A program made the position numbers and the translations under genes. The notes beneath the pieces were generated by a model. The model saw nothing but the letters and a program-made list of their open reading frames with translations. It did not search any database and had not been told where the DNA came from. Shown here in pieces: positions 1 to 64,000 of a stretch of 64,000 bases of DNA; positions within the stretch are counted from its first letter, which is position 1, and each line of letters starts with the position of its first letter. Source of the DNA: Candidatus Hydrogenedens sp. Lineage in GTDB: Bacteria > Hydrogenedentota > Hydrogenedentia > Hydrogenedentales > Hydrogenedentaceae. Location of the stretch: positions 1 through 64,000 of the forward strand of contig JBMFRC010000005.1 in NCBI GenBank assembly GCA_049968235.1, in the 5' to 3' direction.

Positions 1-1
1 C

Positions 2-118
2 GGTCCACAGGATTGGAAAATAGGTTTGTCTGAATTATTGCGGTTAATACAATTCTTCAATACAGGTGGTTATCACAGTTGCCCAGACAGCGAAGATGGC
101 TACTGTCCTGGATTATAG
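2..118 (+). CDS. 3' fragment (C-terminal 38 aa) of a secreted protein ending in a dockerin/EF-hand-like repeat (..DWKIGLSELLRLIQFFNTGGYHSCPDSEDGYCPGL*)
   Basis: Frame 2 is open from the window edge to TAG at 116-118. The tail is near-identical to the C-terminus of the 868-aa protein at 27690..30266 (IGFTELLRLIQIFNTGGYHYCPGESEDNFCPGL). Confidence 0.5.
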   Translation, partial: GPQDWKIGLSELLRLIQFFNTGGYHSCPDSEDGYCPGL

Positions 119-439
119 GAGAAGCAGTAGAAAAACAAAAGTTGATTTTAGTCACTTTGCAGGATGGTAGATAGAGTTACAATTATCATATGCGTATTAT
201 GAAAAGAAAGAAACAGAGACAGTTATTTAGTATAGAAGAACGCAGGTAAAAATGCCTGTACTCCATTCGTGCAAAAAATATTTCCCCCCTACATTTAGAA
301 TATTACGGGGGGAGGAATTTTTTGAATGGAGTTGTTTTTATGAATTTATGAAATATTGTATTGTATGATAAAATCGTTTTTGGATTAGTGGTTTTGTTGG
401 AATTAATATGAACATTTACAATATTGCGTGGGTAAACAA

Positions 440-847
440 TTATGCGGAGAGGGGAAATGGGTATGGAGAGGAATCGTTATCTTCAGGTTTAACTTTCCAT
501 ATATCAGGAGTCAGAGGAGGTAATCCGTAGGCAAGGCGTGCTTTATCACATTTTATTTCTGGATAGCCGTTTTTATAAGAAGGTTCTATTTCTCTGCATA
601 CAGATGGTCTTCGCCAATAAATTGTGCAGAAAACATGTTTCCCGATAGTTCCTAATAATGCAGTACAACGTGGATAGGGTTTGTTTGTTCCTTTCATAAC
701 ACAACGGAAATCATTGAGGTCTTCACATAATTCTTCGGGAACACCATCTGGTTTATATCTGCTTTGTTCTCTCCAGTAAAAAGAAACTCGGTAAAAAGCA
801 CAGCATGCACCACAAGTTAAACATGGATTTACCATATTTCCGTTCAT
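440..847 (-). CDS. YkgJ/UPF0153-family Cys-cluster protein (CxxCxxCC zinc/iron-chelating domain)
   Basis: N-terminal CLTCGACCAFYR motif (CxxCxxCC) plus further conserved Cys. The ORF is 135 aa. Confidence 0.55.
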   Translation of the reverse strand: MNGNMVNPCLTCGACCAFYRVSFYWREQSRYKPDGVPEELCEDLNDFRCVMKGTNKPYPRCTALLGTIGKHVFCTIYWRRPSVCREIEPSYKNGYPEIKCDKARLAYGLPPLTPDIWKVKPEDNDSSPYPFPLSA

Positions 848-909
848 GTCCTTATATTCGTATTCTCTCTCAAAACAAGAATATTTTGTATGGAATCAAT
901 ATCGGAGAT

Positions 910-1188
910 TTATTTTTTGTCTTTTCCCCAGATTGTATCTTTTTCTTTTTGTCTTTCTTCTTCTAATTTTTGTATTTCTTTACTCATTTCTGCTTTTATC
1001 ATTTCCAATTCTTCATAGGAAGAGGCGTTATTTAATTTGGATTCAAATGATATTTTTATTTCGGCAATTTTTGAATCGTATTTGCGATTTATTTCTGCAA
1101 TCTTTTCCTTTTGTTCCGGGGTTAACTTTTTTACTTCCCCGCTCATCTTATTCAGTCTTTCCATGGCTAATTCATAGGCACTTTTCAT
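910..1188 (-). CDS. hypothetical small coiled-coil protein (K/E-rich)
   Basis: 92-aa ORF with a charged heptad-like composition. A GGAGG-like sequence lies upstream. The antisense ORF at 846..1190 is low-complexity and was rejected. Confidence 0.4.
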   Translation of the reverse strand: MKSAYELAMERLNKMSGEVKKLTPEQKEKIAEINRKYDSKIAEIKISFESKLNNASSYEELEMIKAEMSKEIQKLEEERQKEKDTIWGKDKK

Positions 1189-1200
1189 AGTGTTCCCTCC

Positions 1201-1737
1201 TTAAAAAGAGAATTCATCGTCCAGTATTGAGGTAATAAATCGTTCTATTGAAATAGGATAATAACGGCTATCCGGTGTAATGAAGATACCTGTAGTAATA
1301 TCCTCTTTCCGTTCCAGTTCATCTAAACTATTTGATAATGCGGTATCAATATTTTCTTCCAGATGTTTGATTTCCAAAAATTCGGATTTGCATTCTACAG
1401 GTCGGTTCGGGAAACCTAAAAAGCCAAATATACGACCTGCAATTTCCATATTTACATTGTCTTCACCAAATAGGTCGCTATATTTAGTCTTATAGTAAGA
1501 GGGCGTGATAACAAATTGAGGTGATACATGAATTTTCCCACGAACGCATAAAGAGCGGTAACGGGCTTCTAATGCATCACCGAGGCAAATATAGGGCAAC
1601 TCATGATAACCCTTAATAATCCCATATCGGGGCTTCTTTATAATTACCGTCTCTGAGAAAATTCGATACATCTCTTCTCTATTTAGCGTCATAGTATTTC
1701 CCAGTACATAAGTTTGTGATAGCGTTTTAACCATCAA
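1201..1737 (-). CDS. hypothetical protein
   Basis: 178-aa ORF with no recognisable motif, in the same-strand cluster 440..5430. Confidence 0.4.
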   Translation of the reverse strand: MMVKTLSQTYVLGNTMTLNREEMYRIFSETVIIKKPRYGIIKGYHELPYICLGDALEARYRSLCVRGKIHVSPQFVITPSYYKTKYSDLFGEDNVNMEIAGRIFGFLGFPNRPVECKSEFLEIKHLEENIDTALSNSLDELERKEDITTGIFITPDSRYYPISIERFITSILDDEFSF

Positions 1738-1781
1738 TATTATCGTTTAATATTATAACGCTTGTGGGTTTATAATTTCTC

Positions 1782-2228
1782 TTAATTGTTACCCTGTCGT
1801 AAAGGCATACGGCTGTAAGATACAATTTCCACAGAACCTTTCCATTTGTTATAATGATATAAGATAGAAAGGGTATCCCCTGTATTTATATGTGAACAAA
1901 ATTCATCTTCCAGTGAAATTTCTTTCTGCACTTTTCGTCCGTTACGCATCGGAAATTCAACAATAAGCTGACACCCTATTTTATCTGAGCCGGGTAGGTT
2001 GTGTTCCTGCCCAACTATAATCGTTTTATTAATAACACTTCCTTCTGTGTAGATGAGTTTTTTTTCGGAGTTTTGTTGGTTCAGAAAAAGTCCGGAGAAA
2101 AGAAAAAGAGCCGTGCAAAGTACAAATAAAAAAAAGAAAATATTCCTTTTTTTGTATAGACGAGGTCCTGTTATCGGATGAAGGACTTCGCTTTGTATAT
2201 ATCCTGTTCTTTTATACTTTATGCCCAT
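1782..2228 (-). CDS. hypothetical membrane-anchored protein (single N-terminal TM; DUF3592-like architecture)
   Basis: Hydrophobic stretch FFFLFVLCTALFLFSGLFL followed by a soluble domain. Confidence 0.4.
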   Translation of the reverse strand: MGIKYKRTGYIQSEVLHPITGPRLYKKRNIFFFLFVLCTALFLFSGLFLNQQNSEKKLIYTEGSVINKTIIVGQEHNLPGSDKIGCQLIVEFPMRNGRKVQKEISLEDEFCSHINTGDTLSILYHYNKWKGSVEIVSYSRMPLRQGNN

Positions 2229-2261
2229 AAATAATTTCTTGTTTATGGATTATAGGTGTAA

Positions 2262-4067
2262 TCATTTTATATCTTTCAGAATCATTATATTTCCATTATA
2301 CTTTACAGGTAACAGCCAGAGGATATTCTTTTCGTGGAAGAATTTTTTCCAGTCGGAAAGGTCCTTATTGGGCAGAAATTCTAAAGGCTCTCTATTTAAT
2401 ATTAGGAGTCGAATATAGGTTTGTAGTTCTTTATCTCTCGTTTCCCAGAGTTCAGGAATAGGTTTATATATCATTTTTGCCAATTGGATACCTTTTTGTA
2501 TGCCTATGAGTGTTTGTATAAGGAGATTGGCTGTTTGCATATCACGATTTAAAGAATCTGTGAAAGATGGAGCCGGAAGTAAATCCCCCGGAATTTTCCA
2601 GAGGCAAAGGTTATCCATACTCCATGTAAACACATCCCATTGTTCACTTAAAAAATCTTTTTTCTCTGTAAAATTCATATTATTTGATAAAGCATAAACA
2701 ATAGAAATGAAATAAGCGGTTTGTGATATATCCATCCAATACTCTGGACATGCAGAAGTTCCATCAGGATAGACCCATAATGGGAAAGTTTGTTTCGCTG
2801 AAAGTTTCCGTTTCTTACCAACCTGATGCCAGAAAGAAATAAGTTTTTTGGAAAAGTCATACATGTCCATATTGTTCATAGATTGAATCAAGAAGTAACA
2901 ATCGTGTAATGAAATGCGATTTCCCCAAACAGGGTCAAAGGGATTTGTTAATATTGCTCCGGTTGTAGGGTCTGTGCATAATGTAATTTGTAACCAGTTT
3001 TTTGCAAAATTTTCTTTTATATCCTTCTTCGCTATTTCCCATCTGGATTTCCAGCAGGAAAATAAGGTTTCTTTCATCTGATTGTAATTTGTTGTTTTTA
3101 GCCATTGAACGGATTCTTCCATTTCTGAATAGTTGTGGGTAAAGATATAGAAAAAGGTTACTTCTTTTGTATTATCTATTGTCACGCTGGGTTGTATAAT
3201 TAAAGATGAACAATAATCATCGAATATATGGAAAGTTGTTGGGAAATTCTGTTTTGTGGTATTAGATAAGTCATTTGGGGTTATGGGATAATTTAGTATA
3301 TTTGCCCCTTTAACGGGATTTGTAGAGCAAATTCCAATATATACCCCTTCTTCAAATCTCTGCCAAAATTTTTTTGATATATTTGAAGTTTCCTTTATTT
3401 GCTCGAGTTTATATACATCAGAGTTCCCTGCATTATAGGGGCGAAAATGTATGAGTGTTTGTAATGTCATATCCCAGAACACACAAAAATCTTTCTGAAA
3501 ACCTTTCGGGTCGTTCAAGAAAGCATTTTCAATAATAGGCGGAGATTTAGGAGAAATATTTTGGTACGATATAAAATTTTCTGTTACATCTTTTTGTGTG
3601 TTTTTATTAAAACGGAAATGGATACAAATAATATCCCTGGAAGGATGAACAAACATTTCCTGTTTCCATGTTATATCATTATTTTTTGTTGTTCCTTCAA
3701 ATTCGAGCAAGGGAATCTCAGGTGATACATACTTTCCCGTGATATTTAAGTTCCCTTGCTCTGTAAGTGAGTAAATAGAATCCTGTATTTGCAACATATA
3801 TGTAGAAGAATCTATAAAAGGCTTTTTATCTTCTTTTTGCGGGACAGAACGATAGAGTGGTCCGAAATGATTACTACCTCCAATTCCACTCCATCTTGCA
3901 AAAGAAATATTTCCATCTGATTTTATGCCCACAAGCATATTCCCATTCCCAATCAGAAATTGAGTATCCGTTTTCGGAATTTCAGGGTAAGATGGTATAT
4001 GAATTATCACCACGATAAGCAAAATGTAGGGGTAATATTTTTTACTTTTCATTAACGAATCCCCCAC
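2262..4067 (-). CDS. hypothetical secreted protein (N-terminal signal/anchor; possibly an alpha/alpha-barrel glycosidase-like fold)
   Basis: 601 aa with hydrophobic N-terminus YILLIVVIIHIPSYP. W/Y-rich, with no catalytic motif I can assign confidently. Confidence 0.45.
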   Translation of the reverse strand: MGDSLMKSKKYYPYILLIVVIIHIPSYPEIPKTDTQFLIGNGNMLVGIKSDGNISFARWSGIGGSNHFGPLYRSVPQKEDKKPFIDSSTYMLQIQDSIYSLTEQGNLNITGKYVSPEIPLLEFEGTTKNNDITWKQEMFVHPSRDIICIHFRFNKNTQKDVTENFISYQNISPKSPPIIENAFLNDPKGFQKDFCVFWDMTLQTLIHFRPYNAGNSDVYKLEQIKETSNISKKFWQRFEEGVYIGICSTNPVKGANILNYPITPNDLSNTTKQNFPTTFHIFDDYCSSLIIQPSVTIDNTKEVTFFYIFTHNYSEMEESVQWLKTTNYNQMKETLFSCWKSRWEIAKKDIKENFAKNWLQITLCTDPTTGAILTNPFDPVWGNRISLHDCYFLIQSMNNMDMYDFSKKLISFWHQVGKKRKLSAKQTFPLWVYPDGTSACPEYWMDISQTAYFISIVYALSNNMNFTEKKDFLSEQWDVFTWSMDNLCLWKIPGDLLPAPSFTDSLNRDMQTANLLIQTLIGIQKGIQLAKMIYKPIPELWETRDKELQTYIRLLILNREPLEFLPNKDLSDWKKFFHEKNILWLLPVKYNGNIMILKDIK

Positions 4068-5430
4068 GAATCATGAAATAGGTTTCTTGTTTATTTTCAA
4101 CAGGGCGAATAGTCAGTTTAAGAGTTCCTATTTCTTTTAGGAATTGTTTCCATGGTGAGAAAATCGCAGACATATCTCTTTCATTAATGCCGTTTAACAA
4201 TTCCTGTTTTGCGCACCAGAGAAAGATTTTTTCTATGTCCTCACTAATTTGTGGTATATTGATACTTATTATGTGAGATGTTTCTAAATCTTTTCTATTT
4301 TCATGAAGTTGGGTTATTATTTCTGCCAGAAAAGGTTCCTGAGTGCAAATAATCCATCCTTCTTTATAATAAACGAGAGAAAAACAAAAAGCATTGTTCC
4401 ACGCAGGAACGACATATCCCTCGAAAGAATTCCATTGGTGTGGATAAAATGGCAAATCTAAATCGAGTTCTGATAAGAGTCGCTTAATATCATTACTTTT
4501 ATAAGGGACCCAGAAACCAAAGATAGGAATAGGATTCAAAAATTTGTCTGACATACCCGAATAAAGAAAGACTCCTTTATTTAAAAGTCCTTTATCTCTA
4601 AATTGTAAATATAATTTTTCAGGAAAAGTGTCTTTAAAAGAAGATAAAAATATTAAAACAGGGTTTAAGGCTTTTGGGGGTATAAATGACAAAAGGGTAT
4701 TTTTTAATGAGTTCTCTAAGAGTATATCCTTTAACGGACTACACAAAAGAATGGATGAAATATTAGAATTAGAAAAATCCGAAAAAGGATTAATGTAATC
4801 TTCTGTTCTTCTATTATTAATATGCCCCTCGACAAACAAATTGTTTTCGGAATGAACTGAAAGGGATACTTTAACTTTTTCCCCTAATTCTATATAAGCC
4901 ATATAATTGTTTATACTTAACGGTTTTCTGGAACAAGGGACAACCTGATTTAGAATCGTATCTTTATTACTAATTAAAAGTTCATTCCCTTTCCATATGC
5001 AGTAATATTCTCTGTTATCAATAATATTGTTAGACATATTCCATAAAGATAAAAGAAACAATCGAAATAATCGTCCCGGTTTGATAGATACCAGATAATC
5101 TCCCTGTTTATTCCAACTGATGAGTAAAGGTTTTCCCACCCATAAATACCAGCGGAATGGAGTAGGTCTTATACCCCATTTTTTCCTAAAAAATAGTTCC
5201 ATATTATATAAATATTCAAAAAGATATTTACTTGCAGAGATAGTTATTGGCTGTTTCTTTACAGAACTCCAGAAATAAGGAAAATCTGGAAAATATATGG
5301 ATAAATTGGTATCCTGAATTACATACCCATGAAAACCCTGTTCAGGAGTTAGTATAAAAAAGATAAACCCTATGATACAAAAAGATAGAAAAATAATGAA
5401 TATTAAAAACTTTTTATATCTTCGTTTCAT
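4042..5430 (-). CDS. hypothetical membrane-anchored protein
   Basis: 462 aa with an N-terminal TM (FLIFIIFLSFCIIGFIFFIL). It overlaps the downstream gene by 26 bp, which suggests an operon. Confidence 0.45.
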   Translation of the reverse strand: MKRRYKKFLIFIIFLSFCIIGFIFFILTPEQGFHGYVIQDTNLSIYFPDFPYFWSSVKKQPITISASKYLFEYLYNMELFFRKKWGIRPTPFRWYLWVGKPLLISWNKQGDYLVSIKPGRLFRLFLLSLWNMSNNIIDNREYYCIWKGNELLISNKDTILNQVVPCSRKPLSINNYMAYIELGEKVKVSLSVHSENNLFVEGHINNRRTEDYINPFSDFSNSNISSILLCSPLKDILLENSLKNTLLSFIPPKALNPVLIFLSSFKDTFPEKLYLQFRDKGLLNKGVFLYSGMSDKFLNPIPIFGFWVPYKSNDIKRLLSELDLDLPFYPHQWNSFEGYVVPAWNNAFCFSLVYYKEGWIICTQEPFLAEIITQLHENRKDLETSHIISINIPQISEDIEKIFLWCAKQELLNGINERDMSAIFSPWKQFLKEIGTLKLTIRPVENKQETYFMIRGGFVNEK

Positions 5431-5594
5431 TTCATTTTCTTATTGCACCTTGAAATTTAATTAAGTCCGAATATTTGATATAATAAAGCATATCTTATCA
5501 TCAAAAGAAAAATTGTTGGGCAATTTTTGGGTTTGTATTCTTTAAATAATTATATAACAACAACTTATGTTCTTGTAAAAAAATAGATTTAAAT

Positions 5595-5621
5595 TAAAGA
5601 AAAATTTTATTTTGCCGATAA
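5595..5621 (+). promoter_or_regulatory. sigma-28 (FliA) class-3 flagellar promoter: TAAAGAAA-N11-GCCGATAA
   Basis: TAAAGAAA at 5595-5602, an 11-nt spacer, then GCCGATAA at 5614-5621. This matches the consensus TAAAGTTT-N11-GCCGATAA and lies about 45 bp upstream of the flgM ATG. Confidence 0.55.
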
Positions 5622-5666
5622 GATATATGTAAAATAGAAAACAATACAGATTTGGAGGAAAGTGAA

Positions 5667-5987
5667 ATGGTTGGAATTCAGAGTGTCGGCGGAATACCGG
5701 AACCGGTCCCGGAAAAACCGACGAAAGTAAAAAGTGACCGCGATAGCGGTGTTAAAGATATACGAGGCTCCGGGAAAGTAGATACATTAAAAGAAGACCA
5801 GGTAGTTATCAGTTCTGAGGCACAAGCAGCAGCAGAACTATCGCGGTTAATACAAATCAGTAAAGAGCAGGAAACCGTTCGACCAGAGAAAGTCGAAGAA
5901 GCAAAACAGCATTTAGAACGCGGGGATTATAAAAAAACAGAAGTAGTTCAGAAAATAGCAGAGAGAATTTTGAAAATATTGAGATAA
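5667..5987 (+). CDS. flgM: anti-sigma-28 factor FlgM
   Basis: The C-terminal region VRPEKVEEAKQHLERGDYKKTEVVQKIAERILKIL matches the FlgM signature (...KV..lK.aI..G.Y.vD..kiA..ll). It is small (106 aa) with a disordered N-terminus. RBS GGAGGAA is at 5655-5661. The ORF track's TTG at 5652 is less likely than the ATG at 5667. Confidence 0.6.
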   Translation: MVGIQSVGGIPEPVPEKPTKVKSDRDSGVKDIRGSGKVDTLKEDQVVISSEAQAAAELSRLIQISKEQETVRPEKVEEAKQHLERGDYKKTEVVQKIAERILKILR

Positions 5988-6011
5988 CATATACTTAAAC
6001 TTGCTATTCTC

Positions 6012-6050
6012 AACGGCGTATGTTTTTCAACATACGCCGTTTATTTTTTT
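6012..6050 (+). terminator. rho-independent terminator after flgM
   Basis: Stem ACGGCGTATG (6013-6022) pairs with CATACGCCGT (6031-6040), followed by TTATTTTTTT. Confidence 0.6.
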
Positions 6051-6122
6051 GATATTTACGGAAACATTGTATATACAAAAATCGTTTTTCATGATAGAAT
6101 ATTAAAATAAAGGAATATTGAT

Positions 6123-6857
6123 ATGAGATTATTTAGCATCACTTTATTATTTGCTCCCCTTATTCTTTCAAGTTGTGGAGTAGAATTGCTTACAACGACA
6201 GCCATTCAAGGAGAATTACAGGCACAACAACTAAAAAGTATGCAAAGACAGGTTCAAGGTATTGCTGACCAAACAGGTAAGATAAACTTAGAACGGGCTA
6301 TTCAAACCTTTCGTGCAGAAAATGGTAGATACCCGACATCGCTAAACGAATTAGTTCCCCAATATTTACCTTCATTGCCTTCTCCTTCCGGGAATAGTGC
6401 ATATAGTTTTGACCCGATAACAGGACAGATAATTACGGTTCCCTCAAGTATCCCGTCTGAAGATATCCGCAAGATGGAGCAGGTAAAATATGCAATTGCC
6501 CAATATGCACAGGCAACAGGTTATTACCCGGCAACATTGGACAGTCTCTATCCCTCTTATTTAAGTTTTCTTCCACGAACAAATGATGGACAGTTTTTTG
6601 TTTACAATGCACAAACGGGAAGTGTTTCTCATCCATTGCTTGCGGGGGCACAAACTTCTCAAACAACGACTCCCGGAGCACCCGCAGGTTCATATCCTAT
6701 GAACTCTGTTACAGGGGGAATGGTGGTTCAACAGCAACTCAATGGTATGACAAATTCCTCAGGTGCTGTAGGTTCTTATTCCCGCCAGAGTGTGCAACAT
6801 ATTCAGAATGATTATTCTAACAAACAAAATAAAGTTATGGATGATTTAGGGTTATAA
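6123..6857 (+). CDS. lipoprotein with two tandem GspG-like (type II secretion pseudopilin) globular motifs
   Basis: Lipobox LILSSC. The repeats are AIQTFRAENGRYPTSLNELVPQYLPSLP and AIAQYAQATGYYPATLDSLYPSYLSFLP. These resemble the GspG motif ...dnGrYPtteqGL.aLv..P. Confidence 0.5.
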   Translation: MRLFSITLLFAPLILSSCGVELLTTTAIQGELQAQQLKSMQRQVQGIADQTGKINLERAIQTFRAENGRYPTSLNELVPQYLPSLPSPSGNSAYSFDPITGQIITVPSSIPSEDIRKMEQVKYAIAQYAQATGYYPATLDSLYPSYLSFLPRTNDGQFFVYNAQTGSVSHPLLAGAQTSQTTTPGAPAGSYPMNSVTGGMVVQQQLNGMTNSSGAVGSYSRQSVQHIQNDYSNKQNKVMDDLGL

Positions 6858-6900
6858 GTAAGTCTGGGAAAGTGGTTTTTGAGCGTATTTGTAAAGACCT

Positions 6901-7614
6901 TTATAAAACTAAGGCACGCAAGATTCGAAGTTTCATTCCTTTATATGCTGTCCCTGTATTATGAAATGTAATACCTTTATAGCGGAAATTCCTTAATGGA
7001 ACATGGGTGTGACCAAAATATACCTCACTGATACCTGCATCTGTTCCAAGTTCCAGTTCATTTAGATACCAGAGTAAATTTCGAGCAGTTCTTCGATTTC
7101 GGAAGTAAATATGAGATATAGCTACATGTGTTCTCATGCTTACCGCTACATCATAAACCTGATTAACAAAGGAATTTCTCCGCAATGGTTTGCGTTCCCA
7201 ACGGTTCCGGTATTTTGTCAACTGGCTTTGGTTCATTTTGCGAATGGAAACATCACCATGAAGAAAAACAATCTTTCCTACTCTTAGATAATAGGGATGC
7301 CATGAGAAATTAGGGACTTCTTTTTCCATTTGAGTTAATAACTGGCAAAATTCACGACGATGGTCATGATTCCCTAAATTGAGATGAATATGACATTGAG
7401 GATATTTTTCTGCAAGTGTTTTTAAGAAATCGATAGATTTCTGAAAAATTTGTTCATTGGATTTTTCATTAACCCAGTGAAAATCAAAAGTATCTCCGTT
7501 AAAAACAAATATATCGGAAGATTGTAAGGCTTCCTCCACCGCATACAATTTTGCTTCCCAATTAGAGCGAGAACAAAATATATGTAAATCCGAAACAACG
7601 GAAATTCTTTTCAT
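6901..7614 (-). CDS. calcineurin-like metallophosphoesterase
   Basis: Motifs VVSDLH, NGDTFD, LGNHDH and GHTH are present in canonical order. Confidence 0.65.
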   Translation of the reverse strand: MKRISVVSDLHIFCSRSNWEAKLYAVEEALQSSDIFVFNGDTFDFHWVNEKSNEQIFQKSIDFLKTLAEKYPQCHIHLNLGNHDHRREFCQLLTQMEKEVPNFSWHPYYLRVGKIVFLHGDVSIRKMNQSQLTKYRNRWERKPLRRNSFVNQVYDVAVSMRTHVAISHIYFRNRRTARNLLWYLNELELGTDAGISEVYFGHTHVPLRNFRYKGITFHNTGTAYKGMKLRILRALVL

Positions 7615-7670
7615 GGAAGATTTACTTTTTTGTATGATATATTTTCTATGTTATATTTAAAAGGTATCCT

Positions 7671-9974
7671 ATGTATAAAAGTATAACTGATAAAAGATGT
7701 TTTGTGCATAAAATTTCTTTTTTACAACATTATTCCGGGTTATTTCTAATCGTCCTTTTTTTCTTTATTGGGTGCAATGGAACGGAAAATGCTGACCCGA
7801 ATGTTTCGATTCGGTTTTTTCATGCTACCTATCAATATCCCACCGGCGGTATCAGTCATTTCTTGACTTATGGCGATTTTAATCGCGATGGAGCACCTGA
7901 CATTGCAGTTACTAATTATAATACGGATAATGTGGCTGTTTTGTTACGCAATTCTGAAAAGGGGAATTTCCATTTGCATGTAGATTTTGCGGTAGGTAAA
8001 GGTCCGGGAATGATAAAAACAGAAGATATAGACGGAGATGGGTATGGGGATTTGGGTGTGGTAAATCAAAACGGTGATTCCATCTCCCTTCTTTATGGGA
8101 AAGAAGATGGGACTTTTGAAGATGCTCAAACAATTGCCCTAAAAGCGGGTGCAAAACCTTTGGCTCTGGTGTTTTTAGATATTAATAAGGATGGACTTGA
8201 GGATATTGTCGTAGCAGAATCAGGAATGGGGGAAATCAGTTATCTTATGAATGCAGGAAACAGGAATTGGGGTGAATTTCAATATATTCCATGTGGTAGT
8301 GGACCTCGCTGGCTTTTACCAGTTGACCTTGATAAAAATGGAGAAGTAGATTTGGTCGTTTCCAATCGCGATTCTAATAATATTTCTGTGTTATTAAGTC
8401 AGATTGACAATCCTTTTTCAGTAAAGGTAGATTATGCGGTTGGGACTTATCCTCGTTGTGTAGAAACGATGGATATTAATGGAGATACTTATCCGGATTT
8501 AATTGTTGCAAATGCAGGGAGCGGTAATTATTCTTTGTTAATAAATGATACACATGGAGGTTTCACATCTATAAATACTCTGCAATCACATGCACTTCCG
8601 ATGAAAATTTTGATTGAAGACCTGAATGAAGACGGTTATTTAGATATAGTTGGATTGTTATATGGGGAATTAACATTAAGCACAGGGGAAATTGCTAACG
8701 GACCTTTTGCGTCTGCAGAAATTTATTATGGTTCACAGGAAGGCAATTTTACATATCAAAAAATGATAAATCTAGGTGTAGGTGCTATTGATATAGAAAA
8801 AGTAGATTTAAACGCAGATACTAAAAAAGATTTAGTATTTACCCTTTCCGGATTGAATCATGTGGGTGTAATCTATGGAGATGGCAAAGCATTTAGTAGA
8901 GCGGAAACACGACCTCTATTTGATGGTGATATTGGAACACTGACTTTTGGTGATTATAACGAGGATTCTTCAAATGAAATTATTATCTGTTCTAATCGAA
9001 ATGCCTATTTTAGAGTTTTTCAGGTTGGCACAAACCTTTCCCTAACGGAGAAAGGAAAATGGGATGTCTCTGATGTTATTCAGTCTATTGTATCTGTTCC
9101 AATGGATAATAACAATAATTCCGTAGACCTTGTTTTTTGTGAAAAAGGAGTAATGGGTGTAACCGTTTATCTAAACAATGGACAAGGGGTTTTTCAAAAA
9201 AAAGGGACATATTCTATTAAAGAACCTACCTTCTCTCATACTCCATATCCATCATCAATTGCTGTAGGTGATGTTAATAATGATGGCAACAAAGATATTG
9301 TTACTGCGAATCCGGGAGCAGACACTATATCTGTTCTTTTAGGGGATGGAACAGGTGCTTTTGGTACTGCTAAAGAAACGATAGTGGGCAATTACCCTAT
9401 GGCTGTAAAATTAACAGATGTTAACCGTGATGGTAAATTGGATTTGTTATTTGTAAGCAGTAAAGACCCGGATGATGCAGATGACCAATCCCCCTCACGT
9501 TTTGTATGCTGGTTTGGTAATGGAGATGGAACATTTGACAAAACGACACAAAAGAGATATGCAACCAATGGGAACCCCCGGGGGCTACTGATGATAGATT
9601 TAGACCGGGATGGAGATTTAGAAGCAGTTACAATCCATCCTACTGGACAAACGGTTGTAATTTTTGGAGCAAAGCCAGACGGGACTTTTGTAAATACAGG
9701 CTCAATTAAGATAGGGAAAAATCCTAAATCCGTTTTTTCATGGGATATTGATAATAATGGATATCCTGATTTAATATCTATCAACGGGGATAGCACTATC
9801 TCGGTAGTATTGAACAATGGGAAATTAGAGTTTTCATCAGTATATTATTACTATGCGGGTCACAGCCCAATATCGGGGATACCGTTTGATATTGATAAAG
9901 ACGGCATTTATGATTTAATTCTTGCAAATAATGCTTCAAATGATTTATCCTTTGTTCTGGGAAGGAATCCATAA
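7671..9974 (+). CDS. FG-GAP/VCBS repeat-containing lipoprotein (predicted beta-propeller)
   Basis: Repeated FG...D.dGDG..D..v motifs (FNRDGAPDIAVTN, DIDGDGYGDLGVVN, INKDGLEDIVVA, DLDKNGEVDLVVSN, DINGDTYPDLIVAN ...). Lipobox FFFIGC. Length 767 aa. Confidence 0.7.
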   Translation: MYKSITDKRCFVHKISFLQHYSGLFLIVLFFFIGCNGTENADPNVSIRFFHATYQYPTGGISHFLTYGDFNRDGAPDIAVTNYNTDNVAVLLRNSEKGNFHLHVDFAVGKGPGMIKTEDIDGDGYGDLGVVNQNGDSISLLYGKEDGTFEDAQTIALKAGAKPLALVFLDINKDGLEDIVVAESGMGEISYLMNAGNRNWGEFQYIPCGSGPRWLLPVDLDKNGEVDLVVSNRDSNNISVLLSQIDNPFSVKVDYAVGTYPRCVETMDINGDTYPDLIVANAGSGNYSLLINDTHGGFTSINTLQSHALPMKILIEDLNEDGYLDIVGLLYGELTLSTGEIANGPFASAEIYYGSQEGNFTYQKMINLGVGAIDIEKVDLNADTKKDLVFTLSGLNHVGVIYGDGKAFSRAETRPLFDGDIGTLTFGDYNEDSSNEIIICSNRNAYFRVFQVGTNLSLTEKGKWDVSDVIQSIVSVPMDNNNNSVDLVFCEKGVMGVTVYLNNGQGVFQKKGTYSIKEPTFSHTPYPSSIAVGDVNNDGNKDIVTANPGADTISVLLGDGTGAFGTAKETIVGNYPMAVKLTDVNRDGKLDLLFVSSKDPDDADDQSPSRFVCWFGNGDGTFDKTTQKRYATNGNPRGLLMIDLDRDGDLEAVTIHPTGQTVVIFGAKPDGTFVNTGSIKIGKNPKSVFSWDIDNNGYPDLISINGDSTISVVLNNGKLEFSSVYYYYAGHSPISGIPFDIDKDGIYDLILANNASNDLSFVLGRNP

Positions 9975-10066
9975 AATCTCATAATCCTTTGAAACAAATT
10001 TGTTAAAGATAATGTCAGAATTAGGGATTTATTAATTTTAAACACTGTAATAAGGAGTTTTGTCTT

Positions 10067-11125
10067 ATGGATATGGTAAAGAAAACATTGAAATGGGTCG
10101 GTATCGTAATTCTTGCTTTAATTCTTGCTTTGCTTTTATTTAAATTCTATGCGGACCGCACCTATTTTAATAACTATGACCCCAAACTTCCCTTGAATGT
10201 TCGAGTAGAAGAAGTGAAGGAAATTAATGATGAGATAGAAGTTTTTAATATAAAGCGACCCAGACACTTCCAAAGTATTAAATTTTCATATGAAAGCAGA
10301 CCGGGGGAACGTGTCCCTGCTTTACTTTTGCTCCCTGCAGAGATAAAAGGGAAAGTTCCCTGTGTTATTTTTCTTCATGGGATTGGACAAAGTAAAGGTT
10401 TTATTCATGAAATAGGAGGACCTTTCACAGAAAAGGGATTTGCAATGGCAAGTTTTGACCAGAGTATGCAGGGGGAACGAAAAGTTCAGGGTGGATGGTT
10501 AAAACAGGCAATTGCATTTCGTCAGCGTCCATGGAAAACAATTAATGACGCAAGAAGACTTGTTGATTATTTGCAAACGCATCCGGATATTGACCCTAAT
10601 CGTCTTTATATGGTGGGTGCAAGTTATGGGGCTATTACGGGTTGCACATTTACTGCGTTCGATAAGCGGATAAAGGCTTCTATTCTCGTTGTAGGTGGCG
10701 GTAATATTAAAAGAATGTTGGATGCTCCAGCAATAAAAAATAATGCCCCTAAATGGCTCCATGCAATAGGAAAACCTATCGTTTCCTTCATCATGAATGT
10801 AGCAGACCCAATTCACTATGCCAAAAATACTTCACCCACACCGGTACTATTTCTAAATGGCGACCAGGATACACTGGTTACACCTGAAGCAGGAAAATTT
10901 TTGTTTGAGTCTGCAGGAGAACCTAAAGAAATACGCTGGTATCCTATTGACCACCCCGGTTTACGTGAAAGCGATGGAATTAAGGTAATTCAAATGTTAG
11001 ATGATGGACTTGCCTGGTTGGTTGAACAGGATAACAAGATTAAACAGAACAAAGTAGGATGGTACCGGGGCTGGGAGTCGAACCCAGGACATCTGGAACC
11101 ACAATCCAGTGCTCTAACCAACTGA
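10067..11125 (+). CDS. alpha/beta hydrolase (dienelactone hydrolase / S9-like), N-terminally membrane-anchored
   Basis: Nucleophile elbow GASYG. N-terminal TM IVILALILALLLF. The last ~22 codons run antisense through the tRNA-His gene. Confidence 0.6.
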   Translation: MDMVKKTLKWVGIVILALILALLLFKFYADRTYFNNYDPKLPLNVRVEEVKEINDEIEVFNIKRPRHFQSIKFSYESRPGERVPALLLLPAEIKGKVPCVIFLHGIGQSKGFIHEIGGPFTEKGFAMASFDQSMQGERKVQGGWLKQAIAFRQRPWKTINDARRLVDYLQTHPDIDPNRLYMVGASYGAITGCTFTAFDKRIKASILVVGGGNIKRMLDAPAIKNNAPKWLHAIGKPIVSFIMNVADPIHYAKNTSPTPVLFLNGDQDTLVTPEAGKFLFESAGEPKEIRWYPIDHPGLRESDGIKVIQMLDDGLAWLVEQDNKIKQNKVGWYRGWESNPGHLEPQSSALTN

Positions 11126-11138
11126 GCTACCCCGGCAC
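11060..11138 (-). tRNA. tRNA-His (anticodon GTG)
   Basis: The reverse complement reads GGTGCCGGGGTAGCTCAGTTGGTTAGAGCACTGGATTGTGGTTCCAGATGTCCTGGGTTCGACTCCCAGCCCCGGTACCA. This gives a D-arm GCTC/GAGC and an anticodon stem CTGGA/TCCAG with loop TTGTGGT. The T-arm is CTGGG-TTCGACT-CCCAG and a CCA-like 3' end appears to be encoded. The sequence is similar to E. coli tRNA-His. Confidence 0.75.
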
Positions 11139-11559
11139 CTAAGATTATTGTACAAAAAAACTACTAAAAAACGCAAGGTGTGGGATTCTTGTAAAAAAAC
11201 TTATAATGCCCATTACAATCAGGATAATGTAGGGGCGAAATATCTTTTACCCTTTCGTATAACTGCAATTATTCGTCATGTATATCCAGACATGAGTATT
11301 GGGTAATTAAAATGTTTGGATTCATTTCCAATTGTTTTTCAAATTCATACGGGGCGGATACATGTATATCTATGTATTTATTGGGACGAATGCTTATTCG
11401 TCTCTACATAGGCAAAAAATATTTTAAGAATAAACAAAAATCAATAGGTTACGTCATTAGGGGAAATAACTGTTCCCTTGTGTTTTCTTTGTTATTGAAT
11501 ATTGAATTATAATTAAGACATAATACAAGCATATTTTTAAGTAAGAAGGGCATATAATA

Positions 11560-11853
11560 ATGTTTGTCGTTTTTGTGTATGTGCATGTTAAACCTGAATT
11601 CATAGAAGCATTTCGTGTTGAATCGGAACATAATGCCCGAGAAAGCCGAAAAGAAACCAGTGTGGTTCGTTTTGATATACTTCAACAGGTGGATGACCCA
11701 ACACGATTTGTTTTGTATGAAGTATATAAAGATGAAGATGGAGCAAAAGCACATAAAGAGACCAAACACTATGCACAATGGCGAGACGCAGTTGCCTTAA
11801 TGATGGCAGAACCGAGATATAGTGTAAAATATAATTTCTGTTTAGAGATATAA
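11560..11853 (+). CDS. antibiotic-biosynthesis-monooxygenase (ABM) domain protein, YgiN/LsrG-like
   Basis: About 97 aa. VHVKPEFIEAFR...RFDILQ...FVLYEVYKDEDGAKAHKETKHY is typical of the ABM/quinol monooxygenase fold. Confidence 0.55.
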   Translation: MFVVFVYVHVKPEFIEAFRVESEHNARESRKETSVVRFDILQQVDDPTRFVLYEVYKDEDGAKAHKETKHYAQWRDAVALMMAEPRYSVKYNFCLEI

Positions 11854-11886
11854 AGAAAAAATTTTACCTTTGGAGGAATCTAAAAG

Positions 11887-12387
11887 ATGATAAAAAAATA
11901 TAAATTAACAAACGCTGTTTTTATAATTTTACTGTCCATTATTTTCTTCTCAGGTTGCGCTCGAACGTTAAAAGATACCTCTGGCTTTGCAGAAGAAAAA
12001 GTCATTACTGTTAAGGCTCCCTTTGATAAGACATGGCAAGCAACTAAAGAAGCCTTGCGAGAGTTAAAATTGGAAATCTACACGCGGGACAAACGAGGTG
12101 TATTTGTCGCTTATGACCAACCTAAGAGAGAATGGATGCAATTGAAGCGAGTTAAATATGAGATTCAGTTAGGTTCTGTAAATTCTGAGGAGACACGCAT
12201 TTTTGTCTCTGCCATAAAACAAATTTATGGTGTCACTTTACTTACTAATCCTGATTGGCACGACCGTAAAATAACAGGGAAAACAAAAACAGATGAGATT
12301 ATAAATAAGATTATGGAAAAATCTGGTGATAAATCAGAAAGTTCTCCGACGGAGGTCAAGGTCCAGGAGTCAACACCCTCAAACTAA
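11887..12387 (+). CDS. lipoprotein, function unknown
   Basis: Signal peptide and lipobox FFSGC. RBS GGAGGAA upstream. Confidence 0.5.
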   Translation: MIKKYKLTNAVFIILLSIIFFSGCARTLKDTSGFAEEKVITVKAPFDKTWQATKEALRELKLEIYTRDKRGVFVAYDQPKREWMQLKRVKYEIQLGSVNSEETRIFVSAIKQIYGVTLLTNPDWHDRKITGKTKTDEIINKIMEKSGDKSESSPTEVKVQESTPSN

Positions 12388-12525
12388 TTTCTTTAAGTAT
12401 ATTACTATCTTTTTTTGTACTCATCTATTGATGTAATTCCCATTGACGCAAACTTTTATTTTTTTAGTTCCTTCGAATGTAATACCTCTCTACCTTTTTT
12501 TCTCTTTTATGGAATGTTCCGGTTG

Positions 12526-13641
12526 CTATTTGTTCGAGAAGGAGAAGACGAGTTTGATAATTTCCTCTGCAATGGTTTCAGAGGCAAGGGGTCGAGCTAA
12601 TTTTTTTGCAGAATTGGACATGTTTGCCAGTAAAGCGGTGTCGTTTATAATTTTACGGATACGGGGAAGTAATGTATCAGCGGAACAATCTTTATCAAGT
12701 AAAACTTCTGATGCTCCAATATTTTCGAGGGAACGGGCATTGTATTCCTGATGATTATCCGTAGCAAAGGGAAATGGTATCAGGATAGATGGTTTCCCTA
12801 ACACAGTAATTTCTGCTAATGTGGAAGCACCAGAACGAGCCACCAGTAAATCTGAAGCGGACATCAGGTCAGCCATATCTTCGTAAAATGGGTAAATTTT
12901 CAACGGAACTTTGGATTGTGATGTAAGGTTTTTATATTTATCATAATCATTATGTCCGGTTATCCAGAGCATCTGGAATTCATCGGGTTCTACTTTGTTT
13001 AACATATCAGAAACAGCAAGATTGATTGTATGTGCTCCCTGACTTCCTCCCACCACGAGGATAGTCTTATGTTCGGGATTTAATCCTAATTTAGCACAGA
13101 CCTGTTCTCTGGAAAGTGGGGACAGAAAGGCATGTCTTACAGGATTCCCTGTAATTACAAATTTGTCGGCAGGATAAACTTCTTCGGGTAGGTTTTCAGC
13201 CAGTGGAAAACTTAAAAATACTTTTTGTGCTTTTTTTGCGAGGATACGATTTGCCATGCCCAAAAGTGAATTTTGTTCATGTAGAACAGTAGGTATGTTT
13301 AGCATTTGAGCGGACCATAGAATCGGGAAGGAAACATACCCACCGACACCAATTACAATTTGAGGTTGAAATCGAAGTAATATCTGGAAGGAACGAATTA
13401 TGGATAGGGCTAATAAGGAAGCGGTTATTCCTTGCGAAATGATATGTTTTCTCGACCAGCCACGAATAGGAACACTTCGAAAAGGAATTCCTCTTTGCTG
13501 ACATATCTTCTCTTCCAGATTGCCTTTTTTCCCTACCCATTGCACCAGTAAGAGATGGTCACGCCGTTGCAATTCTTCCAGTATAGAAAGGGCAGGGAAG
13601 ATATGCCCACCGGTCCCACCACCTGTAATGATAACTTTCAT
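12526..13641 (-). CDS. murG: undecaprenyldiphospho-muramoylpentapeptide beta-N-acetylglucosaminyltransferase MurG
   Basis: N-terminal ITGGGTGGHIFPALS G-loop. Length 371 aa. The C-terminal GT-B half carries a UDP-GlcNAc binding signature. Confidence 0.85.
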   Translation of the reverse strand: MKVIITGGGTGGHIFPALSILEELQRRDHLLLVQWVGKKGNLEEKICQQRGIPFRSVPIRGWSRKHIISQGITASLLALSIIRSFQILLRFQPQIVIGVGGYVSFPILWSAQMLNIPTVLHEQNSLLGMANRILAKKAQKVFLSFPLAENLPEEVYPADKFVITGNPVRHAFLSPLSREQVCAKLGLNPEHKTILVVGGSQGAHTINLAVSDMLNKVEPDEFQMLWITGHNDYDKYKNLTSQSKVPLKIYPFYEDMADLMSASDLLVARSGASTLAEITVLGKPSILIPFPFATDNHQEYNARSLENIGASEVLLDKDCSADTLLPRIRKIINDTALLANMSNSAKKLARPLASETIAEEIIKLVFSFSNK

Positions 13642-13704
13642 ATAAGACCTCTAAATCATACAAGTTTATAGAATTATTTTCATCCGTTCTATAATATGTT
13701 ATAT

Positions 13705-15273
13705 CTATTTTTCTGTTTTTTGTTCCTGTGGGAAGGCATTCGGGTCTAATTGTTTCAGGACACTGCGGTAACCTTCCATATCTTCAAGACGCAGGAGCAT
13801 AATATTTACAATCCCGAAGCCATATGTTTTAGGAGCCATCGTTCGGGTATATTTTGGAGTTTGTTCTATACCTTCAAATCGGAGGGTATGTATTCCTTCG
13901 GAAAGTTCATGAATGTCTAAATAAACGGGAGCAATATCGAAGCCCGGAGCGGAGAAATCAATAGGCACTCCGAAAGGTTTACCATCCATGTAAGGTTGAA
14001 ATACACCGCTTAACAAAGAGAATATCATGTAGGAATCTATACGATAAGTCCCTTTTTGTTGAATCTCAAGGTCAAATTCAATACTTGCTTTGGGAGTCAG
14101 CGGTATATAATAAAGATAATATTCGGTCGGAACGGTTAGAATAGCAGGGTCAGCACGATAAACGAGGCTATCAAATTTCTGTGCTTTATATGGAGGGACT
14201 CGTTTATCTGCTGGAGGCAAAGGTTCATCCCATGTGGTAGGGGTTGTTTGATACCAGAAGGCTACGGAACTAACCCAATCCTGTCGTTCCTTGAAACCTG
14301 CAAGGTCCATTTTTGTTACAGGTGCTTTCTCATTCATGATACTGCCTTTATGTTCAATGACGACCTTCAAACTTTTTTCAAAATGTATAGGGTCAGGGAT
14401 ATGCCAGCGATATACACTTACACGGTCTCCAGCAAATACTCCTTCATACATGGGGACGCCATAGTAAGGAGCATAAAACTCACGGAAGCCCCATGCATCG
14501 TTAAAATAATCTTCTGTTCCTGTGCCTTTTAATTGGGGCATCTCTGCTCCGTCAATATAGAAGAAGTCATCCCCTTCTCCAAACCAGCCTGTTTCCATCT
14601 GTAAAGTAGAATAAACAGTCCCTACATAATATCCCTTCCCCTGTGTTTCAAGGAGGGTATAATTTCCGGGCTTTGCCGGATATTCCTGACGATAACGAGC
14701 ATGAAAATAAGGCGTATCCGGAGTCCATTCGTTAAGTTTTTTCCAGTCAATATAATAGTAAAAAGAACCTACCCGTATATCCGATTCATTTGTTACTGTT
14801 ACCTTGATGTGTTTCTGGAAAGGCATAGGCCAGAAACATGCACGAGCACGACCTCTGGATGTATTAACAACAACCTGGGATATAAATTCCTTATGTCCCG
14901 CCAGACCCAATCCGAAGAAATCACCAATAGGTGCTTCCACACTGGGTTTTTCCAGACCATCATAGTAAATTCTTAAAACGATACTGCGGGGATAAAATAA
15001 GTTTTCAGTAGCAATGGTGTTCCAGAAATGGGTAATCATTCCGGGACCCTCTTCATCCATCAGGACTAAAGTCTGATTCGGCTCAATAGCACGGGCATCT
15101 CCATTCTTCTCTATATCCTCAGCGGAGCTACTATTTCGCATACTTTGTCCAGCAAGTGGTTTCAGGAGAGATTCAAACGAAGTGTCTCCAAAGGTATTAT
15201 CCCCTACAAAAAGAATGGCTATAACGAGAGGGAATAATAGTGATAAAAAACAAACATCTTTACTGAGTTTCAT
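13705..15273 (-). CDS. hypothetical secreted protein (possibly a DUF2961/GH172-like jelly-roll; low confidence)
   Basis: Signal peptide. Aromatic-rich 522 aa. No catalytic motif I can assign with confidence. Confidence 0.45.
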   Translation of the reverse strand: MKLSKDVCFLSLLFPLVIAILFVGDNTFGDTSFESLLKPLAGQSMRNSSSAEDIEKNGDARAIEPNQTLVLMDEEGPGMITHFWNTIATENLFYPRSIVLRIYYDGLEKPSVEAPIGDFFGLGLAGHKEFISQVVVNTSRGRARACFWPMPFQKHIKVTVTNESDIRVGSFYYYIDWKKLNEWTPDTPYFHARYRQEYPAKPGNYTLLETQGKGYYVGTVYSTLQMETGWFGEGDDFFYIDGAEMPQLKGTGTEDYFNDAWGFREFYAPYYGVPMYEGVFAGDRVSVYRWHIPDPIHFEKSLKVVIEHKGSIMNEKAPVTKMDLAGFKERQDWVSSVAFWYQTTPTTWDEPLPPADKRVPPYKAQKFDSLVYRADPAILTVPTEYYLYYIPLTPKASIEFDLEIQQKGTYRIDSYMIFSLLSGVFQPYMDGKPFGVPIDFSAPGFDIAPVYLDIHELSEGIHTLRFEGIEQTPKYTRTMAPKTYGFGIVNIMLLRLEDMEGYRSVLKQLDPNAFPQEQKTEK

Positions 15274-15313
15274 AATCTACCCTTTATCGTTAAATTATAT
15301 TTCATTTATCTTT

Positions 15314-17131
15314 TTATTTTAGCAAAAGTTCCTTGAGTTGGGATACTCTTTCATTCAGATGATTCATAGCGGTCTGTATAGGTTCAGGAGTGGATAAATC
15401 AACGCCAGTAGATTTAAGTTGTTCCAGCGGATATTTTGACCCACCCATACTCAAAAATTCTAAATAATTTTTCTTCGCTTGTTTGTCGCCTTCAATTAAT
15501 TTCTTTGCAATCGCAATAGCAGAAGATATTCCTGTGGCGTATTTATAAACATAAAAAGCATGATAAAAATGTGGTATACGAAGGCATTCTAATTCCAGTT
15601 GTGGGTCGATAGTTAAGGCTCCACCGAAATAAATATTAAGCAGGTTCCGATACTCGTTGCGGAAGACATCCAGAGTCAAGGGTTGCCCCTGTTCTGCAAG
15701 AGTATGGATTCGCAATTCAAATTCTGCAAACATGGTTTGACGAATTAATGTTGTGCGAATCTCATCAATTTCACGGCATATCAAACGGATACGGTCTTCT
15801 TTTGAAGGTAAGTTCCGGAGATAATAATGAACGAGGAGTTGTTCGTTGACTGTGGATGCCACTTCTGCCACAAAAATGGTGTAGTGGCTATAATGGAATG
15901 GCTGTTTTTTATCACTGAGATAACTATGCATGGAATGCCCCGCTTCATGAGCCAGGGTAAACACAGAATCTTCTAACTCCTCTTTATAATTCATCAGGAT
16001 ATAGGGTGGACAACGGTAACAGCCCCAGGAAAATGCACCACTTCGTTTCCCTTTATTTTCATATCGGTCCACCCAACGCTTTTTTATTAGACCTTCTTCC
16101 AGTGTCTGGGTATATTCTTTACCTAAGGGTGCTAATGCGGATGTGATGTCCTTAACCGCTTCTTCGTATTTTCGTTTTCTCTGTTTCATATCAATAAGAG
16201 GAACAAACAGGTCATAGGCATGAATATCTTTTATTTTCAACACTTGTTTCCTCAGTTGGAGATATTCAACCAGCGGTGTAATGTTCTCTTTTACTGTATT
16301 TAGTAGGTTATGATATACGGATGCCGGAATATTTTCCTCAAAAAGAGCATTTTCCAGAACTGAATTGTATTTTCTTGCACGAGAACGGAATACATCTTCT
16401 AAGATAGATGCGGATAAAGAAGCGGAAATTGTGTTTGCATGTTCTTCATAGGCTTTGTAGTATTGGAAAAATGCCTTTTTACGGAGGGTCCTATTTTTAT
16501 TTTCCATAAAGACACGAAAATTTCCATGAGTTAATTCGAGTTTATTGCCTTTATCATCGGTAATTGAACCGAATTTCAAATCCGCATCATTCAATTGCTC
16601 AAATATTTTTCCTGCTCCTCCTGCACTTTCCGTATGTAAGGCAAGTAGATATTCCTCTTTCTCTGAAAGGATATGGGGCTTAAATCTTCTCAGATTTTCT
16701 AGTGAGAATCGGTATTTTTCCAATTCTTTGCTTGATAGAAATTTCTGAAACTTTTTATCAGGTATGGATTGAATTTCAGGAGCAATAAAACTAACCGCTT
16801 GAGCCAATAGCATACTTAAATATTGAACCTTTCCAGCAAGGGCTAAATATGTTGTGTTAGATATGTCCTCACATGCTTTCAGGTTTGCATATACACTTAA
16901 TCTTTCGAGTATCTGTCCTGCGTTACTTTCGAGTTCAAGGCACGAGTAGAGTATCTTTGGTGAATGTGCAAGTTTCTTACGGAATTGTGAAAATTTAGGT
17001 ATTTCCTTTTCAAGGTTTTGATATGCCTTTTCCCATGCTTTATCATCCGGGAATACGGGAGATAAATTCCAGGTAAACTCTACGGGAACATCCGAACGAG
17101 GAGGAAGTTTTTTTATTTTTGAAGTGGACAT
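15314..17131 (-). CDS. pepF: oligoendopeptidase F-like M3B metallopeptidase
   Basis: HEAGHSMHS zinc-binding HExxH with the downstream Glu region. Length 605 aa, typical of PepF. Confidence 0.75.
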   Translation of the reverse strand: MSTSKIKKLPPRSDVPVEFTWNLSPVFPDDKAWEKAYQNLEKEIPKFSQFRKKLAHSPKILYSCLELESNAGQILERLSVYANLKACEDISNTTYLALAGKVQYLSMLLAQAVSFIAPEIQSIPDKKFQKFLSSKELEKYRFSLENLRRFKPHILSEKEEYLLALHTESAGGAGKIFEQLNDADLKFGSITDDKGNKLELTHGNFRVFMENKNRTLRKKAFFQYYKAYEEHANTISASLSASILEDVFRSRARKYNSVLENALFEENIPASVYHNLLNTVKENITPLVEYLQLRKQVLKIKDIHAYDLFVPLIDMKQRKRKYEEAVKDITSALAPLGKEYTQTLEEGLIKKRWVDRYENKGKRSGAFSWGCYRCPPYILMNYKEELEDSVFTLAHEAGHSMHSYLSDKKQPFHYSHYTIFVAEVASTVNEQLLVHYYLRNLPSKEDRIRLICREIDEIRTTLIRQTMFAEFELRIHTLAEQGQPLTLDVFRNEYRNLLNIYFGGALTIDPQLELECLRIPHFYHAFYVYKYATGISSAIAIAKKLIEGDKQAKKNYLEFLSMGGSKYPLEQLKSTGVDLSTPEPIQTAMNHLNERVSQLKELLLK

Positions 17132-17417
17132 AAAATTTCTCCTTTGAAATCAAATCTTATTGGAGTTAAGAGAAGAAACCAATGATTATATATGATAGGG
17201 AATAAGAAGAATAAAAAACAAAAGAGGTGATTCTTGGGCAGGCATTTTAGTAATGGGATTTATGGAACCGATGAAAGTAATGGGCAGAGAGGACAAAAAT
17301 AAACTTTATAAAAGGATTTATAATAGATTGCTTTATTATTAAAAACAGTTATGTGCATGTTATACTTAATACATAAAAAGTTGTTACTCAAACAATTATC
17401 AGGAAAAGGATATTGTT

Positions 17418-17939
17418 ATGAAATATGCATGTGGATTTGTTTTGATAACTTTACTTGTTTTATCTTCCTGTCAGTCAGGACCTGAAGGGGGAGTTGTAAA
17501 TAAGGTTCTTTCCGATTTTGGGTTACGTGAAAAGCCGGAAGGATATGTCAGCGAAACGGATAAGGTATTCCAGCGTCTGGGTGAGATTGGTGCTACAGAA
17601 TTGCAACGACTAAACCTTGAAAATCGTCATGGTGAAATTAAATTTGAACAAAAAGGAGCAAGGGGCGAATACTACAAAGAGGTAAAAGTATATTCACAGT
17701 ATTATCCAATAGATGCAAAGTCGATTAGTCATTCTGGTGAAAGTGGGCAATCCTATACCGCTACCATTGAATATGCATATAGCATTTATCGTAGTGCATC
17801 AAAACCGACACGTGCTGAGGCACAGGAATCCACAGCGGATATACCTGCTGGAATAGAAGGACGGGAGACTTATCGGTATTCTTTGGGTCCGGGAGGAGTG
17901 TGGAATGGAGAAAAGGGGCAGAAAGTTAAGAGTAATTGA
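17418..17939 (+). CDS. lipoprotein, function unknown
   Basis: Lipobox LVLSSC. Length 173 aa. Confidence 0.5.
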   Translation: MKYACGFVLITLLVLSSCQSGPEGGVVNKVLSDFGLREKPEGYVSETDKVFQRLGEIGATELQRLNLENRHGEIKFEQKGARGEYYKEVKVYSQYYPIDAKSISHSGESGQSYTATIEYAYSIYRSASKPTRAEAQESTADIPAGIEGRETYRYSLGPGGVWNGEKGQKVKSN

Positions 17940-17948
17940 AAATATACC

Positions 17949-18809
17949 TTAATCAAAAATGATGGTTCTTCTCCGATAAACCATGATTCGGTCATCCGCA
18001 TGTGCTTTAACAGCCTCCGATAATACCTTTTTTTCTATGTCTCTACCCATAGCAATTAAATCTTCAACACTGTGTGTATGGTTCACATGAATACATTCCT
18101 GATAGATAATCGGACCTTCATCCAAATCTTCTGTTACATAATGGCTTGTTGCCCCGATTAATTTTACTCCCCGCTCATAGGCTTGATGATAGGGTTTGGC
18201 TCCTACAAAAGCAGGTAGGAAACTATGATGCACATTAATAATGTTATTGCGATATTTTTGTACGAAATCAGAACTTAATATCTGCATATAACGTGCTAAT
18301 ACGACAAAATGAATATAGTGATGTTCAAATAGTTCAAGAGTTTGTTTTTCTGCCTGTGCTTTTGTCCCCGGTGTTACAGGTATATAAAAGAAGGGTATTG
18401 AAAAATTCTCTGCTACGGGTTCCAGGTCCGGGTGATTACTAACAATTAAACAAATATCTGCATTGATTTCTCCGTATTTGTGTTTTAAAAATAGGTCATA
18501 TAAGCAATGGTCATATTTGGAAACCATGATAGCCATTCTTTTTCGGTCATCACCGAAAGAAATAGAAGTTTCCATACGGAATTGTTCTGCTAATTCTGCC
18601 AACTCTTTTTGGAATTGTGATTTGGTGACATTCATGTCAGAACAATCAAATTTCACTCGCATAAAGAAACGATTATCAATCTCTTCTTTATGCTGTTGTG
18701 CATGAATAATATTTCCGCCTCGTTCGAATATAAATCGTGCAACATTGTAAACGATACCCGGTACATCTGTGCAATGTAACCGTAGCACAGCGGTTTTACT
18801 ATTCTTCAT
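17949..18809 (-). CDS. purU: formyltetrahydrofolate deformylase PurU (ACT domain + formyltransferase domain)
   Basis: N-terminal ACT-like region, then formyltransferase motifs NHP, HHSFLPAF and SHYVTEDLDEGPII. Length 286 aa. Confidence 0.8.
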   Translation of the reverse strand: MKNSKTAVLRLHCTDVPGIVYNVARFIFERGGNIIHAQQHKEEIDNRFFMRVKFDCSDMNVTKSQFQKELAELAEQFRMETSISFGDDRKRMAIMVSKYDHCLYDLFLKHKYGEINADICLIVSNHPDLEPVAENFSIPFFYIPVTPGTKAQAEKQTLELFEHHYIHFVVLARYMQILSSDFVQKYRNNIINVHHSFLPAFVGAKPYHQAYERGVKLIGATSHYVTEDLDEGPIIYQECIHVNHTHSVEDLIAMGRDIEKKVLSEAVKAHADDRIMVYRRRTIIFD

Positions 18810-18934
18810 CAGTTTGTTCCTTTATGATACGAATATTCCTAAATAATGAATTAATTATAATCAACATGGTTCCTTTATGACTAATTTTCAAGAGTTCTTT
18901 TTCGATTTCGTTTCTTTATTAAATAAAAATGCCT

Positions 18935-20623
18935 TTATACTTTCTTTGCAGGAATAACACAGCGAAAACCAACTGTATTAAGTTTTGATTCCGGGAATAG
19001 TCCCTTGCGTGCTGTGCAGGTAATTCCTTCCGGTCCGGAATTCCAACAGCCACCGCGTAATGTTCTCAGTGGAGGATTGGGAACTGTTTCAGGATGGCTT
19101 CTCGCTATAGGGTAGGGTAGGTAGTAATCTCGTGTCCATTCCATAACATTTCCTGCAAGGTCATAAACACCTTCGGGTGTTTTTCCTTCTTCATGCATGG
19201 TTACAATGGAAGGCATGCCTAAATAATCATTAAAATTGCAATGGATTGTATCGGGTGGTGTATTGCCCCAGGGATATTTCCGATTTTCTTTTCCTCTTGC
19301 GGTGAATTCCCATTCCTTTTCTGAGGGTAACATTTTACCTGCCCATTGTGCATAAGCGTTGGCTTCAAACCATGAAATACCGACAATAGGTTGGTCCGGA
19401 CCGTTCAACATGGGGTCGTACCAATAGCGGGGAAGCGGTGCAGATGTCGCCTCGATATATTTTTTGTATTCTGCAACTGTTACAGGAAAAATATCTATCC
19501 AGAAGGGTTCTACAAATACTTCTTCTTCTGGCGCCTCTTCTGGAACTGCGTTGTTCCCCATAAGAAAATACCCACCCTCGATAAAAACCATATTTTCGGT
19601 AGATATGGCTTTATTCGATTCGGATGAAGTAATAATATGTATGGATTTCTCTTTATAGGAACTTTCAAAACTTTGTTCAAGAGCCATACGGAAATCTCGT
19701 GCCGTTTGCCAACGGTCCTCACGGTCTTCGGCAAGTGCTTTGTTCAGGACATCGTTGATAGATGGTGATATATCATTTCTTGTTTGTAAAAGGGGGACAT
19801 ACTGGTCAACAGGGGAACGTAATGTTAGTAATTCATATAAAATAAGCCCTACGGTATATAAATCAGAGCGTGTATCTGAGGGCCACATCTTCTTTTGCTC
19901 AGGTGAAGCATACGCATAAGTTCCGACAACACTCTGCTGTTGTGAAGGACTGACATTCGCGGTTGCTTGAGATATGGATTCTTCTACTGCAATAGCAAGA
20001 CCAAAATCCAGAACTTTTATCTTTTCTCCCGGCATAACCATAACATTTTCGGGCTTTAAATCACGATGGGTTACCCAACGGTGAGCGTATTCTAATGCCT
20101 GCAGTATTTGCAAGGTAAATTGTATGGCGATTCGTATTGGTAAAAACTGGCGGTCTATCCGTTGCTTTCGTAACATGTTCCGCAGAGATTGTCCTTCTAA
20201 GTATTCCATGCTCAAAAATAAAAACCCTTCGTTTGTATATGCTACATCGTGAACTGCAACAATATTTTCATGTCGTAAACGCCGTGCCAATTGTGCCTCT
20301 TTAATAAATAATTGCCCCGCTTTGGGTGTTTTCAATAAACTGGGATGCAAAAATTTCAACGCTACTACATCATCCAGTAATTCATCACGTGCTTTATACA
20401 CATACCCCATCCCTCCTTTTCCTATGATTCCTTCAATTATATACCGGTCATCAACACGGTCTCCTTCACGAAATTCAATTCGAAGAGATGCATCGTTCCC
20501 CATATTCGGTACCACAATAGGTTGGTGGCAATTAAAACAATAACTCGTTTTCCCTTGCACCACAGCAGGTACCCATATTTTTAAACCACAACTTTTACAT
20601 ATTACAGCAATAATAGGTTGCAT
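18935..20623 (-). CDS. Ser/Thr protein kinase fused to a C-terminal formylglycine-generating-enzyme (FGE-sulfatase) domain, with an N-terminal Zn-ribbon
   Basis: Kinase motifs GKGGMGYVYKA, VALK, HRDLKPEN, DFGLA and SPEQ. The C-terminal region (FIEGGYFLMGNN...RGGCWNS...) is typical of PF03781. N-terminal CKSCG...CFNCHQP. Confidence 0.75.
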   Translation of the reverse strand: MQPIIAVICKSCGLKIWVPAVVQGKTSYCFNCHQPIVVPNMGNDASLRIEFREGDRVDDRYIIEGIIGKGGMGYVYKARDELLDDVVALKFLHPSLLKTPKAGQLFIKEAQLARRLRHENIVAVHDVAYTNEGFLFLSMEYLEGQSLRNMLRKQRIDRQFLPIRIAIQFTLQILQALEYAHRWVTHRDLKPENVMVMPGEKIKVLDFGLAIAVEESISQATANVSPSQQQSVVGTYAYASPEQKKMWPSDTRSDLYTVGLILYELLTLRSPVDQYVPLLQTRNDISPSINDVLNKALAEDREDRWQTARDFRMALEQSFESSYKEKSIHIITSSESNKAISTENMVFIEGGYFLMGNNAVPEEAPEEEVFVEPFWIDIFPVTVAEYKKYIEATSAPLPRYWYDPMLNGPDQPIVGISWFEANAYAQWAGKMLPSEKEWEFTARGKENRKYPWGNTPPDTIHCNFNDYLGMPSIVTMHEEGKTPEGVYDLAGNVMEWTRDYYLPYPIARSHPETVPNPPLRTLRGGCWNSGPEGITCTARKGLFPESKLNTVGFRCVIPAKKV

Positions 20624-20752
20624 TCTGCCTCTTTACTCCACCACGAAAAATAATATTATCTTTACATGAATCGTGTATAATTTATTGTCAGTAATATCTT
20701 ATTATATTTGGAGTATTTTAGTCGAATTTATAAAATCATATAGGAAACCATA

Positions 20753-21661
20753 ATGTGGGAAAAGAGGTTTACTATTCTTTTTGTATTTATTGGATTTTGT
20801 TTTTTTTCTCTATCAAGCAATGCAGTAGAGGTAGTTATACCTTCCGTTTCTGTTAATACGGGAGAATGCTTCGCAATAAATATTAACTTATATAGAGTTG
20901 AAGATGAAGATATTCGTACATCTGTAATTGCTTTTGCGTTTGACCCTTTGAAGATACAAATAGGTTGTAATAATTCGTTAAACTCGGATACTAACGGTGA
21001 ACCCTGGGTATATGACTCAGAAACATCTGACGGAGAACAGCCGATTGTATTAAACAATTCACTATTGAGCATAGGTATAAAATATCGCGTTGCTATATAT
21101 CCACAGGGGGTGATGATTGTAGTCCTCTGGGATGCTTCAGAGGCAATCCCTGCCGGCACATTATTTACAGTTCCATGTAAATTGAAGGATGGCGCCATAT
21201 CCGGGGATAAACTCAACACTCTCCTGATTTCAAAAGATTCGCCAATTTATATCATGAGAACCTTTCCGGATAATCATGTAGAAAACCTAACATTTTATTG
21301 TTCTTTTGCAGATATAAACGCTTTACCTGTAAATTCCACACTTATTTCAGGTTATGTTTATGTAAAGAACGCAACGGATGGAGAACCTGAAGGAGGAGAG
21401 GGCTATCTTGAAGGTGGATTTGAAGGAACTTCAATAGAAGGAACAACAGAGGGTAGTATTGTAGAAGGTATCACAGAAGGAACAAGTTCTGAAGGCATTC
21501 CCGAGGGAAATTCAACAGAAGGGGAAAGACCTATTTGTGGTTGCAGAGAAAGGTACTCTCCAGAACAAAGAAATATGATGTCCTTCTTACAAATTCTAAA
21601 ATTGAATAATATGAATATAGGATTTATGATTGCCCTTGTTGTAATACTTCGTCGATTGTAG
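20753..21661 (+). CDS. secreted protein with an EG-repeat low-complexity linker and a C-terminal hydrophobic+RRL tail
   Basis: Signal peptide. EGGFEGTSIEGTTEGSIVEGITEGTSSEGIPEGNSTEGE repeats, of the same type as in the 868-aa protein. Tail IGFMIALVVILRRL*. Confidence 0.5.
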   Translation: MWEKRFTILFVFIGFCFFSLSSNAVEVVIPSVSVNTGECFAININLYRVEDEDIRTSVIAFAFDPLKIQIGCNNSLNSDTNGEPWVYDSETSDGEQPIVLNNSLLSIGIKYRVAIYPQGVMIVVLWDASEAIPAGTLFTVPCKLKDGAISGDKLNTLLISKDSPIYIMRTFPDNHVENLTFYCSFADINALPVNSTLISGYVYVKNATDGEPEGGEGYLEGGFEGTSIEGTTEGSIVEGITEGTSSEGIPEGNSTEGERPICGCRERYSPEQRNMMSFLQILKLNNMNIGFMIALVVILRRL

Positions 21662-21721
21662 TTAAACTATCTCCAATCTAGAAGCAGGATAGTTAATTTA
21701 TCATTAATAGAAAGGAATAGC

Positions 21722-22540
21722 ATGAGACCTGTTCTTATTCATATTGGTATATTTGAACTTCATTCGTATGTTGTTTTTATGGCATTAGGACTTTTAGTGG
21801 GAGTATCACTTGCCTTGCGAGAGAATAATCGCCTCCCCCAACCTTATCCTGTATCGGGGAAAGTAGGAATCTGGGGGTTAATTGGCGGATTGATTGGAGC
21901 AAATGCTTATTTCATAATTCAATATGAAGGAATTCTACAACTGTATAAAATTATTTTTTTCTGGTCAGGTGGCTATGTGTTTTTTGGCGGTTTCATTGGT
22001 GGAGCCATTGGGGTCTGGCTTTATTTAAGGAAACAAAAAGTTCCTTTTCTTCCTTGTGCGGATATAGGTGCTCCTTATCTTGCTCTGGGGCATGCAATAG
22101 GGAGATTGGGTTGTTTTACAAACGGTTGCTGTTGGGGTGATTTATGTAACGCACCCTGGGGTATTGTATTCCCAAAAGATGATGGGATATATGCGTATCA
22201 CACCACTGAACATTTATTACATGTTGATGATTTGACGCCATTGCCTATTCATCCCACGCAATTATATGAAGTCTTCGGACTTATTATTATCTTTTTCTTA
22301 CTACGTATGATTTACCACAACAAACAATACAATGGACAGGTCCTATTATGGTATTTTTGCCTTTACGGAGCATGGCGATTTTTTGATGAAAATTTCCGCG
22401 GTGATAGTCCCCATGCAACATTTGGTATGACCACTTCTCAGTTGATTGCTTTATCTGCTTGCCTTATCAGTGGATTTATTATCTTTATATTCTATTTGCT
22501 TATAGTACGTAAAAAAGAAAAGTTGTCATCTAATAATTGA
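21722..22540 (+). CDS. lgt: prolipoprotein diacylglyceryl transferase Lgt
   Basis: Multi-TM protein with the Lgt signature GRLGCFTNGCCWG. Length 272 aa. Confidence 0.8.
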   Translation: MRPVLIHIGIFELHSYVVFMALGLLVGVSLALRENNRLPQPYPVSGKVGIWGLIGGLIGANAYFIIQYEGILQLYKIIFFWSGGYVFFGGFIGGAIGVWLYLRKQKVPFLPCADIGAPYLALGHAIGRLGCFTNGCCWGDLCNAPWGIVFPKDDGIYAYHTTEHLLHVDDLTPLPIHPTQLYEVFGLIIIFFLLRMIYHNKQYNGQVLLWYFCLYGAWRFFDENFRGDSPHATFGMTTSQLIALSACLISGFIIFIFYLLIVRKKEKLSSNN

Positions 22541-22550
22541 TGGGCTAAAT

Positions 22551-24881
22551 TTACAAAGATTGCCATTCCAGCATAATTGCAGAAAGAGGAGGTATTTCGA
22601 TAGTAATCGTTCCATCGGTATCCGGTTTTACGGGTATTGGTGAAGTGGTATTGTTGGGTTGATTATATAACATCATATTATCACGGTAATCTTCAGGCAA
22701 ATGTAAAATTGCTTTTTGTGTTTCTGGCAGATAATTAACTAAAAACTGGGCGGAACGATTTTTATATGCCCATCGACAGGTAAGAATAGAACGGAAATGA
22801 ATGATGTCTTTTCTCGGTGTTATCATTGGCACATCTTTATCACCACTATACGGGAATGGTTTTAACATTCTGCCAAAGAAGAGATAGGCATGCCCATTCC
22901 CAGTTCTCCAGAGATTCAGGTTACGAACCAAAGTTAATATCTCCTGCTGGTCAGGCCCTTTATCCCATGGGGCTGAACTCCATTCCCATGCTATTTCCCC
23001 ATTTTTCCGCAGGTTAAGGCTTAACATATCTCCCTGAACGAAAGAGATAGCTACACGCTGGTGCATATTGTAAGTGCTTTTTTCTTCATCAATAAAATGG
23101 CTTGTTCCGTTCTGGTTCCCCATAAAATTGTTTAAATATTCATGGAAAACATAGCCATAAGCAGGGACCGGCACACCAATTGCAAGACTGAGATAAGAAC
23201 GACTGTCATTAAACAAAAGATAAGGAATGAACGGCTCGGCTGAGTTGGCTTCACAGCCGATTAGCATATTGGGATTATGCTGATGAATAAGTTCAAGTAT
23301 TCTACGGTAGAGGTCTTTCATAGATTCTGTTTGCCACAATCCGGGTCCCGGGGGATGCCCATGTGTATGCGAATAACAGCGATAACAATTCCCTCCTAAA
23401 TTCTGGTCAAAATACTGTAAGTAATCAATGTTATATGGAACAATTTTTGCAATTTCATTTACTACGACTTCTTTTACCCATTCATTGGCAGGACACAAGT
23501 CATAGCCAATCCGTTGTGCATGAGGACCTGCACAAATACCGTTCTCCGCAGGCTTACCATCAGGGGCATAAGTAACATATCGCACAATCCGTTTTTCCTG
23601 AAATTCTTTCCTCATATCGTAAGCAGGGTCGGTATTACTGTGAATTGTATACGCCACTCCACTGGCATACAAGCCGATAAGATTCCCCGATTTATGCAAT
23701 TCCTCACAAAAACGAACAAAATCCTGCAAATCGCCATATGGAGGCCAGACATACGGTGGTGCCCATGGAGCACTACCTTCCCAATGCATTAGTAATGCCA
23801 TTACAGGAGATGATAATTCTTCTGCATATTTTTGCAGAATGGGCAAAGCGTTGGTATACGGATAATATTCTGGATTGGGAGTCATTTCTACACCTAAATC
23901 ACGCTGTCCTCTCACGGGATACATGATAATTACCGGCGACTTAAAATACCAATCAGGTATCATCTTGTTTTCTTCCAATTTCGGTGGTTTATACATTGCT
24001 GAATTTTCCCACCAGTTTCGGTATATATCCCCCGCATCATGCCAATCCCCCTGAAACGTTCCTAATACCATCGGATATGGGAGAATATATTCTGTTTCAC
24101 AAACGGGACCGGTAAAAAGACGAAAGTCAAGATAAATACCTCCAGAAGGATGTTTATGAAATTCAACACCTTTAGGTGTTCCTTTGGAGTCATGAGCCGA
24201 AAAATACAAACCTGCACGAGGCGTGTAATATGCCATAAATTGCATCTGGGCAGGCCCAGGATAAGTGCCATTCCAGCCCATTGTCGGATGCTCTATGGGC
24301 TGCCAGCGTAACCAACTTTTTTCACGAAGTTCCGAATCCTCAACGATAACCCCTTCTCCACCCGGCCAAAAAATTCGTGCATCTCCACCGGAATTAGGTA
24401 AGTCATTAGGAACCACAACCACAGGAAAATCTATATGTTCCAACCACAAACCCGTTTCATTCTTTACCTTCATCGTCCAATATGTTAATGATGATTCTAA
24501 AGGACAATTTATAAAAACAGTTACATCTAAAGGTTTTTTGTCCATTTGAAAAAACTCAATTTCAACCTGTATTTCTTTTTTCTCCACATTATCTTTTCGG
24601 GAAAAACGAATTTGAGAGGATTGTAAAGAAGTCAGGTCTATTGCCTCACCATTATCATTACGAAGTCGCAGTTTAAAAAGTTCACGAGGCTGGTCCGATG
24701 AGAAAATTAATTCCTGACCATTACTTTCCAGGGATTTTATTTCTCCGGTAACCTCATCCAATCGCAAAGCATAATGCTCCGTTTTTATCTCATGTATCAT
24801 ATCTGAATATACTCCCTGAAATTGAAATGTAGTAAATAACAAAAATAAAACTGCGCATATAAAAACTCTCGACCATAACAT
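22551..24881 (-). CDS. hypothetical secreted protein (large; glycoside-hydrolase-like?)
   Basis: Signal peptide. 776 aa, W/Y-rich. No assignable catalytic motif. Confidence 0.5.
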   Translation of the reverse strand: MLWSRVFICAVLFLLFTTFQFQGVYSDMIHEIKTEHYALRLDEVTGEIKSLESNGQELIFSSDQPRELFKLRLRNDNGEAIDLTSLQSSQIRFSRKDNVEKKEIQVEIEFFQMDKKPLDVTVFINCPLESSLTYWTMKVKNETGLWLEHIDFPVVVVPNDLPNSGGDARIFWPGGEGVIVEDSELREKSWLRWQPIEHPTMGWNGTYPGPAQMQFMAYYTPRAGLYFSAHDSKGTPKGVEFHKHPSGGIYLDFRLFTGPVCETEYILPYPMVLGTFQGDWHDAGDIYRNWWENSAMYKPPKLEENKMIPDWYFKSPVIIMYPVRGQRDLGVEMTPNPEYYPYTNALPILQKYAEELSSPVMALLMHWEGSAPWAPPYVWPPYGDLQDFVRFCEELHKSGNLIGLYASGVAYTIHSNTDPAYDMRKEFQEKRIVRYVTYAPDGKPAENGICAGPHAQRIGYDLCPANEWVKEVVVNEIAKIVPYNIDYLQYFDQNLGGNCYRCYSHTHGHPPGPGLWQTESMKDLYRRILELIHQHNPNMLIGCEANSAEPFIPYLLFNDSRSYLSLAIGVPVPAYGYVFHEYLNNFMGNQNGTSHFIDEEKSTYNMHQRVAISFVQGDMLSLNLRKNGEIAWEWSSAPWDKGPDQQEILTLVRNLNLWRTGNGHAYLFFGRMLKPFPYSGDKDVPMITPRKDIIHFRSILTCRWAYKNRSAQFLVNYLPETQKAILHLPEDYRDNMMLYNQPNNTTSPIPVKPDTDGTITIEIPPLSAIMLEWQSL

Positions 24882-25237
24882 GAGTTATCTCCTGTGCTGG
24901 TTATTGTTACTTCAATTATTATACTATTTATGCTGATTATCTATTCCATCAGTGTGATAGAGATTAAATGTAATGTATAAAAACATTGTTACAATGATAC
25001 TAACAAAACCTAAATTTCTTCAAACAATCGGCGAAATACATGCAATTTATTCTACAAAACTTCACCAACACACCTTAACAGAATACTAATGTCCCTTAAT
25101 CCCCCAGATATGTACCCTGCCTATATCAAATTTCTGAATTATACAATATATGTAGGATGTAAGATATCTTATATAAATACCTATGGATAAGAGTTAGGAT
25201 AAAAAGATATTAGTAGAAGAGCAAAAAGGAGAAATAT

Positions 25238-25363
25238 ATGTCTGCGATTAAGTATCGCCCGAATGCAAAAACTACCCTGCAAATGCGAACGATGATTAAA
25301 GAATCGAAAGAACCGATGACAGCACTATCAAAAATGAGTAAAAGAATTATAAAAATTTTTTAG
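25238..25363 (+). mobile_element. remnant of an IS481-family transposase N-terminus (41-aa ORF MSAIKYRPNAKTTLQMRTMIKESKEPMTALSKMSKRIIKIF*)
   Basis: Resembles the conserved IS481-family N-terminal HTH region (...HKNAKTT...R..I...v.e...p...vA..fgiS..T.yKW). It is truncated by a stop codon, and no DDE domain follows. Confidence 0.35.
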
Positions 25364-25476
25364 ATTTCTATTCTACAAATTTTTTTGTTTAAATTTGATT
25401 TCTAAATCCAAACTTTTACAGGATATAAGGTAATAAAAGGGGTTAAATTAACTTTTTTTAGGGATAGGATATAGCG

Positions 25477-27381
25477 ATGACAATGAACAGGTTTAGAACT
25501 AAGGTAAGGGTAAGATGTTTGGTGTTTTTTCTTTTTTTGGGTATGTCTTGTATGTGGGTGTTTGGAAGTGATGGGGATGAGGAGACAGGTTTTGTGTTGG
25601 TAAGAAAAGGGAAGCCTGCTTGTTGTATTGTTGTGTCGGAAAATCCGACGCCTTCAGCACGCCTTGCATCGTTGGAATTGAAATATCATATTTTAAAGAT
25701 GACCGGTGTAGAATTACCTATAAAAAATGATACGCAGGTTGTGTCGGGGCGGAAAATACTTGTCGGGGATAGTCATCTTGCTAATGATTTAGGTTTTCGG
25801 TGTTCGGACCTGGCTCCACAGGAATATATTATTGCTTTTCGCCCAGATACGCTTATTCTTTTAGGTCGGGACTGGGAGGATACGGAAGCAAATCGTCATG
25901 AACTGGGCAGACCGATGAGTTGCGGAAATACCCTTGCGGATACGCGTCAGAAAATTGATTACTGGCAAACTGTGGGTATGCCATCGCGTAGTCAGGGGGA
26001 AATGGAATTGCCCGGTGTATATGATGACCAGGGGACATGTTATGCGGTATATCATTTTCTTGAACAGTTTTGTGGCATACGCTGGTATGGTCCGAATGAG
26101 ATAAATATTATTATTCCCACTCAATCCACGCTTATAGTAAAAGGCATGGATATTTGCCGTTCACCTGCGTTGAAATATCGGGACGCTTTATGGTCGGGTT
26201 CCTGGCCTTTTATGCAAAAGCAATGGGGGACGGTATCCCGTTCTGAAGTATTTCTATTCTGGCGACGATTGCGTTTAGGAGGTGAGAAATGGGCAGGGAA
26301 TCATACATTCCATAAACAGACAATTGAGAAGTATTTCACCGACCCGGAATATCAGGCAAAAGGCTCTGGCTCCGGAACACAACTGTGTTATACTCATCCC
26401 AAACTGATACAAGAAGTCTCGCAAATGGCAGATGACTTTTTTGACGGAACTAAGAATGTGCCGGAGGGCTGGAAAGCAGTCGGAAACTATTTCGCTATTG
26501 TCCCTGATGACAATCTGAAATTCTGCCAATGTAACCGCTGTCGGGAATTAATAACCTCCGGTCGCGATATGTGGACAGGACAATTTAGTAGTGGTCGCAT
26601 GAGTAACTATATCTTCTCCTTTATAAATGCGGTGGCAAGGGAATTGCAAAAGACGCATCCGGATAAATATATAACCGCCCTTGCTTATTGGGAATATGCC
26701 TTACCTCCCCGCGGTTTTGATATTGAATCGAATGTTTCAATAGCCCCATGTTTACATACATGCTACTATGCCATTCACAAAGAAATGCGAGAGAACGATA
26801 TGAACCTATACCATGAATGGCTGAAAAAGGCACAGTCGCCTGTTTTCTTATGGAATTATTATCACCATCCGATGGAAGCTGGCTTAGTTGGGGGATTTAA
26901 ATGTTTCCCAAATATCATGGTTCATAAGACAGCACAAATTATGAGGATGTTTATCGAAGATGGAATACGCGGTATTTTTATATGTGGTGAACAGGATATG
27001 TTAGAAGGGTATATCATTGCTAAAATATGGGACGACCCGACACAGGATGTAAATGTAATATTAGATGAGTTTTTTCACCTTTACTTTGGTAATGCCAGCG
27101 AACCTATGAAAATTTTTTACTTACAAATTGAGCAAATTGCATGCAATCCGGAGAACTACCCCAAACCCTATTACAAGCCAAATGGGATTGACTGGAAAAA
27201 TGTAGCGTGGACTACCTTAGGCACAGAAGAACGAATGAAAGAATTAGAAAAACTCATTTCACAGGCACAGTCCTCCGCAAAAACTGATACAGAAAAACAG
27301 AGAGTTCAACAATGGCGGGAAGCACTATGGGAATGGATGCTTAAAGGCAGAGAAAAATATCTTTCACAATTAACTAAATAA
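25477..27381 (+). CDS. hypothetical secreted protein (DUF4838-like / glycoside-hydrolase-like TIM barrel?)
   Basis: Signal peptide. Cys cluster CQCNRC. Length 634 aa. Confidence 0.5.
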   Translation: MTMNRFRTKVRVRCLVFFLFLGMSCMWVFGSDGDEETGFVLVRKGKPACCIVVSENPTPSARLASLELKYHILKMTGVELPIKNDTQVVSGRKILVGDSHLANDLGFRCSDLAPQEYIIAFRPDTLILLGRDWEDTEANRHELGRPMSCGNTLADTRQKIDYWQTVGMPSRSQGEMELPGVYDDQGTCYAVYHFLEQFCGIRWYGPNEINIIIPTQSTLIVKGMDICRSPALKYRDALWSGSWPFMQKQWGTVSRSEVFLFWRRLRLGGEKWAGNHTFHKQTIEKYFTDPEYQAKGSGSGTQLCYTHPKLIQEVSQMADDFFDGTKNVPEGWKAVGNYFAIVPDDNLKFCQCNRCRELITSGRDMWTGQFSSGRMSNYIFSFINAVARELQKTHPDKYITALAYWEYALPPRGFDIESNVSIAPCLHTCYYAIHKEMRENDMNLYHEWLKKAQSPVFLWNYYHHPMEAGLVGGFKCFPNIMVHKTAQIMRMFIEDGIRGIFICGEQDMLEGYIIAKIWDDPTQDVNVILDEFFHLYFGNASEPMKIFYLQIEQIACNPENYPKPYYKPNGIDWKNVAWTTLGTEERMKELEKLISQAQSSAKTDTEKQRVQQWREALWEWMLKGREKYLSQLTK

Positions 27382-27689
27382 TAACTTCCTTAAAACATAA
27401 ATTTTATATAATATTTTCTAAATATATATGTCAAATATTTGACATGTTATTTAAATAATAGATAAAATAATATGAAATAAGCAAAAAATATAATAAAAAA
27501 TTTAGTTTTTATTTAGTTGATAAATATTTATTTGCCATTGACTTAGAATTTTATAAAAAAAAAAAAATAATAATGTAAAATAAGTGTAGTTGTGATATAA
27601 TTAAAACATTAGTTTCATGAGAAGGGAATTGTACCTTTGGTTAATAAAGTTACTCAACAGTGAATCAAAAATTTAAAGGAGCAATATTT

Positions 27690-30266
27690 ATGTTAAAAAA
27701 ATTTTTTGAACCATCATTAAAAAATCATGCAGGGATGATAGGGTTATTTTTGATTCTATCATTTTTTGTGATTGTAAACACAGGTTGGTCTGCAATCTTG
27801 ATTGATAATATCGAGGATTTGCAGAAAATCGGAAATGACCCGGAGTATCCGATAAACGAGTCATATGAGTTATCGCAGGATATTGATGCAAGTATCACAT
27901 ATTCCTGGAACGAAGGATCTGGCTTTCAGCCGATAGGGTCGTCATCCAATCCGTTTAGTGGAACTCTGGATGGGAAAGGTTATCAGATTTTTAATTTATA
28001 CATTAACCGTTCCTCGGAGGATTATGTAGGTTTGTTTGGTAGGGTAAGTAGTAACGGAAAAATTCTAAACTTAGGTTTGGAAAATAATATAGTTATTGGT
28101 AAAAACTATGTTGGAGGGCTTATCGGTTCGAATGAAGGTCGTGCTGATACTTGCTATGCCAACGGTTCTGTTTCAGGCACAAATAATGTAGGTGGACTTG
28201 CTGGAAATAATACAGGGACATTGAATAAATGTTATTCTACAAATATAGTTGCTGGTGCTACGACTGTTGGTGGTTTAGCGGGAAGGAATGCCGGCACAAT
28301 TTCCCAATGCTATTCCACAAGTAATGTATCGGGGACATCCGCTGTAGGCGGTCTCATTGGTGCGAATGCAACATGGAACGCATCCCTGCGTAGATGTTAT
28401 GCTGGAGGAAATGTTTCAGGCACATCCAATATCGGCGGACTCATTGGAAGTATGTCGTGGGGCTGGGCATTTGAAACATATTCTATAGGACATGTAAGTG
28501 GCTCCTCAAGAATAGGCGGTCTCGTGGGATACCGTTTCTTCCTTGCATTTATATTCATGAGTTATTGGGATAAGGATACATCCGGTCTTGCCACATCAAG
28601 TGGCGGAACTGCCAAAACAACAGAACAAATGAAACAGCAGTCCACATATACAAATTGGTCTTTTGGTTCTGTATGGGGCATTATTCCCGGTGTAACCTAT
28701 CCATACTTTATCTGGACTTATCCCGTCCCAAATCTCTTAGGTTTAACGGTGGAAGAGGCAAATAGCGTTCTTACCAGCACGGGTTATGTGTTGGGAACGG
28801 TATCTGAACAATGTAGTTTCACTACTCCTGCCGGGTTAATAATGATTCAACAACCATTTCCAGGACAGTATTTAGAACCAGGCAGTCCTGTAAATGTAAC
28901 TATATCTACAGGACCCTGTCCACCAAATACTGTACCTAATGTTGTAGGATTAAAACAATCTATTGCTGAAAATGAGATTGTTTCTGCAGGATATGTTGTG
29001 GGAACAGTAGGAGAACAATGCAATAATACAATTCCTGCGGGTTATGTTATAAGTCAGGAACCTGCTGGGGGTGAGGAATTGGAACCTGGAAATGCGGTCA
29101 ATATTATTGTATCAACAGGTCCATGTCCTATTGCAGTGCCGAATGTGGTGGGTATGACCGAAGAGAATGCGGATGTAACATTAGTATCTGCAGGATTATT
29201 CTTAGGTGTCGTAAGCGAACAATGTAGCGACACTATTCCGCAAGGTAGAATTATCAGTCAGAACCCATTGGCAGGAACACAGGTCATTCCAGGAAGTTAT
29301 GTTGATGTAGTAATATCCTCAGGTCCTTGTGGAGAAGGGACGTCCGAAGGTATTCCTGAAGGAACACTGGAAGGTATAGAAGAAGGTATTGTGGAAGGAA
29401 CTCCGGAAGGTATTCCGGAAGGAGTTGAGGAAGGTATAATTGAAGGAATCCCTGAAGGTATTTTAGAAGGAACACCGGAAGGTGTAGAAGAAGGTATAGT
29501 GGAAGGAACACCGGAAGGAACGCCAGAAGGTTCTATTGAAGGCGAAAATGTAATTACTCCAAATGTTGTTGGGCAACCATTTGTAAATGCGGTATTCGCT
29601 ATTAATAATGCTCAATTGGTAGTCGGTGTAATTACTGAAGTTTGCACTGATGAATACCCGTTTGGTGTTATAATTGCTCAGGAACCTGTTGGTGGTTCGA
29701 TAGTAGAAATCGGGTCTATGGTCAATCTATGGGTATCCATAGGTCCCTGCCCACCTGAAGGAGAAGGAGTTGTTGAAGGGACACCCGAAGGAACACCGGA
29801 AGGTATTCCCGAGGGAGTTGTTGAAGGAACGCCTGAAGGAACACTCGAAGGAGTTGTTGAAGGGACACCCGAAGGAACACCGGAAGGTATTCCCGAGGGA
29901 GTTGTTGAAGGAACGCCTGAAGGTACATCCGAAGGAACCCCAGAAGGTATAGAAGAAGGCGAGGGAGAAATCATAGGAAGACATAGTGCAGACCAGAATA
30001 ACGATAAACGGATAAGTTTTACTGAACTGCTTCGTGTAATTCAATTATTTAATTCCTGGGGCTATCATTGTCAATCTGGAACTGAAGATGGATTTGCTCC
30101 GGGTGCCGGTGGAGATACCTCATGCACTCCACATACTTCTGATTACAATCCCCCTGATTGGAAAATAGGTTTTACTGAGCTACTGCGACTGATACAAATC
30201 TTTAATACGGGTGGCTATCATTATTGTCCGGGAGAAAGTGAAGATAACTTCTGCCCAGGATTGTAA
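27690..30266 (+). CDS. secreted mosaic protein: GLUG-motif repeats + 4 PASTA domains + TPEG/EG low-complexity linkers + twin dockerin/EF-hand-like C-terminal repeats
   Basis: GLUG-type repeats (VGGLIGSNEG..., VGGLAGNNTG..., VGGLAGRNAG..., VGGLIGAN...). Four PASTA-like units (VPNVVGLKQSIAENEIVSAGYVVGTVGEQ...STGP etc.). EGTPEGIPEGVEEG... repeats. C-terminal DQNNDKRISFTELLRVIQLFN... and DWKIGFTELLRLIQIFNTGGYHYC. The likely start is ATG 27690 with RBS AAAGGAG, rather than the ORF-track GTG at 27660. Confidence 0.65.
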   Translation: MLKKFFEPSLKNHAGMIGLFLILSFFVIVNTGWSAILIDNIEDLQKIGNDPEYPINESYELSQDIDASITYSWNEGSGFQPIGSSSNPFSGTLDGKGYQIFNLYINRSSEDYVGLFGRVSSNGKILNLGLENNIVIGKNYVGGLIGSNEGRADTCYANGSVSGTNNVGGLAGNNTGTLNKCYSTNIVAGATTVGGLAGRNAGTISQCYSTSNVSGTSAVGGLIGANATWNASLRRCYAGGNVSGTSNIGGLIGSMSWGWAFETYSIGHVSGSSRIGGLVGYRFFLAFIFMSYWDKDTSGLATSSGGTAKTTEQMKQQSTYTNWSFGSVWGIIPGVTYPYFIWTYPVPNLLGLTVEEANSVLTSTGYVLGTVSEQCSFTTPAGLIMIQQPFPGQYLEPGSPVNVTISTGPCPPNTVPNVVGLKQSIAENEIVSAGYVVGTVGEQCNNTIPAGYVISQEPAGGEELEPGNAVNIIVSTGPCPIAVPNVVGMTEENADVTLVSAGLFLGVVSEQCSDTIPQGRIISQNPLAGTQVIPGSYVDVVISSGPCGEGTSEGIPEGTLEGIEEGIVEGTPEGIPEGVEEGIIEGIPEGILEGTPEGVEEGIVEGTPEGTPEGSIEGENVITPNVVGQPFVNAVFAINNAQLVVGVITEVCTDEYPFGVIIAQEPVGGSIVEIGSMVNLWVSIGPCPPEGEGVVEGTPEGTPEGIPEGVVEGTPEGTLEGVVEGTPEGTPEGIPEGVVEGTPEGTSEGTPEGIEEGEGEIIGRHSADQNNDKRISFTELLRVIQLFNSWGYHCQSGTEDGFAPGAGGDTSCTPHTSDYNPPDWKIGFTELLRLIQIFNTGGYHYCPGESEDNFCPGL
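29330..29960 (+). repeat. in-frame tandem DNA repeats encoding (T/I)PEG/EG linkers (two blocks, 29330-29540 and 29755-29960)
   Basis: Near-identical ~70-bp units, for example gttgttgaagggacacccgaaggaacaccggaaggtattcccgagggagttgttgaaggaacgcctgaagg twice at ~29770 and ~29850. Confidence 0.8.
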
Positions 30267-30294
30267 TAAGTTAAGTTATTAGAGAACTAACTTG

Positions 30295-30328
30295 CAGGGA
30301 CTTATTTATTAAGTCCCTGCTTTTTTTA
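30295..30328 (+). terminator. bidirectional rho-independent terminator between convergent genes
   Basis: GCAGGGACTT-atttatt-AAGTCCCTGC followed by TTTTTTT. Confidence 0.65.
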
Positions 30329-30393
30329 CTTTAAAGAAATAAACAGATAAATACATGGGGATATATAAGGGTATTATTAATTTACCAATTGAT

Positions 30394-31713
30394 TTATACT
30401 TGAGGTATTAGTTTCCGATAGAAAAGTGTGAAAATCGTAAAGATAACCATTGCTAAAGCGGAAAGAGAAGCCCCGCTTAAAAAAGCGATTGCAGGTCCTA
30501 AAAGCCCCCAGAAAACACCAAATATAAGACTGGCGGGTAAAGCAGATATACCTATGAGGGAATGATATAAACCATAGGCGGAACCTCTTAATTCAGGTGG
30601 GACTAAATCCGCTACCAGTGCTTTTTCTACACCTTCTGTAAACCCGTAGTATGCTCCATATATAAGAAGCAATAACCAAAAAAGTAATGATGTCTGTATA
30701 AAACCCATAGCAAGATATACAAAGGTGTAAATTGTCCACCCGGCAAGTATGACTCTGAAACGACCAAATTTATCTGATAATCTACCGCCGGGGAAACTGA
30801 AACATACTTTGGATATGTGCAATAACACCCAAGCAATAATAACGCCCAAAGGACCATAATGAAATTTTTCGCTACCATAAAAAACAAGGAATAAATCTGA
30901 ACTATTACCAAGAGCAAACACAGAAACACTTGCAAGATAGAGGTAGAATATTTTAGGTAATGAGGGTGCTTTTTTTTCTGAATTTATTGCATGTGTAATG
31001 GATTCTTTCTTAGCAGGTAAAACTTCTTTAAGGAAAAAAGCGAGAACTAAAACCGCAATAAGCCCTGGAATAACAGATAGAAAAAAGAGCATTCGTAAAG
31101 AAAATAAATTTGCTCGTTCCGGTGCTGTTTCCATAAAAGGTAAAAATTTTTCGTTTAGAACAAGGTATAAAATAATGACAGATAAGATAGGTCCGGTTAC
31201 TGCACCCAAATGGTCCATAGCCCGATGGAAACTAAAAGCGAGCCCCCGATGTTCAATAGGAGTAGATTCACTAAGCAGTGCATCACGAGGTGATGTGCGG
31301 ATACCTTTGCCAATGCGGTCGAGAAATCGGAATAAAACGACTTGCAAGCCCGTTTGAGAAAAAGCCATAAAGAAACGGCATATGGTTGAAATGAGATACC
31401 CCGCAACTGTTAGTGTCTTTCTGCGTGATAATTTATCGCTGATATATCCCGAAACGAGTTTTAATAAACTTGCGGTGCTTTCTGCAATACCTTCCATAAG
31501 CCCGATATATATTACTGCACTTCCTGCAGGAACAAGCCCCGCAATAAATAAAGGTAAAAGTGGATATACCATTTCTGAAGACATATCCGTAAACAGACTT
31601 GTAAGACCGAGATACAGGACATTTCCTTTTAAGATACTTTTCCATCCTATCTGCTGAGGAGGATTACCTAAAGTATTGTTTCCATTGGTCCCATTGCAAG
31701 ACATGCTGGGCAA
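30394..31713 (-). CDS. MFS transporter
   Basis: About 12 predicted TM segments with an MFS-like loop motif (D-R-x-G-K/R-like: LDRIGKGIRTSPRDALLSE). Length 439 aa. The 5' end overlaps the upstream gene by 50 bp, so the true start may be an internal Met. Confidence 0.7.
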   Translation of the reverse strand: MPSMSCNGTNGNNTLGNPPQQIGWKSILKGNVLYLGLTSLFTDMSSEMVYPLLPLFIAGLVPAGSAVIYIGLMEGIAESTASLLKLVSGYISDKLSRRKTLTVAGYLISTICRFFMAFSQTGLQVVLFRFLDRIGKGIRTSPRDALLSESTPIEHRGLAFSFHRAMDHLGAVTGPILSVIILYLVLNEKFLPFMETAPERANLFSLRMLFFLSVIPGLIAVLVLAFFLKEVLPAKKESITHAINSEKKAPSLPKIFYLYLASVSVFALGNSSDLFLVFYGSEKFHYGPLGVIIAWVLLHISKVCFSFPGGRLSDKFGRFRVILAGWTIYTFVYLAMGFIQTSLLFWLLLLIYGAYYGFTEGVEKALVADLVPPELRGSAYGLYHSLIGISALPASLIFGVFWGLLGPAIAFLSGASLSALAMVIFTIFTLFYRKLIPQV

Positions 31714-33562
31714 ATCCTTCTATTACCGCACTGTAAGTTTGTTCCGGGATAGCGGTTAAATCCCAGACCCAATATAAATCACCAATATATCCCATTTGAT
31801 AAGCCTGCTGTAAAAATTCTATCAACATGGTTTTTGCCTGTTCAACAGAAACATTCTGGAAGACACCATATTCTCCAACAATTACAGGCTTTTTTACCAG
31901 ACCATGTTCATGACATTCAGGATTAACTTTAGATGTATTATCCCATGGATAAATATGTATATCAATGAAATCAAGTGAAGATGCTTCTCCACCTACTATT
32001 GCTGGTCGTGGTGGAAATCGTGCATCTTTATTGTCAAATAACAATCCACAGGAAGGTTTTCTTCCTGCAGAATCACTTGTCCACATTCCAGCGGTTACTA
32101 ACGCTGTAGGGTCAACAGATTTTACTGCTTTTGTTAATTCATTCGCCCAGTATATTATGACCCTATCATATATTTTTTGTCGTTCTTCTTCGGTAGATAC
32201 TTTTCCTTTACTACTATCAAATAGGAGTACTTCTGCTGTAAATGTAGAAAAGGGACCTTCAGAGTTCATCAGGTAAATCTCATTTTGTAAAGACCATGCA
32301 AGAACTGTAGAGAGCAAGGATGCGTCGGTATCTTTTATATATTCAATGAACTGTTTTATGGCAATGGCTTTTGCTTTAATAAACGAGTTCCAAAAGAATT
32401 GACGATTATAACCTGTTACATGTAGGTCATCTCTTTCAGATTGGGCATGGAATTCCATCAATATTGTTTCAAAATTACCAAATTTAGGATACTCATCCAG
32501 TATAGGGATTACATAGATATTATATAGGGTTGCTTTACGGAGGAAGTCTATGAAATTGTTCATGTATTCTTCATTAATGAGTTTCTCCTCTCTGTTTGAA
32601 ATAAAGCCATATTCATTTTGTGTTCCCCATGCCCATACACGGATAACATTGCCTCCGCATTCCGATATTTGTTTCAGCACCAGGTCCATCTTATCAGGTT
32701 GATAAACATTTGTATTAAACAAGGCATGCCAACCCGAATTGCCGTGTTCCAGAACTACATGATTAAATCCACGAGGAACAAATACTTCTTCGTTATCCGT
32801 TTTAAAAAAAACTTTTTTCCCCTTTCTTTCACCCAGCCGAATTCGAGAAAGGGATTTAGGAGTCCCTTCCTTTATCTTTTGGGTAGTGGTTCGGACAAGA
32901 TTTGGTTCGTAAACTGTATTTTTCTGTTTTTGTTCATGTTTTACCAATGATAATTTGAAGTTTTTAAAAACTGCTGAACAAGACTGTATATATATTACGG
33001 GATAAAGATGAGACGAGAGATGAATAGAAGGGATAATAGAGAATTTTTTGTTGTTTACTCTAATGTCGTATGAATTATTCTCCTTTTGTACCGATATTTT
33101 TATATCTTCATTTTCAGGAACAGTAAAAGACATTTTAGGAGAAAAATTTAAAGGATTTACTCTAATTTCATTTCCTTTTAATATTCCAACCTCGAAAGAG
33201 GTTCTGGGATTATTCATTTTCATTTCTGCAAGACCTAATCCTGCACAAAAGTCATCGTTGTATTTGTTCTTTATTTGAAAGGTTACTTCCCATAACATTA
33301 TGTCTATAGGTTGATTAAAGGTAGGGAATGCATAGGCTATATGAGTTCCCCTTGGGTCTAATTGTAATTCGTCAGAATTATTGATTGGCATATATCCACG
33401 CGTAACTGTCCAGAAGGGAACAAGGTCCCCGGTCTGGTATAAAACAAAGGATTCGTCACCTCTCCCCTGTAGTGAAATAACACAAGTGAAGAGAACAAAA
33501 AAAATAGGGATATTCTTAATGAAAAATAAATTATTATTCTGTCTTTTTTGTCCCTTTTTCAC
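31664..33562 (-). CDS. secreted glycoside hydrolase, clan GH-A (GH5-like TIM barrel), with an N-terminal beta-sandwich
   Basis: Signal peptide. NVIRVWAW and the candidate acid/base motif WSLQNEIY. Confidence 0.5.
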   Translation of the reverse strand: MKKGQKRQNNNLFFIKNIPIFFVLFTCVISLQGRGDESFVLYQTGDLVPFWTVTRGYMPINNSDELQLDPRGTHIAYAFPTFNQPIDIMLWEVTFQIKNKYNDDFCAGLGLAEMKMNNPRTSFEVGILKGNEIRVNPLNFSPKMSFTVPENEDIKISVQKENNSYDIRVNNKKFSIIPSIHLSSHLYPVIYIQSCSAVFKNFKLSLVKHEQKQKNTVYEPNLVRTTTQKIKEGTPKSLSRIRLGERKGKKVFFKTDNEEVFVPRGFNHVVLEHGNSGWHALFNTNVYQPDKMDLVLKQISECGGNVIRVWAWGTQNEYGFISNREEKLINEEYMNNFIDFLRKATLYNIYVIPILDEYPKFGNFETILMEFHAQSERDDLHVTGYNRQFFWNSFIKAKAIAIKQFIEYIKDTDASLLSTVLAWSLQNEIYLMNSEGPFSTFTAEVLLFDSSKGKVSTEEERQKIYDRVIIYWANELTKAVKSVDPTALVTAGMWTSDSAGRKPSCGLLFDNKDARFPPRPAIVGGEASSLDFIDIHIYPWDNTSKVNPECHEHGLVKKPVIVGEYGVFQNVSVEQAKTMLIEFLQQAYQMGYIGDLYWVWDLTAIPEQTYSAVIEGFAQHVLQWDQWKQYFR

Positions 33563-33609
33563 AAAACAACCTTATGCAGTGTATTAATATATGTATATTC
33601 CAAACACAT

Positions 33610-34902
33610 TTATGGTTTACTTAGAATTCGGATGGCTTGCTGGAAGAAGATGGATTGAAGTGGCTTTATAGCCAGGAGTGCTTTGCCCGGAGTTGTTTTT
33701 TCAAGAATAGATAATATGCGAGCAAAGGCACGATATGATAATTTTTCAGGGTTTTCTAAAATTAAATCAGAAAGTTTTCCTCTTTCAATAGCCCGTTGAA
33801 CCATACGGTCAAAAGCAGTTTCAGGGGGTAATACCCGTTGAGAACGGGGCTTCATGGAAATTGCTCCCGATTTACATACAGTTGCACATACTCCACACCC
33901 CAGGCATAATGTCTCATCTAATTCTGCCATGTTATGACCTTTATTCCCATCCATACTTATATGTTTTTTTATATCGATTGCATCCACAGGGCAGACTTGT
34001 TCACATTTTCCACAACCTTTACATATCTCTGTATTAATAGACATTATCCAATTTGAAGTTTTGATAGCATGTTTAATATTACATGTGCGTATCGCATTCA
34101 ACAAAGAACAACAGCAGGAACAGCAATTGCATAAATAGGTAACCTGTTGTTGAACATTATCCCCTATCTGGACCAATTGTTGAGACTTGCATTCCTCCAC
34201 GATTTTCATGGCATCTCTGGCTGTGATTTTCTTAGAAATTTGCATTTGTATCATGGCATCTGCTCCACCATTTACGGATATGCAGGTTTCTAAAGGAGCA
34301 GAACAGGCTTTCCCGAGATGCTGATTGTTATGACGACAGGCACATAACCCCAAACTCAAATTTGAAGCCGTTTCGATAACCTTTGAGACTCTTTCCCAAT
34401 CTAATATCTCTGTGCTATTCGTTTCCGATGACGCTAATGTTTCTTCACGAACAAAAGTTCGAGCAAAAGGATAGTCCGTATCAAAAGCACTATATATAAA
34501 TTCTTTGTTCTTTTTTAAGTAATTATCAAAAAGTTGGGCTAATTCCGATATAGGCAGATTATCCCGAACACGCATCATGATAAATTCAAAAATACCACCT
34601 AATACGGGGGATAAAGAGAAAAAGTGCTTATCTCCTTTCTTAACATCTACAACAAGCCCTCGAAGTGCTAAATCACAAAGTTTATCCTCCAGAGCTGTGG
34701 GTTCTACATTTAATTGTTTTGCCAATTTATCTAAAGAGACCGGTCGTGTAGGTAATTGTCGAGTAAGTTGTGCTTCTTCAGGAGTAAACAATATTTTTAA
34801 TATTTCGGTTAAGACGGGTGAAGGAGGAACTGAGGTTATTGAATTATCCATTTGCTGTTGTAATAAACGATATTCTCGCTCTGAATTAACTATATGCCCC
34901 AT
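33610..34902 (-). CDS. Cys-rich 4Fe-4S ferredoxin-domain protein of unknown function
   Basis: Two CxxCxxCxxxCP motifs (CKGCGKCEQVCP; CLGCGVCATVCK) plus additional Cys clusters (CACRHNNQHLGKAC; CNCCSCCCS). Confidence 0.55.
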   Translation of the reverse strand: MGHIVNSEREYRLLQQQMDNSITSVPPSPVLTEILKILFTPEEAQLTRQLPTRPVSLDKLAKQLNVEPTALEDKLCDLALRGLVVDVKKGDKHFFSLSPVLGGIFEFIMMRVRDNLPISELAQLFDNYLKKNKEFIYSAFDTDYPFARTFVREETLASSETNSTEILDWERVSKVIETASNLSLGLCACRHNNQHLGKACSAPLETCISVNGGADAMIQMQISKKITARDAMKIVEECKSQQLVQIGDNVQQQVTYLCNCCSCCCSLLNAIRTCNIKHAIKTSNWIMSINTEICKGCGKCEQVCPVDAIDIKKHISMDGNKGHNMAELDETLCLGCGVCATVCKSGAISMKPRSQRVLPPETAFDRMVQRAIERGKLSDLILENPEKLSYRAFARILSILEKTTPGKALLAIKPLQSIFFQQAIRILSKP

Positions 34903-35047
34903 AGGGTTATCTCCGAAAGAGATTTAATTGCTGTAATAAGTATAATCTATCTTAGAGATATAAAAAAACTAAAACCTGTTAGAATATTTTGAATGTTAGT
35001 AGTTATACAAAGCGACATGGACTCTTGTTAAAATCATGCAACTATCG

Positions 35048-35082
35048 AATAAAAAGACAGGGGCGTATTCATACGCCTCTGA
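35048..35082 (-). terminator. candidate rho-independent terminator for the gene ending at 35104
   Basis: Hairpin AGGGGCGT-attcat-ACGCCTCT (35057-35080) with a T-run on the minus strand. Confidence 0.35.
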
Positions 35083-35103
35083 TTTTTAGTGTATTGAAAG
35101 TCC

Positions 35104-35850
35104 TTATTTCCCGTTTGCAGGAGGGGTAGGGGGCGTTGCAGGAATTTGAAATATTTCGTTAGGAATATCCACACCTGTCTTTACATTTTTATATTCAATG
35201 AGGAACATAGGTGTTGAGTCCTTGCCAATGATTTCCAGTCTCCGGATAATTCCTAAATCGGGGTCCATCAGTACATTTGCGGAAGAAAAATCTCCGCCGG
35301 GTCCTTCTTTTGGTTCGAGTTTTAGTTTTATCATTTTCTTACCGTCCCATTCTGTTTCAGGTTCTACTGTAATATTCATCTTCTCTTTGACAGCATCGAA
35401 CATTTTCTTCCCTCCGATAGGAATTGCCCCTTTGGTAATGTCAGGTGATGTTTTGATGGTGTCTGTAACAGCAAGTAGTTGGTAAGTAACAAAAAATTCT
35501 TTGCCATCGAAAATCACTGTGGCTTTTGCAATAGGCGTATTTAATAGTGCTGAATTTCCAGATTCTACCGCTGAAGCAGGGAACGCAGAAAGTTTCTGGG
35601 CAAATTTCTCATTATCCCCATCACGCTTGATGAATAATTCTCCAATCCCCTTTAACTTCATAGTATTGGTATTATTTATGGGGAAATTAGCATCCGCTCC
35701 TACATCTGCTTTAACAGTTTTTTGTTTTTCCCATGCAGAAATTAACTTTGTAGATACTTCATCCAGAGATGCTTCCGCAAAGGTTAGCATAGAAAAGGAA
35801 CATAAAAGAATAAGGGTTAAACAATGGGTTTTGTTGAAGTGTTTTAGCAT
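35104..35850 (-). CDS. hypothetical secreted protein (LolA/outer-membrane-lipoprotein-sorting-like fold suspected)
   Basis: Signal peptide. Length 248 aa. No catalytic motif. Confidence 0.4.
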   Translation of the reverse strand: MLKHFNKTHCLTLILLCSFSMLTFAEASLDEVSTKLISAWEKQKTVKADVGADANFPINNTNTMKLKGIGELFIKRDGDNEKFAQKLSAFPASAVESGNSALLNTPIAKATVIFDGKEFFVTYQLLAVTDTIKTSPDITKGAIPIGGKKMFDAVKEKMNITVEPETEWDGKKMIKLKLEPKEGPGGDFSSANVLMDPDLGIIRRLEIIGKDSTPMFLIEYKNVKTGVDIPNEIFQIPATPPTPPANGK

Positions 35851-35870
35851 TTTAGATTCTCCTTATCGGT

Positions 35871-36812
35871 TTAATTTCCAATCGGTGTTATTGTTACTGT
35901 TGTCATAAAGCCATTATGGTCACTTAATCGGGTAGGTTTACCCGAAGAATCCTTTCCTTCCTGGAGTTCTAGTGTTTCCAATACATCAAACTGATAGTAG
36001 GGACTTTTTCTCGCATAAATATGGTCAATATTTGATTCAATGTTCATAATTCGTATAAGGTTGGCAATTACTACGAGGCTATCATGGGCATTATCACCTC
36101 TGCGTGTATTTAAGTCTCCGACCAAAATAACCGGAAATTCTGTCCAGCAGGATGTATTAATGAAATCTGCCAGTTCTTTACACTGAGCCTCTTTTACAAT
36201 ACGATAACGTGGATTTCCATAACCTGCCTGTATGTGTGTGTTATAAAAATCAAGAAAGCCTATCCCGGGGATTTCAATTCGAGCCAGTCCAGAACCTTTA
36301 CCTGCCCACCAATCACCTTCCCAGAAACGATACCAGTCACCGGTAACTTTATAACGATAAAAGAAATGTTCACGAATAGGGAAAGCACTCATAGTAAATT
36401 TCCCACTACCTATCAGACCACTGTGGTAATATTGGTAGTATTTTAGTCTGCTTTTTGATGTTAATTCTTTAATAAGAATATCACGGTCTTTTTTTATGAA
36501 AGACTCTTGAAAACCGACAATATCTGGGTCAAGTTCCGCTAATGTTCGTGCTATGGCATACATACGTTCGGGACGGTTTCTGCCTACAACCCAGGTATCT
36601 TGAATATTATAGGTTACAATTTTTAATGTGATAGGTCTGGCAAGGGGTTTCCGCTCTACATCTTTATATATACTTTGTCGGAAATCCCATGGCATAGGAT
36701 TATGGTGGGCACTGTAATAAGCAAGTGCTAAAAATGTAATCACGGGAAACAGAATAGGGGCTAAAATGAAAAAGCTCCAGAATAACAATTTTCGTTTTCT
36801 CTCTGGTAACAT
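35871..36812 (-). CDS. endonuclease/exonuclease/phosphatase (EEP) family protein, membrane-anchored
   Basis: EEP motifs TYNIQ, GFQE, GDLN and SDH. N-terminal TM. Confidence 0.65.
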   Translation of the reverse strand: MLPERKRKLLFWSFFILAPILFPVITFLALAYYSAHHNPMPWDFRQSIYKDVERKPLARPITLKIVTYNIQDTWVVGRNRPERMYAIARTLAELDPDIVGFQESFIKKDRDILIKELTSKSRLKYYQYYHSGLIGSGKFTMSAFPIREHFFYRYKVTGDWYRFWEGDWWAGKGSGLARIEIPGIGFLDFYNTHIQAGYGNPRYRIVKEAQCKELADFINTSCWTEFPVILVGDLNTRRGDNAHDSLVVIANLIRIMNIESNIDHIYARKSPYYQFDVLETLELQEGKDSSGKPTRLSDHNGFMTTVTITPIGN

Positions 36813-36824
36813 AGAAACACCTTT

Positions 36825-39668
36825 TTAGTTTATTGCTTGTGCGATAACCTGTATAAAATGTTCCGCTTTTCGATTTGTTATATATGAAATTTGTTGCCTA
36901 CAACTGGTACCGGAAGCAATAATTTTTGTATCAATGGGTAATATTTCTATTAATTCTTTTAGATGTTCTCCTACCTCCATTGAGAGTTCATAAGTATCTT
37001 TCATTATTCCGTAGGCACCTGCCATTCCACAACAGGCGGAAGGTAGTATTTGGACTTGTGCATTTGGAATGTGGGACAGAACATCCTTCATAGGTATGCT
37101 TCCACGAGTTGCTTTCGTATGGCAATGGGTATGCACTGCGATTTGCATGGATTTGTTATGAGAAAAAGGCAAAGCGGAAGAATCGTTCTCCAGCAGGTTT
37201 GCTAAAAATTCTTCTAAAAGCATAGACTTTTCTATAATCATTTCTGCCGATTCCAGTTTTAGTTCTTTATAATCCTCATAGAACATTGTAAAACAAGAAG
37301 GTTCTAAAAATAAGATAGGTTCTTTTCTATCTTTTAAGATTTTTATATTTTGTTCACCTTTTTTTCGGGCATTGTTAAGATTTCCGACACTAAATGCAGG
37401 TCTTCCACAACAAGTTTTGTCAGGTAGTATTTCTACTTGAAATCCTGCAGATGTTAACACTTTTACGGCATCCTTCCCGATTTCGGGTTCATGATAGCGA
37501 ATAAAACAATCATCCCAGAGTATAACAGTACCTCGCGTCCCTTTAGCCGTTTTCCAACCGTTATAGGTTCGATAAAACCAACGATGGAATGATTCATGAG
37601 CATACAAGGGTAAAGGTCGGTTCGCTATAATTCCGGAGAAATGCTCCAGAATATTTCGCAACCACATATTTTTAAGACTAAAATTTGCTAATAACGGTGT
37701 CAAACTTGCAATTTTGCCAAGTGTATCTATGTTGCTTAGCAGGAATTTTGTAAATCGGGGGATGTATTTTTTGTTTATAGCATGGAGCAATTCTGCTTTT
37801 AATAGAGACATATTTACATTAGAGGGGCATTCCACAGTACAGGCACGACAGGCAAGACAGTATTTTATAGCCTGTTCAAGTTCGGAGGAGTATAATATCT
37901 CCGGATTGTGTGCGGATTCTTCAATTACATGGCGGATAATGTTGGCTCTACCTCGTGTGGAAAGGATTTCTTCACCACGGGCTATAAAGGTAGGACACAT
38001 GGTGGGGGTTTCTTTTCGGCAGGCGCCACATCCATTACATTGTTCTAAATTGCCGATAAAAGATTCGTCTTTTGAAGAAAATGCCAGACATGGTTCAAAA
38101 GGAAGGGTCAATTTTCGCCATCGTAGATTTTCATCAAAACGAAACTGAGATAAGTCTGTTATTTTACCGGGATTCATCAAAGATAGTGGGTCAAAGGTAT
38201 GCTTGATTTGCACCATAAGTTGGAAAAGGTCTTCTCCAATTTGTTCTTTCATGAATTCGGAATGAGCCATTCCTACTCCATGTTCCCCGGTAAAAGTTCC
38301 ACGATATTTTCGAACTAAGGCAAACACTTCCTCCGCCAGTTTGCGAAATTTTTTTATATCTGCGGGTTCATGTAAATCCAATACAGGACGGACATGCAAA
38401 AGCCCTGCGGATGCGTGTCCATAGAAAGAAGCCTGCACTCCGTAGCGGTGCATGATTTCGGATAATTCCTGAACATACAAATTCAAATCTTCGGGACGAA
38501 CTGCAGTATCCTCAACACCTGTAACAGGTTTCCTGGCACCTTTCATTCCTGTAAGTAAAGATAATCCCGCTTTACGGAATTCCCAGAGCATATTGCGTTG
38601 TTGAACATCTTTACAGTAAAGTGAATTTGCACCTAATTTTAGGTTTAATACCTCATCGATAAGGTCCTGCGGGGGCTCAAAAAACTCCACAAAAAGAAGT
38701 GATTTATATTGAGTATTATCCAGATCTAACAATTTACGAACAGGCTCAAAATTCCGTTGCCCTTGAGTTTGGTTAAAGAGAATATCGTCAATATGCTCAA
38801 TACTTGCAGGTTTAAAATGAAGTAAAGGTGTAATTGAGTTCATGGCTTCTTCGATAGTGTTAAACATGAAAACAATTAAAGTCCTTTGTCCGGGAATGGG
38901 AACAAGATTCAGTTTGGCTCGAGTAATAATTCCAAGTGTTCCTTCACTACCCCCAAGAAGAGGAACCGGACAGGGAAGAATTTTACAATAACGGTCTAAT
39001 GCATATCCGGGCCAGCGTTTTTTTATACCATCATGAAACAGGGTTTGTATCTCGGATATAAATGGTTTCACCAAATCTGCAATAGGTTCTAAACGCTTCC
39101 ATGTTTCAGGTGAATCTTTATCAAGGATTTGTTTCTCACCCGTAGATGTAATTATTTCAATAGCTCGAACATGGTCTATCGTAACTCCATAATGATGAAC
39201 AAAGGCACCGGAGGAATTGTTCGCAATCATTCCACCGATGGTTGCCCGTGAACTTGTTGCCACATCCGGACCGAACATCATTCCCTCCGTTTTCAACGAG
39301 TCGTTTAATTTATCTAATACCGTTCCAGCATCAACCCATATAGACTGTTCTTCTTTGTTGATTTCAGAAATACTTCGCATATAACGAGAAAGGTCAACAA
39401 CCAACCCTTCACCAATAGCACCACCACCTAAACCCGAACCGGCACCTCTGGGGATTAGTGGAATACCTTCATTTACACATAAAACAACTAACTTTTGAAC
39501 CTCATCTGTATTCCTGGGGAATGCCACCCCCGCAGGAACAAGTTCGTATATGGATGCATCGGTTGCATATAACCAGCGTGATAAACGGTCTGTACATATA
39601 TCCAGTGATGGATTTGTTCTGGCTATCTTTTCAAGTGACTTATTCCAATCCATAGTCTCATTCTCCAA
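36825..39668 (-). CDS. YdiJ-type fusion oxidoreductase: FAD-linked oxidase (GlcD-like) + 4Fe-4S + CCG (GlcF-like) domains
   Basis: FAD-binding PCMH region (RGAGSGLGGGAIG). Ferredoxin-type CNGCGACRKETPTMCP and CLACRACTVECP. C-terminal Cys-rich CCG repeats. Length 947 aa. Confidence 0.7.
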   Translation of the reverse strand: MENETMDWNKSLEKIARTNPSLDICTDRLSRWLYATDASIYELVPAGVAFPRNTDEVQKLVVLCVNEGIPLIPRGAGSGLGGGAIGEGLVVDLSRYMRSISEINKEEQSIWVDAGTVLDKLNDSLKTEGMMFGPDVATSSRATIGGMIANNSSGAFVHHYGVTIDHVRAIEIITSTGEKQILDKDSPETWKRLEPIADLVKPFISEIQTLFHDGIKKRWPGYALDRYCKILPCPVPLLGGSEGTLGIITRAKLNLVPIPGQRTLIVFMFNTIEEAMNSITPLLHFKPASIEHIDDILFNQTQGQRNFEPVRKLLDLDNTQYKSLLFVEFFEPPQDLIDEVLNLKLGANSLYCKDVQQRNMLWEFRKAGLSLLTGMKGARKPVTGVEDTAVRPEDLNLYVQELSEIMHRYGVQASFYGHASAGLLHVRPVLDLHEPADIKKFRKLAEEVFALVRKYRGTFTGEHGVGMAHSEFMKEQIGEDLFQLMVQIKHTFDPLSLMNPGKITDLSQFRFDENLRWRKLTLPFEPCLAFSSKDESFIGNLEQCNGCGACRKETPTMCPTFIARGEEILSTRGRANIIRHVIEESAHNPEILYSSELEQAIKYCLACRACTVECPSNVNMSLLKAELLHAINKKYIPRFTKFLLSNIDTLGKIASLTPLLANFSLKNMWLRNILEHFSGIIANRPLPLYAHESFHRWFYRTYNGWKTAKGTRGTVILWDDCFIRYHEPEIGKDAVKVLTSAGFQVEILPDKTCCGRPAFSVGNLNNARKKGEQNIKILKDRKEPILFLEPSCFTMFYEDYKELKLESAEMIIEKSMLLEEFLANLLENDSSALPFSHNKSMQIAVHTHCHTKATRGSIPMKDVLSHIPNAQVQILPSACCGMAGAYGIMKDTYELSMEVGEHLKELIEILPIDTKIIASGTSCRQQISYITNRKAEHFIQVIAQAIN

Positions 39669-39685
39669 AATGGAAATGCATACAA

Positions 39686-40615
39686 TTAATGGGTATCTCT
39701 TACTTCTTTTGGAAGTTCAAAATGGACATTTTCCAATGCAACACATATTTCTTCGATACTACAGGTCTCGATAGAAGACAAAAACTGAATAACACCTTGA
39801 ACATGTTTTTCAGGAACGGATGCCCCGGAAGTGATTAATATTGTTTTTACACCATTCAACCACTCTGAATGAATTTCGGAAGCATCCAGGACTAAATATG
39901 CAATTTTCCCGGCACTTTTGGCTATTTCTGCAAGTCGGCGACTGTTTGCACTTTCCGAATCACCGACAACAATTACGATATCTGCTTTTTCAGATAAAGA
40001 TAATACCGCTTTTTGACGATTTGTCGTAGCATAACAGATATTTCCCCGAGACGGAGATTGTAAGTGAGGAAAACGTCGGTAGAGAATATCCACAATTTTT
40101 TTACAATCTTCCACACTCAAAGTTGTCTGTGTGATATAAGCAATGTGTTGCGTTTCAGGAATATCAATAGTTTCGGCATCGTGTATATTCTGGACTAAAA
40201 ACACATTCCTTTTGGCCCAGCCCATAGTGCCGATGGTTTCATCATGTCCCGCATCTCCGATAAGTAATATTGTATATCCCTGTTCCGCATATTTCTTTGC
40301 CAAATGATGAACCCGCTGTACCAGAGGGCAGGTTGCATCAATTATATTTAACTTTTTTTCTTTGGCTTTTTCCCATTGTTCAGGACCAACTCCATGTGCA
40401 CTGAATAGCAAAATAGCATTCTCCGGAACTTCTTCTATATTCCGCACAAAAATGGCTCCCTGTCTCTTTAACGACTCAACAACATGGGTATTATGAACAA
40501 TGTGATTTAATACATATACCGGTTCCCCAAATAATTCTAGAGCCCGCTCAACAGAATGAATGGCTCTTTCAACACCAGCACAAAATCCACGAGGTTTCGC
40601 TAATATGATATGCAT
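39686..40615 (-). CDS. ispH: 4-hydroxy-3-methylbut-2-enyl diphosphate reductase IspH/LytB
   Basis: MHIILAKPRGFCAGVERAI N-terminus with conserved Cys, ATCP and SG...V motifs. Length 309 aa. Confidence 0.85.
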   Translation of the reverse strand: MHIILAKPRGFCAGVERAIHSVERALELFGEPVYVLNHIVHNTHVVESLKRQGAIFVRNIEEVPENAILLFSAHGVGPEQWEKAKEKKLNIIDATCPLVQRVHHLAKKYAEQGYTILLIGDAGHDETIGTMGWAKRNVFLVQNIHDAETIDIPETQHIAYITQTTLSVEDCKKIVDILYRRFPHLQSPSRGNICYATTNRQKAVLSLSEKADIVIVVGDSESANSRRLAEIAKSAGKIAYLVLDASEIHSEWLNGVKTILITSGASVPEKHVQGVIQFLSSIETCSIEEICVALENVHFELPKEVRDTH

Positions 40616-40856
40616 CTATTCTTCCCTAAATAAAACATTTTATACATTAAACAAGTTCCTTTATTATAATTATTCTCCAATATAGATTTCTTAACAGCAA
40701 TAAATCGAGAATACATTACCTATGTTCATTTACATTATTTATAATTTGTTTTTACTTATTTATGGAGTTTAGTCTATTGAAATAGCATAAGATTCTCATT
40801 TATCATGCATATATGATTTAATATAATCATTGAACCAAACACTGGAGGGTTTGAAA

Positions 40857-43106
40857 GTGGAAATTATTGACCTGGATGTAAAAGCATATAAGAAACAATC
40901 CCCTTATCGCACGGTATTTAGTTTTATTTTAGGTGTGTTAGTTGGAATCGCCTTGTTTTATATGTATTTACAATTCAATCCTCCTCCGAAAGAAACACCT
41001 CCTCCTATTCCACCAACAAGCCCAACCGCAGAAGTACCCAGGGAAAAAGCACCAAAACCCGCAGAACAAACTCAGGTAAATGAGGAACAAAAATTACTTG
41101 CTGAATTAGAGACAATTTCTCCTTTTATTTATATTGTGAACGAAAATAAGTTTTCGGATTCAACAATAGATATGCTAAATCAGATTCGCCCTTTTGCCAT
41201 AGTTGTAAAGCCAGACCAAGGAAGCAGTGATAAAGATAAATTTTTGAATTTACTACAAAATATCCGTGACAGGGTGCGGAGCAATGTCCCTGATTTACCG
41301 CTCCTGGCTATGGACCTTGATTTCCATTTCTTGCAGTCTTTGCCTGAGTTTCAACAATTACCGAAACTTACTGATTTTAATACAAGCACAGATATAATAA
41401 AAATAACGGATGCAGGTAATTTATATGCCCAAAAAATTCGTGAATGGGGCATCTCCATGCTATTTGGACCTATGATAGAAATTTATGTAACGGGACGGGT
41501 CCCGGAAATAGAAAAGGGAAATTATATTGGAGATACGACAGAAGCAATACAATGGATAGGGTTATCCTTCAGTCAGGGAATCTGGCAAGGAAAAGTAGCA
41601 CCAGTAATCAAGAGTTTCCCCAGCAAAACACTTGCGGGTAAAAAAGAGGTAGATGGTAAAGTCTGTTTTGCACTGGAAGTTGACAAAGCCGGCGAAGATA
41701 TGAATCAAGCCATATCGCAATTGGCTACATGGTTGTTCCCATTCTCGGAAGCGGTTTATCAAAATCTACCCGCACTGTTAGTATCTCATGTATCCATACC
41801 TTTACTGGATGATGAAAATCCTTATCTACCTGCAACTGTATCACAAAAAATTATTTATGGTTTAATTCGTGGGAAATGGGGTTATGATGGTATTATTATC
41901 GCTGATGATATAGCCGAGTATCCTTTAAATGGAACGACAAGCTATTCAGATGTGGCTTTGCAAATGATAGGTGTAGGTATAGACCTGATTTGTTCTTCTC
42001 TGGAAGACGCAATTGAAATGACAAAGATGGTTACTATGATTGAACAAAATATTTCCAGGGAAGCCAAAGAAAAGAGGTGTATGCGATTAGCCAGATTAAT
42101 GTCAGCAGTTTGTCCCCTTCCTAAAAAAGAAAAACAAGAAATGGCACCCTCTGTAGAGCCAGTTCTAACCGCACAGCAATCACAAACATCTTCCCCCGTT
42201 ATAGAAACATCAACACCTCCTTCCTCAGAAAAATCTCCTGTAGAAACAACGGAAACTTCATCTGCATCTCATCAAGAACCTATTGCACCTCCTACGGAAA
42301 TTGAAACTACTCAGGCTGAAACAACTACAGAATCTACTCCAGTGGATAGCAATGTAACACTTTCTCCAAATACCCAGCCTACAGAGACAAGTATTGCTCA
42401 AGACCTAACGCAAATTGCTACAGAAAAAAAAGAAGAAACTGTAAAAACGGCTATGGAACCCCCAAAAGAAGATGTTGAGCCAGAGGAACAAAAATCTGCT
42501 CCCTCCAAAGAAATAACTGAAATTAAATCTATTGAAAAAGCTCCCCAACCCCCAGGGACAAAAGAAATAAAACATAAAATTGTGCGAGGCGAAACTTTAT
42601 ACAACATCGCTCAGAAATACCAGGTAAAGCCCAAAGACCTTATGGCATGGAATGGAATACAAGACCCTAACCTTATTAAATATGGATTACATTTAGTTGT
42701 ATATGTTCCTCAAGGGATAGAAGTGAAACAACAACCTGAAAAGACGATTACTACACAGGAAAAAACCAAAACACCCCCTGCTGAAAAACCTGCTCCTATA
42801 ACTTTACCTGAGGTAGAAAATAAAGCCAGTACTACAGATACACAAACAACACCTGCAACTACAACCACAGAGGAAAAAACTAATAGTGGCGAAACCGTAC
42901 CTCAGGAATCTTCAAGCCCTTCATCTCCAACAGGAGAGACTATTATATACACAGTGAAATATGGCGATACCCTCGATTCTATAGCACGGGATATGCGTGT
43001 AACGAAAGAGGAAATTATCCAACTTAACAATTTAAAGAAGCCCTATCTTCTACCCGCAGGTAGGAAACTGAAAGTCCCGCGTGTTCCCAAGATAGGGTTC
43101 AATTAA
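40857..43106 (+). CDS. membrane-anchored protein with a glycosidase-like middle domain, a long P/T/E-rich linker and two C-terminal LysM domains
   Basis: LysM units HKIVRGETLYNIAQKYQVKPKDLMAWNG... and YTVKYGDTLDSIARDMRVTKEEIIQLNN.... N-terminal TM. The start is ambiguous: GTG 40857 with GGAGGG RBS, or TTG 40830 as in the ORF track. Confidence 0.6.
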   Translation: MEIIDLDVKAYKKQSPYRTVFSFILGVLVGIALFYMYLQFNPPPKETPPPIPPTSPTAEVPREKAPKPAEQTQVNEEQKLLAELETISPFIYIVNENKFSDSTIDMLNQIRPFAIVVKPDQGSSDKDKFLNLLQNIRDRVRSNVPDLPLLAMDLDFHFLQSLPEFQQLPKLTDFNTSTDIIKITDAGNLYAQKIREWGISMLFGPMIEIYVTGRVPEIEKGNYIGDTTEAIQWIGLSFSQGIWQGKVAPVIKSFPSKTLAGKKEVDGKVCFALEVDKAGEDMNQAISQLATWLFPFSEAVYQNLPALLVSHVSIPLLDDENPYLPATVSQKIIYGLIRGKWGYDGIIIADDIAEYPLNGTTSYSDVALQMIGVGIDLICSSLEDAIEMTKMVTMIEQNISREAKEKRCMRLARLMSAVCPLPKKEKQEMAPSVEPVLTAQQSQTSSPVIETSTPPSSEKSPVETTETSSASHQEPIAPPTEIETTQAETTTESTPVDSNVTLSPNTQPTETSIAQDLTQIATEKKEETVKTAMEPPKEDVEPEEQKSAPSKEITEIKSIEKAPQPPGTKEIKHKIVRGETLYNIAQKYQVKPKDLMAWNGIQDPNLIKYGLHLVVYVPQGIEVKQQPEKTITTQEKTKTPPAEKPAPITLPEVENKASTTDTQTTPATTTTEEKTNSGETVPQESSSPSSPTGETIIYTVKYGDTLDSIARDMRVTKEEIIQLNNLKKPYLLPAGRKLKVPRVPKIGFN

Positions 43107-43112
43107 AGTCTT

Positions 43113-43799
43113 TTATTTTTCTAATAAACAGGAAAGATAGAATTCCAATTCGGAAAGAATCGGGTGTTGCCAATCTTTTTTCAATGCCCGAAGAATTTCA
43201 CGATAATACCAAAGAGTACCTTCTTTTTTTCCATTGAATTGCGACCAGATATCATCTCCCATCCGGCAGTAATCATGATATAACGAATACAAATTGTGCC
43301 ATTTATCACATGCAATAATAAGTTTTACATCAGATGACATTGAATAACAGCGGTCTATAAATTCTTCTTTCCTTTGTTTCCAGGGTTTTTTGGGATAGGT
43401 AAAGGAATCGGAACATTGTATTACATAATAGGCAACCTTAGAACCAAATATAATTTCGATTTTTTTCAACAATTCAAAAGCATCTTTATTCTCTTCCTTT
43501 TTATTCATCCAGGAGACCCGAAAAGAATCAACATCTATTTCCCTCTCATTTTCTAATACTTCAATAAATCTATCTGCCATTTTCAATTTAGTGGGCTGAC
43601 TTTGGTCTTCGACAGAATCATGTAATAATGCTGAAATAAACTGGTCTTCATCTCCACCCTCTTCAAGGACCTTACTTGCAACACTAAACAAATGGGTTAT
43701 ATAAGGGACATTTCGACCTTTCCTCTTTTGCTCTTTATGTAAAGTCATCACTAAATCTATTGCCTGCAAAACCCTTCCCGTATTTAATTGAATCATCAA
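43113..43799 (-). CDS. HD-domain hydrolase of the RelA/SpoT (p)ppGpp-hydrolase type (small alarmone hydrolase-like)
   Basis: HLFSVASKVLEEGGDEDQFISALLHDSVED matches the H...ALLHDvvED HD signature. Length 228 aa. The start overlaps the upstream GDPD stop (ATGA). Confidence 0.55.
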   Translation of the reverse strand: MMIQLNTGRVLQAIDLVMTLHKEQKRKGRNVPYITHLFSVASKVLEEGGDEDQFISALLHDSVEDQSQPTKLKMADRFIEVLENEREIDVDSFRVSWMNKKEENKDAFELLKKIEIIFGSKVAYYVIQCSDSFTYPKKPWKQRKEEFIDRCYSMSSDVKLIIACDKWHNLYSLYHDYCRMGDDIWSQFNGKKEGTLWYYREILRALKKDWQHPILSELEFYLSCLLEK

Positions 43800-44623
43800 T
43801 CCTTATTCCTTTTTTGACCTCGTTTTTCTAAATATTCGATAAGTTGAAGGGGAGAATCTGTTTGTATTCCGTCAACACCTCGTTTTAATGATTCTTCCCA
43901 GGAGTCAGGACCTGCATCATCCATAAAAACAATCGTTCCCTGTTCATGACAGATGCTGACAAAACTTGCTGTGCATGATTTGAAATCCGAAGCAACCACA
44001 GGTGGTGAAAACCGTTTAAGGATATATTCAAGATGTTTTTCGGTTCCCGGGTCAGGCATGATAAAACAATCCGGGCATTCTTTTTTTATGGTTTCAAGGT
44101 CTCGCAGACCTCCATACCAAACAACACGGTGTTTCATTCCATATTTTTCAAGTTTTTCAAGAACCTTTTTCGGGTCTGCATTTTTCATATCCAGATATAG
44201 TCCCACTTTTCCCTGGCATAATTCTAATATTTCATCTAAAGTGGGTATTCTTTGGTTTGCAAATTCTGAACCGATACGACTACCAATATCTATTTTCTTC
44301 AATTCCTCTAATGTGAATTTTGAGACTTCTCCCTTTATATCTTTTGTATAATCGTCCACTCTACTATTATGTATACTTACGATTTCTCCATCTGCTGTTG
44401 TTCTCAAATCTATCTCGATAAAATCAACATTTAACTCAATGGCTTTTTGATATGCTATCAAGGTGTTTTCTGGATAACCCTGATGAAATCCACGATGTGC
44501 TATTACATATATTCCACCGTGTTTAGGTGTGGGTAAGGATAGTTTTCCCGTTTCTGCAAATAAAATAGAACTCGTTATGAGCAAACATATTACAATACAT
44601 CCCCAAAAAAAGGCTTTTTTCAT
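43796..44623 (-). CDS. glycerophosphodiester phosphodiesterase (GDPD) family, secreted
   Basis: VIAHRGFHQGYPENTLIAYQKAIELNVDFIEIDLRTTADGEIVSIHN. Signal peptide. Confidence 0.75.
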   Translation of the reverse strand: MKKAFFWGCIVICLLITSSILFAETGKLSLPTPKHGGIYVIAHRGFHQGYPENTLIAYQKAIELNVDFIEIDLRTTADGEIVSIHNSRVDDYTKDIKGEVSKFTLEELKKIDIGSRIGSEFANQRIPTLDEILELCQGKVGLYLDMKNADPKKVLEKLEKYGMKHRVVWYGGLRDLETIKKECPDCFIMPDPGTEKHLEYILKRFSPPVVASDFKSCTASFVSICHEQGTIVFMDDAGPDSWEESLKRGVDGIQTDSPLQLIEYLEKRGQKRNKD

Positions 44624-44655
44624 ATATAGATTTTCCTTATGTTCTTGTTATTTTT

Positions 44656-45204
44656 CTAATTCGTTATTTCTATTTTCCTTAGGGTAAGGAAAAGGGAAGT
44701 AAAAAGGATAACGATAAAATCCATACAATATGAAATCTTACTCCCTGAAGATTGACCACACCCAAAGATATAATACGCTTTGGGCGGTTTGTTCCCTACC
44801 CCTTTAAGAGTTATCTCTGCACTTTGATTTTCTGATGCAACTACTTTTAATTTGCCCTGATATTCTTTCGCTTTCAACGGAATAAATTGAATTTTAACTA
44901 CAGCAGATTGGTTTGCAAACAGTGAAAAGTTTGTATCCCCGGATATGAAAAATACTTTTTCGTTATCGGAATTGTTCTGCTCTTCATTTTCCAGTGTAAC
45001 AGAGCCCGATAATACTCCCTGTCCTGTGTTGATAATATACATTTCCTTTTCGGCGATTTTACCTACTTCTACGAAACCAAAAATATAATCATATTGTGGA
45101 GCCGGTTGAATAGTTAAAATAGGTGGATTATCAGACCACAATTGAAAGGGGATGGCAAGAAGGATAAGTAAAATAATAGGAAGAAAAAATAATTTTTTCA
45201 TCAA
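44656..45204 (-). CDS. hypothetical secreted protein
   Basis: Signal peptide. Length 182 aa. Confidence 0.4.
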   Translation of the reverse strand: MMKKLFFLPIILLILLAIPFQLWSDNPPILTIQPAPQYDYIFGFVEVGKIAEKEMYIINTGQGVLSGSVTLENEEQNNSDNEKVFFISGDTNFSLFANQSAVVKIQFIPLKAKEYQGKLKVVASENQSAEITLKGVGNKPPKAYYIFGCGQSSGSKISYCMDFIVILFTSLFLTLRKIEITN

Positions 45205-45394
45205 ACCTCTCCAATATAAATCAATTATTTTACATATATTATTATAATGTCTATTTATAAATTTTAGTCCTTACTATTGTAAAAAAACTGGACCCTTAAA
45301 TTAAATTCTGTTTTTCCCAAAAAAAATACAACCGACCCCTGCACCGGTGTTCGATGCAGGGGTCAGATTTACATTTTGCGTTATTTACTGCGGA

Positions 45395-48300
45395 TTAGTT
45401 AGTATTTGCTCTTTTCCTTCTGAGGACGAAGAACATTCCTACACCCGTCATTGTGATGAACATCAAATCACCAAGGTAATTGGGCACGCCTTCTGTTGGC
45501 GAACAAGAGATGAACAGGAATCTGCGCTTTGGCTTGTAACCTTCACCAGTAAGGTCAACATACACCTCTTTCGCAGGGGAGACACCATCCGATACAACGA
45601 ATAGCACCTTACCGGCATATGTTCCAACTTTTTTCGGAGCAAATGCAACTTCAACATACTTTGTTTCGCCGGAAGGTATCTCTATGTTCGCGGTCTCGAA
45701 TGTTACTGCAAATACATTATTGGCTGTATCCTTGACATCTATTGCTACATTGACAGGAATCTTACCTTTGTTTGCAAGGACAATCTTCTGCTTGTATGTC
45801 TTTTCTATTAACTGCTTACCAAAGTCAACGACAAGTGGCGTTATGGATAGATTTCCAGTTACCACTATAGGAGCCTCTTTTACAACAACTTTTCTACTAA
45901 CTTGTGCCTTATTGCCTGATGGGTCTTGTGCAGAGTAAACAAGTTCGTATGTAGCAGGAACACTGGTATTTACTTTACCAGATACCTGAACATTAAGATC
46001 TCCTGCACAGGCATCCGTCGCAGTTGCACCCGGGTCGTTAAAGGCTTGTCCTACCTGAATTTCGATTGTGCTATTTCCATTCAGGGTTATTGTCGGTTTC
46101 TGAGTATCAACGATACGAATAACACGCGTCTTAGAATCGGAATTACCTGAAGCATCAAAGGCTGTATAGGTCAGCGTATATTCACCCGGTACATTCACAT
46201 TTACACTACCAACGGTTTGTACTTCTAAGTTTCCACTACATCCATCTGTAGCCGTTGCACCTGGGTCGTTAAATGTAGACTTACATTCTAATACTACTTC
46301 CGAACTACCCAGTAGTGTTACCACCGGTTTTGTAGTATCTACGACATTGACGGTCCGGGTTACAGGTGTTGCGGAATTTCCTGAAGCATCTGCTGCCGTG
46401 TATGTAATTGTATATGAACCAATTACATTTGTATCTACGGTACCTGTAACAGAAACAGTAACCTGCGTGTCACATGTATCGCTTGCTGTTGCACCCGGGT
46501 CAGTAAAGTTAGACTTGCATTCTACACTAATCGTGTTTTCACCTAATAAAGTGATAACTGGTTTTGTAGTATCTACAATCTTAACGGGCATGTCTTTTGA
46601 TGACTTATTGCCAGAATCGTCCTCTGCCACATAGCGGACTACATATCCTTTTCCTGCAGAAGATGTATCTATCGTATAGACTTGATACATTGTTAAAGCA
46701 TCATATATCGCCGCTGCAGTTAGAACTTGTGTAACGCTACCACAGGAATCAATGGCGGTTGCTCCCGGATCTGTAAACACATCATTGCACTCAATGGTCA
46801 TTTCCTCTTGGTTAAGTGTTATTACAGGTGATGTAGTATCTACAATCTTAACGGGCATGTCTTTTGATGACTTATTGCCAGAATCGTCCTCTGCCACATA
46901 GCGGACTACATATCCTTTTCCTGCAGAAGATGTATCTATCGTATAGACTTGATACATTGTTAAAGCATCATATATCGCCGCTGCAGTTAGAACTTGTGTA
47001 ACGCTACCACAGGAATCAATGGCGGTTGCTCCCGGATCTGTAAACACATCATTGCACTCAATGGTCATTTCCTCTTGGTTAAGTGTTATTACAGGTGATG
47101 TAGTATCAATTATGTTAACCAACATATCTGCTTCTGATCTATTTTCAGAATTATCTGTGGCTACATAGCGGACTTTATATGTTTTGCCTACTGCACTTGT
47201 ATCAATGGCTTCTACCTCTTTATCACCATAAATAGCATCGACTTCATATATTGTTGCTGCAGTTAAAACAAGAGGTATTCCACCTTCGCATTTATCTAAT
47301 GCTGTTGCACCGGGGTCTGTAAATATACCATTGCACTCAATAGTCATTTCCTCTTGATTTAATGTAATTTCAGGACCTTGTGTATCTACAACATGAATTG
47401 TTCTTGTTTTACTTGCGCTATTATTAGCATTATCAACGGCTGTATATGTAAGTGTGTAATCACCTACCTGATTATCATATACATATCCGCTAACAATAAC
47501 ATCTAAAATACCGGAACATACATCCTCCGCAGTTGCACCCGGATCTACGAAGTTCAATCCACATTCATGAGTAATCTCACTGGCACCATTTAAGGTTACG
47601 GTAGGAGCCTGCGTATCTACTACATTCACGGTACGTATTGCTTGTCCTATTTTTCCAGCACGGTCTGTTGCCGTGTAAGTAATCTGGTAACTGCCTACCT
47701 GATTTGTATTAACAATACCTGTCTTATTTACTGTCAAGTTACCATCGCAAGCATCCGTAGCCGTTGCACCCGGGTCAGTAAATACAGAACCACACTGTAC
47801 TGTAAGCGGGTTAGCACCAACTATAGTTACTGTAGGTGGCAGATTATCGCTCACATTAACGACACGAGTCCTTGTTGCTGTATTTCCATTTGCATCAGTC
47901 GCCGTATAGGTTATTGTATATTGACCTGGCTCATTTGCATTGACCACGGTTGCCGAATTATTTGTAACCGATACAGTGCCCTGGCATGTGTCACTTGCGG
48001 TTGCACCCGGGTCATAATATACACTATGACATTCAAGGGCATAAGGATTCGGTCCTATAAGCGTAATTACGGGAGGTGTCGTATCTACAACCTTAACGGT
48101 GCGTATTACAGGGTCTGCATTATTGCCTGAATCATCCGCAGCGGTATAGGTTAATGTATACTCGCCAACAGCGTTAGTATCCACAGTCCCTGATACATTC
48201 ACTCCTACATTGGTATCGCAACTATCCGTCGCAGTTGCACCCGGGTCATTAAATGTTGATTTACACTCCACCACTAATGGATTGTCTCCTAATAAGTTTA

Positions 48301-49909
48301 TTACCGGTTTCGTTGTATCTACTACATGAACTATTCTTTGGGCTGTTACTGTATTATTGGAACTGTCGGTAACAGAATAATCAACAGTGTAATCACCCGG
48401 TACTGCTGTATTTACATTATTTGTTACCTCAATTTGAGCGGTTAAATCACCATCCGGAATATCTGTCGCTGTTGCTCCAGCATCAACATATGTCGTACCG
48501 CATTCAACTGTTACCTCCGCCTCTCCTAATAATGTCAAAACTGGCGGTGTATCGTCTATTAACTCACTTACTGCAATATCACTCAATAACTCGCCACCAC
48601 TCAAACGATACTTCGCACGTCCTGTAATTGTCTGTGGTCCCGAAGAACTTTCACTGGCTTTCATACGATATGTAAACGATGCACCTTGCCCCGTTAAATT
48701 CGGAACAAAAATATATGCAAAGGATAAGGTGCCTGTCGCTCCATAATTCGGGACTATCGGCGGTGTCGGATTCTCACTTGCCAACGGTCCTTCATATGTC
48801 CAACCCGCAGGGATAAATTCTTCATATCCTAATGCGGTTACTGAACTCGTACATGGACTATCCGGATTAATACGAATATTTATTGTAACTTCAACAACTT
48901 CACCTGGAATATAGTAGTTCCTCGTAAAACTCCGACTAACCAATAAGCAAGGAACTGCACCATCCAATTGCGTTTCCACTTTGGGTGAAAGTATGGCATC
49001 GCCACAGGTGCGATATACAACCGCACTCGATTTTGTCTCAGAATCCTCAACGATCTCTCCTCCTATAACGGCAATCCCTGTATATGAAATCGGAACATTT
49101 ACAATATAAGTAAATTCCGCAGGAAATGAAGGAACTGTAGTATATGCGAATTCTAACAAACCTGTTTTTCCTATTGTAGGCTCAACCGGCAGACTGCCTC
49201 CCTGCAATCCCTGATATGTCCAGCCTGCAGGTAATGTGTCCTGGAAACCTAATGCAGTTATTGGCTGAGGACCTTCCTTCTCTATACGAATGGTTACATA
49301 AATATTCTGACCCGGAATATAAAAATTATTGTTTACACCCGATATCCCCGGACCGGATAATTCACGTGTAAAGGAAAGACTTGTCGGCTCTAATTGAATA
49401 ACATTTATCGTAGGAGCGCTCTCTAATTGAGGTCCACTTGTGCGATACAAAACCTTACCTTGAAGTTGCCCTGGCTCGCAAATAGTAGGAGGACAGGCAA
49501 TTCGGTAGGTAAAGGTTGCCGGGAATGATGGAACAAAGATGTATGCAAAATTCAGTGTTCCTGTTTGATTCGCATTTGGGACGATAGGGGGTGTAGGATT
49601 TTCACTGGCTAATGGACCTGAATATGAAAAGCCCGGCGGAATTTGCTCCTCATATCCTAAAGCGGTAATTGTCCCTTCGGAATTATCATAATTTATCGTA
49701 ACTTGAACAGATAACTCCGCAGTGCCATTGACAAAATAACCATTAGCATCCAGCCCCGTTATCTGTTTTGTTACTGTTACCAATCCCTGGGCACTCATCG
49801 TTACCACAAGGAATCCCACCATCAGTAAACATACAGAGATGGTTGTGCGTGTGCTTGTTAAACTTACAATAGAGTTTCCTGCTTTCATTTTTTTGCCTCC
49901 ACTGTTCAT
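45395..49909 (-). CDS. giant surface protein: N-terminal signal, 3 long beta-rich repeats, ~13 DUF5011-like Ig domains (...C.s.F.DPGATAtD...G.YtvtYtA.D.sGN...), C-terminal PEP-CTERM-like TM+RRKR tail
   Basis: Repeating ~85-90-aa units carrying DPGATATD. C-terminus SPTEGVPNYLGDLMFITMTGVGMFFVLRRKRANTN*. The likely start is MKAGN (~49888) with a GGAGG RBS. Confidence 0.7.
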   Translation of the reverse strand: MNSGGKKMKAGNSIVSLTSTRTTISVCLLMVGFLVVTMSAQGLVTVTKQITGLDANGYFVNGTAELSVQVTINYDNSEGTITALGYEEQIPPGFSYSGPLASENPTPPIVPNANQTGTLNFAYIFVPSFPATFTYRIACPPTICEPGQLQGKVLYRTSGPQLESAPTINVIQLEPTSLSFTRELSGPGISGVNNNFYIPGQNIYVTIRIEKEGPQPITALGFQDTLPAGWTYQGLQGGSLPVEPTIGKTGLLEFAYTTVPSFPAEFTYIVNVPISYTGIAVIGGEIVEDSETKSSAVVYRTCGDAILSPKVETQLDGAVPCLLVSRSFTRNYYIPGEVVEVTINIRINPDSPCTSSVTALGYEEFIPAGWTYEGPLASENPTPPIVPNYGATGTLSFAYIFVPNLTGQGASFTYRMKASESSSGPQTITGRAKYRLSGGELLSDIAVSELIDDTPPVLTLLGEAEVTVECGTTYVDAGATATDIPDGDLTAQIEVTNNVNTAVPGDYTVDYSVTDSSNNTVTAQRIVHVVDTTKPVINLLGDNPLVVECKSTFNDPGATATDSCDTNVGVNVSGTVDTNAVGEYTLTYTAADDSGNNADPVIRTVKVVDTTPPVITLIGPNPYALECHSVYYDPGATASDTCQGTVSVTNNSATVVNANEPGQYTITYTATDANGNTATRTRVVNVSDNLPPTVTIVGANPLTVQCGSVFTDPGATATDACDGNLTVNKTGIVNTNQVGSYQITYTATDRAGKIGQAIRTVNVVDTQAPTVTLNGASEITHECGLNFVDPGATAEDVCSGILDVIVSGYVYDNQVGDYTLTYTAVDNANNSASKTRTIHVVDTQGPEITLNQEEMTIECNGIFTDPGATALDKCEGGIPLVLTAATIYEVDAIYGDKEVEAIDTSAVGKTYKVRYVATDNSENRSEADMLVNIIDTTSPVITLNQEEMTIECNDVFTDPGATAIDSCGSVTQVLTAAAIYDALTMYQVYTIDTSSAGKGYVVRYVAEDDSGNKSSKDMPVKIVDTTSPVITLNQEEMTIECNDVFTDPGATAIDSCGSVTQVLTAAAIYDALTMYQVYTIDTSSAGKGYVVRYVAEDDSGNKSSKDMPVKIVDTTKPVITLLGENTISVECKSNFTDPGATASDTCDTQVTVSVTGTVDTNVIGSYTITYTAADASGNSATPVTRTVNVVDTTKPVVTLLGSSEVVLECKSTFNDPGATATDGCSGNLEVQTVGSVNVNVPGEYTLTYTAFDASGNSDSKTRVIRIVDTQKPTITLNGNSTIEIQVGQAFNDPGATATDACAGDLNVQVSGKVNTSVPATYELVYSAQDPSGNKAQVSRKVVVKEAPIVVTGNLSITPLVVDFGKQLIEKTYKQKIVLANKGKIPVNVAIDVKDTANNVFAVTFETANIEIPSGETKYVEVAFAPKKVGTYAGKVLFVVSDGVSPAKEVYVDLTGEGYKPKRRFLFISCSPTEGVPNYLGDLMFITMTGVGMFFVLRRKRANTN
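46566..47100 (-). repeat. perfect 2 x 267-bp tandem duplication inside the giant gene (duplicates one Ig-like domain, 89 aa)
   Basis: An identical segment is repeated: PVITLNQEEMTIECNDVFTDPGATAIDSCGSVTQVLTAAAIYDALTMYQVYTIDTSSAGKGYVVRYVAEDDSGNKSSKDMPVKIVDTT. The DNA unit starting ...gtagtatctacaatcttaacgggcatgtc... occurs at 46566 and again at 46833. Confidence 0.85.
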
Positions 49910-50130
49910 TGTTTTATTAACCTAAATTCCTTTGTTTTCATTACAAATTTTTGTAAACGAAAAAACTATATCTTAAATATTACACAAATTTAACTCAATT
50001 GTCAAATAAAATTTTCTTATTTGCCTTACAGCAGGTTATATTATACTTATACCTTATTAATTTTTATAATGCAAATACAAAAATGTTACAATCATACAGT
50101 ATTTTAATTACCAATGAAGGAGTAACATTT

Positions 50131-51018
50131 ATGAGAACAAACGAGCAGAACTTAACACATAAAACATGCCGTCGTGATTTTATTAAATCTGTTTCCATCG
50201 CTACACTAACCTCACCTATTGTAGCCACAACTACATCTGCCCAGAATGCCTCACCCGCAAAAGGATGCATCAAACAATCCGTTTCACGCTGGTGTTATGG
50301 GAAAATTCCCATGCCCGATTTCTGCAAAGCGGTAAAAGAAATGGGACTGGTTGGTATTGATTTGCTTGACCCGAATGAATGGGCGATTGTTAAAGAGTAT
50401 GGACTTATCTGCACTATGGCAAACGGTCCCGGCGGAATTGAAAAAGGTTGGAATGACCCTGCTAATCATAAACGACTCATTGAGAATGCGGAGAAAAGAC
50501 TTCATGAGGTATCTTCTGCTGGCTTGCCAAATATGATTGTCTTTTCTGGCAATCGCGGTAAAATCGATGATAAAGAAGGTATGGATAATTGCGTCAAAGG
50601 CTTAAAAGAAATTATGCCTCTCGCTGAACAATTAGGGGTCAATGTTATCATGGAATTATTAAACAGCAAACGCGACCACAAAAACTATATGTGCGACCAT
50701 ACCGCATGGGGCGTTGAATTAGCGAAACGCATCGGTTCCCCGCGTTTCAAACTCCTCTACGATATTTACCATATGCAAATCATGGAAGGTGACATTATCC
50801 AGACACTCAAAGAAAATATCCAATACATTGGACATATCCATACCGGCGGTGTTCCAGGGAGAAATGATATCGATGATACACAAGAATTAAATTACCGCAG
50901 AATCTGTGAAGCACTGGTCGAACTCAATTATGAGGGTTTCGTTGCTCATGAATTCGTCCCCAAAAATCCCGAACCACTTCAATCCCTAAAAACAGCCTTT
51001 GACATATGTAATATCTAA
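50131..51018 (+). CDS. sugar phosphate isomerase/epimerase (xylose-isomerase-like TIM barrel; hydroxypyruvate-isomerase-like) with a Tat signal
   Basis: Tat motif RRDFIKS, then AP-endonuclease-2/XI-like TIM-barrel features (...IMELLNS..., HIHTGG, AHEF). The start ATG 50131 has a GAAGGAG RBS. The ORF-track TTG 49999 is unlikely. Confidence 0.6.
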   Translation: MRTNEQNLTHKTCRRDFIKSVSIATLTSPIVATTTSAQNASPAKGCIKQSVSRWCYGKIPMPDFCKAVKEMGLVGIDLLDPNEWAIVKEYGLICTMANGPGGIEKGWNDPANHKRLIENAEKRLHEVSSAGLPNMIVFSGNRGKIDDKEGMDNCVKGLKEIMPLAEQLGVNVIMELLNSKRDHKNYMCDHTAWGVELAKRIGSPRFKLLYDIYHMQIMEGDIIQTLKENIQYIGHIHTGGVPGRNDIDDTQELNYRRICEALVELNYEGFVAHEFVPKNPEPLQSLKTAFDICNI

Positions 51019-51325
51019 TATTGTAGTCTTTAATTTACCGTTAGAAGTGGATATTTCATTTTCCGTCCCCAATATAATTTATGCATTCCACAAAATGTGT
51101 AAGTATTCGCATAAAAAATCCGGTGTGTCCGGTTGTTGGACAGGTTCATTCTTAGACATATCCTCCGATAATTTCGACTTTGCCTCATCATTATCCGCCT
51201 TTACTTATTCATAATTGAAGAAAAAAACACATAATAGCGATAATTATCAAAATATGAACTATTATGCAATAAACTTTCATAATTATCCTCCTTTTTTATT
51301 CCTGTGTTAATTTTTTACTTAAACA

Positions 51326-51634
51326 TTATTTATTCTTGCGGAGAGATATAAAAATGGGAATCAACCCCCGAAGAACAAAGTATAATCCAATGCCAGCCCC
51401 TGTAAATATAAATAAATAATGAATTCCTATGTTTCTCCCCGATTCCATAAACTTTGTAATCAAACCGCTAAAGGGGGCACTTTTAGTCTCCGTCATAGAA
51501 CCGTCCGGGTTATATGTCGTTGTCCTATTGTCAAGACAACTTACTCTTTCTCTAACTTTACTCCCATCAGGTAATAATTTCACAACATCTGAACGAAATA
51601 ACTTATTCCCTAATCTATCAGATACTCCAATCAC
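51326..51634 (-). CDS. hypothetical small protein with a C-terminal TM
   Basis: 102-aa ORF in the AT-rich islet. Confidence 0.3.
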   Translation of the reverse strand: MIGVSDRLGNKLFRSDVVKLLPDGSKVRERVSCLDNRTTTYNPDGSMTETKSAPFSGLITKFMESGRNIGIHYLFIFTGAGIGLYFVLRGLIPIFISLRKNK

Positions 51635-51688
51635 TGTAATTACTCCTGCTAATGCTTTTGATGTTTTAGGATGATTTTCAAACTCATC

Positions 51689-52489
51689 CTAAATTTTACC
51701 TAACACACCTCTATCCTGCATCTTTTGACATAATACCCTTTTTCCCTTTTCCGTCAAATTGTCTAAAATATCTTTCCTCCGTAGTACTGTGATTACCTGG
51801 TTTGTGTCAAGATTTTTTACCACTTTTAAGTCTCCCTCTCCCAATTCTTCAGCAACTTGTTTACCTAATCCCGGATGCTTCGCTTCCACTTCTAAAATCT
51901 CTTTACCAAATGTCTTCACCAAAGGCACAAGTTCATCACCACGATTTAACATCGCTTTTATTGCTTTTTTGCCCGTCTCTTCCGGGACTTCTTTCAAAAT
52001 ACGTAATGTTTGCGATAAGCCATATTTCCGTGCCACTAAAAACACATCATCCCCATGTTTTAACATTTGCTCACCCAATTCTTTAAGTAACTTCTTCGCT
52101 CCTTCCTCTCCAACTTCTTGTACAGTACGTTCTGCCAATTCTTCAGCTGCCTCTTTTCCCAGTTTTTTCCCGATATTTTCAGCAATTTCCTGCCCACCTT
52201 TCTTATCTATATATTCCATAACTTCTCTTACTATCCCTTTTGCTACAGCAGAGCCAACTCCCGCATGGGTATTCAGATTAACCAAAAGAATCCCTACCAA
52301 AACGAACAAACTCAATACAAAGACCCTCTCAATTCTCATAGAACAATTCCTCAAATTACATGTATCACTCTCTTGCTTACTCATACCTTTTCCTCCTTCT
52401 TTACTGTTTACATGTTTCATTGTTTTTGGATAAAAACTCATATCGATTCTCCTCCGTTCATCATTTATTGTATATGTGTTTTTCATCAT
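51689..52489 (-). CDS. hypothetical membrane-anchored K/E/G-rich protein
   Basis: TM VFVLSLFVLVGILLV, then a charged helical region. The antisense ORF 51759..52433 is low-complexity and was rejected. Confidence 0.35.
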   Translation of the reverse strand: MMKNTYTINDERRRIDMSFYPKTMKHVNSKEGGKGMSKQESDTCNLRNCSMRIERVFVLSLFVLVGILLVNLNTHAGVGSAVAKGIVREVMEYIDKKGGQEIAENIGKKLGKEAAEELAERTVQEVGEEGAKKLLKELGEQMLKHGDDVFLVARKYGLSQTLRILKEVPEETGKKAIKAMLNRGDELVPLVKTFGKEILEVEAKHPGLGKQVAEELGEGDLKVVKNLDTNQVITVLRRKDILDNLTEKGKRVLCQKMQDRGVLGKI

Positions 52490-52963
52490 CTGTTCTCCTA
52501 TGCTACTTTATTTCTTCATTGTACCCGTCCCTCTTTTAGACTCCAATTGTTTATATGTATTGTTATAAATTCTGTTTTTTATAACTAATCACTTTTGTTT
52601 TTTATTTACATCTATATTCATAATTTATCTATATTCATAATTTATCCTTCTTATTTTTGCTTCAATGAATTCATATTCAATTGTTGTTCTATTGATAACA
52701 ATCTCTGTGCCAACTGAATATATTTTTGATGAAATATATTCATGTTATTTATTAGCAATGAGATACAATATAATTGCGGTTTGGGAAATATTCTCTCTTC
52801 CCATTCCTTTCCCAAAATATGTAAAGAAGGATTTAAATCTTTTAAATTTCCTTTACGCCCATCACTTAGAAAACTCAACGAAATACTACACAACATAACA
52901 TCTATTTTCTTTTCCTCCATTTTGTCATTTAACCCGTTCATAAATTCCTCCTCTTCCTCCTCC

Positions 52964-53170
52964 TTATTTCCTATTCCGATATAATGCACTTATGCCCCTT
53001 GCCACAAAATAAAAAGATATACCCGAACCAACCAAAACAGAAAATAACCATATTACATTACAAAAAGCATTAGCTACCTTAATCCCTAATATCGATAAAA
53101 CAATCCCAACTATTATAACTATTTCCGATGATAATATCGCTTTTAATCCGCTTATAATTATACTCATCAT
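52964..53170 (-). CDS. small membrane protein (68 aa, 2 TM)
   Basis: Translationally coupled (ATGA) to the upstream 83-aa membrane protein. Confidence 0.3.
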   Translation of the reverse strand: MMSIIISGLKAILSSEIVIIVGIVLSILGIKVANAFCNVIWLFSVLVGSGISFYFVARGISALYRNRK

Positions 53171-53418
53171 ATCTTGTCCTCCTTATTTCTTAAGGTTTGT
53201 GTTGCAATATAAAAAACTACATGTATTCCCGCTATTACTCCACACAAAACTATTAACCAAAATATCATCTTCATTAACAAACTCATTACCTTCATTCCTA
53301 CAAAAAACACCGCAACTCCTATGGCTAACTTACCTAAAGGATGCACAGATCCCACATATTTCCAGATATTTTCAATAAACCACTTCATTGCACCCCTGAT
53401 ACTTTCCCATTTTTTCAT
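53167..53418 (-). CDS. small membrane protein (83 aa, 2 TM)
   Basis: Hydrophobic helices LAIGVAVFFVGMKVMSLL and IFWLIVLCGVIAGIHVVFYI. Confidence 0.3.
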   Translation of the reverse strand: MKKWESIRGAMKWFIENIWKYVGSVHPLGKLAIGVAVFFVGMKVMSLLMKMIFWLIVLCGVIAGIHVVFYIATQTLRNKEDKI

Positions 53419-53988
53419 TATATCTTCTATTATCGGCTACCTTTTCTTTCTCTTTGTTCTGTTTACCTCTACTATCTTACAGTTCTCGCCCAATGGCGAC
53501 ATCTTCCTCGTTTCTTCCGGTAACAACCCCACTGCTTCCGATTCACTCTCTCCTCCTCTAAATAACTCCTTTATACCCCAACCACAAGCAATATAAATAC
53601 CGTCATACATCCGGATATTATCACCATCCACACAATTAGTTTCGGCTTTAATGGTGAAGTCTATTCATTGATTACAGTCTCCGGCGACGGCGTCGTCAAC
53701 CATGATATAACAGGATATAAACCACCTACACCAATTACTGCCCATTTTGCTATTTCAAAAAATATACTCATATTGTTATTTCCTTTATTAAGTTAATATT
53801 CAATTGTACTTAATATTTAGCAATACCCATGCCAAGCAGAACAAATGATAGAATATTTCTTTATTAAACAAAATAAATAACTGATATATAATAACTTAAA
53901 ACAAAATAATTATTTATAATGATTATATAAACCCTGCACTACATAAAGAGTATTTAAATCGTATTTACGAATTTAAATCAAAGAATAT

Positions 53989-54420
53989 TTACGCCCCCTT
54001 ATTCATTCTCTCTAATCGCTCCGAAAGCACATGAATAATATTCATTAAAAAACGAACCGCAATCTTCGTATCCATCATAGTAGACAATTGATGCTCATCC
54101 ATCGTAAACACACGGACAGGCATAAGAGCGACCGCAGACGCTGTACGCGGGGTCCTATTCAAAACGGACATCTCACCAAATACATCCCCAACACCAACCA
54201 CTGCTATCTCTTTCGCCTTCTTATATAAGCCCACCTTGCCTGATAATACTACAAACAAAGCAGAACCTAATTGCCCTTCATAAAAAATTGTTTTCCCCTG
54301 CGGATAATCAAAAATCTTCCCCTGCTTTAGAAGACATGCAATTTCTTCAGGGGTTAGCCCTTTGAATAAAGATACCTTTTCTGCATATTGCTGATACTTT
54401 GCCAAATTCTCCATATTCAA
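53989..54420 (-). CDS. stand-alone cyclic-nucleotide-binding (cNMP/CAP-family) domain protein
   Basis: FYEGQLGSALFVVLSGKVGLYK...GDVFGEMSVLNRTPRTASAVA is a canonical cNMP-binding beta-roll (FGE..l, R.A.a). No HTH follows. Confidence 0.65.
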   Translation of the reverse strand: MNMENLAKYQQYAEKVSLFKGLTPEEIACLLKQGKIFDYPQGKTIFYEGQLGSALFVVLSGKVGLYKKAKEIAVVGVGDVFGEMSVLNRTPRTASAVALMPVRVFTMDEHQLSTMMDTKIAVRFLMNIIHVLSERLERMNKGA

Positions 54421-54529
54421 ACTCCAAAAATATTCTACTATAAAAATAACATAATTTTATACACATTTGTTTCCTATCGAGATTAACAAAAACCTTCTAT
54501 GGATTAACATCCATTATCCACAGATACAA

Positions 54530-54850
54530 TTTAATCATAATGGTATATAAGTTATATATGTTTTTACGAGATAAAATCCCAAGGAGAAATTAAAATACAA
54601 AAGTCTGTATCTCTACTTTTCCTATTTTATTTGCTGTTTTTCTGTCCGGTTTTCTATCTTTCGCTTACCTATGCATACTTCTCCTTTTGCCCCCTTAATT
54701 CCCCATACATCCCCTTCAAATTATAAGCAGTCAATAACAAGAAATGAGATACTCCTCTCTATATGCTCTTTCTTGTCCTCCGTGGTGAAAATTATCTCAT
54801 TGTTTTGCTGAAAGTCCTGCCAGCCGTGCGGTTTTTATAGACGCATCCTA
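54530..54850 (+). repeat. intergenic composite repeat, copy A (family of 3 in this window)
   Basis: Shares ...tatatatgttttta(c/t)gagataaaatcc(c/g)a.gagaaattaaaatacaa.agtct.tatctctactt..., ...ttatttgctgtttt(t)ctgtccg... and ...cttaattccccatacatcc.cttcaaattat... with copies B and C. Confidence 0.75.
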
Positions 54851-55403
54851 AATCCGCCTGCATGGCAAATGCATCTCTATGTAGGAGCGAATAATCATTT
54901 GCTCAAAAAACGGATATATGTTATTTGCATTTAACTATTAAAGGGAATAGAAGAATTAATGATGGCAACGAAATAAAATTTTTATTTCATACGGGCGAAA
55001 ATGCTTGTAATACATTAATGTAATTATTTTTGTAATGGTTACGATTTTCCGAAGTGAGGGAAGTTGAAAGAGTAGAAACCGATAAATATTAATACAACTT
55101 GTTGGTGTATTGGTTATGTTTACTACGGGGTTTTTGTATGAGACCAGATAAAAAGACTGCGGCGATTTTTGGGGACATGTTATAAGAGAAGTTGTAAGAT
55201 AAAATAAAATTAAAAGTTAAAATGCAGGAGAAATGAGAGATTTTATGGAAGATTTTGTATATTCGAGATGAGACAAATATAGAACGAACATACAGGTTTA
55301 CAGAGAATAAATTATGAGGGAAATAGGTGAAAAAATGTTTTGAAAAAGGAAAGCGTTTGAAGTAATATATGTATATAAATGAATATAATCAGGAGGAATT
55401 CTA

Positions 55404-55766
55404 ATGACACATACGACAAATCCTGAAGACAGAAGGAAGTATCCACGTAGTAAACATGGTCTGAAAATTCCTATTGAATCCAAAGGACCGGGAATACTCA
55501 ATCATGTAGATAATATTAGTGCCAATGGCGTTTTGTGCCATACGGTTCAGCCTATCCCGTTAATGACCCGGATGCAGATAGTAGTGGAACTCCCAAAACC
55601 TTTTAAACATCGAATTCTGGCAGAAGGAATTGTTGTCCGCTGTAATAAAGATGAACTGGGAGATGACCATTTTAAGGTGGGCATCGTTTTTACCCGCATC
55701 GATGAAAAAGACCAGGAAAAAATACGCGAATTTGTTGAACAGAGTCTCTCTAAAAAAGATGATTAG
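55404..55766 (+). CDS. PilZ-domain (c-di-GMP-binding) protein
   Basis: RRKYPRSKH (RxxxR) followed by DNISANGVLC (D.S.GG-like), which is the PilZ bipartite motif. RBS AGGAGGAA. Confidence 0.6.
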   Translation: MTHTTNPEDRRKYPRSKHGLKIPIESKGPGILNHVDNISANGVLCHTVQPIPLMTRMQIVVELPKPFKHRILAEGIVVRCNKDELGDDHFKVGIVFTRIDEKDQEKIREFVEQSLSKKDD

Positions 55767-55780
55767 ATAAGTATTTTAAT

Positions 55781-56590
55781 ATGATTAATGAAGTTGGTGC
55801 TATAAAAGAAAAACGCGGTAGAAAACAAAAGAAAATAGCTAATAGCCCTGAAAAAAAAATCCTCCTGTTCGGAAAAGATGTAAAAGAAATTCTACCTCTT
55901 TTTAAGAAATTTCCCCAATTAAAGATAGTCCAGGACGCCCCGGATTTTGTTTTAAGTTATGGAGGTGATGGCACATTACTTTCGGCTGAGTATGAATATC
56001 CTCACATACCCAAGATTCCTGTATTAAAAAGTTTGCGTGGGCATCGTTGCATCCATCATCCACCCGAAGAGGTATTGAGGAGATTAACAGAAGACAAACT
56101 CATACCGTATCGATATATGAAATTAATTTGCTCCCTTTATCCCGGAGGAACAACGAGTCCATCGCACCAATTTGAATCCTTAAATGAAGTAATGGTGGAA
56201 AAAGGGAAAATAAACACCGCTGTCCGATTTAAACTCTGGATTGATGGTATCTCTTATGAAGGGGATGATAAGGATATACTCGGTGATGGCTTTATGATAA
56301 GCACACCTTTTGGTAGCACAGCTTATTTTTCGAATGTTACGCGGGGTATTTTTTGGAATGGAATTGGTATCGCGTTTTTAGCAACCTCAGAAGCAGTAAC
56401 ACATATGATTTTATCAGAGGATAGTCTAGTTGAAGTAAAAATAACACGAGGACCTGCTATTCTCGCACATGATAATGCACCGGAATCCATACCGCTACAA
56501 GCGGGGGATATACTTGTTGTAAAAAAATCTCCAAAAGATGCCATTATCTATTCCTGCGGTGTAGTTCACAAATTATCCGAACCATTCTAA
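55781..56590 (+). CDS. nadK: NAD(+) kinase
   Basis: GGDGTLL motif (VLSYGGDGTLLSA), NE...E and DG...TPFGSTAYFSN motifs. It lies 14 bp downstream of the PilZ gene. Confidence 0.8.
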   Translation: MINEVGAIKEKRGRKQKKIANSPEKKILLFGKDVKEILPLFKKFPQLKIVQDAPDFVLSYGGDGTLLSAEYEYPHIPKIPVLKSLRGHRCIHHPPEEVLRRLTEDKLIPYRYMKLICSLYPGGTTSPSHQFESLNEVMVEKGKINTAVRFKLWIDGISYEGDDKDILGDGFMISTPFGSTAYFSNVTRGIFWNGIGIAFLATSEAVTHMILSEDSLVEVKITRGPAILAHDNAPESIPLQAGDILVVKKSPKDAIIYSCGVVHKLSEPF

Positions 56591-56890
56591 TTTAATATTC
56601 GAGACCTGTGAACAATTCGTGTAAGAGGTTAGGGTATAAATGGTATATATTTTTATGAGATAAAATTCCGATGAGAAATTAAAATACAAAAATCTGTATC
56701 TTTACTTTTACCCATTTTATTTCCTGTTTTCTGTCCGTTTTTTTTTCTTTTCACATGAAGCATTAACAAGAAAGGATAGATCCGCTCTCTGTGCCTCTCC
56801 GTGTCCTCCTTGCTGGAAAAAATATAATCACCACAGAGAACAAAGAGAAATCATCACTCACTACACAACAATGCATAAAATAGTAAGGAC
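56591..56890 (+). repeat. intergenic composite repeat, copy B
   Basis: Begins immediately after the nadK stop. Contains the conserved 5' module and the hairpin module ctctgtgcc.ctccgtgtcctc...aatataatca.ccacagagaaca.agagaaa. Confidence 0.75.
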
Positions 56891-57466
56891 AGAAGTTTTC
56901 GCTTTCCCCGGTTCGCCTTTATATACTCCTTTCTATATGCCCTCTGCTCAAATTTCTTTCCATGCTATCACCTCTTGCATCTGTCTCAAAAAAACATCTG
57001 CGACGGGTCGCTTTCTGATGGGGCAATTCGTAATCTATTAAACTTGTTTATTCTATCTTTTTACCAAACTGTGTTGACCTTTTTTCATTTTTAGTTTTTC
57101 CTTGCTTTGTTATTCAAGCCACAATACTTCTGCTATATTTATATCACTTCTTTCTCTTCTAAATTCATTTTTTCCTTCACTCCTTCTCGTATATAATTTA
57201 TATCCTCTAACTTTTATGACTTATTTATAGGTTTTATCCATTATTTTGAAGATTTTTTTCAGGGGCAATATCCTTTATTTAAAGTTTAATTGGAATAGTA
57301 ATATTCGTAAGTAATTGATATATATTACAATTATTAGGATTATGATATTTTAATAATGAAAAATTCCAAATATAAATGCAAATTTTTGTTATATATATTA
57401 TAATAATATTAATAAATAATTATTTATGTTATAAAATATAATAATAATTATGTAAGGGAGATAATT

Positions 57467-57946
57467 ATGTTGTATCGTAAAGAAACAAAAGATACATATC
57501 ATGTGATGTGTTCTTGTGGACAAACATATCCTATTGTTAATCCGGACCTAATCGCTCAGTTAACCTGTGGTGTTTGTGGGAAGATTATAAAAGTTAGTCA
57601 AGATAATTTGATCGAGCCTAATGAAAGCAATACAGCCATCTATCGTAGATTAAAAAACAGTCCGCCCATAGAACGAATAATAGAAGGAATTCGCCTTATT
57701 AAAGAGGGAAAATGGGAACATGCTTTTCCTTTATTCCAGTCTGTGGTAAATGAAAACAGACCAGTCCGCGAAGCCTTTTATGGCTTGGGATATTGTTATT
57801 ATAAAGAAAAAGACTATCTGAATAGTCTTATTTTTCTTGGAGTTGCGTTATATTTGGGGCATCCTCATGCCCAAACCCTGTATGAAAAAGTCAAACAAAT
57901 ATTAAAGATTGATGGGAGCATTATACCGCCGAAGTTGGGAGAATAA
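57467..57946 (+). CDS. hypothetical protein with an N-terminal Zn-ribbon (CSCG...CGVCG) and a TPR-like C-terminus
   Basis: Four Cys in a CxC...CxxC arrangement. YGLGYCYYKEKDYLNSL is a TPR-like helix. Extremely AT-rich upstream region. Confidence 0.45.
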   Translation: MLYRKETKDTYHVMCSCGQTYPIVNPDLIAQLTCGVCGKIIKVSQDNLIEPNESNTAIYRRLKNSPPIERIIEGIRLIKEGKWEHAFPLFQSVVNENRPVREAFYGLGYCYYKEKDYLNSLIFLGVALYLGHPHAQTLYEKVKQILKIDGSIIPPKLGE

Positions 57947-58164
57947 TTTGGCTTTGTATTCTTAAAATACGCTCCAATACTAACCTATTCTTTTTAGAAG
58001 TCATGTACTTGAAATATGTCTATTCTTTATAATTAAACTATTATAATATTTGGAATAACTTTGTTTTACTATTTATACGATAGACAGGATGTTACTAAAA
58101 TTATATTAGCCAAAATAGATTATTATTAACTTTATTGAAATATAATTAACAGAAGGAGATTATC

Positions 58165-58947
58165 ATGAGTTATAACTATCTACTTACAGAGAAAGTGAAT
58201 GCGAGTTTCTGGGTTACTCTGAACCGTCCCAAGGCGAATGCTCTTTCTCGCGAATTACTTATAGAGATTTACAACGCCATTGAGGAAGCAGAGAAAGACC
58301 CGAATGTGAGGGCTGTTATAATTACAGGAGGTGATGGGAAATTTTTTGCGGCAGGTGCAGATATTCCGACCATAGCAGAGGACCTTGATGACCCTATGGG
58401 CGAAGGGAAGATGCTTTCACAGGGGATAAAAACGATGAATCGCATAGAAGCATGCACAAAACCCGTGATTGCTGGGGTCAATGGTTTTGCTTTAGGTGGT
58501 GGTTGTGAACTGGCACTTGCCTGTCATATTCGAATTGCTTCTGCAATGGCGACATTTGGTCAACCTGAAATTAACTTAGGGATTATTCCCGGTTGGGGAG
58601 GAACATTTCGTCTCCCTCGTGTTGTTGGTGAAGGTCTCGCTATGGATTTGATATTAACAGGTAGAAGTATATCCGCAGAGGAAGCCTTACGGTATGGTCT
58701 GGTCAGTAAGGTTGTTCCTCATGAAGAACTGAGAAAAACGGCACAGGAATTGGCAGACCTGCTTACGAGCAAACCACCTGTGGCACTTCGTGAACTTATT
58801 TTATTGCAAAAAAAGCGAATAACAGAGCCTGCTCATGCTCCGGATTATGAAAAATCTGCATTTGAGCAATGTGCAAAAACAGCAGATGCTCGGGAAGGTG
58901 TAGAAGCATTTTTAAATAAACGTACGCCTCAATTTAAGGGCATATAA
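58165..58947 (+). CDS. enoyl-CoA hydratase/isomerase (crotonase) family
   Basis: Oxyanion-hole and catalytic motifs GGDGKFFAAGADI, NGFALGGGCELALACH and PE...G. Length 260 aa. RBS GAAGGAG. Confidence 0.8.
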   Translation: MSYNYLLTEKVNASFWVTLNRPKANALSRELLIEIYNAIEEAEKDPNVRAVIITGGDGKFFAAGADIPTIAEDLDDPMGEGKMLSQGIKTMNRIEACTKPVIAGVNGFALGGGCELALACHIRIASAMATFGQPEINLGIIPGWGGTFRLPRVVGEGLAMDLILTGRSISAEEALRYGLVSKVVPHEELRKTAQELADLLTSKPPVALRELILLQKKRITEPAHAPDYEKSAFEQCAKTADAREGVEAFLNKRTPQFKGI

Positions 58948-59138
58948 ACAGTACTTAAATCCAGGAACTTTTATAGCGTGTGAAGTATCCTCATGAAAAG
59001 TAAGAATGTTTACTCATTCAACACACTATTTTTTGTTCATTGGTAGATATATTACCATGTAAAATCAGTTGTTTTGACTGGTTTCGTCGTTCAGGATTGA
59101 GGTGCATATAGGGACCATATTACGGATGTTCTCTATAT

Positions 59139-60482
59139 ATGGTAATATATAGGTGTATATTAGAGAATGAATTTATGCTGATAGTAGATATAGTAAAATC
59201 GTTGAACAAAATGTTGGGTTTATTTAACCCACAATTAGCCCCGCATCTGGCACAGGTTACATATTTAAGTAAGAAAATAGGTGAACATCTGGGCTTGTCT
59301 CCACAGGCAATGCAGGACTTAGTAATAGCCTCGTCTATTCATGATATTGGTTTACTGTCTTTATCTCAGAAAGAAAGTTATTTGCTTTTAGAAGAGAGTT
59401 TCCCTGCGACGCATTCATTAACAGTCTTTTTATTGTTTAATAATATCCCATTTTTTCATCAGCCATCTAAGATCGTTAAATATCATCATGCTAATTATGA
59501 TAGGCGGGGCATCCATTCTTTTCAAAATAACTTTGATGATGGTTCAATTCCATTAGAAAGTTATATCATTAGATTGGCAGATCGATTGGCGGTTCATATA
59601 AATCCGTTGCAACCGATTCTCGAGCAGGTAGAGGATGTTTATCGATACATCGAGGTAAGCAAGGATCTTTACCATCCTGAAGTATTAGATGTATTTAATT
59701 CTGTTATTAAGAAGCAGGACTATCTATGGCTTGAATTAGTAACCATTCCCCCCGATTTGATGTTGGAAAAAATTTTATTAGAGAGTATGAGCCGGGTGCC
59801 GGAAAAAAATATATTTTCAGAAATAGCAGAAATAATCGGGTATTTAATTGATTTTAAAAGTCAATTTACAGCAAGTCATAGTTATTGTGTTGCGGAAATA
59901 TCTTCGTGGTTATTTCATTCCGGTAAGTTCCCCGTGGAAGAGCCGTGTGATATTATTCGAGAGGCAGGTTTCCTGCATGATATAGGGAAATTGGCTATAC
60001 CTATAGAGATACTTGAGAAACCGGGGCAACTCAATTCAAAAGAGTGGAATATTATGCGAGCCCATGTGTATTACAGTCATATTGCATTAGAGACTATGTA
60101 TAAGGAATATCCGTGTTTGAGGTATACGCCATATCATCATGAAAAATTAGATGGTTCGGGTTATCCATTCGGCTTAAAGGGAGAAGATATTCCTGTTATT
60201 GCTCGAATTATTGCTGTATCCGATGTATTTACTGCAATTACAGAGAACAGACCATACCGTGGCGAATTAACCGAAAGTGAAGTTGTAAAAATCATGAAGC
60301 CTATGGCAGTTTCAAAGAAGTTAGATGAAGATATAGTAAATTATGTCCTTGCCCATTTTAAAGAAGCAAAAGAACGGCGTGATGAGGCGGAATCTTTAGC
60401 CCGGCATGTTTATAACGGGTTTAGAGAAGATATTAGAAAGTATTACGAAAATGAACTAAAGAGTAAAAGAATAAGTGTATAA
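59139..60482 (+). CDS. tandem HD-GYP-domain protein (c-di-GMP phosphodiesterase family); the N-terminal copy looks degenerate
   Basis: C-terminal copy HSYCVAE...FLHDIGKLAIP...YHHEKLDGSGYPFGL (HD ... HHExxDGSGYP). N-terminal copy AQVTYLSKKIGE...SIHDIGLL...KYHHANYDRRG. Confidence 0.7.
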   Translation: MVIYRCILENEFMLIVDIVKSLNKMLGLFNPQLAPHLAQVTYLSKKIGEHLGLSPQAMQDLVIASSIHDIGLLSLSQKESYLLLEESFPATHSLTVFLLFNNIPFFHQPSKIVKYHHANYDRRGIHSFQNNFDDGSIPLESYIIRLADRLAVHINPLQPILEQVEDVYRYIEVSKDLYHPEVLDVFNSVIKKQDYLWLELVTIPPDLMLEKILLESMSRVPEKNIFSEIAEIIGYLIDFKSQFTASHSYCVAEISSWLFHSGKFPVEEPCDIIREAGFLHDIGKLAIPIEILEKPGQLNSKEWNIMRAHVYYSHIALETMYKEYPCLRYTPYHHEKLDGSGYPFGLKGEDIPVIARIIAVSDVFTAITENRPYRGELTESEVVKIMKPMAVSKKLDEDIVNYVLAHFKEAKERRDEAESLARHVYNGFREDIRKYYENELKSKRISV

Positions 60483-60507
60483 ATTGATTGTTCCGTAACA
60501 AAGATAT

Positions 60508-61089
60508 CTATTCGTGAGTATAAATAACCGCTAATATACAAGCCTTTTCTTCATTGGCTGAACGAACTTCATGTGGCGTGGTAGAATCGTAATAAATACT
60601 ATCCCCGGGAGATAAAATGAATATATCCGAACCATACGACACCTGTATTTTCCCGGAGAGAACGTAAATAAACTCTTCCCCTTCATGTACAGAGAACATA
60701 CAATCCTCAGATACGGTAGGATGAATATCAATTAAGAAAGGTTCCATATGTCTACCTGCTTTGTTACAGGCTAAAGGATGAAACTCGAGAGTGCTGGTGT
60801 CCGAAGCAACACGGATACCGGAAAAACGAACAATTGGGCTTTCTTTATCTCCCTTACGAGTAATTACAGGACCAGCATGAGTTTTTTCATCCAATAGGGT
60901 ACCTAAATGAACACCCAATCCACGGGCTATCTGGAGAAGCGGGGCTAAAGAAGGAGATAGATGTCCTTCTTCCAGTGCTTCAATGATTTCTGGTTTGCAA
61001 TGACTCCGTTGGGCTAACTCTTCACGAGAAATCCCTTTCTTCTCACGAAGTCGTGCTATATGTTGCCCCAAACTGCTTGAAAGTGCCAT
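60508..61089 (-). CDS. XRE-family HTH transcriptional regulator with a C-terminal cupin domain
   Basis: N-terminal HTH_3 (IARLREKKGISREELAQRS). The C-terminal cupin carries H..E...H-like residues (FSVHEGEEFIYVLSG ... TPHEV). Confidence 0.7.
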   Translation of the reverse strand: MALSSSLGQHIARLREKKGISREELAQRSHCKPEIIEALEEGHLSPSLAPLLQIARGLGVHLGTLLDEKTHAGPVITRKGDKESPIVRFSGIRVASDTSTLEFHPLACNKAGRHMEPFLIDIHPTVSEDCMFSVHEGEEFIYVLSGKIQVSYGSDIFILSPGDSIYYDSTTPHEVRSANEEKACILAVIYTHE

Positions 61090-61170
61090 AATGATTTCTC
61101 CTGTTCAGTTTAAAAATCCAGAAGTGTTTGTATCTATCATATCATAAGATTATGATTTATTAATATCCCT

Positions 61171-61977
61171 ATGATAACCAAAAACAAAATTCTGAAAATA
61201 CGAAACATTTTTGACAGGGTATATACCCGGTATCATCACAAACAATTTGCCTTGAACGACCCGGTACACTGGATTTATTCTTATCCTAACAATGAGGACA
61301 AGGAAATAATTGGACTTATCTCGGCACTTTTTGCTTTTGGGAATGCGAAATCATTTAATAGCAAGATAAAAAAAATTATCTCCTTATGGCATTCCCCGTC
61401 AAAAGAACTATTGAATTGGTCTTATAGTGATTTTCAATTGTCTCTTGCAGGGTTCCAACATAGATTTGTAAGTGGTGGAACTGTCGCTAATTTTTTATAT
61501 GGGCTCCGCCGAATTCGGGAAGAGTATGGAACGATAGGCTTTTGTATGTTACAGCATTATAAACAATCCTCGGGAAATTTATGGCATACATTACAAAGCA
61601 TTACAGATGAATTGCGTAAATTAGCGGAGTGTCCACTACATTTTTTAGTTCCTATGCCGAATAATGGGGGTGCCTGTAAACGGCTCTGGCTTTACCTTCG
61701 CTGGATGGTGCGAAGGGATGAAATTGATGTCGGTTGTTGGGATTTTATAAGACCCTCTCAATTAATTATTCCTTTAGATACTCACATATACCAATGGGCT
61801 ATATCCCTTCGTCTTATTTCTCCGCGTTCTCTAAATGCAAAAACCGCAATGTTATTAACGGAAATATTTCGTCAGATATGCCCTGAGGACCCTTTGCGGT
61901 ATGATTTTTCCCTTTGTCAGGCGGGTATGTTGGGAATGCGAGATAAAATCTTATATGATGAAAGGAAAGGAAAGTAA
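61171..61977 (+). CDS. hypothetical protein (DUF2400/TIGR02757-like)
   Basis: 268 aa. The N-terminal ...DPVHWIY.....EDKEIIGLISALFAFGN... resembles TIGR02757. It is adjacent to a nucleotide-sugar dehydrogenase. Low confidence. Confidence 0.4.
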   Translation: MITKNKILKIRNIFDRVYTRYHHKQFALNDPVHWIYSYPNNEDKEIIGLISALFAFGNAKSFNSKIKKIISLWHSPSKELLNWSYSDFQLSLAGFQHRFVSGGTVANFLYGLRRIREEYGTIGFCMLQHYKQSSGNLWHTLQSITDELRKLAECPLHFLVPMPNNGGACKRLWLYLRWMVRRDEIDVGCWDFIRPSQLIIPLDTHIYQWAISLRLISPRSLNAKTAMLLTEIFRQICPEDPLRYDFSLCQAGMLGMRDKILYDERKGK

Positions 61978-61991
61978 TAACTATTAAGGAT

Positions 61992-63284
61992 ATGTTTATG
62001 GAAACAGGATTGATAAAGAAAGTAGGTGTGTTAGGTTTAGGATATGTAGGGCTTCCTCTTGCATTGGAATTTCACAGGAGCGGTTTGCAAGTATGGGGAA
62101 TTGATACGGACAGGGAAAGAATTCATCATCTGAAATCCGGCATATCCTATATTGATGATGTATCCTCCGAAGTTATTCAGCAAGCGATGAAGACAAATCG
62201 CTTCCTTGTAACGGATGAGTATGAAATACTCAGGGAAATAGAAGCAATTTGTATTTGTGTCCCTACCCCTTTGAATAAGATTCAAGAACCGGACCTGTCT
62301 TTTATTATACAGGCGGTTGATGCTATAGAACCTTATCTGCATCAGGGGATGCTGATTGTGCTCGAAAGTACCACCTATCCCGGAACCACAGAAGAAGTGG
62401 TATTGCCCCGTTTGTCGAAATCAGGCTTGTGTGCAGGGAAAGACTTCTTCCTTGCTTTTTCACCAGAACGCTATGACCCGGGGAATAAACAATTCAATAT
62501 ACGAAATACACCCAAGATTATAGGCGGGATTACACCTGCATGTACTCAGAAAGCGAAAGAACTCTATCAAAATATCATTGCTGAAATTGTGCCTGTATCC
62601 AATGCAAAAACAGCAGAAATGGTGAAGTTACTGGAAAATACTTTTCGTGCTGTCAACATCGCACTTGTCAACGAAATGGCAATGATGTGTGATGCATTAG
62701 GCATAGATATATGGGAGGTAATAGATTCCGCTCGCACTAAACCATTTGGTTTTATGCCTTTCTATCCGGGACCCGGATTGGGGGGACATTGCATCCCTGT
62801 TGACCCGGTATATCTTTCCTGGAAAATGAAGACATTGAATTATACTGCACGATTTATAGAATTGGCGCGAACGATTAATTCTTCTATGCCAAAATATGTA
62901 GTAGAGAAAATGGCAGATAGCTTAAACAAGCAGAAAAAAAGTATTCAGGGAAGTAAAATTTTAATTTTAGGTGTAACTTATAAAAAGGATATTTCAGACC
63001 TTCGAGAGTCTCCTGCATTGGATATTATTTCATTACTGACAAGAAAAGGGGCGGATGTATATTTCTCTGACCCGTATGTAAGCCAATTAGAAGTTGAGGA
63101 GAAACAGTTACAATCTTACCCAATAACCGAGGACCTATCCTTATTTGACCTCGTAGTTATAATTACTGACCACTCCATCTATAACTATGAAGATATCGTT
63201 AAAAAAGCACAGTTCGTTTTAGATACGCGTAATGCGACAAAAAATATTAGCCCATTCTTAAAAGAAAAGGTAATAAAACTATAA
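61992..63284 (+). CDS. UDP-glucose/GDP-mannose-family nucleotide-sugar dehydrogenase (WecC/TviB/Ugd-like)
   Basis: N-terminal Rossmann VGVLGLGYVGLPLALEF. Catalytic Cys region GGHCIPVDP. Length 430 aa. Confidence 0.8.
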   Translation: MFMETGLIKKVGVLGLGYVGLPLALEFHRSGLQVWGIDTDRERIHHLKSGISYIDDVSSEVIQQAMKTNRFLVTDEYEILREIEAICICVPTPLNKIQEPDLSFIIQAVDAIEPYLHQGMLIVLESTTYPGTTEEVVLPRLSKSGLCAGKDFFLAFSPERYDPGNKQFNIRNTPKIIGGITPACTQKAKELYQNIIAEIVPVSNAKTAEMVKLLENTFRAVNIALVNEMAMMCDALGIDIWEVIDSARTKPFGFMPFYPGPGLGGHCIPVDPVYLSWKMKTLNYTARFIELARTINSSMPKYVVEKMADSLNKQKKSIQGSKILILGVTYKKDISDLRESPALDIISLLTRKGADVYFSDPYVSQLEVEEKQLQSYPITEDLSLFDLVVIITDHSIYNYEDIVKKAQFVLDTRNATKNISPFLKEKVIKL

Positions 63285-63480
63285 ATAGCAATAACGCTCC
63301 TGTATGCCTCTTTAATTCTGGGGAAATTATCTTGTACAAAATTCATTATATAACCCCTGCCTAGTATTTATACTAAATATCCTTGTAGTCTTTTACAAAA
63401 AATCTCCGCATTCTCTCTGTGTTACTCTCCCGTTAAAAATTGTATTCTACTCATTTCTGTTCGTTTAATTCATGATTAAA

Positions 63481-63800
63481 AATATGAGAGACTTCTGAAC
63501 AATCAGTGTAAGAGGTAATGTTATAAATTATACATGTTTTTATGAGATAAAATCCCGATGAGAAATTAAAATACAAGAGTCTATATCTCTACTTCTATCC
63601 GTTTATATATCTTTTTGTATCGATGCATATTTGTCCTTTTGCTCCCTTAATTCCCCATACATCCACTTCAAATTATTGCGGACATTAACAAAAAATGATA
63701 TGCTCATCTTCTATGCATCTCTGTGCCCCTCCGTGTCCTCTGTGGTGAAAAGAATATAATCAACCACAGAGAACACAGAGAAACACGGAGAAAAAAGGAT
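63481..63800 (+). repeat. intergenic composite repeat, copy C
   Basis: Begins ~200 bp after the dehydrogenase stop. Carries all four modules, including the clear hairpin CTCTGTGGT-gaaaagaatataatcaa-CCACAGAG. Confidence 0.75.
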
Positions 63801-64000
63801 AAGAAAAATATAAATCAGGGAAAGATTATTAGCGTTTTATAGTTTAAGATTGGGAAAGTGTGATAAAATAAATAACAGAGGTTCGTTATTTCGTTTTATT
63901 AAATGGAGATATAAATATGAATAGTGGTGGACAAATAAAAAAAATCATTTATAGTTTAAGTATAGTATGTTTTTTATTTACCAATATATCCCTTCTTGCA

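What the first reader, a model, noticed from the sequence alone, without database searches (positions are those of the whole stretch)
53989..60482. Nucleotide second-messenger neighbourhood: stand-alone cNMP-binding protein, PilZ-NadK operon and a tandem HD-GYP protein, interleaved with the repeat elements
A 143-aa effector-less cNMP-binding domain, a PilZ protein 14 bp upstream of NAD kinase, and a double HD-GYP protein (degenerate N-terminal copy, intact C-terminal HHExxDGSGYP) all lie within 6.5 kb. A PilZ gene co-transcribed with nadK has not been described as far as I know and hints at c-di-GMP-linked control of NADP(H) supply. The degenerate HD-GYP copy may be a sensor or regulatory domain.
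Basis: inference. Interest (0 to 1): 0.5.

Follow-up and report, generated by a model that had tools for sequence, protein, structure and literature searches.

The report
Conserved PilZ–NAD kinase operon in Hydrogenedentota
A small c-di-GMP-receptor-type protein (PilZ) sits 14 bases upstream of a very divergent NAD kinase gene, and this pairing recurs in 49 of 80 related genomes of the uncultured phylum Hydrogenedentota, which hints at an untested link between c-di-GMP signalling and NADP supply; the cNMP-binding and HD-GYP genes nearby are not found near PilZ in the relatives examined.

Summary
The PilZ (55404-55766) passes Pfam with both c-di-GMP-binding motifs intact. The next gene (55781-56590) is a very divergent but full-length NAD kinase, judged by motifs and predicted fold. 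The 447-aa protein is an N-terminal HD domain without GYP followed by an intact HD-GYP domain. The cNMP protein is a single domain.

The window comes from a Hydrogenedens-like member of Hydrogenedentota. In 80 species-level genomes, a NadK of this family lies downstream of the PilZ ortholog on the same strand in 49. It is directly adjacent in 20, in at least eight separate clades. In 29 it is further downstream, usually after one fused ABC permease gene with tight junctions. No other neighbour cluster is shared by more than 9 loci.

The wider "second-messenger neighbourhood" is not conserved. Neither the cNMP gene nor the HD-GYP gene lies within 4 kb of PilZ even in the closest relatives. The HD/HD-GYP tandem is a described subfamily. 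PilZ relatives outside the orthogroup have other neighbours.

I read this as a phylum-specific pilZ-(permease)-nadK operon. Direct PilZ control of NadK is a plausible inference with no direct test. No paper in the searchable library links PilZ or c-di-GMP with NAD kinase.

The parts
55404..55766 (+). Stand-alone PilZ-domain protein (120 aa), first gene of the operon. RxxxR motif at 55431-55448; NxSxxG motif at 55512-55529.
   Evidence: Pfam PF07238, 51.2 bits against a cut-off of 22.5. R10, R11, Y13, R15, S16, D36, N37, I38, S39 and G42 are invariant in 31 orthologs. The AF2 model (pLDDT 66.7) has PilZ structures as its best PDB matches: MotI/DgrA 5vx6, MapZ-CheR1 5y4r/5xly, PA4608 and Alg44.
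55340..55397 (+). Promoter-like site (TTGAAA-17-TAATAT, 55340-55368) and AGGAGG Shine-Dalgarno sequence (55392-55397) upstream of PilZ.
   Evidence: Consensus scan and sequence read. The last 66 nt before the PilZ ATG are 91% identical to Ca. Hydrogenedens terephthalaticus (L002), while the rest of the 983-bp spacer is not conserved.
55781..56590 (+). Divergent NAD kinase (269 aa), 14 nt downstream of the PilZ stop codon. GGDGT motif at 55961-55975.
   Evidence: Pfam NAD_kinase_C, 32 bits against a cut-off of 23.7. GGDGT, NE, DG and TxFGSxAY are invariant in 40 homologs. AF2 pLDDT 89.7. Foldseek top 50 are nearly all NAD/NADH kinases, E about 1e-20, TM 0.75, 18-21% identity.
53989..54420 (-). 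Single-domain cNMP-binding protein (141-143 aa), divergent from PilZ across a 983-bp spacer. Not part of the conserved unit.
   Evidence: PF00027, 67.9 bits. No homolog within 4 kb of PilZ in any of 80 relatives. The 141-aa form is annotated in same-species MAGs.
59139..60482 (+). HD-[HD-GYP]-type phosphodiesterase (447 aa). N-terminal HD_5 domain without GYP (about 59202-59600). C-terminal HD-GYP domain (about 59802-60389) with HHEKLDGSGYP at 60135-60167. Not part of the conserved unit.
   Evidence: Pfam HD_5, 132 bits, two stretches. The N-terminal half alone scores 33.8 bits. Best PDB matches are 5z7c V-cGAP3 (E 2e-31) and 4mcw PmGH. Absent next to PilZ in the closest relatives.
57467..58947 (+). 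Zn-ribbon/TPR-like protein (57467-57946) and enoyl-CoA hydratase (58165-58947). These downstream neighbours are conserved only within the Hydrogenedens clade.
   Evidence: Pfam. tblastn finds both downstream of NadK in L001-L004, L006 and L007, and nowhere else.
54505..54802 (.). Repeat element, copy A, in the spacer upstream of PilZ.
   Evidence: the repeat finder families D1-D3 and blastn. Absent from the corresponding spacers of relatives.
56594..56850 (.). Repeat element, copy B, starting 4 nt after the nadK stop codon. It lies within about 700 bp of extra spacer that relatives lack.
   Evidence: The NadK-to-ZnTPR spacer is 877 bp here against 186-300 bp in L001-L007. The same-species contig L082 leaves the window's synteny inside this copy.
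63481..63783 (.). Repeat element, copy C, carrying a hairpin (CTCTGTGGTGA...TCACCACAGAG).
   Evidence: Sub-threshold hairpin (miRNA-like) Rfam hits at 63717-63792.

Best explanation
Shown:
- pilZ and nadK form a co-transcribed pair. It is the local form of a Hydrogenedentota-wide operon that always starts with a highly conserved stand-alone PilZ.
- In most lineages the PilZ gene is followed, with overlapping or very short junctions, by a fused two-domain ABC permease gene and then by the phylum's divergent NAD kinase gene.
- In the Hydrogenedens lineage, and in at least seven other clades, the permease is absent and PilZ abuts NadK.
- The PilZ keeps every residue needed to bind c-di-GMP. The NadK keeps the catalytic motifs and the fold.

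Inferred mechanism: the PilZ is a c-di-GMP-loaded adaptor, working like MapZ does on CheR1. It binds its operon partner NadK (and/or the permease) and so tunes NAD-to-NADP conversion to the c-di-GMP state of the cell. This would be a bacterial analogue of Ca2+/calmodulin-activated NAD kinase.

The cNMP-binding protein and the HD-[HD-GYP] phosphodiesterase are ordinary signalling genes. They sit nearby in this one genome, next to species-specific repeat insertions.

Confidence by step: a conserved operon with competent parts, about 0.85; a direct PilZ-NadK regulatory interaction, about 0.3.
For: - PilZ passes the HMM and its motifs are invariant.
- The gap to nadK is 14 nt with no terminator-like site. 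The gap is 12-31 nt in L002-L007.
- NadK-family ORFs occur in 49 of 80 loci, all downstream of PilZ and all on the same strand. Of the loci with at least 2.8 kb of downstream flank, 23 lack it.
- Direct adjacency occurs in at least eight separate clades of the NadK tree, interleaved with pilZ-permease-nadK.
- PilZ-to-permease junctions run from -14 to +39 nt, and permease-to-NadK junctions from 0 to about 130 nt.
- No other neighbour cluster is shared by more than 9 loci.
- PilZ is more conserved than NadK at the same distances, for example 60% against 42% in L046.
- NadK fold and motifs are intact.
- The closest structural matches include the stand-alone adaptor MapZ bound to its enzyme target CheR1.
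- c-di-GMP enzymes occur next to the unit in some lineages: a CHASE4-HAMP-PAS-GGDEF gene lies divergently upstream in L019, with the same GGDEF motif in L022 and L025, and an HD-GYP gene lies upstream in L069.
Against: - There is no direct evidence of c-di-GMP binding or of any PilZ-NadK contact.
- 23 of the loci with enough flank have PilZ without NadK. In one complete 5.1-Mb genome the two genes are about 2 Mb apart (L055 against L081).
- The commonest arrangement puts a permease between the two genes, so the permease may be the true partner.
- PilZ is always the first gene and is followed by other genes (Gfo/Idh/MocA oxidoreductase, alpha/beta hydrolase) in some lineages. This fits a PilZ that simply heads variable operons.
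- The linkage is seen in one phylum only. PilZ relatives outside the orthogroup have other neighbours.
- The PilZ model has only moderate confidence (pLDDT 66.7).
Confidence: 0.4

Rival explanations
1. The PilZ works on the ABC permease. It would act as a c-di-GMP-dependent cytoplasmic regulator of a transporter. NadK would be a passenger in the same ancestral operon, and in the window's lineage the permease was lost, leaving PilZ next to NadK by default.
For: The permease (two BPD_transp_1 domains, about 540 aa) follows PilZ in 35 of 80 loci with junctions of -14 to +39 nt, often a 4-nt overlap that suggests translational coupling. About 12 loci have PilZ-permease without NadK within reach.
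Against: After the permease is lost, PilZ and NadK stay together in at least eight separate clades, and the PilZ sequence stays equally conserved there. No ATPase or binding-protein gene accompanies the permease in these loci. PilZ-NadK (49 loci) is more frequent than PilZ-permease (35 loci).
Confidence: 0.2
2. The linkage reflects only inherited operon structure or co-expression. The PilZ acts on an unlinked target (motility, secretion, polysaccharide synthesis), and NadK is just a housekeeping gene riding on its promoter.
For: PilZ always comes first and heads different downstream genes in a third of the genomes. PilZ and NadK are unlinked in a complete genome. The linkage is confined to one phylum. 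The very high conservation of PilZ suggests a conserved partner, but not necessarily NadK.
Against: All other synteny around PilZ has eroded: no other neighbour cluster is shared by more than 9 of 80 loci. NadK is retained in 49, always downstream on the same strand, and through repeated loss or gain of the intervening gene. That pattern is hard to explain without selection on the pairing.
Confidence: 0.3
3. One reading: the cNMP protein, PilZ-NadK and the tandem HD-GYP protein form one functional second-messenger island.
For: All three lie within 6.5 kb. An HD-GYP gene also lies upstream of PilZ in one distant relative, L069.
Against: tblastn finds neither the cNMP gene nor the HD-GYP gene within 4 kb of PilZ in L001-L007, whose PilZ is 72-95% identical. 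L001, L002, L006 and L007 have TrmB, a PASTA/InlB-repeat protein and a membrane protein upstream, and a ceramidase-like gene follows the hydratase in L001, L003, L004 and L006. The window's flanks carry species-specific repeat insertions and a rearranged upstream side. The genes lie on different strands or are separated by unrelated genes.
Confidence: 0.05

Closest known systems
MapZ (PA4608) of Pseudomonas aeruginosa, a stand-alone PilZ adaptor that binds the methyltransferase CheR1 when loaded with c-di-GMP
   Same: A single PilZ domain of about 120 aa with RxxxR and [D/N]xSxxG motifs and a C-terminal helix. It is among the best structural matches (5y4r, 5xly, 1ywu). The proposed mode of action is the same: an adaptor acting on an enzyme.
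   Different: There is no sequence-level match to any solved PilZ. The putative target is different (NAD kinase and/or an ABC permease). Here the evidence is a conserved operon, not a demonstrated complex.
MotI/DgrA (YpfA) of Bacillus subtilis
   Same: It is the best Foldseek match to the PilZ model (5vx6, E 5e-3, TM 0.64), and it is a c-di-GMP receptor that acts through protein-protein contact.
   Different: MotI has two domains (209 aa) and acts on the flagellar stator. The window protein is a single domain.
Bacterial NAD kinases (NadK/PpnK: M. tuberculosis 1u0t, P. aeruginosa 7mh7/7qvs, L. monocytogenes NadK1)
   Same: The fold matches over the full length (TM about 0.75, E about 1e-20), and the GGDG, NE and TPxGSTAY-type motifs are invariant.
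   Different: Identity is only 18-21%. The Pfam N-terminal NAD_kinase model is not matched. All 18 NCBIfam NadK models that hit score 19-41 bits against cut-offs of 211-493 bits. The Hydrogenedens clade adds a 25-aa Lys/Arg-rich N-terminal extension.
Ca2+/calmodulin-activated NAD kinases of plants (analogy only, from my own knowledge)
   Same: A small second-messenger-binding adaptor controlling NAD kinase. This is what the PilZ-NadK operon would amount to if the inferred mechanism holds.
   Different: The messenger, the adaptor fold and the kingdom all differ. There is no homology, and nothing has been tested here.
HD-[HD-GYP] phosphodiesterases, including Vibrio cholerae V-cGAP3 (PDB 5z7c)
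   Same: V-cGAP3 is the best solved match (E 2e-31) and is of similar length (463 against 447 aa). The HMMER alignment shows a degenerate N-terminal copy in 5z7c as well, with EHWNGQGRP at the GYP position. The subfamily name appears in a paper title cited.
   Different: The window protein's N-terminal domain keeps the HD and HH dyads (SIHDIG, KYHHANYD), whereas the aligned 5z7c segment reads LLKDAG. Substrate (c-di-GMP or cGAMP) was not tested.
Single-domain cNMP-binding proteins and the CRP/FNR sensor domain
   Same: PF00027 with an intact phosphate-binding cassette. Partial matches to CRP, FtrB and NtcA sensor domains.
   Different: There is no DNA-binding or other output domain. No conserved link to the PilZ-NadK unit was found.

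Membership tests
PilZ domain (c-di-GMP receptor) | Match to the family profile above the curated threshold | tested here: met
   PF07238, 51.2 bits against a cut-off of 22.5, covering profile positions 1-102 of 102.
PilZ domain (c-di-GMP receptor) | RxxxR motif in the N-terminal loop | tested here: met
   R11-K-Y-P-R15. R10, R11 and R15 are invariant in 31 orthologs.
PilZ domain (c-di-GMP receptor) | [D/N]xSxxG motif | tested here: met
   N37-I-S39-A-N-G42. D36, N37, I38, S39 and G42 are invariant.
PilZ domain (c-di-GMP receptor) | Beta-barrel fold with a C-terminal helix | tested here: inconclusive
   The AF2 model has pLDDT of only 66.7, with five strands and a helix at residues 101-119. The top PDB matches are all PilZ domains, but with E-values from 5e-3 to 0.2.
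PilZ domain (c-di-GMP receptor) | Binds c-di-GMP | not testable with these tools
   This needs ITC, DRaCALA or a similar assay on purified protein.
NAD kinase (NadK/PpnK) | GGDG motif, NE motif and glycine-rich TPxGSTAY motif | tested here: met
   GGDGT (61-65), NE (135-136), DG (169-170) and TPFGSTAY (175-182). These are invariant or nearly so in 40 homologs.
NAD kinase (NadK/PpnK) | Two-domain NAD kinase fold | tested here: met
   AF2 pLDDT 89.7. Foldseek top 50 are nearly all NAD/NADH kinases, with E about 1e-20 and TM 0.70-0.79.
NAD kinase (NadK/PpnK) | Score above the curated equivalog or family thresholds | tested here: inconclusive
   Pfam NAD_kinase_C passes (32 bits against 23.7), but the N-terminal model PF01513 is not matched. 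All 18 NCBIfam NadK models that hit are far below their cut-offs: 19-41 bits against 211-493.
NAD kinase (NadK/PpnK) | Phosphorylates NAD, and is the cell's only NadK | not testable with these tools
   No enzyme assay was possible. Whole genomes could not be scanned for a second, canonical nadK.
HD-GYP phosphodiesterase (C-terminal domain) | HD dyad, HHExxDGxGYP motif and downstream Asp | tested here: met
   LHDIGK, YHHEKLDGSGYP and VSDVFTA(L/I)T..RPYR align with PmGH 4mcw and V-cGAP3 5z7c. HD_5 scores 132 bits.
HD-GYP phosphodiesterase (N-terminal domain) | GYP motif | tested here: not met
   The sequence is HHANYDRRGIHS where HHExxDGxGYP is expected, and HDIGL replaces HDIGK. The half still passes HD_5 (33.8 bits). 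It is therefore an HD_5-type domain, not a canonical HD-GYP.
Cyclic-nucleotide-binding domain | Profile match and a phosphate-binding cassette with Glu and Arg | tested here: met
   PF00027, 67.9 bits. FGEMSVLNRTPRTASAVA was read from the translation.

The most novel reading that the evidence does not exclude
A c-di-GMP-loaded stand-alone PilZ binds NAD kinase directly and switches its activity. Depending on lineage, it might also act on a partner ABC permease. The lifestyle messenger c-di-GMP would then set the size of the NADP(H) pool across a whole uncultured phylum, as a bacterial counterpart of calmodulin-regulated NAD kinase. The nearest PilZ relative outside the orthogroup sits 69 nt upstream of a phosphofructokinase, an enzyme that also gave a Pfam NAD_kinase N-terminal match just above that model's cut-off. 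This family of PilZ proteins may therefore target kinases of this general type more broadly.
Probability: 0.2. Interest if true: 0.7.

Novelty: new variant of a known kind. Interest (0 to 1): 0.45.

Why it matters
Known PilZ adaptors act on motility, secretion and polysaccharide machinery. To my knowledge, none has been reported to control a central cofactor-producing enzyme, and no paper in the searchable library links PilZ or c-di-GMP with NAD kinase. If the PilZ regulates NadK, c-di-GMP would reach directly into redox and cofactor homeostasis. That would give a second messenger a kind of control over bacterial NAD kinase that is otherwise known for calmodulin in eukaryotes.

The operon offers a clean, testable pair of small soluble proteins. 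It comes from a phylum without cultured model organisms but common in anaerobic digesters. The work also defines a very divergent NadK family that curated equivalog models miss and that some public records name only 'hypothetical protein'.

Tried and rejected
1. Functional island of cNMP, PilZ-NadK and HD-GYP. Rejected because neither flanking gene is near PilZ in any close relative.
2. Novelty of the tandem HD-GYP protein. Rejected because the best solved match is V-cGAP3 and an HD-[HD-GYP] subfamily is already named. The Sun & Pandelia and Galperin & Chou papers could not be opened, and 'tandem HD-GYP' gave no text hits.
3. Internal duplication of the HD-GYP protein. BLASTP of the two halves found only the HD motif (E 0.69). 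The N-terminal half is recognised only by the profile.
4. Extension of the PilZ-NadK link beyond the orthogroup. A profile search of 1.84 billion representatives shows a sharp drop after five representatives. The metagenome scan with outgroup PilZ proteins also pulled in in-group members. The true outgroups had no NadK by HMM or motif search; their neighbours were PFK, EPSP synthase, an M48 peptidase, FTCD_C and a histidine kinase. The first attempt, with 25 outgroup sequences, failed for lack of a conserved stretch.
5. Conservation of PilZ-PFK in the nearest outgroup. Only one lineage exists in the database, so this remains a single observation.
6. GGDEF or EAL genes in the window. A motif search found none.
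7. RNA families in the spacers and repeats. Only sub-threshold hairpin hits were found, and the fold of repeat copy B is no better than shuffled sequence (z = -0.70).
8. Small ORFs in the 983-bp spacer. Nothing convincing was found.
9. PilZ-NadK mobilised as a unit by the flanking repeats. Rejected because the downstream synteny NadK-ZnTPR-hydratase is kept, and the repeats are simple spacer insertions.

Full report
**What is in the window**

- The 143-aa ORF on the minus strand (53989-54420) is a single cNMP-binding domain. It scores 67.9 bits on PF00027, and the phosphate-binding cassette FGEMSVLNRTPRTASAVA is intact. Same-species MAGs annotate a 141-aa form that starts at the ATG at 54414.
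- The 120-aa ORF at 55404-55766 scores 51.2 bits on PF07238 (PilZ) against a cut-off of 22.5, over the whole profile. It carries RRKYPR and NISANG, the RxxxR and [D/N]xSxxG motifs.
- This ORF is preceded by an AGGAGG Shine-Dalgarno sequence and by a promoter-like site at 55340-55368.
- The next ORF (55781-56590) starts 14 nt after the PilZ stop codon, with no terminator-like site in between.
- Downstream lie a Zn-ribbon/TPR-like protein, an enoyl-CoA hydratase, the 447-aa HD-GYP protein (59139-60482), an XRE-cupin regulator on the other strand, a DUF2400 protein and a nucleotide-sugar dehydrogenase.

**The NAD kinase is real but very divergent**

- Only the Pfam C-terminal NAD_kinase model passes (32 bits against 23.7). 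All 18 NCBIfam NadK models that hit score 19-41 bits against cut-offs of 211-493.
- The best solved sequence match is P. aeruginosa NadK, at E 2e-7.
- In an alignment of 40 homologs, GGDGT (61-65), NE (135-136), DG (169-170) and TxFGSxAY (175-182) are invariant or nearly so.
- The AlphaFold model built on that alignment is confident (pLDDT 89.7). Its 50 best PDB matches are nearly all NAD or NADH kinases over the full length (E about 1e-20, TM about 0.75, 18-21% identity).
- Public records name homologs 'NAD(+)/NADH kinase', 'NAD+ kinase' or 'hypothetical protein'.
- I could not test whether it is the only NadK in these genomes.

**The PilZ orthogroup**

- The PilZ has 283 close relatives. All listed hits are about 120 aa and 55-92% identical, and the named ones come from Candidatus Hydrogenedentes/Hydrogenedentota.
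- In 31 orthologs both c-di-GMP-binding motifs are invariant. So are further positions: L44, C45, H46, T47, G75, V77, V78, R79 and C80.
- A profile search of 1.84 billion representative proteins shows a tight orthogroup. Five representatives score at E of 1e-30 or better. Scores then drop sharply into a broad population of about 120-aa stand-alone PilZ proteins, with 281 at E of 1e-10 or better.
- The AF2 model has only moderate confidence (pLDDT 66.7). Its best PDB matches are all PilZ domains: MotI/DgrA, MapZ in complex with CheR1, PA4608, Alg44 and XCC6012.

**Is the PilZ-NadK linkage conserved?**

Yes, within the phylum.

- A scan of one genome per species returned 107 loci, of which the best 80 were kept. 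All 80 are Hydrogenedentota MAGs. Some carry evidently wrong labels such as 'uncultured Nitrospirales'.
- The closest named relative is Ca. Hydrogenedens terephthalaticus, with PilZ 95% and NadK 92% identical.
- tblastn and a family HMM both find a NadK of this family in 49 of 80 loci. It is always downstream of PilZ and always on the same strand.
- In 20 loci it is directly adjacent. In 29 it lies 0.8-3.3 kb downstream, usually 1.6-2.4 kb.
- 23 loci with at least 2.8 kb of downstream flank lack it, and 8 more have too little flank to tell.
- The intervening gene is usually a fused ABC permease of about 540 aa with two BPD_transp_1 domains and no assignable substrate. That permease follows PilZ in 35 loci in all. 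Sometimes the intervening gene is an alpha/beta hydrolase instead.
- Junctions are operon-like. PilZ to permease runs from -14 to +39 nt. Permease to NadK runs from 0 to about 130 nt. PilZ to NadK runs from about -4 to 220 nt.
- On a NadK tree, direct adjacency appears in at least eight separate clades, interleaved with the three-gene form.
- No other neighbour cluster is shared by more than 9 of the 80 loci. The pairing has therefore outlasted the rest of the local synteny.
- PilZ is also more conserved than NadK at equal distances, for example 60% against 42% in L046.

**Limits of the linkage**

- In one complete 5.1-Mb genome, PilZ (L055) and NadK (L081) are about 2 Mb apart.
- In some lineages PilZ heads other genes, such as a Gfo/Idh/MocA oxidoreductase or a hydrolase.
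- The metagenome scan with the nearest PilZ proteins outside the orthogroup returned 49 loci. NadK-family ORFs were found only beside sequences that turned out to belong to the orthogroup (L087-L089, L095).
- True outgroups are followed by a phosphofructokinase, EPSP synthase (two loci), an M48 peptidase, an FTCD_C protein, a histidine kinase and others.
- As far as tested, the link is specific to the Hydrogenedentota orthogroup.

**The rest of the 'neighbourhood'**

- Neither the cNMP gene nor the HD-GYP gene occurs within 4 kb of PilZ in any of the 80 relatives, except for one HD-GYP gene upstream of PilZ in the distant locus L069.
- Four of the seven closest relatives (L001, L002, L006, L007) have TrmB, a PASTA/InlB-repeat protein and a membrane protein upstream of PilZ-NadK-ZnTPR-hydratase. 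A ceramidase-like gene follows the hydratase in L001, L003, L004 and L006.
- In the window the upstream genes are missing or elsewhere.
- The spacers contain three copies of a 250-300-bp repeat that relatives lack. The co-location of three signalling genes is therefore most simply a feature of this one genome.
- A motif search found no GGDEF or EAL gene in the 64-kb window.
- The phylum does encode diguanylate cyclases. A CHASE4-HAMP-PAS-GGDEF gene lies divergently upstream of PilZ-NadK in L019, and the same GGDEF motif is present at that position in L022 and L025.

**The HD-GYP protein**

- The C-terminal domain has every catalytic motif: LHDIGK, YHHEKLDGSGYP and the downstream Asp and RPY. 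It aligns with PmGH (4mcw) and V-cGAP3 (5z7c, E 2e-31).
- The N-terminal half alone passes Pfam HD_5 (33.8 bits against 27.2). It keeps the HD and HH dyads but has HHANYDRRG in place of the GYP motif and HDIGL in place of HDIGK.
- The two halves are not detectably similar by BLASTP.
- The HMMER alignment to 5z7c shows that V-cGAP3 also has a degenerate N-terminal copy. A paper titled 'HD-[HD-GYP] phosphodiesterases' (Sun & Pandelia 2020) is cited.
- The architecture is therefore a known kind. I could not open that paper, so what I say about the regulatory role of the N-terminal domain rests on my own recollection.

**How it most likely works**

Shown: a conserved operon led by a PilZ with intact binding motifs, followed by a competent NAD kinase.

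Inferred: the PilZ acts as a c-di-GMP-dependent adaptor on its operon partner, as MapZ does on CheR1. That would couple c-di-GMP level to NADP(H) supply. From my own knowledge, this would parallel calmodulin-activated NAD kinase in plants.

I put direct PilZ-NadK regulation at about 0.3.

No paper in the searchable library links PilZ or c-di-GMP with NAD kinase, and none deals with c-di-GMP signalling in Hydrogenedentes.

**Verdict**

The PilZ-NadK operon is genuine and conserved across a phylum, but the wider neighbourhood is incidental and the HD-GYP architecture is already known.
- All parts belong to known families. What is new is the conserved pairing, and with it a candidate new target class for PilZ adaptors.
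- Interest is moderate (0.45). It would rise to about 0.7 if a direct c-di-GMP-PilZ-NadK switch were shown.

Noticed in passing
window 54505-54802, 56594-56850, 63481-63783; L082: Three copies of a 250-300-bp intergenic repeat, 65-90% identical, with a hairpin CTCTGTGGTGA...TCACCACAGAG. They are absent from the matching spacers of relatives. Short-read MAG contigs of the same species end at or near them. One contig (L082, 99.5% identical over PilZ-NadK) leaves the window's synteny inside copy B at 56751 and continues into SIS / inositol-phosphatase / DUF386 genes. That is either a chimeric assembly or a repeat-mediated rearrangement.
   Followed up: partly
L086 862-2277; L135 2312-3727; L136: The nearest PilZ outside the Hydrogenedentota orthogroup (P0249) lies 69 nt upstream of a phosphofructokinase gene. 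Its product also gave a Pfam NAD_kinase N-terminal match of 27.8 bits against a cut-off of 25.5. Only one lineage is in the databases, so this is a single observation.
   Followed up: partly
L019 1766-3721 (-), also L022 and L025; L069 2362-3354 (+): A CHASE4-HAMP-PAS-GGDEF diguanylate cyclase gene lies divergently just upstream of PilZ-NadK in L019, and the same RFGGDEF motif sits at that position in L022 and L025. In L069 an HD-GYP gene lies about 600 bp upstream of PilZ. These are occasional independent juxtapositions of c-di-GMP enzymes with this PilZ.
   Followed up: partly
window 55781-55855 (NadK residues 1-25): A 25-aa Lys/Arg-rich N-terminal extension (MINEVGAIKEKRGRKQKKIANSPEK) is found only in the Hydrogenedens clade. 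In most other lineages NadK starts one codon before the conserved core KILLFG.
   Followed up: partly
window 55536-55544 and 55641-55643 (PilZ C45, H46, T47 and C80): Besides the c-di-GMP motifs, the PilZ orthogroup has invariant Cys45-His46 and Cys80, plus a nearly invariant GDDHF. This could be a partner-binding surface or a metal or redox site.
   Followed up: no
L027 4321-5940, L012 4348-5988 and 33 other loci: The ABC permease between PilZ and NadK is a fused two-domain protein of molybdate/sulfate/2-aminoethylphosphonate-like type, with all models below their cut-offs. No ATPase or binding-protein gene occurs in the same loci, so it is an orphan permease of unknown substrate.
   Followed up: partly
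window 52001-54000: This stretch has unusually low GC (0.33) and strongly negative GC skew (-0.47). It holds several small membrane-like ORFs on the minus strand, just upstream of the region studied.
   Followed up: no
L005, L006, L009, L010, L022, L062 and others: Many public MAG contigs that carry the Hydrogenedentota PilZ-NadK unit are labelled 'uncultured Nitrospirales/Nitrospiraceae' or 'Bathyarchaeia'. These labels are probably taxonomic or binning errors in the records.
   Followed up: no

What the first reader, a model, noticed from the sequence alone, without database searches (positions are those of the whole stretch)
54530..63800. Three same-orientation copies of a ~300-bp composite intergenic element that is neither a CRISPR nor a classic MITE: candidate novel ncRNA or regulatory repeat family
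Copies sit at ~54530-54850 (A), 56591-56890 (B) and 63481-63800 (C) and are built from shared modules.
(1) A 5' module ...gtgtaagaggt.a..gtataaat..tata.atgttttta(t/c)gagataaaat(c/t)cc(g/a)a.gagaaattaaaatacaa.a.tct.tatct.tactt.
(2) A module ttatttgctgtttt(t)ctgtccg, present in A and B.
(3) A module ttttgc.cccttaattccccatacatcc.cttcaaattat, present in A and C and deleted in B.
(4) A 3' module cattaacaa.aaatga.a...ctc.tct.tatgc.tctctgtgcc.ctccgtgtcctc.gtggtgaaaa.aatataatca.ccacagagaaca.agagaaa. This contains an imperfect long inverted repeat (CTCTGTGGT...ACCACAGAG), so it could form a stable hairpin.
All three copies are in the same orientation and non-coding in every frame. Each lies 3' of a + strand gene, and B starts at the first base after the nadK stop. 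Copies A and B are each followed by a ~550-590 bp AT-rich spacer before the next + strand gene. I find no terminal inverted repeats or target-site duplications, which argues against a MITE. The modular indel pattern, with module 3 missing in B and module 2 missing in C, suggests a structured RNA or regulatory cassette evolving by module loss. Three copies in 9 kb implies many genome-wide.
Basis: seen in the sequence. Interest (0 to 1): 0.8.

Follow-up and report, generated by a model that had tools for sequence, protein, structure and literature searches.

The report
Mosaic intergenic repeat with pan-bacterial hairpin arm
The three copies are real but look like decaying, species-specific "junk" intergenic repeats rather than an RNA gene, and one of their modules is a local copy of a hairpin-forming repeat whose sequence recurs almost unchanged in at least 13 bacterial phyla and in phages.

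Summary
The three same-orientation non-coding copies (A 54546-54930, B 56591-56860, C 63481-63829) are real. There are no further copies in the other 54 kb. A fourth copy lies upstream of a SIS-domain operon in sister assemblies of the same Candidatus Hydrogenedens species.

The ncRNA or regulatory-cassette reading is not supported:
- There is no Rfam match.
- The consensus fold is weak on both strands.
- The hairpin is intact only in C, degenerate in B and absent in A.
- Copy ends are ragged.

Sister species (90-92% protein identity) lack the element at the orthologous nadK and UGDH junctions. A and C sit at synteny breaks. Copies differ by deletions between repeated arms.

Module 4 is an arm of a palindrome built from three CTCYGTG heptads ending in GTGGTGAA. 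An exact 20-mer from it occurs in more than 120 contigs from at least 13 phyla and in 25 phage contigs. There it forms a TTCACCAC...GTGGTGAA palindrome around a variable core. These palindromes are extragenic and orientation-independent, with no target-site duplication and no linked transposase. They are absent from Rfam and from the papers I could search.

Best reading: a lineage-specific BIME/BOX-like mosaic repeat seeded by a pan-bacterial REP-like palindrome. The composite is ordinary. The cross-phylum palindrome is the interesting part.

The parts
54546..54628 (+). Copy A, module 1. It is 5'-truncated by about 40 nt relative to B and C, and 54505-54545 is only weakly similar.
   Evidence: (D5)
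54629..54665 (+). Copy A, module 2 (T-rich; ...gctgtttttctgtccgg...).
54666..54724 (+). Copy A, module 3 (90% identical to C 63618-63676).
   Evidence: (D10)
54725..54757 (+). Copy A, linker (..aataacaagaaatgaga..), joined to the arm at the same junction in all copies.
54758..54795 (+). Copy A, decayed pyrimidine (P) heptad arm ending in gtcctccgtggtgaaaa. It has no partner arm and forms no hairpin.
54796..54930 (+). Copy A, 3' tail. It is shared only with the fourth copy (L001 1604-1747 at 79%; L165 1-136 at 77%).
56591..56717 (+). Copy B, module 1, starting at the first base after the nadK stop. The first 132 nt are identical to the fourth copy in L001. The first ~63 nt may be ancestral nadK 3' flank.
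56718..56760 (+). Copy B, module 2. Module 3 is deleted.
56761..56785 (+). Copy B, linker (cattaacaagaaagg...).
56786..56819 (+). Copy B, P heptad arm (tctctgtgcctctccgtgtcctccttgctggaaa). The third heptad is mutated.
56828..56851 (+). Copy B, truncated purine (R) arm (tcaccacagagaacaaagagaaat).
63403..63436 (+). Degenerate extra P-like arm about 45 nt upstream of copy C (tctctctgtgttactctcccgttaa).
   Evidence: read from the sequence
63481..63604 (+). Copy C, module 1 (83% identical to B). Module 2 is deleted.
   Evidence: (D5)
63618..63676 (+). Copy C, module 3.
   Evidence: (D10)
63677..63717 (+). Copy C, linker.
63718..63750 (+). Copy C, canonical P heptad arm (tctctgtgcccctccgtgtcctctgtggtgaaa). 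It contains the pan-bacterial 20-mer at 63730-63749.
63760..63795 (+). Copy C, AT-shifted R arm (tcaaccacagagaacacagagaaacacggagaaaaa). It pairs with the P arm, and the pairing is best on the minus strand through G-U pairs.
63796..63829 (+). Copy C, 3' extension shared with L001 (ggataagaaaaatataaatca).
56654..57272 (.). Block present in this species but absent between nadK and the TPR-like gene in the closest sister species. It holds most of copy B plus about 410 nt of unique, G-poor DNA.

Best explanation
A, B and C, plus a fourth copy upstream of a SIS-domain operon in sister assemblies, are differently truncated copies of a species-restricted, non-coding mosaic repeat. I read it as DNA-level selfish or neutral sequence, not an RNA gene.

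Each copy has a species-specific part of about 230 bp (modules 1-3 plus a linker). This part is fused at a fixed junction to one arm of a heptad palindrome, three CTCYGTG units ending in GTGGTGAA. In some copies the complementary CACRGAG arm follows.

That palindrome is a local, AT-shifted member of a REP-like repeat found in many bacterial phyla and in phages.

Shown:
- The copies arose after the split from sister species.
- They occupy long intergenic regions at or near synteny breaks.
- They differ from one another by deletions whose ends lie at repeated arms or modules.
- At least two copies share a perfectly identical 132-nt stretch that then diverges abruptly.

Inferred:
- The unit spreads and is reshuffled by recombination, gene conversion or template switching between its repeated arms, or by an enzyme acting in trans on the hairpin arms.
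- Any effect on neighbouring genes, such as a hairpin at a transcript's 3' end, is a by-product.
For: - Repeat reality and module map.
- Lineage restriction: no module 1-3 homologue in about 180 kb from three sister species. Nothing was found in genome, metagenome or viral scans.
- Empty orthologous sites: the nadK-to-TPR spacer is about 250 nt in the relatives against 876 nt here, with about 620 nt extra at 56654-57272. UGDH is followed after 85 nt by a convergent gene in the relative, against a 632-nt spacer holding C here.
- A sits at a synteny break. Only the last ~95 nt upstream of PilZ are conserved.
- Module content differs in every copy. A equals the L001 arrangement with the segment between two P arms deleted.
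- A fourth copy exists, and short-read contigs break exactly at the arm. B and L001 share a 132-nt identical run and then diverge.
- No conserved structure. No Rfam match.
- No transposase, integrase, reverse transcriptase or Cas gene in the window.
- The arm belongs to a wide family with REP-like gene context: tandem ++ 22, tandem -- 20, convergent 19, divergent 7.
- The same design, a heptad arm fused to lineage-specific modules, recurs in a Synergistales chromosome, in Pyrinomonadaceae and in Bacteroides.
Against: - The copy number in the complete genome is unknown. Only 4 copies were seen, 3 of them within 9.3 kb, which would also fit local duplication.
- No mobilising enzyme, defined termini or insertion footprint was found, so 'mobile' is not demonstrated.
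- All four copies have the same orientation as the next downstream gene (4 of 4). A cis-regulatory role would predict this.
- The 40-nt core of module 1 is nearly invariant in all four copies, which could reflect constraint rather than youth.
- L001 may be an assembly chimera, which would weaken the recombination argument.
- No transcript data are available.
Confidence: 0.55

Rival explanations
1. It is a family of paralogous small RNAs or a structured ncRNA, most likely transcribed from the minus strand, which folds far better. Modules 1-3 would be the functional body and the long hairpin a 5' stabiliser.
For: - The minus strand of C folds at -97.2 kcal/mol (z -5.7) against -67.0 (z -2.2) for the plus strand.
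- The hairpin alone gives z -9.9 on the minus strand.
- The module-1 core is nearly invariant in the four copies.
- A small minus-strand hairpin in module 1 is kept in all four copies, with G-U to A-U changes.
Against: - The hairpin is lost in A and degraded in B.
- The consensus fold energy is only -10.9 kcal/mol, with essentially no covariation.
- No Rfam match.
- No shared promoter or terminator.
- Absent from sister species.
- Ragged 5' and 3' ends.
- Across the wider family the transcribed strand does not fold better than the other strand (10 vs 15).
Confidence: 0.12
2. It is a cis-regulatory cassette (promoter, operator or 5' leader) duplicated in front of several + strand transcription units: PilZ-nadK, the TPR-ECH-HD-GYP genes, an exported protein, and the SIS operon.
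For: - In all four copies the next downstream gene is on the same strand as the element.
- A lies between divergent genes, which is a promoter-type position.
- Module 1 carries two direct GAGA(T/A)A..AAAAT repeats and a TGAACA-N20-TATAAA motif conserved in B, C and L001 (read).
- Neighbouring genes are c-di-GMP or cNMP related.
Against: - Four of four same-orientation copies has a chance probability of about 0.125.
- The element lies 90-600 nt from the downstream start codons, at no fixed distance.
- The sigma-70 scan finds no shared site, and the motif spacing (20 nt) is off-consensus.
- The orthologous genes in sister species do without it.
- No riboswitch or leader match in Rfam.
Confidence: 0.13
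3. It is the remnant of larger mobile DNA whose coding part has been lost. Candidates are the ends of an IS200/IS605-type element (a palindrome-associated element with subterminal hairpins and no inverted repeats or duplications) or a prophage or island scar. This would also explain the ~400 nt of unique DNA next to A and B.
For: - There are no TIRs and no TSDs but there are hairpins, as in IS200/IS605 ends.
- Each of A, B and the fourth copy is followed by 320-410 nt of unique, strongly strand-skewed DNA that is absent from relatives.
- The heptad palindrome occurs in genuine phage genomes.
Against: - No Y1 transposase, TnpB or other transposase, and no phage gene, in the 64-kb window.
- The unique DNA stretches are unrelated to each other on either strand.
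- Modules 1 and 3 are absent from 2.9 million viral contigs.
- Where RayT-like genes occur near heptad arms (L093, L015), they are flanked by other palindromes.
Confidence: 0.1
4. The hairpin part works as an RNA 3'-end element (terminator or mRNA stabiliser) for the upstream + strand genes nadK and UGDH, as proposed for REP and ERIC elements. The rest would be hitch-hiking sequence.
For: - B and C lie downstream of + strand genes.
- The wider family is enriched between tandem and convergent genes (42 + 19 against 7 divergent).
- Family members are flanked by an A-rich tract at -10..-8 and a T-rich tract at +8..+11, like bidirectional terminators.
Against: - In the window no T-tract follows the hairpin on either strand, and no terminator-like site is called.
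- A has no upstream + strand gene and no hairpin.
- In C the antisense strand folds better than the sense strand.
- Pairing does not extend into the flanks of family members.
Confidence: 0.1

Closest known systems
BIMEs (bacterial interspersed mosaic elements) of E. coli and BOX elements of Streptococcus pneumoniae
   Same: These are extragenic and non-coding. They are built from a small set of modules that combine differently in each copy. One module type is a hairpin-forming palindrome. They lack terminal inverted repeats and target-site duplications. Their function is debated.
   Different: The module sequences are unrelated. Only 4 copies are seen here, against hundreds for BIMEs and about 100 for BOX. 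The palindromic module here is made of three tandem heptads and is shared across phyla. No REP-type GTAG tag is present.
REP / REPIN elements and their RAYT transposases (Nunvar 2010; Bertels & Rainey 2011; Di Nocera 2013, PMC3733652)
   Same: For the heptad palindrome: it is extragenic, palindromic and independent of orientation. It is enriched between tandem and convergent genes. It occurs as singlets, inverted pairs and clusters, and it nests other repeats.
   Different: There is no GTAG or CGTC tag. The arms are about 30 nt, built from 3 x 7 nt units with a 9-nt period. The same sequence occurs in at least 13 phyla, whereas REP families are mostly specific to a species or genus. The two RayT-like genes seen in heptad-bearing loci are flanked by other palindromes.
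Classic bacterial MITEs (Correia/NEMIS, RUP, ERIC, Nezha)
   Same: The size range is 70-350 bp. They are non-coding and intergenic, form strong hairpins, and can be co-transcribed. The heptad palindrome has TIR-like 30-nt arms around a variable core.
   Different: The composite element has no TIRs, and its ends differ between copies. The heptad palindrome shows no target-site duplication at any tested offset. No cognate IS was found.
Intrinsic (bidirectional) transcription terminators
   Same: Both are G+C-rich stems in gene 3' regions. Family members have A-rich upstream and T-rich downstream flanks.
   Different: Stems of about 30 bp with loops of 15-200 nt are far outside terminator dimensions. 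Terminators do not share sequence across phyla. The window copies have no U-tract.

Membership tests
CRISPR array | Regularly spaced short direct repeats separated by unique spacers of similar length, usually with cas genes nearby. | tested here: not met
   Three ~300-bp copies are spaced 2089 and 6887 nt apart, with genes between them. No Cas domains are present in the window.
Classic MITE | Terminal inverted repeats at both ends of a unit with fixed termini. | tested here: not met
   No inverted repeat joins the ends of A, B or C. The 5' and 3' ends differ between copies.
Classic MITE | Target-site duplication flanking the element. | tested here: not met
   None is visible at A, B or C. For 57 heptad palindromes from other genomes, direct repeats of 2-5 nt at offsets 0-5 occur at chance frequency.
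REP / REPIN-RAYT system | Short extragenic palindrome present in many copies per genome. | tested here: inconclusive
   Extragenic: yes. Palindrome intact in 1 of 3 window copies. Genome-wide copy number is not obtainable here. Gemmatirosa replicons show 4 and 10 places per ~1 Mb.
REP / REPIN-RAYT system | Conserved GTAG (or CGTC) tetranucleotide at one end. | tested here: not met
   The ends are TTCACCAC / GTGGTGAA.
REP / REPIN-RAYT system | A RAYT (Y1/HUH transposase) gene flanked by the same repeats. | tested here: not met
The two hits in heptad-bearing loci (L093, L015) are flanked by different palindromes. Only 8-kb pieces of those genomes were available.
BIME / BOX-type mosaic repeat | Intergenic units assembled from a few sequence modules whose presence and order vary between copies, one module being a palindrome. 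| tested here: met
   Four copies carry four module combinations with a fixed linker-arm junction.
BIME / BOX-type mosaic repeat | Tens to hundreds of copies dispersed over the chromosome. | not testable with these tools
   The source genome is not in the scannable collections. Only 4 copies were seen.
Known structured RNA family (Rfam 15) | Covariance-model score at or above the family's gathering threshold. | tested here: not met
   Only a tRNA elsewhere in the window passes. In relaxed searches the hairpin hits only generic miRNA-precursor models, far below threshold.
Structured ncRNA (general) | A secondary structure conserved across copies, with compensatory changes. | tested here: not met
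   RNAalifold gives -7.9 / -10.9 kcal/mol, with 2-3 pairs showing double changes in 4 sequences. The hairpin is not conserved. Power is low with 4 copies.
Intrinsic terminator | Short G+C-rich stem-loop followed directly by a U-tract. | tested here: not met
   No terminator-like site lies in or next to A, B or C.
IS200/IS605-derived palindrome-associated element | Subterminal hairpins at both ends, and a TnpA/TnpB-encoding relative in the genome. | tested here: inconclusive
   A hairpin lies at one end only, and only in C. No Y1 transposase is present in the window. The rest of the genome was not available.

The most novel reading that the evidence does not exclude
The heptad palindrome (TTCACCAC-[CACRGAG]x3 ... 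[CTCYGTG]x3-GTGGTGAA) is an undescribed pan-bacterial, phage-carried repeat. Its ~30-nt arms stay nearly identical across at least 13 phyla, from 33% to over 65% G+C genomes. This would be because a widely shared factor, either a host nucleic-acid-binding or processing protein or a broadly transferred enzyme, recognises the 9-nt-periodic heptads. It repeatedly fuses with local sequence to seed lineage-specific mosaic repeats such as the Hydrogenedens element in this window.
Probability: 0.3. Interest if true: 0.75.

Novelty: new variant of a known kind. Interest (0 to 1): 0.5.

Why it matters
The Hydrogenedens composite matters little on its own. It is one more lineage-specific mosaic repeat that breaks short-read assemblies and marks rearrangement-prone spacers.

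The value lies in its module 4. Extragenic palindromes are generally treated as species- or genus-specific families, each tied to its own RAYT. Here a roughly 30-nt arm recurs, exact over 20 nt, in Acidobacteriota, Planctomycetota, Verrucomicrobiota, Bacteroidota, Chloroflexota, Pseudomonadota, Myxococcota, Synergistota, Spirochaetota, Gemmatimonadota, Abditibacteriota, Auribacterota and Hydrogenedentota, and in phage structural operons. It has no tag, no duplication and no linked transposase.

If the family is really undescribed, it raises a concrete and testable question: what keeps a non-coding palindrome constant across phyla? Genetically tractable Bacteroides carry it, for example between gmd and the GDP-fucose synthase gene.

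It is also a practical warning. Such arms yield spurious small ORFs, miRNA-like covariance-model hits and misleading cross-phylum BLAST matches.

Tried and rejected
- Rfam at gathering and relaxed thresholds on the window and on Bacteroides and phage loci gave only a tRNA and generic miRNA-like hairpin hits.
- The genome contigs and metagenome scans with the module-1 core gave 0 hits and one chance hit in eukaryote-like DNA, L003. Viral scans with modules 1 and 3 gave 0.
- Small conserved ORF in module 3 (MHTSPFAPLIPH...). Among A, C and L001 the changes are mostly non-synonymous, the frames end at different points, and B lacks the module. Rejected (read).
- Autonomous element between distant arm pairs (1.8-3.9 kb). 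These enclose NRPS, metallo-beta-lactamase and AAA genes, not transposases.
- Gene families recurring next to heptad arms. Only ABC ATPases and histidine kinases recur in bacteria, and head-morphogenesis genes in phages.
- RAYT link. RayT-like genes in L093 and L015 carry other palindromes.
- Target-site duplication and stem extension into the flanks. Neither was found.
- Sense-strand folding bias as a sign of RNA-level selection. None.
- Arm-to-arm agreement at the variable A/G site is significant for units 1 and 3 (p = 2.5e-6 and 3e-4). It is confounded by genome-wide preference and by my search pattern, so I do not count it as covariation.
- Homology among the unique DNA stretches after A, B, C and the fourth copy. 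None on either strand.
- Seven literature searches by sequence strings and by descriptors found no description of the heptad palindrome. Di Nocera 2013 describes RAYT-like genes flanked by long TIRs in Acidobacteria, but the TIR sequences are in figures I could not read.
- E. coli genomes have no match.

Full report

Yes, with corrections. The repeat finder recovers three direct-repeat families linking 54505-54802, 56594-56830 and 63481-63762 (D5, D8, D10).

The module-1 core (33 nt, 3 degenerate positions) and the module-4 arm each occur exactly three times, all on the + strand. Dinucleotide shuffles give 0.00 expected. A sensitive blastn of all copies against the whole window finds nothing in the first 54 kb. 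No shared ORF exists.

- A's upstream neighbour (53989-54420) is a minus-strand cNMP-binding gene (Pfam E = 8e-19). A therefore lies between divergent genes, not 3' of a + strand gene.
- The inverted repeat is intact only in C. Its hairpin folds at -35.3 kcal/mol (z -6.5) on the + strand and -47.1 (z -9.9) on the - strand. B gives z -1.4 / -2.3. A has only one arm and gives z +1.3 / +0.2.
- The minus strand of the whole element folds much better than the plus strand (-97.2 vs -67.0 kcal/mol). One arm is a C-to-T shifted version of the other, which gives G-U pairs on that strand only.

**2. Organism and relatives**

nadK homologues are named Candidatus Hydrogenedens / Hydrogenedentes. Two NCBI assemblies (GCA_049969095.1, GCA_049971155.1) carry near-identical DNA in short contigs.

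Copy C is 100% identical in both assemblies. L002 reproduces B.

L001 (GCA_049971155.1) has nadK followed by a fuller element: modules 1-2-3, a short P arm, an R-loop-P hairpin (z -6.1), a second P arm, and a tail. Unrelated genes follow (SIS, inositol phosphatase, DUF386, epimerase).

In the other assembly the SIS contig (L165) starts exactly after that P arm and is 100% identical to L001 from there on. A fourth copy therefore exists upstream of the SIS operon.

B and L001 are identical for the first 132 nt of the element and then diverge (7 mismatches in the next 30 nt). L001 is therefore either a true recombinant between two copies or an assembly chimera through the repeat. I cannot tell which.

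**3. Comparison with sister species**

Three relatives (nadK 92%, 82% and 73% identical) keep PilZ-nadK-TPR-like-ECH synteny. Their nadK-to-TPR spacer is about 250 nt and lacks the element.

Against the closest relative, homology covers window 56410-56653 and 57273-57599. About 620 nt (56654-57272) are therefore extra in this species: most of B plus about 410 nt of unique G-poor DNA.

The first ~63 nt of B align with the relative's native nadK flank in the same register. The support is weak (z 2.3; 12 of 300 shuffles score as well). If this is real, part of 'module 1' is ancestral flank that was copied to the other sites. That would favour duplication over transposition of a fixed unit.

Upstream of PilZ only the last ~95 nt are conserved, so A sits at a synteny break.

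In the relative with 91% identical UGDH, the gene is followed after 85 nt by a convergent DUF4914 gene. Here a 632-nt spacer with C precedes a + strand gene.

No module 1-3 homologue occurs in about 180 kb of relatives' DNA. None occurs in one genome per GTDB species, in JGI metagenomes or in IMG/VR, apart from a single chance match in eukaryote-like metagenome DNA (L003). The element is thus young and species-restricted.

**4. Tests of the RNA and regulatory reading**

- Rfam finds nothing.
- RNAalifold on A, B, C and L001 gives -7.9 kcal/mol (+ strand) and -10.9 (- strand) over 359 columns. Only 2-3 pairs have double changes.
- The one strong structure is not conserved between copies.
- No sigma-70-like or terminator-like site is shared.
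- The window encodes no transposase, integrase, reverse transcriptase or Cas protein.

Two points remain in favour of a function. First, the 40-nt core of module 1 is almost invariant. Second, all four copies point the same way as the next gene (chance probability about 0.125). With four copies the power of every structural test is low.

**5. Module 4 is not specific to this genome**

BLAST of C against plasmid and phage records hit only the pyrimidine arm (63719-63766). The hits were at 87-97% identity in six Bacteroides records (five B. finegoldii, one B. ovatus) and in a gut phage contig.

There the arm is the 3' half of a palindrome: TTTCACCACAGAGGACACGGAGGACGCAGAGG - loop - CCTCTGTGTCCTCCGTGTCCTCTGTGGTGAAA. 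The same design occurs at several places in the two ~1-Mb replicons of Gemmatirosa, nested inside a CGCAGAG-type version.

The exact 20-mer TCCGTGTCCTCYGTGGTGAA (window 63730-63749) was scanned against one genome per species. About 2 would be expected by chance (my estimate from collection size).

By record title the hits come from:
- Acidobacteriota
- Planctomycetota
- Verrucomicrobiota (including Lentisphaerales and Tichowtungia)
- Bacteroidota
- Chloroflexota
- Alpha-, Beta-, Gamma- and Zetaproteobacteria
- Myxococcota / 'Deltaproteobacteria'
- Synergistota
- Spirochaetota
- Abditibacteriota
- Auribacterota

One Mycobacterium hit lies inside a long ORF and looks like chance.

Twenty-five IMG/VR contigs also carry the 20-mer. 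Several are genuine phages, and in L148 it sits between the large terminase and portal genes. E. coli has none.

**6. Anatomy of the wide family**

*Structure*
- About half of the hits (59 of 127) have the purine arm 38-240 nt upstream. The rest are solo arms. At least one solo arm is the deleted form of a full palindrome at a site with the same right flank: L094 against L102, two contigs of one MAG.
- Each arm is three CAC(A/G)GAG heptads with 2-3 nt spacers, a 9-nt period. The base is TTCACCAC / GTGGTGAA.
- The core is not conserved and often nests other palindromes.
- Pairing does not extend beyond TTC/GAA.
- There is no target-site duplication.
- Flanks are A-rich at -10..-8 and T-rich at +8..+11.

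*Context*
- With crude ORF calls the contexts are tandem ++ 22, tandem -- 20, convergent 19 and divergent 7.
- The transcribed strand does not fold better than the other strand (10 vs 15).

*Gene links*
- Distant arm pairs enclose ordinary genes.
- No gene family recurs beside the arms in bacteria, apart from ABC ATPases and histidine kinases.
- Two RayT-like genes in heptad-bearing loci are flanked by other palindromes.

*Variable site*
- The A/G site in each heptad is a CpG-to-TpG type difference. Its agreement between arms is confounded by genome preference and by my search pattern.

*Recurrence of the composite design*
- In a Synergistales chromosome piece (L096), heptad arms of two sequence types are fused to lineage-specific modules in many combinations within 8 kb.
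- Pyrinomonadaceae (L012 / L043) and Bacteroides (L005 / L006) also show conserved flanks around the palindrome.

The Hydrogenedens composite is therefore one instance of a recurring pattern.

**7. Interpretation**

The window element is best described as a BIME/BOX-like mosaic repeat. It is a species-specific ~230-bp part joined at a fixed point to an arm of the pan-bacterial palindrome, later reshaped by deletions between repeated arms. A equals the L001 arrangement minus the stretch between two P arms. B lacks module 3 and C lacks module 2.

It was gained after speciation and lies in unusually long spacers (983, 876 and 632 nt) at or near rearrangement points.

How it multiplies is not shown. 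I infer recombination, gene conversion or template switching at the arms, or an unidentified enzyme acting in trans. I give this reading 0.55.

The rivals are:
- cis-regulatory cassette, 0.13
- minus-strand RNA, 0.12
- remnant of a larger mobile element, 0.10
- RNA 3'-end element, 0.10

**8. Novelty and limits**

The composite is a new member of a known kind. The heptad palindrome resembles REP elements in context. It differs in architecture (tandem heptads, no GTAG/CGTC tag), in lacking a RAYT link where I could look, and above all in its sequence constancy across phyla and phages.

I found it neither in Rfam 15 nor in seven full-text searches. The library is incomplete, so it may have been described elsewhere. 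One possibility is the TIR families of Di Nocera 2013, whose sequences are in figures I could not read. I therefore rate the whole finding as a new variant of a known kind.

Main limits:
- The source genome could not be scanned.
- No transcript data are available.
- Gene calls in the fetched loci are crude.

Noticed in passing
loci L008 (540-760), L074, L025, L056, L114, L130 (16720-16815), L096: Beside CACRGAG there are sister palindrome families with the same design: three units of about 9 nt per arm, starting AACC/ACC. The heptads are different: CGCAGAG, CACGGGG, CGCGAAG/CGCCAAG and CACAAAG. They are sometimes nested inside one another.
   Followed up: partly
L148 855-5123; also L145, L147, L150-L152 (IMG/VR contigs): In one group of phages the heptad arm sits at a conserved place between the large terminase and portal genes. 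A second group (L140, L154, L155, L157, L160, L161) has it upstream of a conserved unknown gene next to the major head protein gene.
   Followed up: partly
L096 1-8000 (Synergistales chromosome OY762654.1): There are eleven heptad arms of two sequence types in 8 kb. They are fused in many combinations to lineage-specific modules such as TGGCACAAATCTACGATTTCGTGCC. This is a very dense mosaic-repeat field.
   Followed up: partly
L093 6640-7510; L015 200-810: RayT-like (Y1 transposase) genes in two acidobacterial MAGs are flanked by their own palindromes (GGGACGGACACTCCTGTCCGTC; GGCACGGCTTCAGCCGTGCC). These are classic REPtron layouts, unrelated to the heptad arms in the same loci.
   Followed up: partly
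window 54930-55309 and 56860-57272: Unique DNA next to copies A and B is absent from sister species and strongly strand-skewed (8% C in the first; 11% G and 43% T in the second). The two stretches are unrelated to each other. Origin unknown.
   Followed up: partly
window 29334-29978 (inside ORF 27660-30266, +): There is a 12-nt periodic GAAGGnnnnnnn repeat in two blocks, 21 registers in all. It encodes E-G-x-x tetrapeptide repeats in a protein with four PASTA domains and a GLUG motif.
   Followed up: no
window 45395-49909 (-): A 1504-aa surface protein carries eight or more Ig-like domains. Its DNA repeats are 228-279 nt, including a 98% identical 267-nt tandem pair (46551-47084), which suggests recent unit duplication.
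   Followed up: no
window 4-84 and 30149-30229: An 81-nt stretch is 77% identical between the end of the PASTA/GLUG gene and an ORF running off the window start. It looks like a shared coding motif in two proteins.
   Followed up: no
window 53989-54420 (-), 55404-55766 (+), 59139-60482 (+): The genes around the repeats are rich in second-messenger functions: a cNMP-binding protein, a PilZ protein and a double HD_5 (HD-GYP-type) protein. No c-di-GMP riboswitch was detected.
   Followed up: partly
L001 (GCA_049971155.1 contig JBMFLO010000278.1) 1154-1320: The contig joins nadK to the SIS operon through the repeat. It is identical to copy B for 132 nt and then switches. It may be an assembly chimera, which is a caution for anyone using this MAG.
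   Followed up: partly
window 11063-11136 (-): The only Rfam hit in the window is a tRNA (70.2 bits). The 3' end of the mechanically listed ORF 10067-11125 overlaps it, so that ORF's true end or the gene call needs checking.
   Followed up: no
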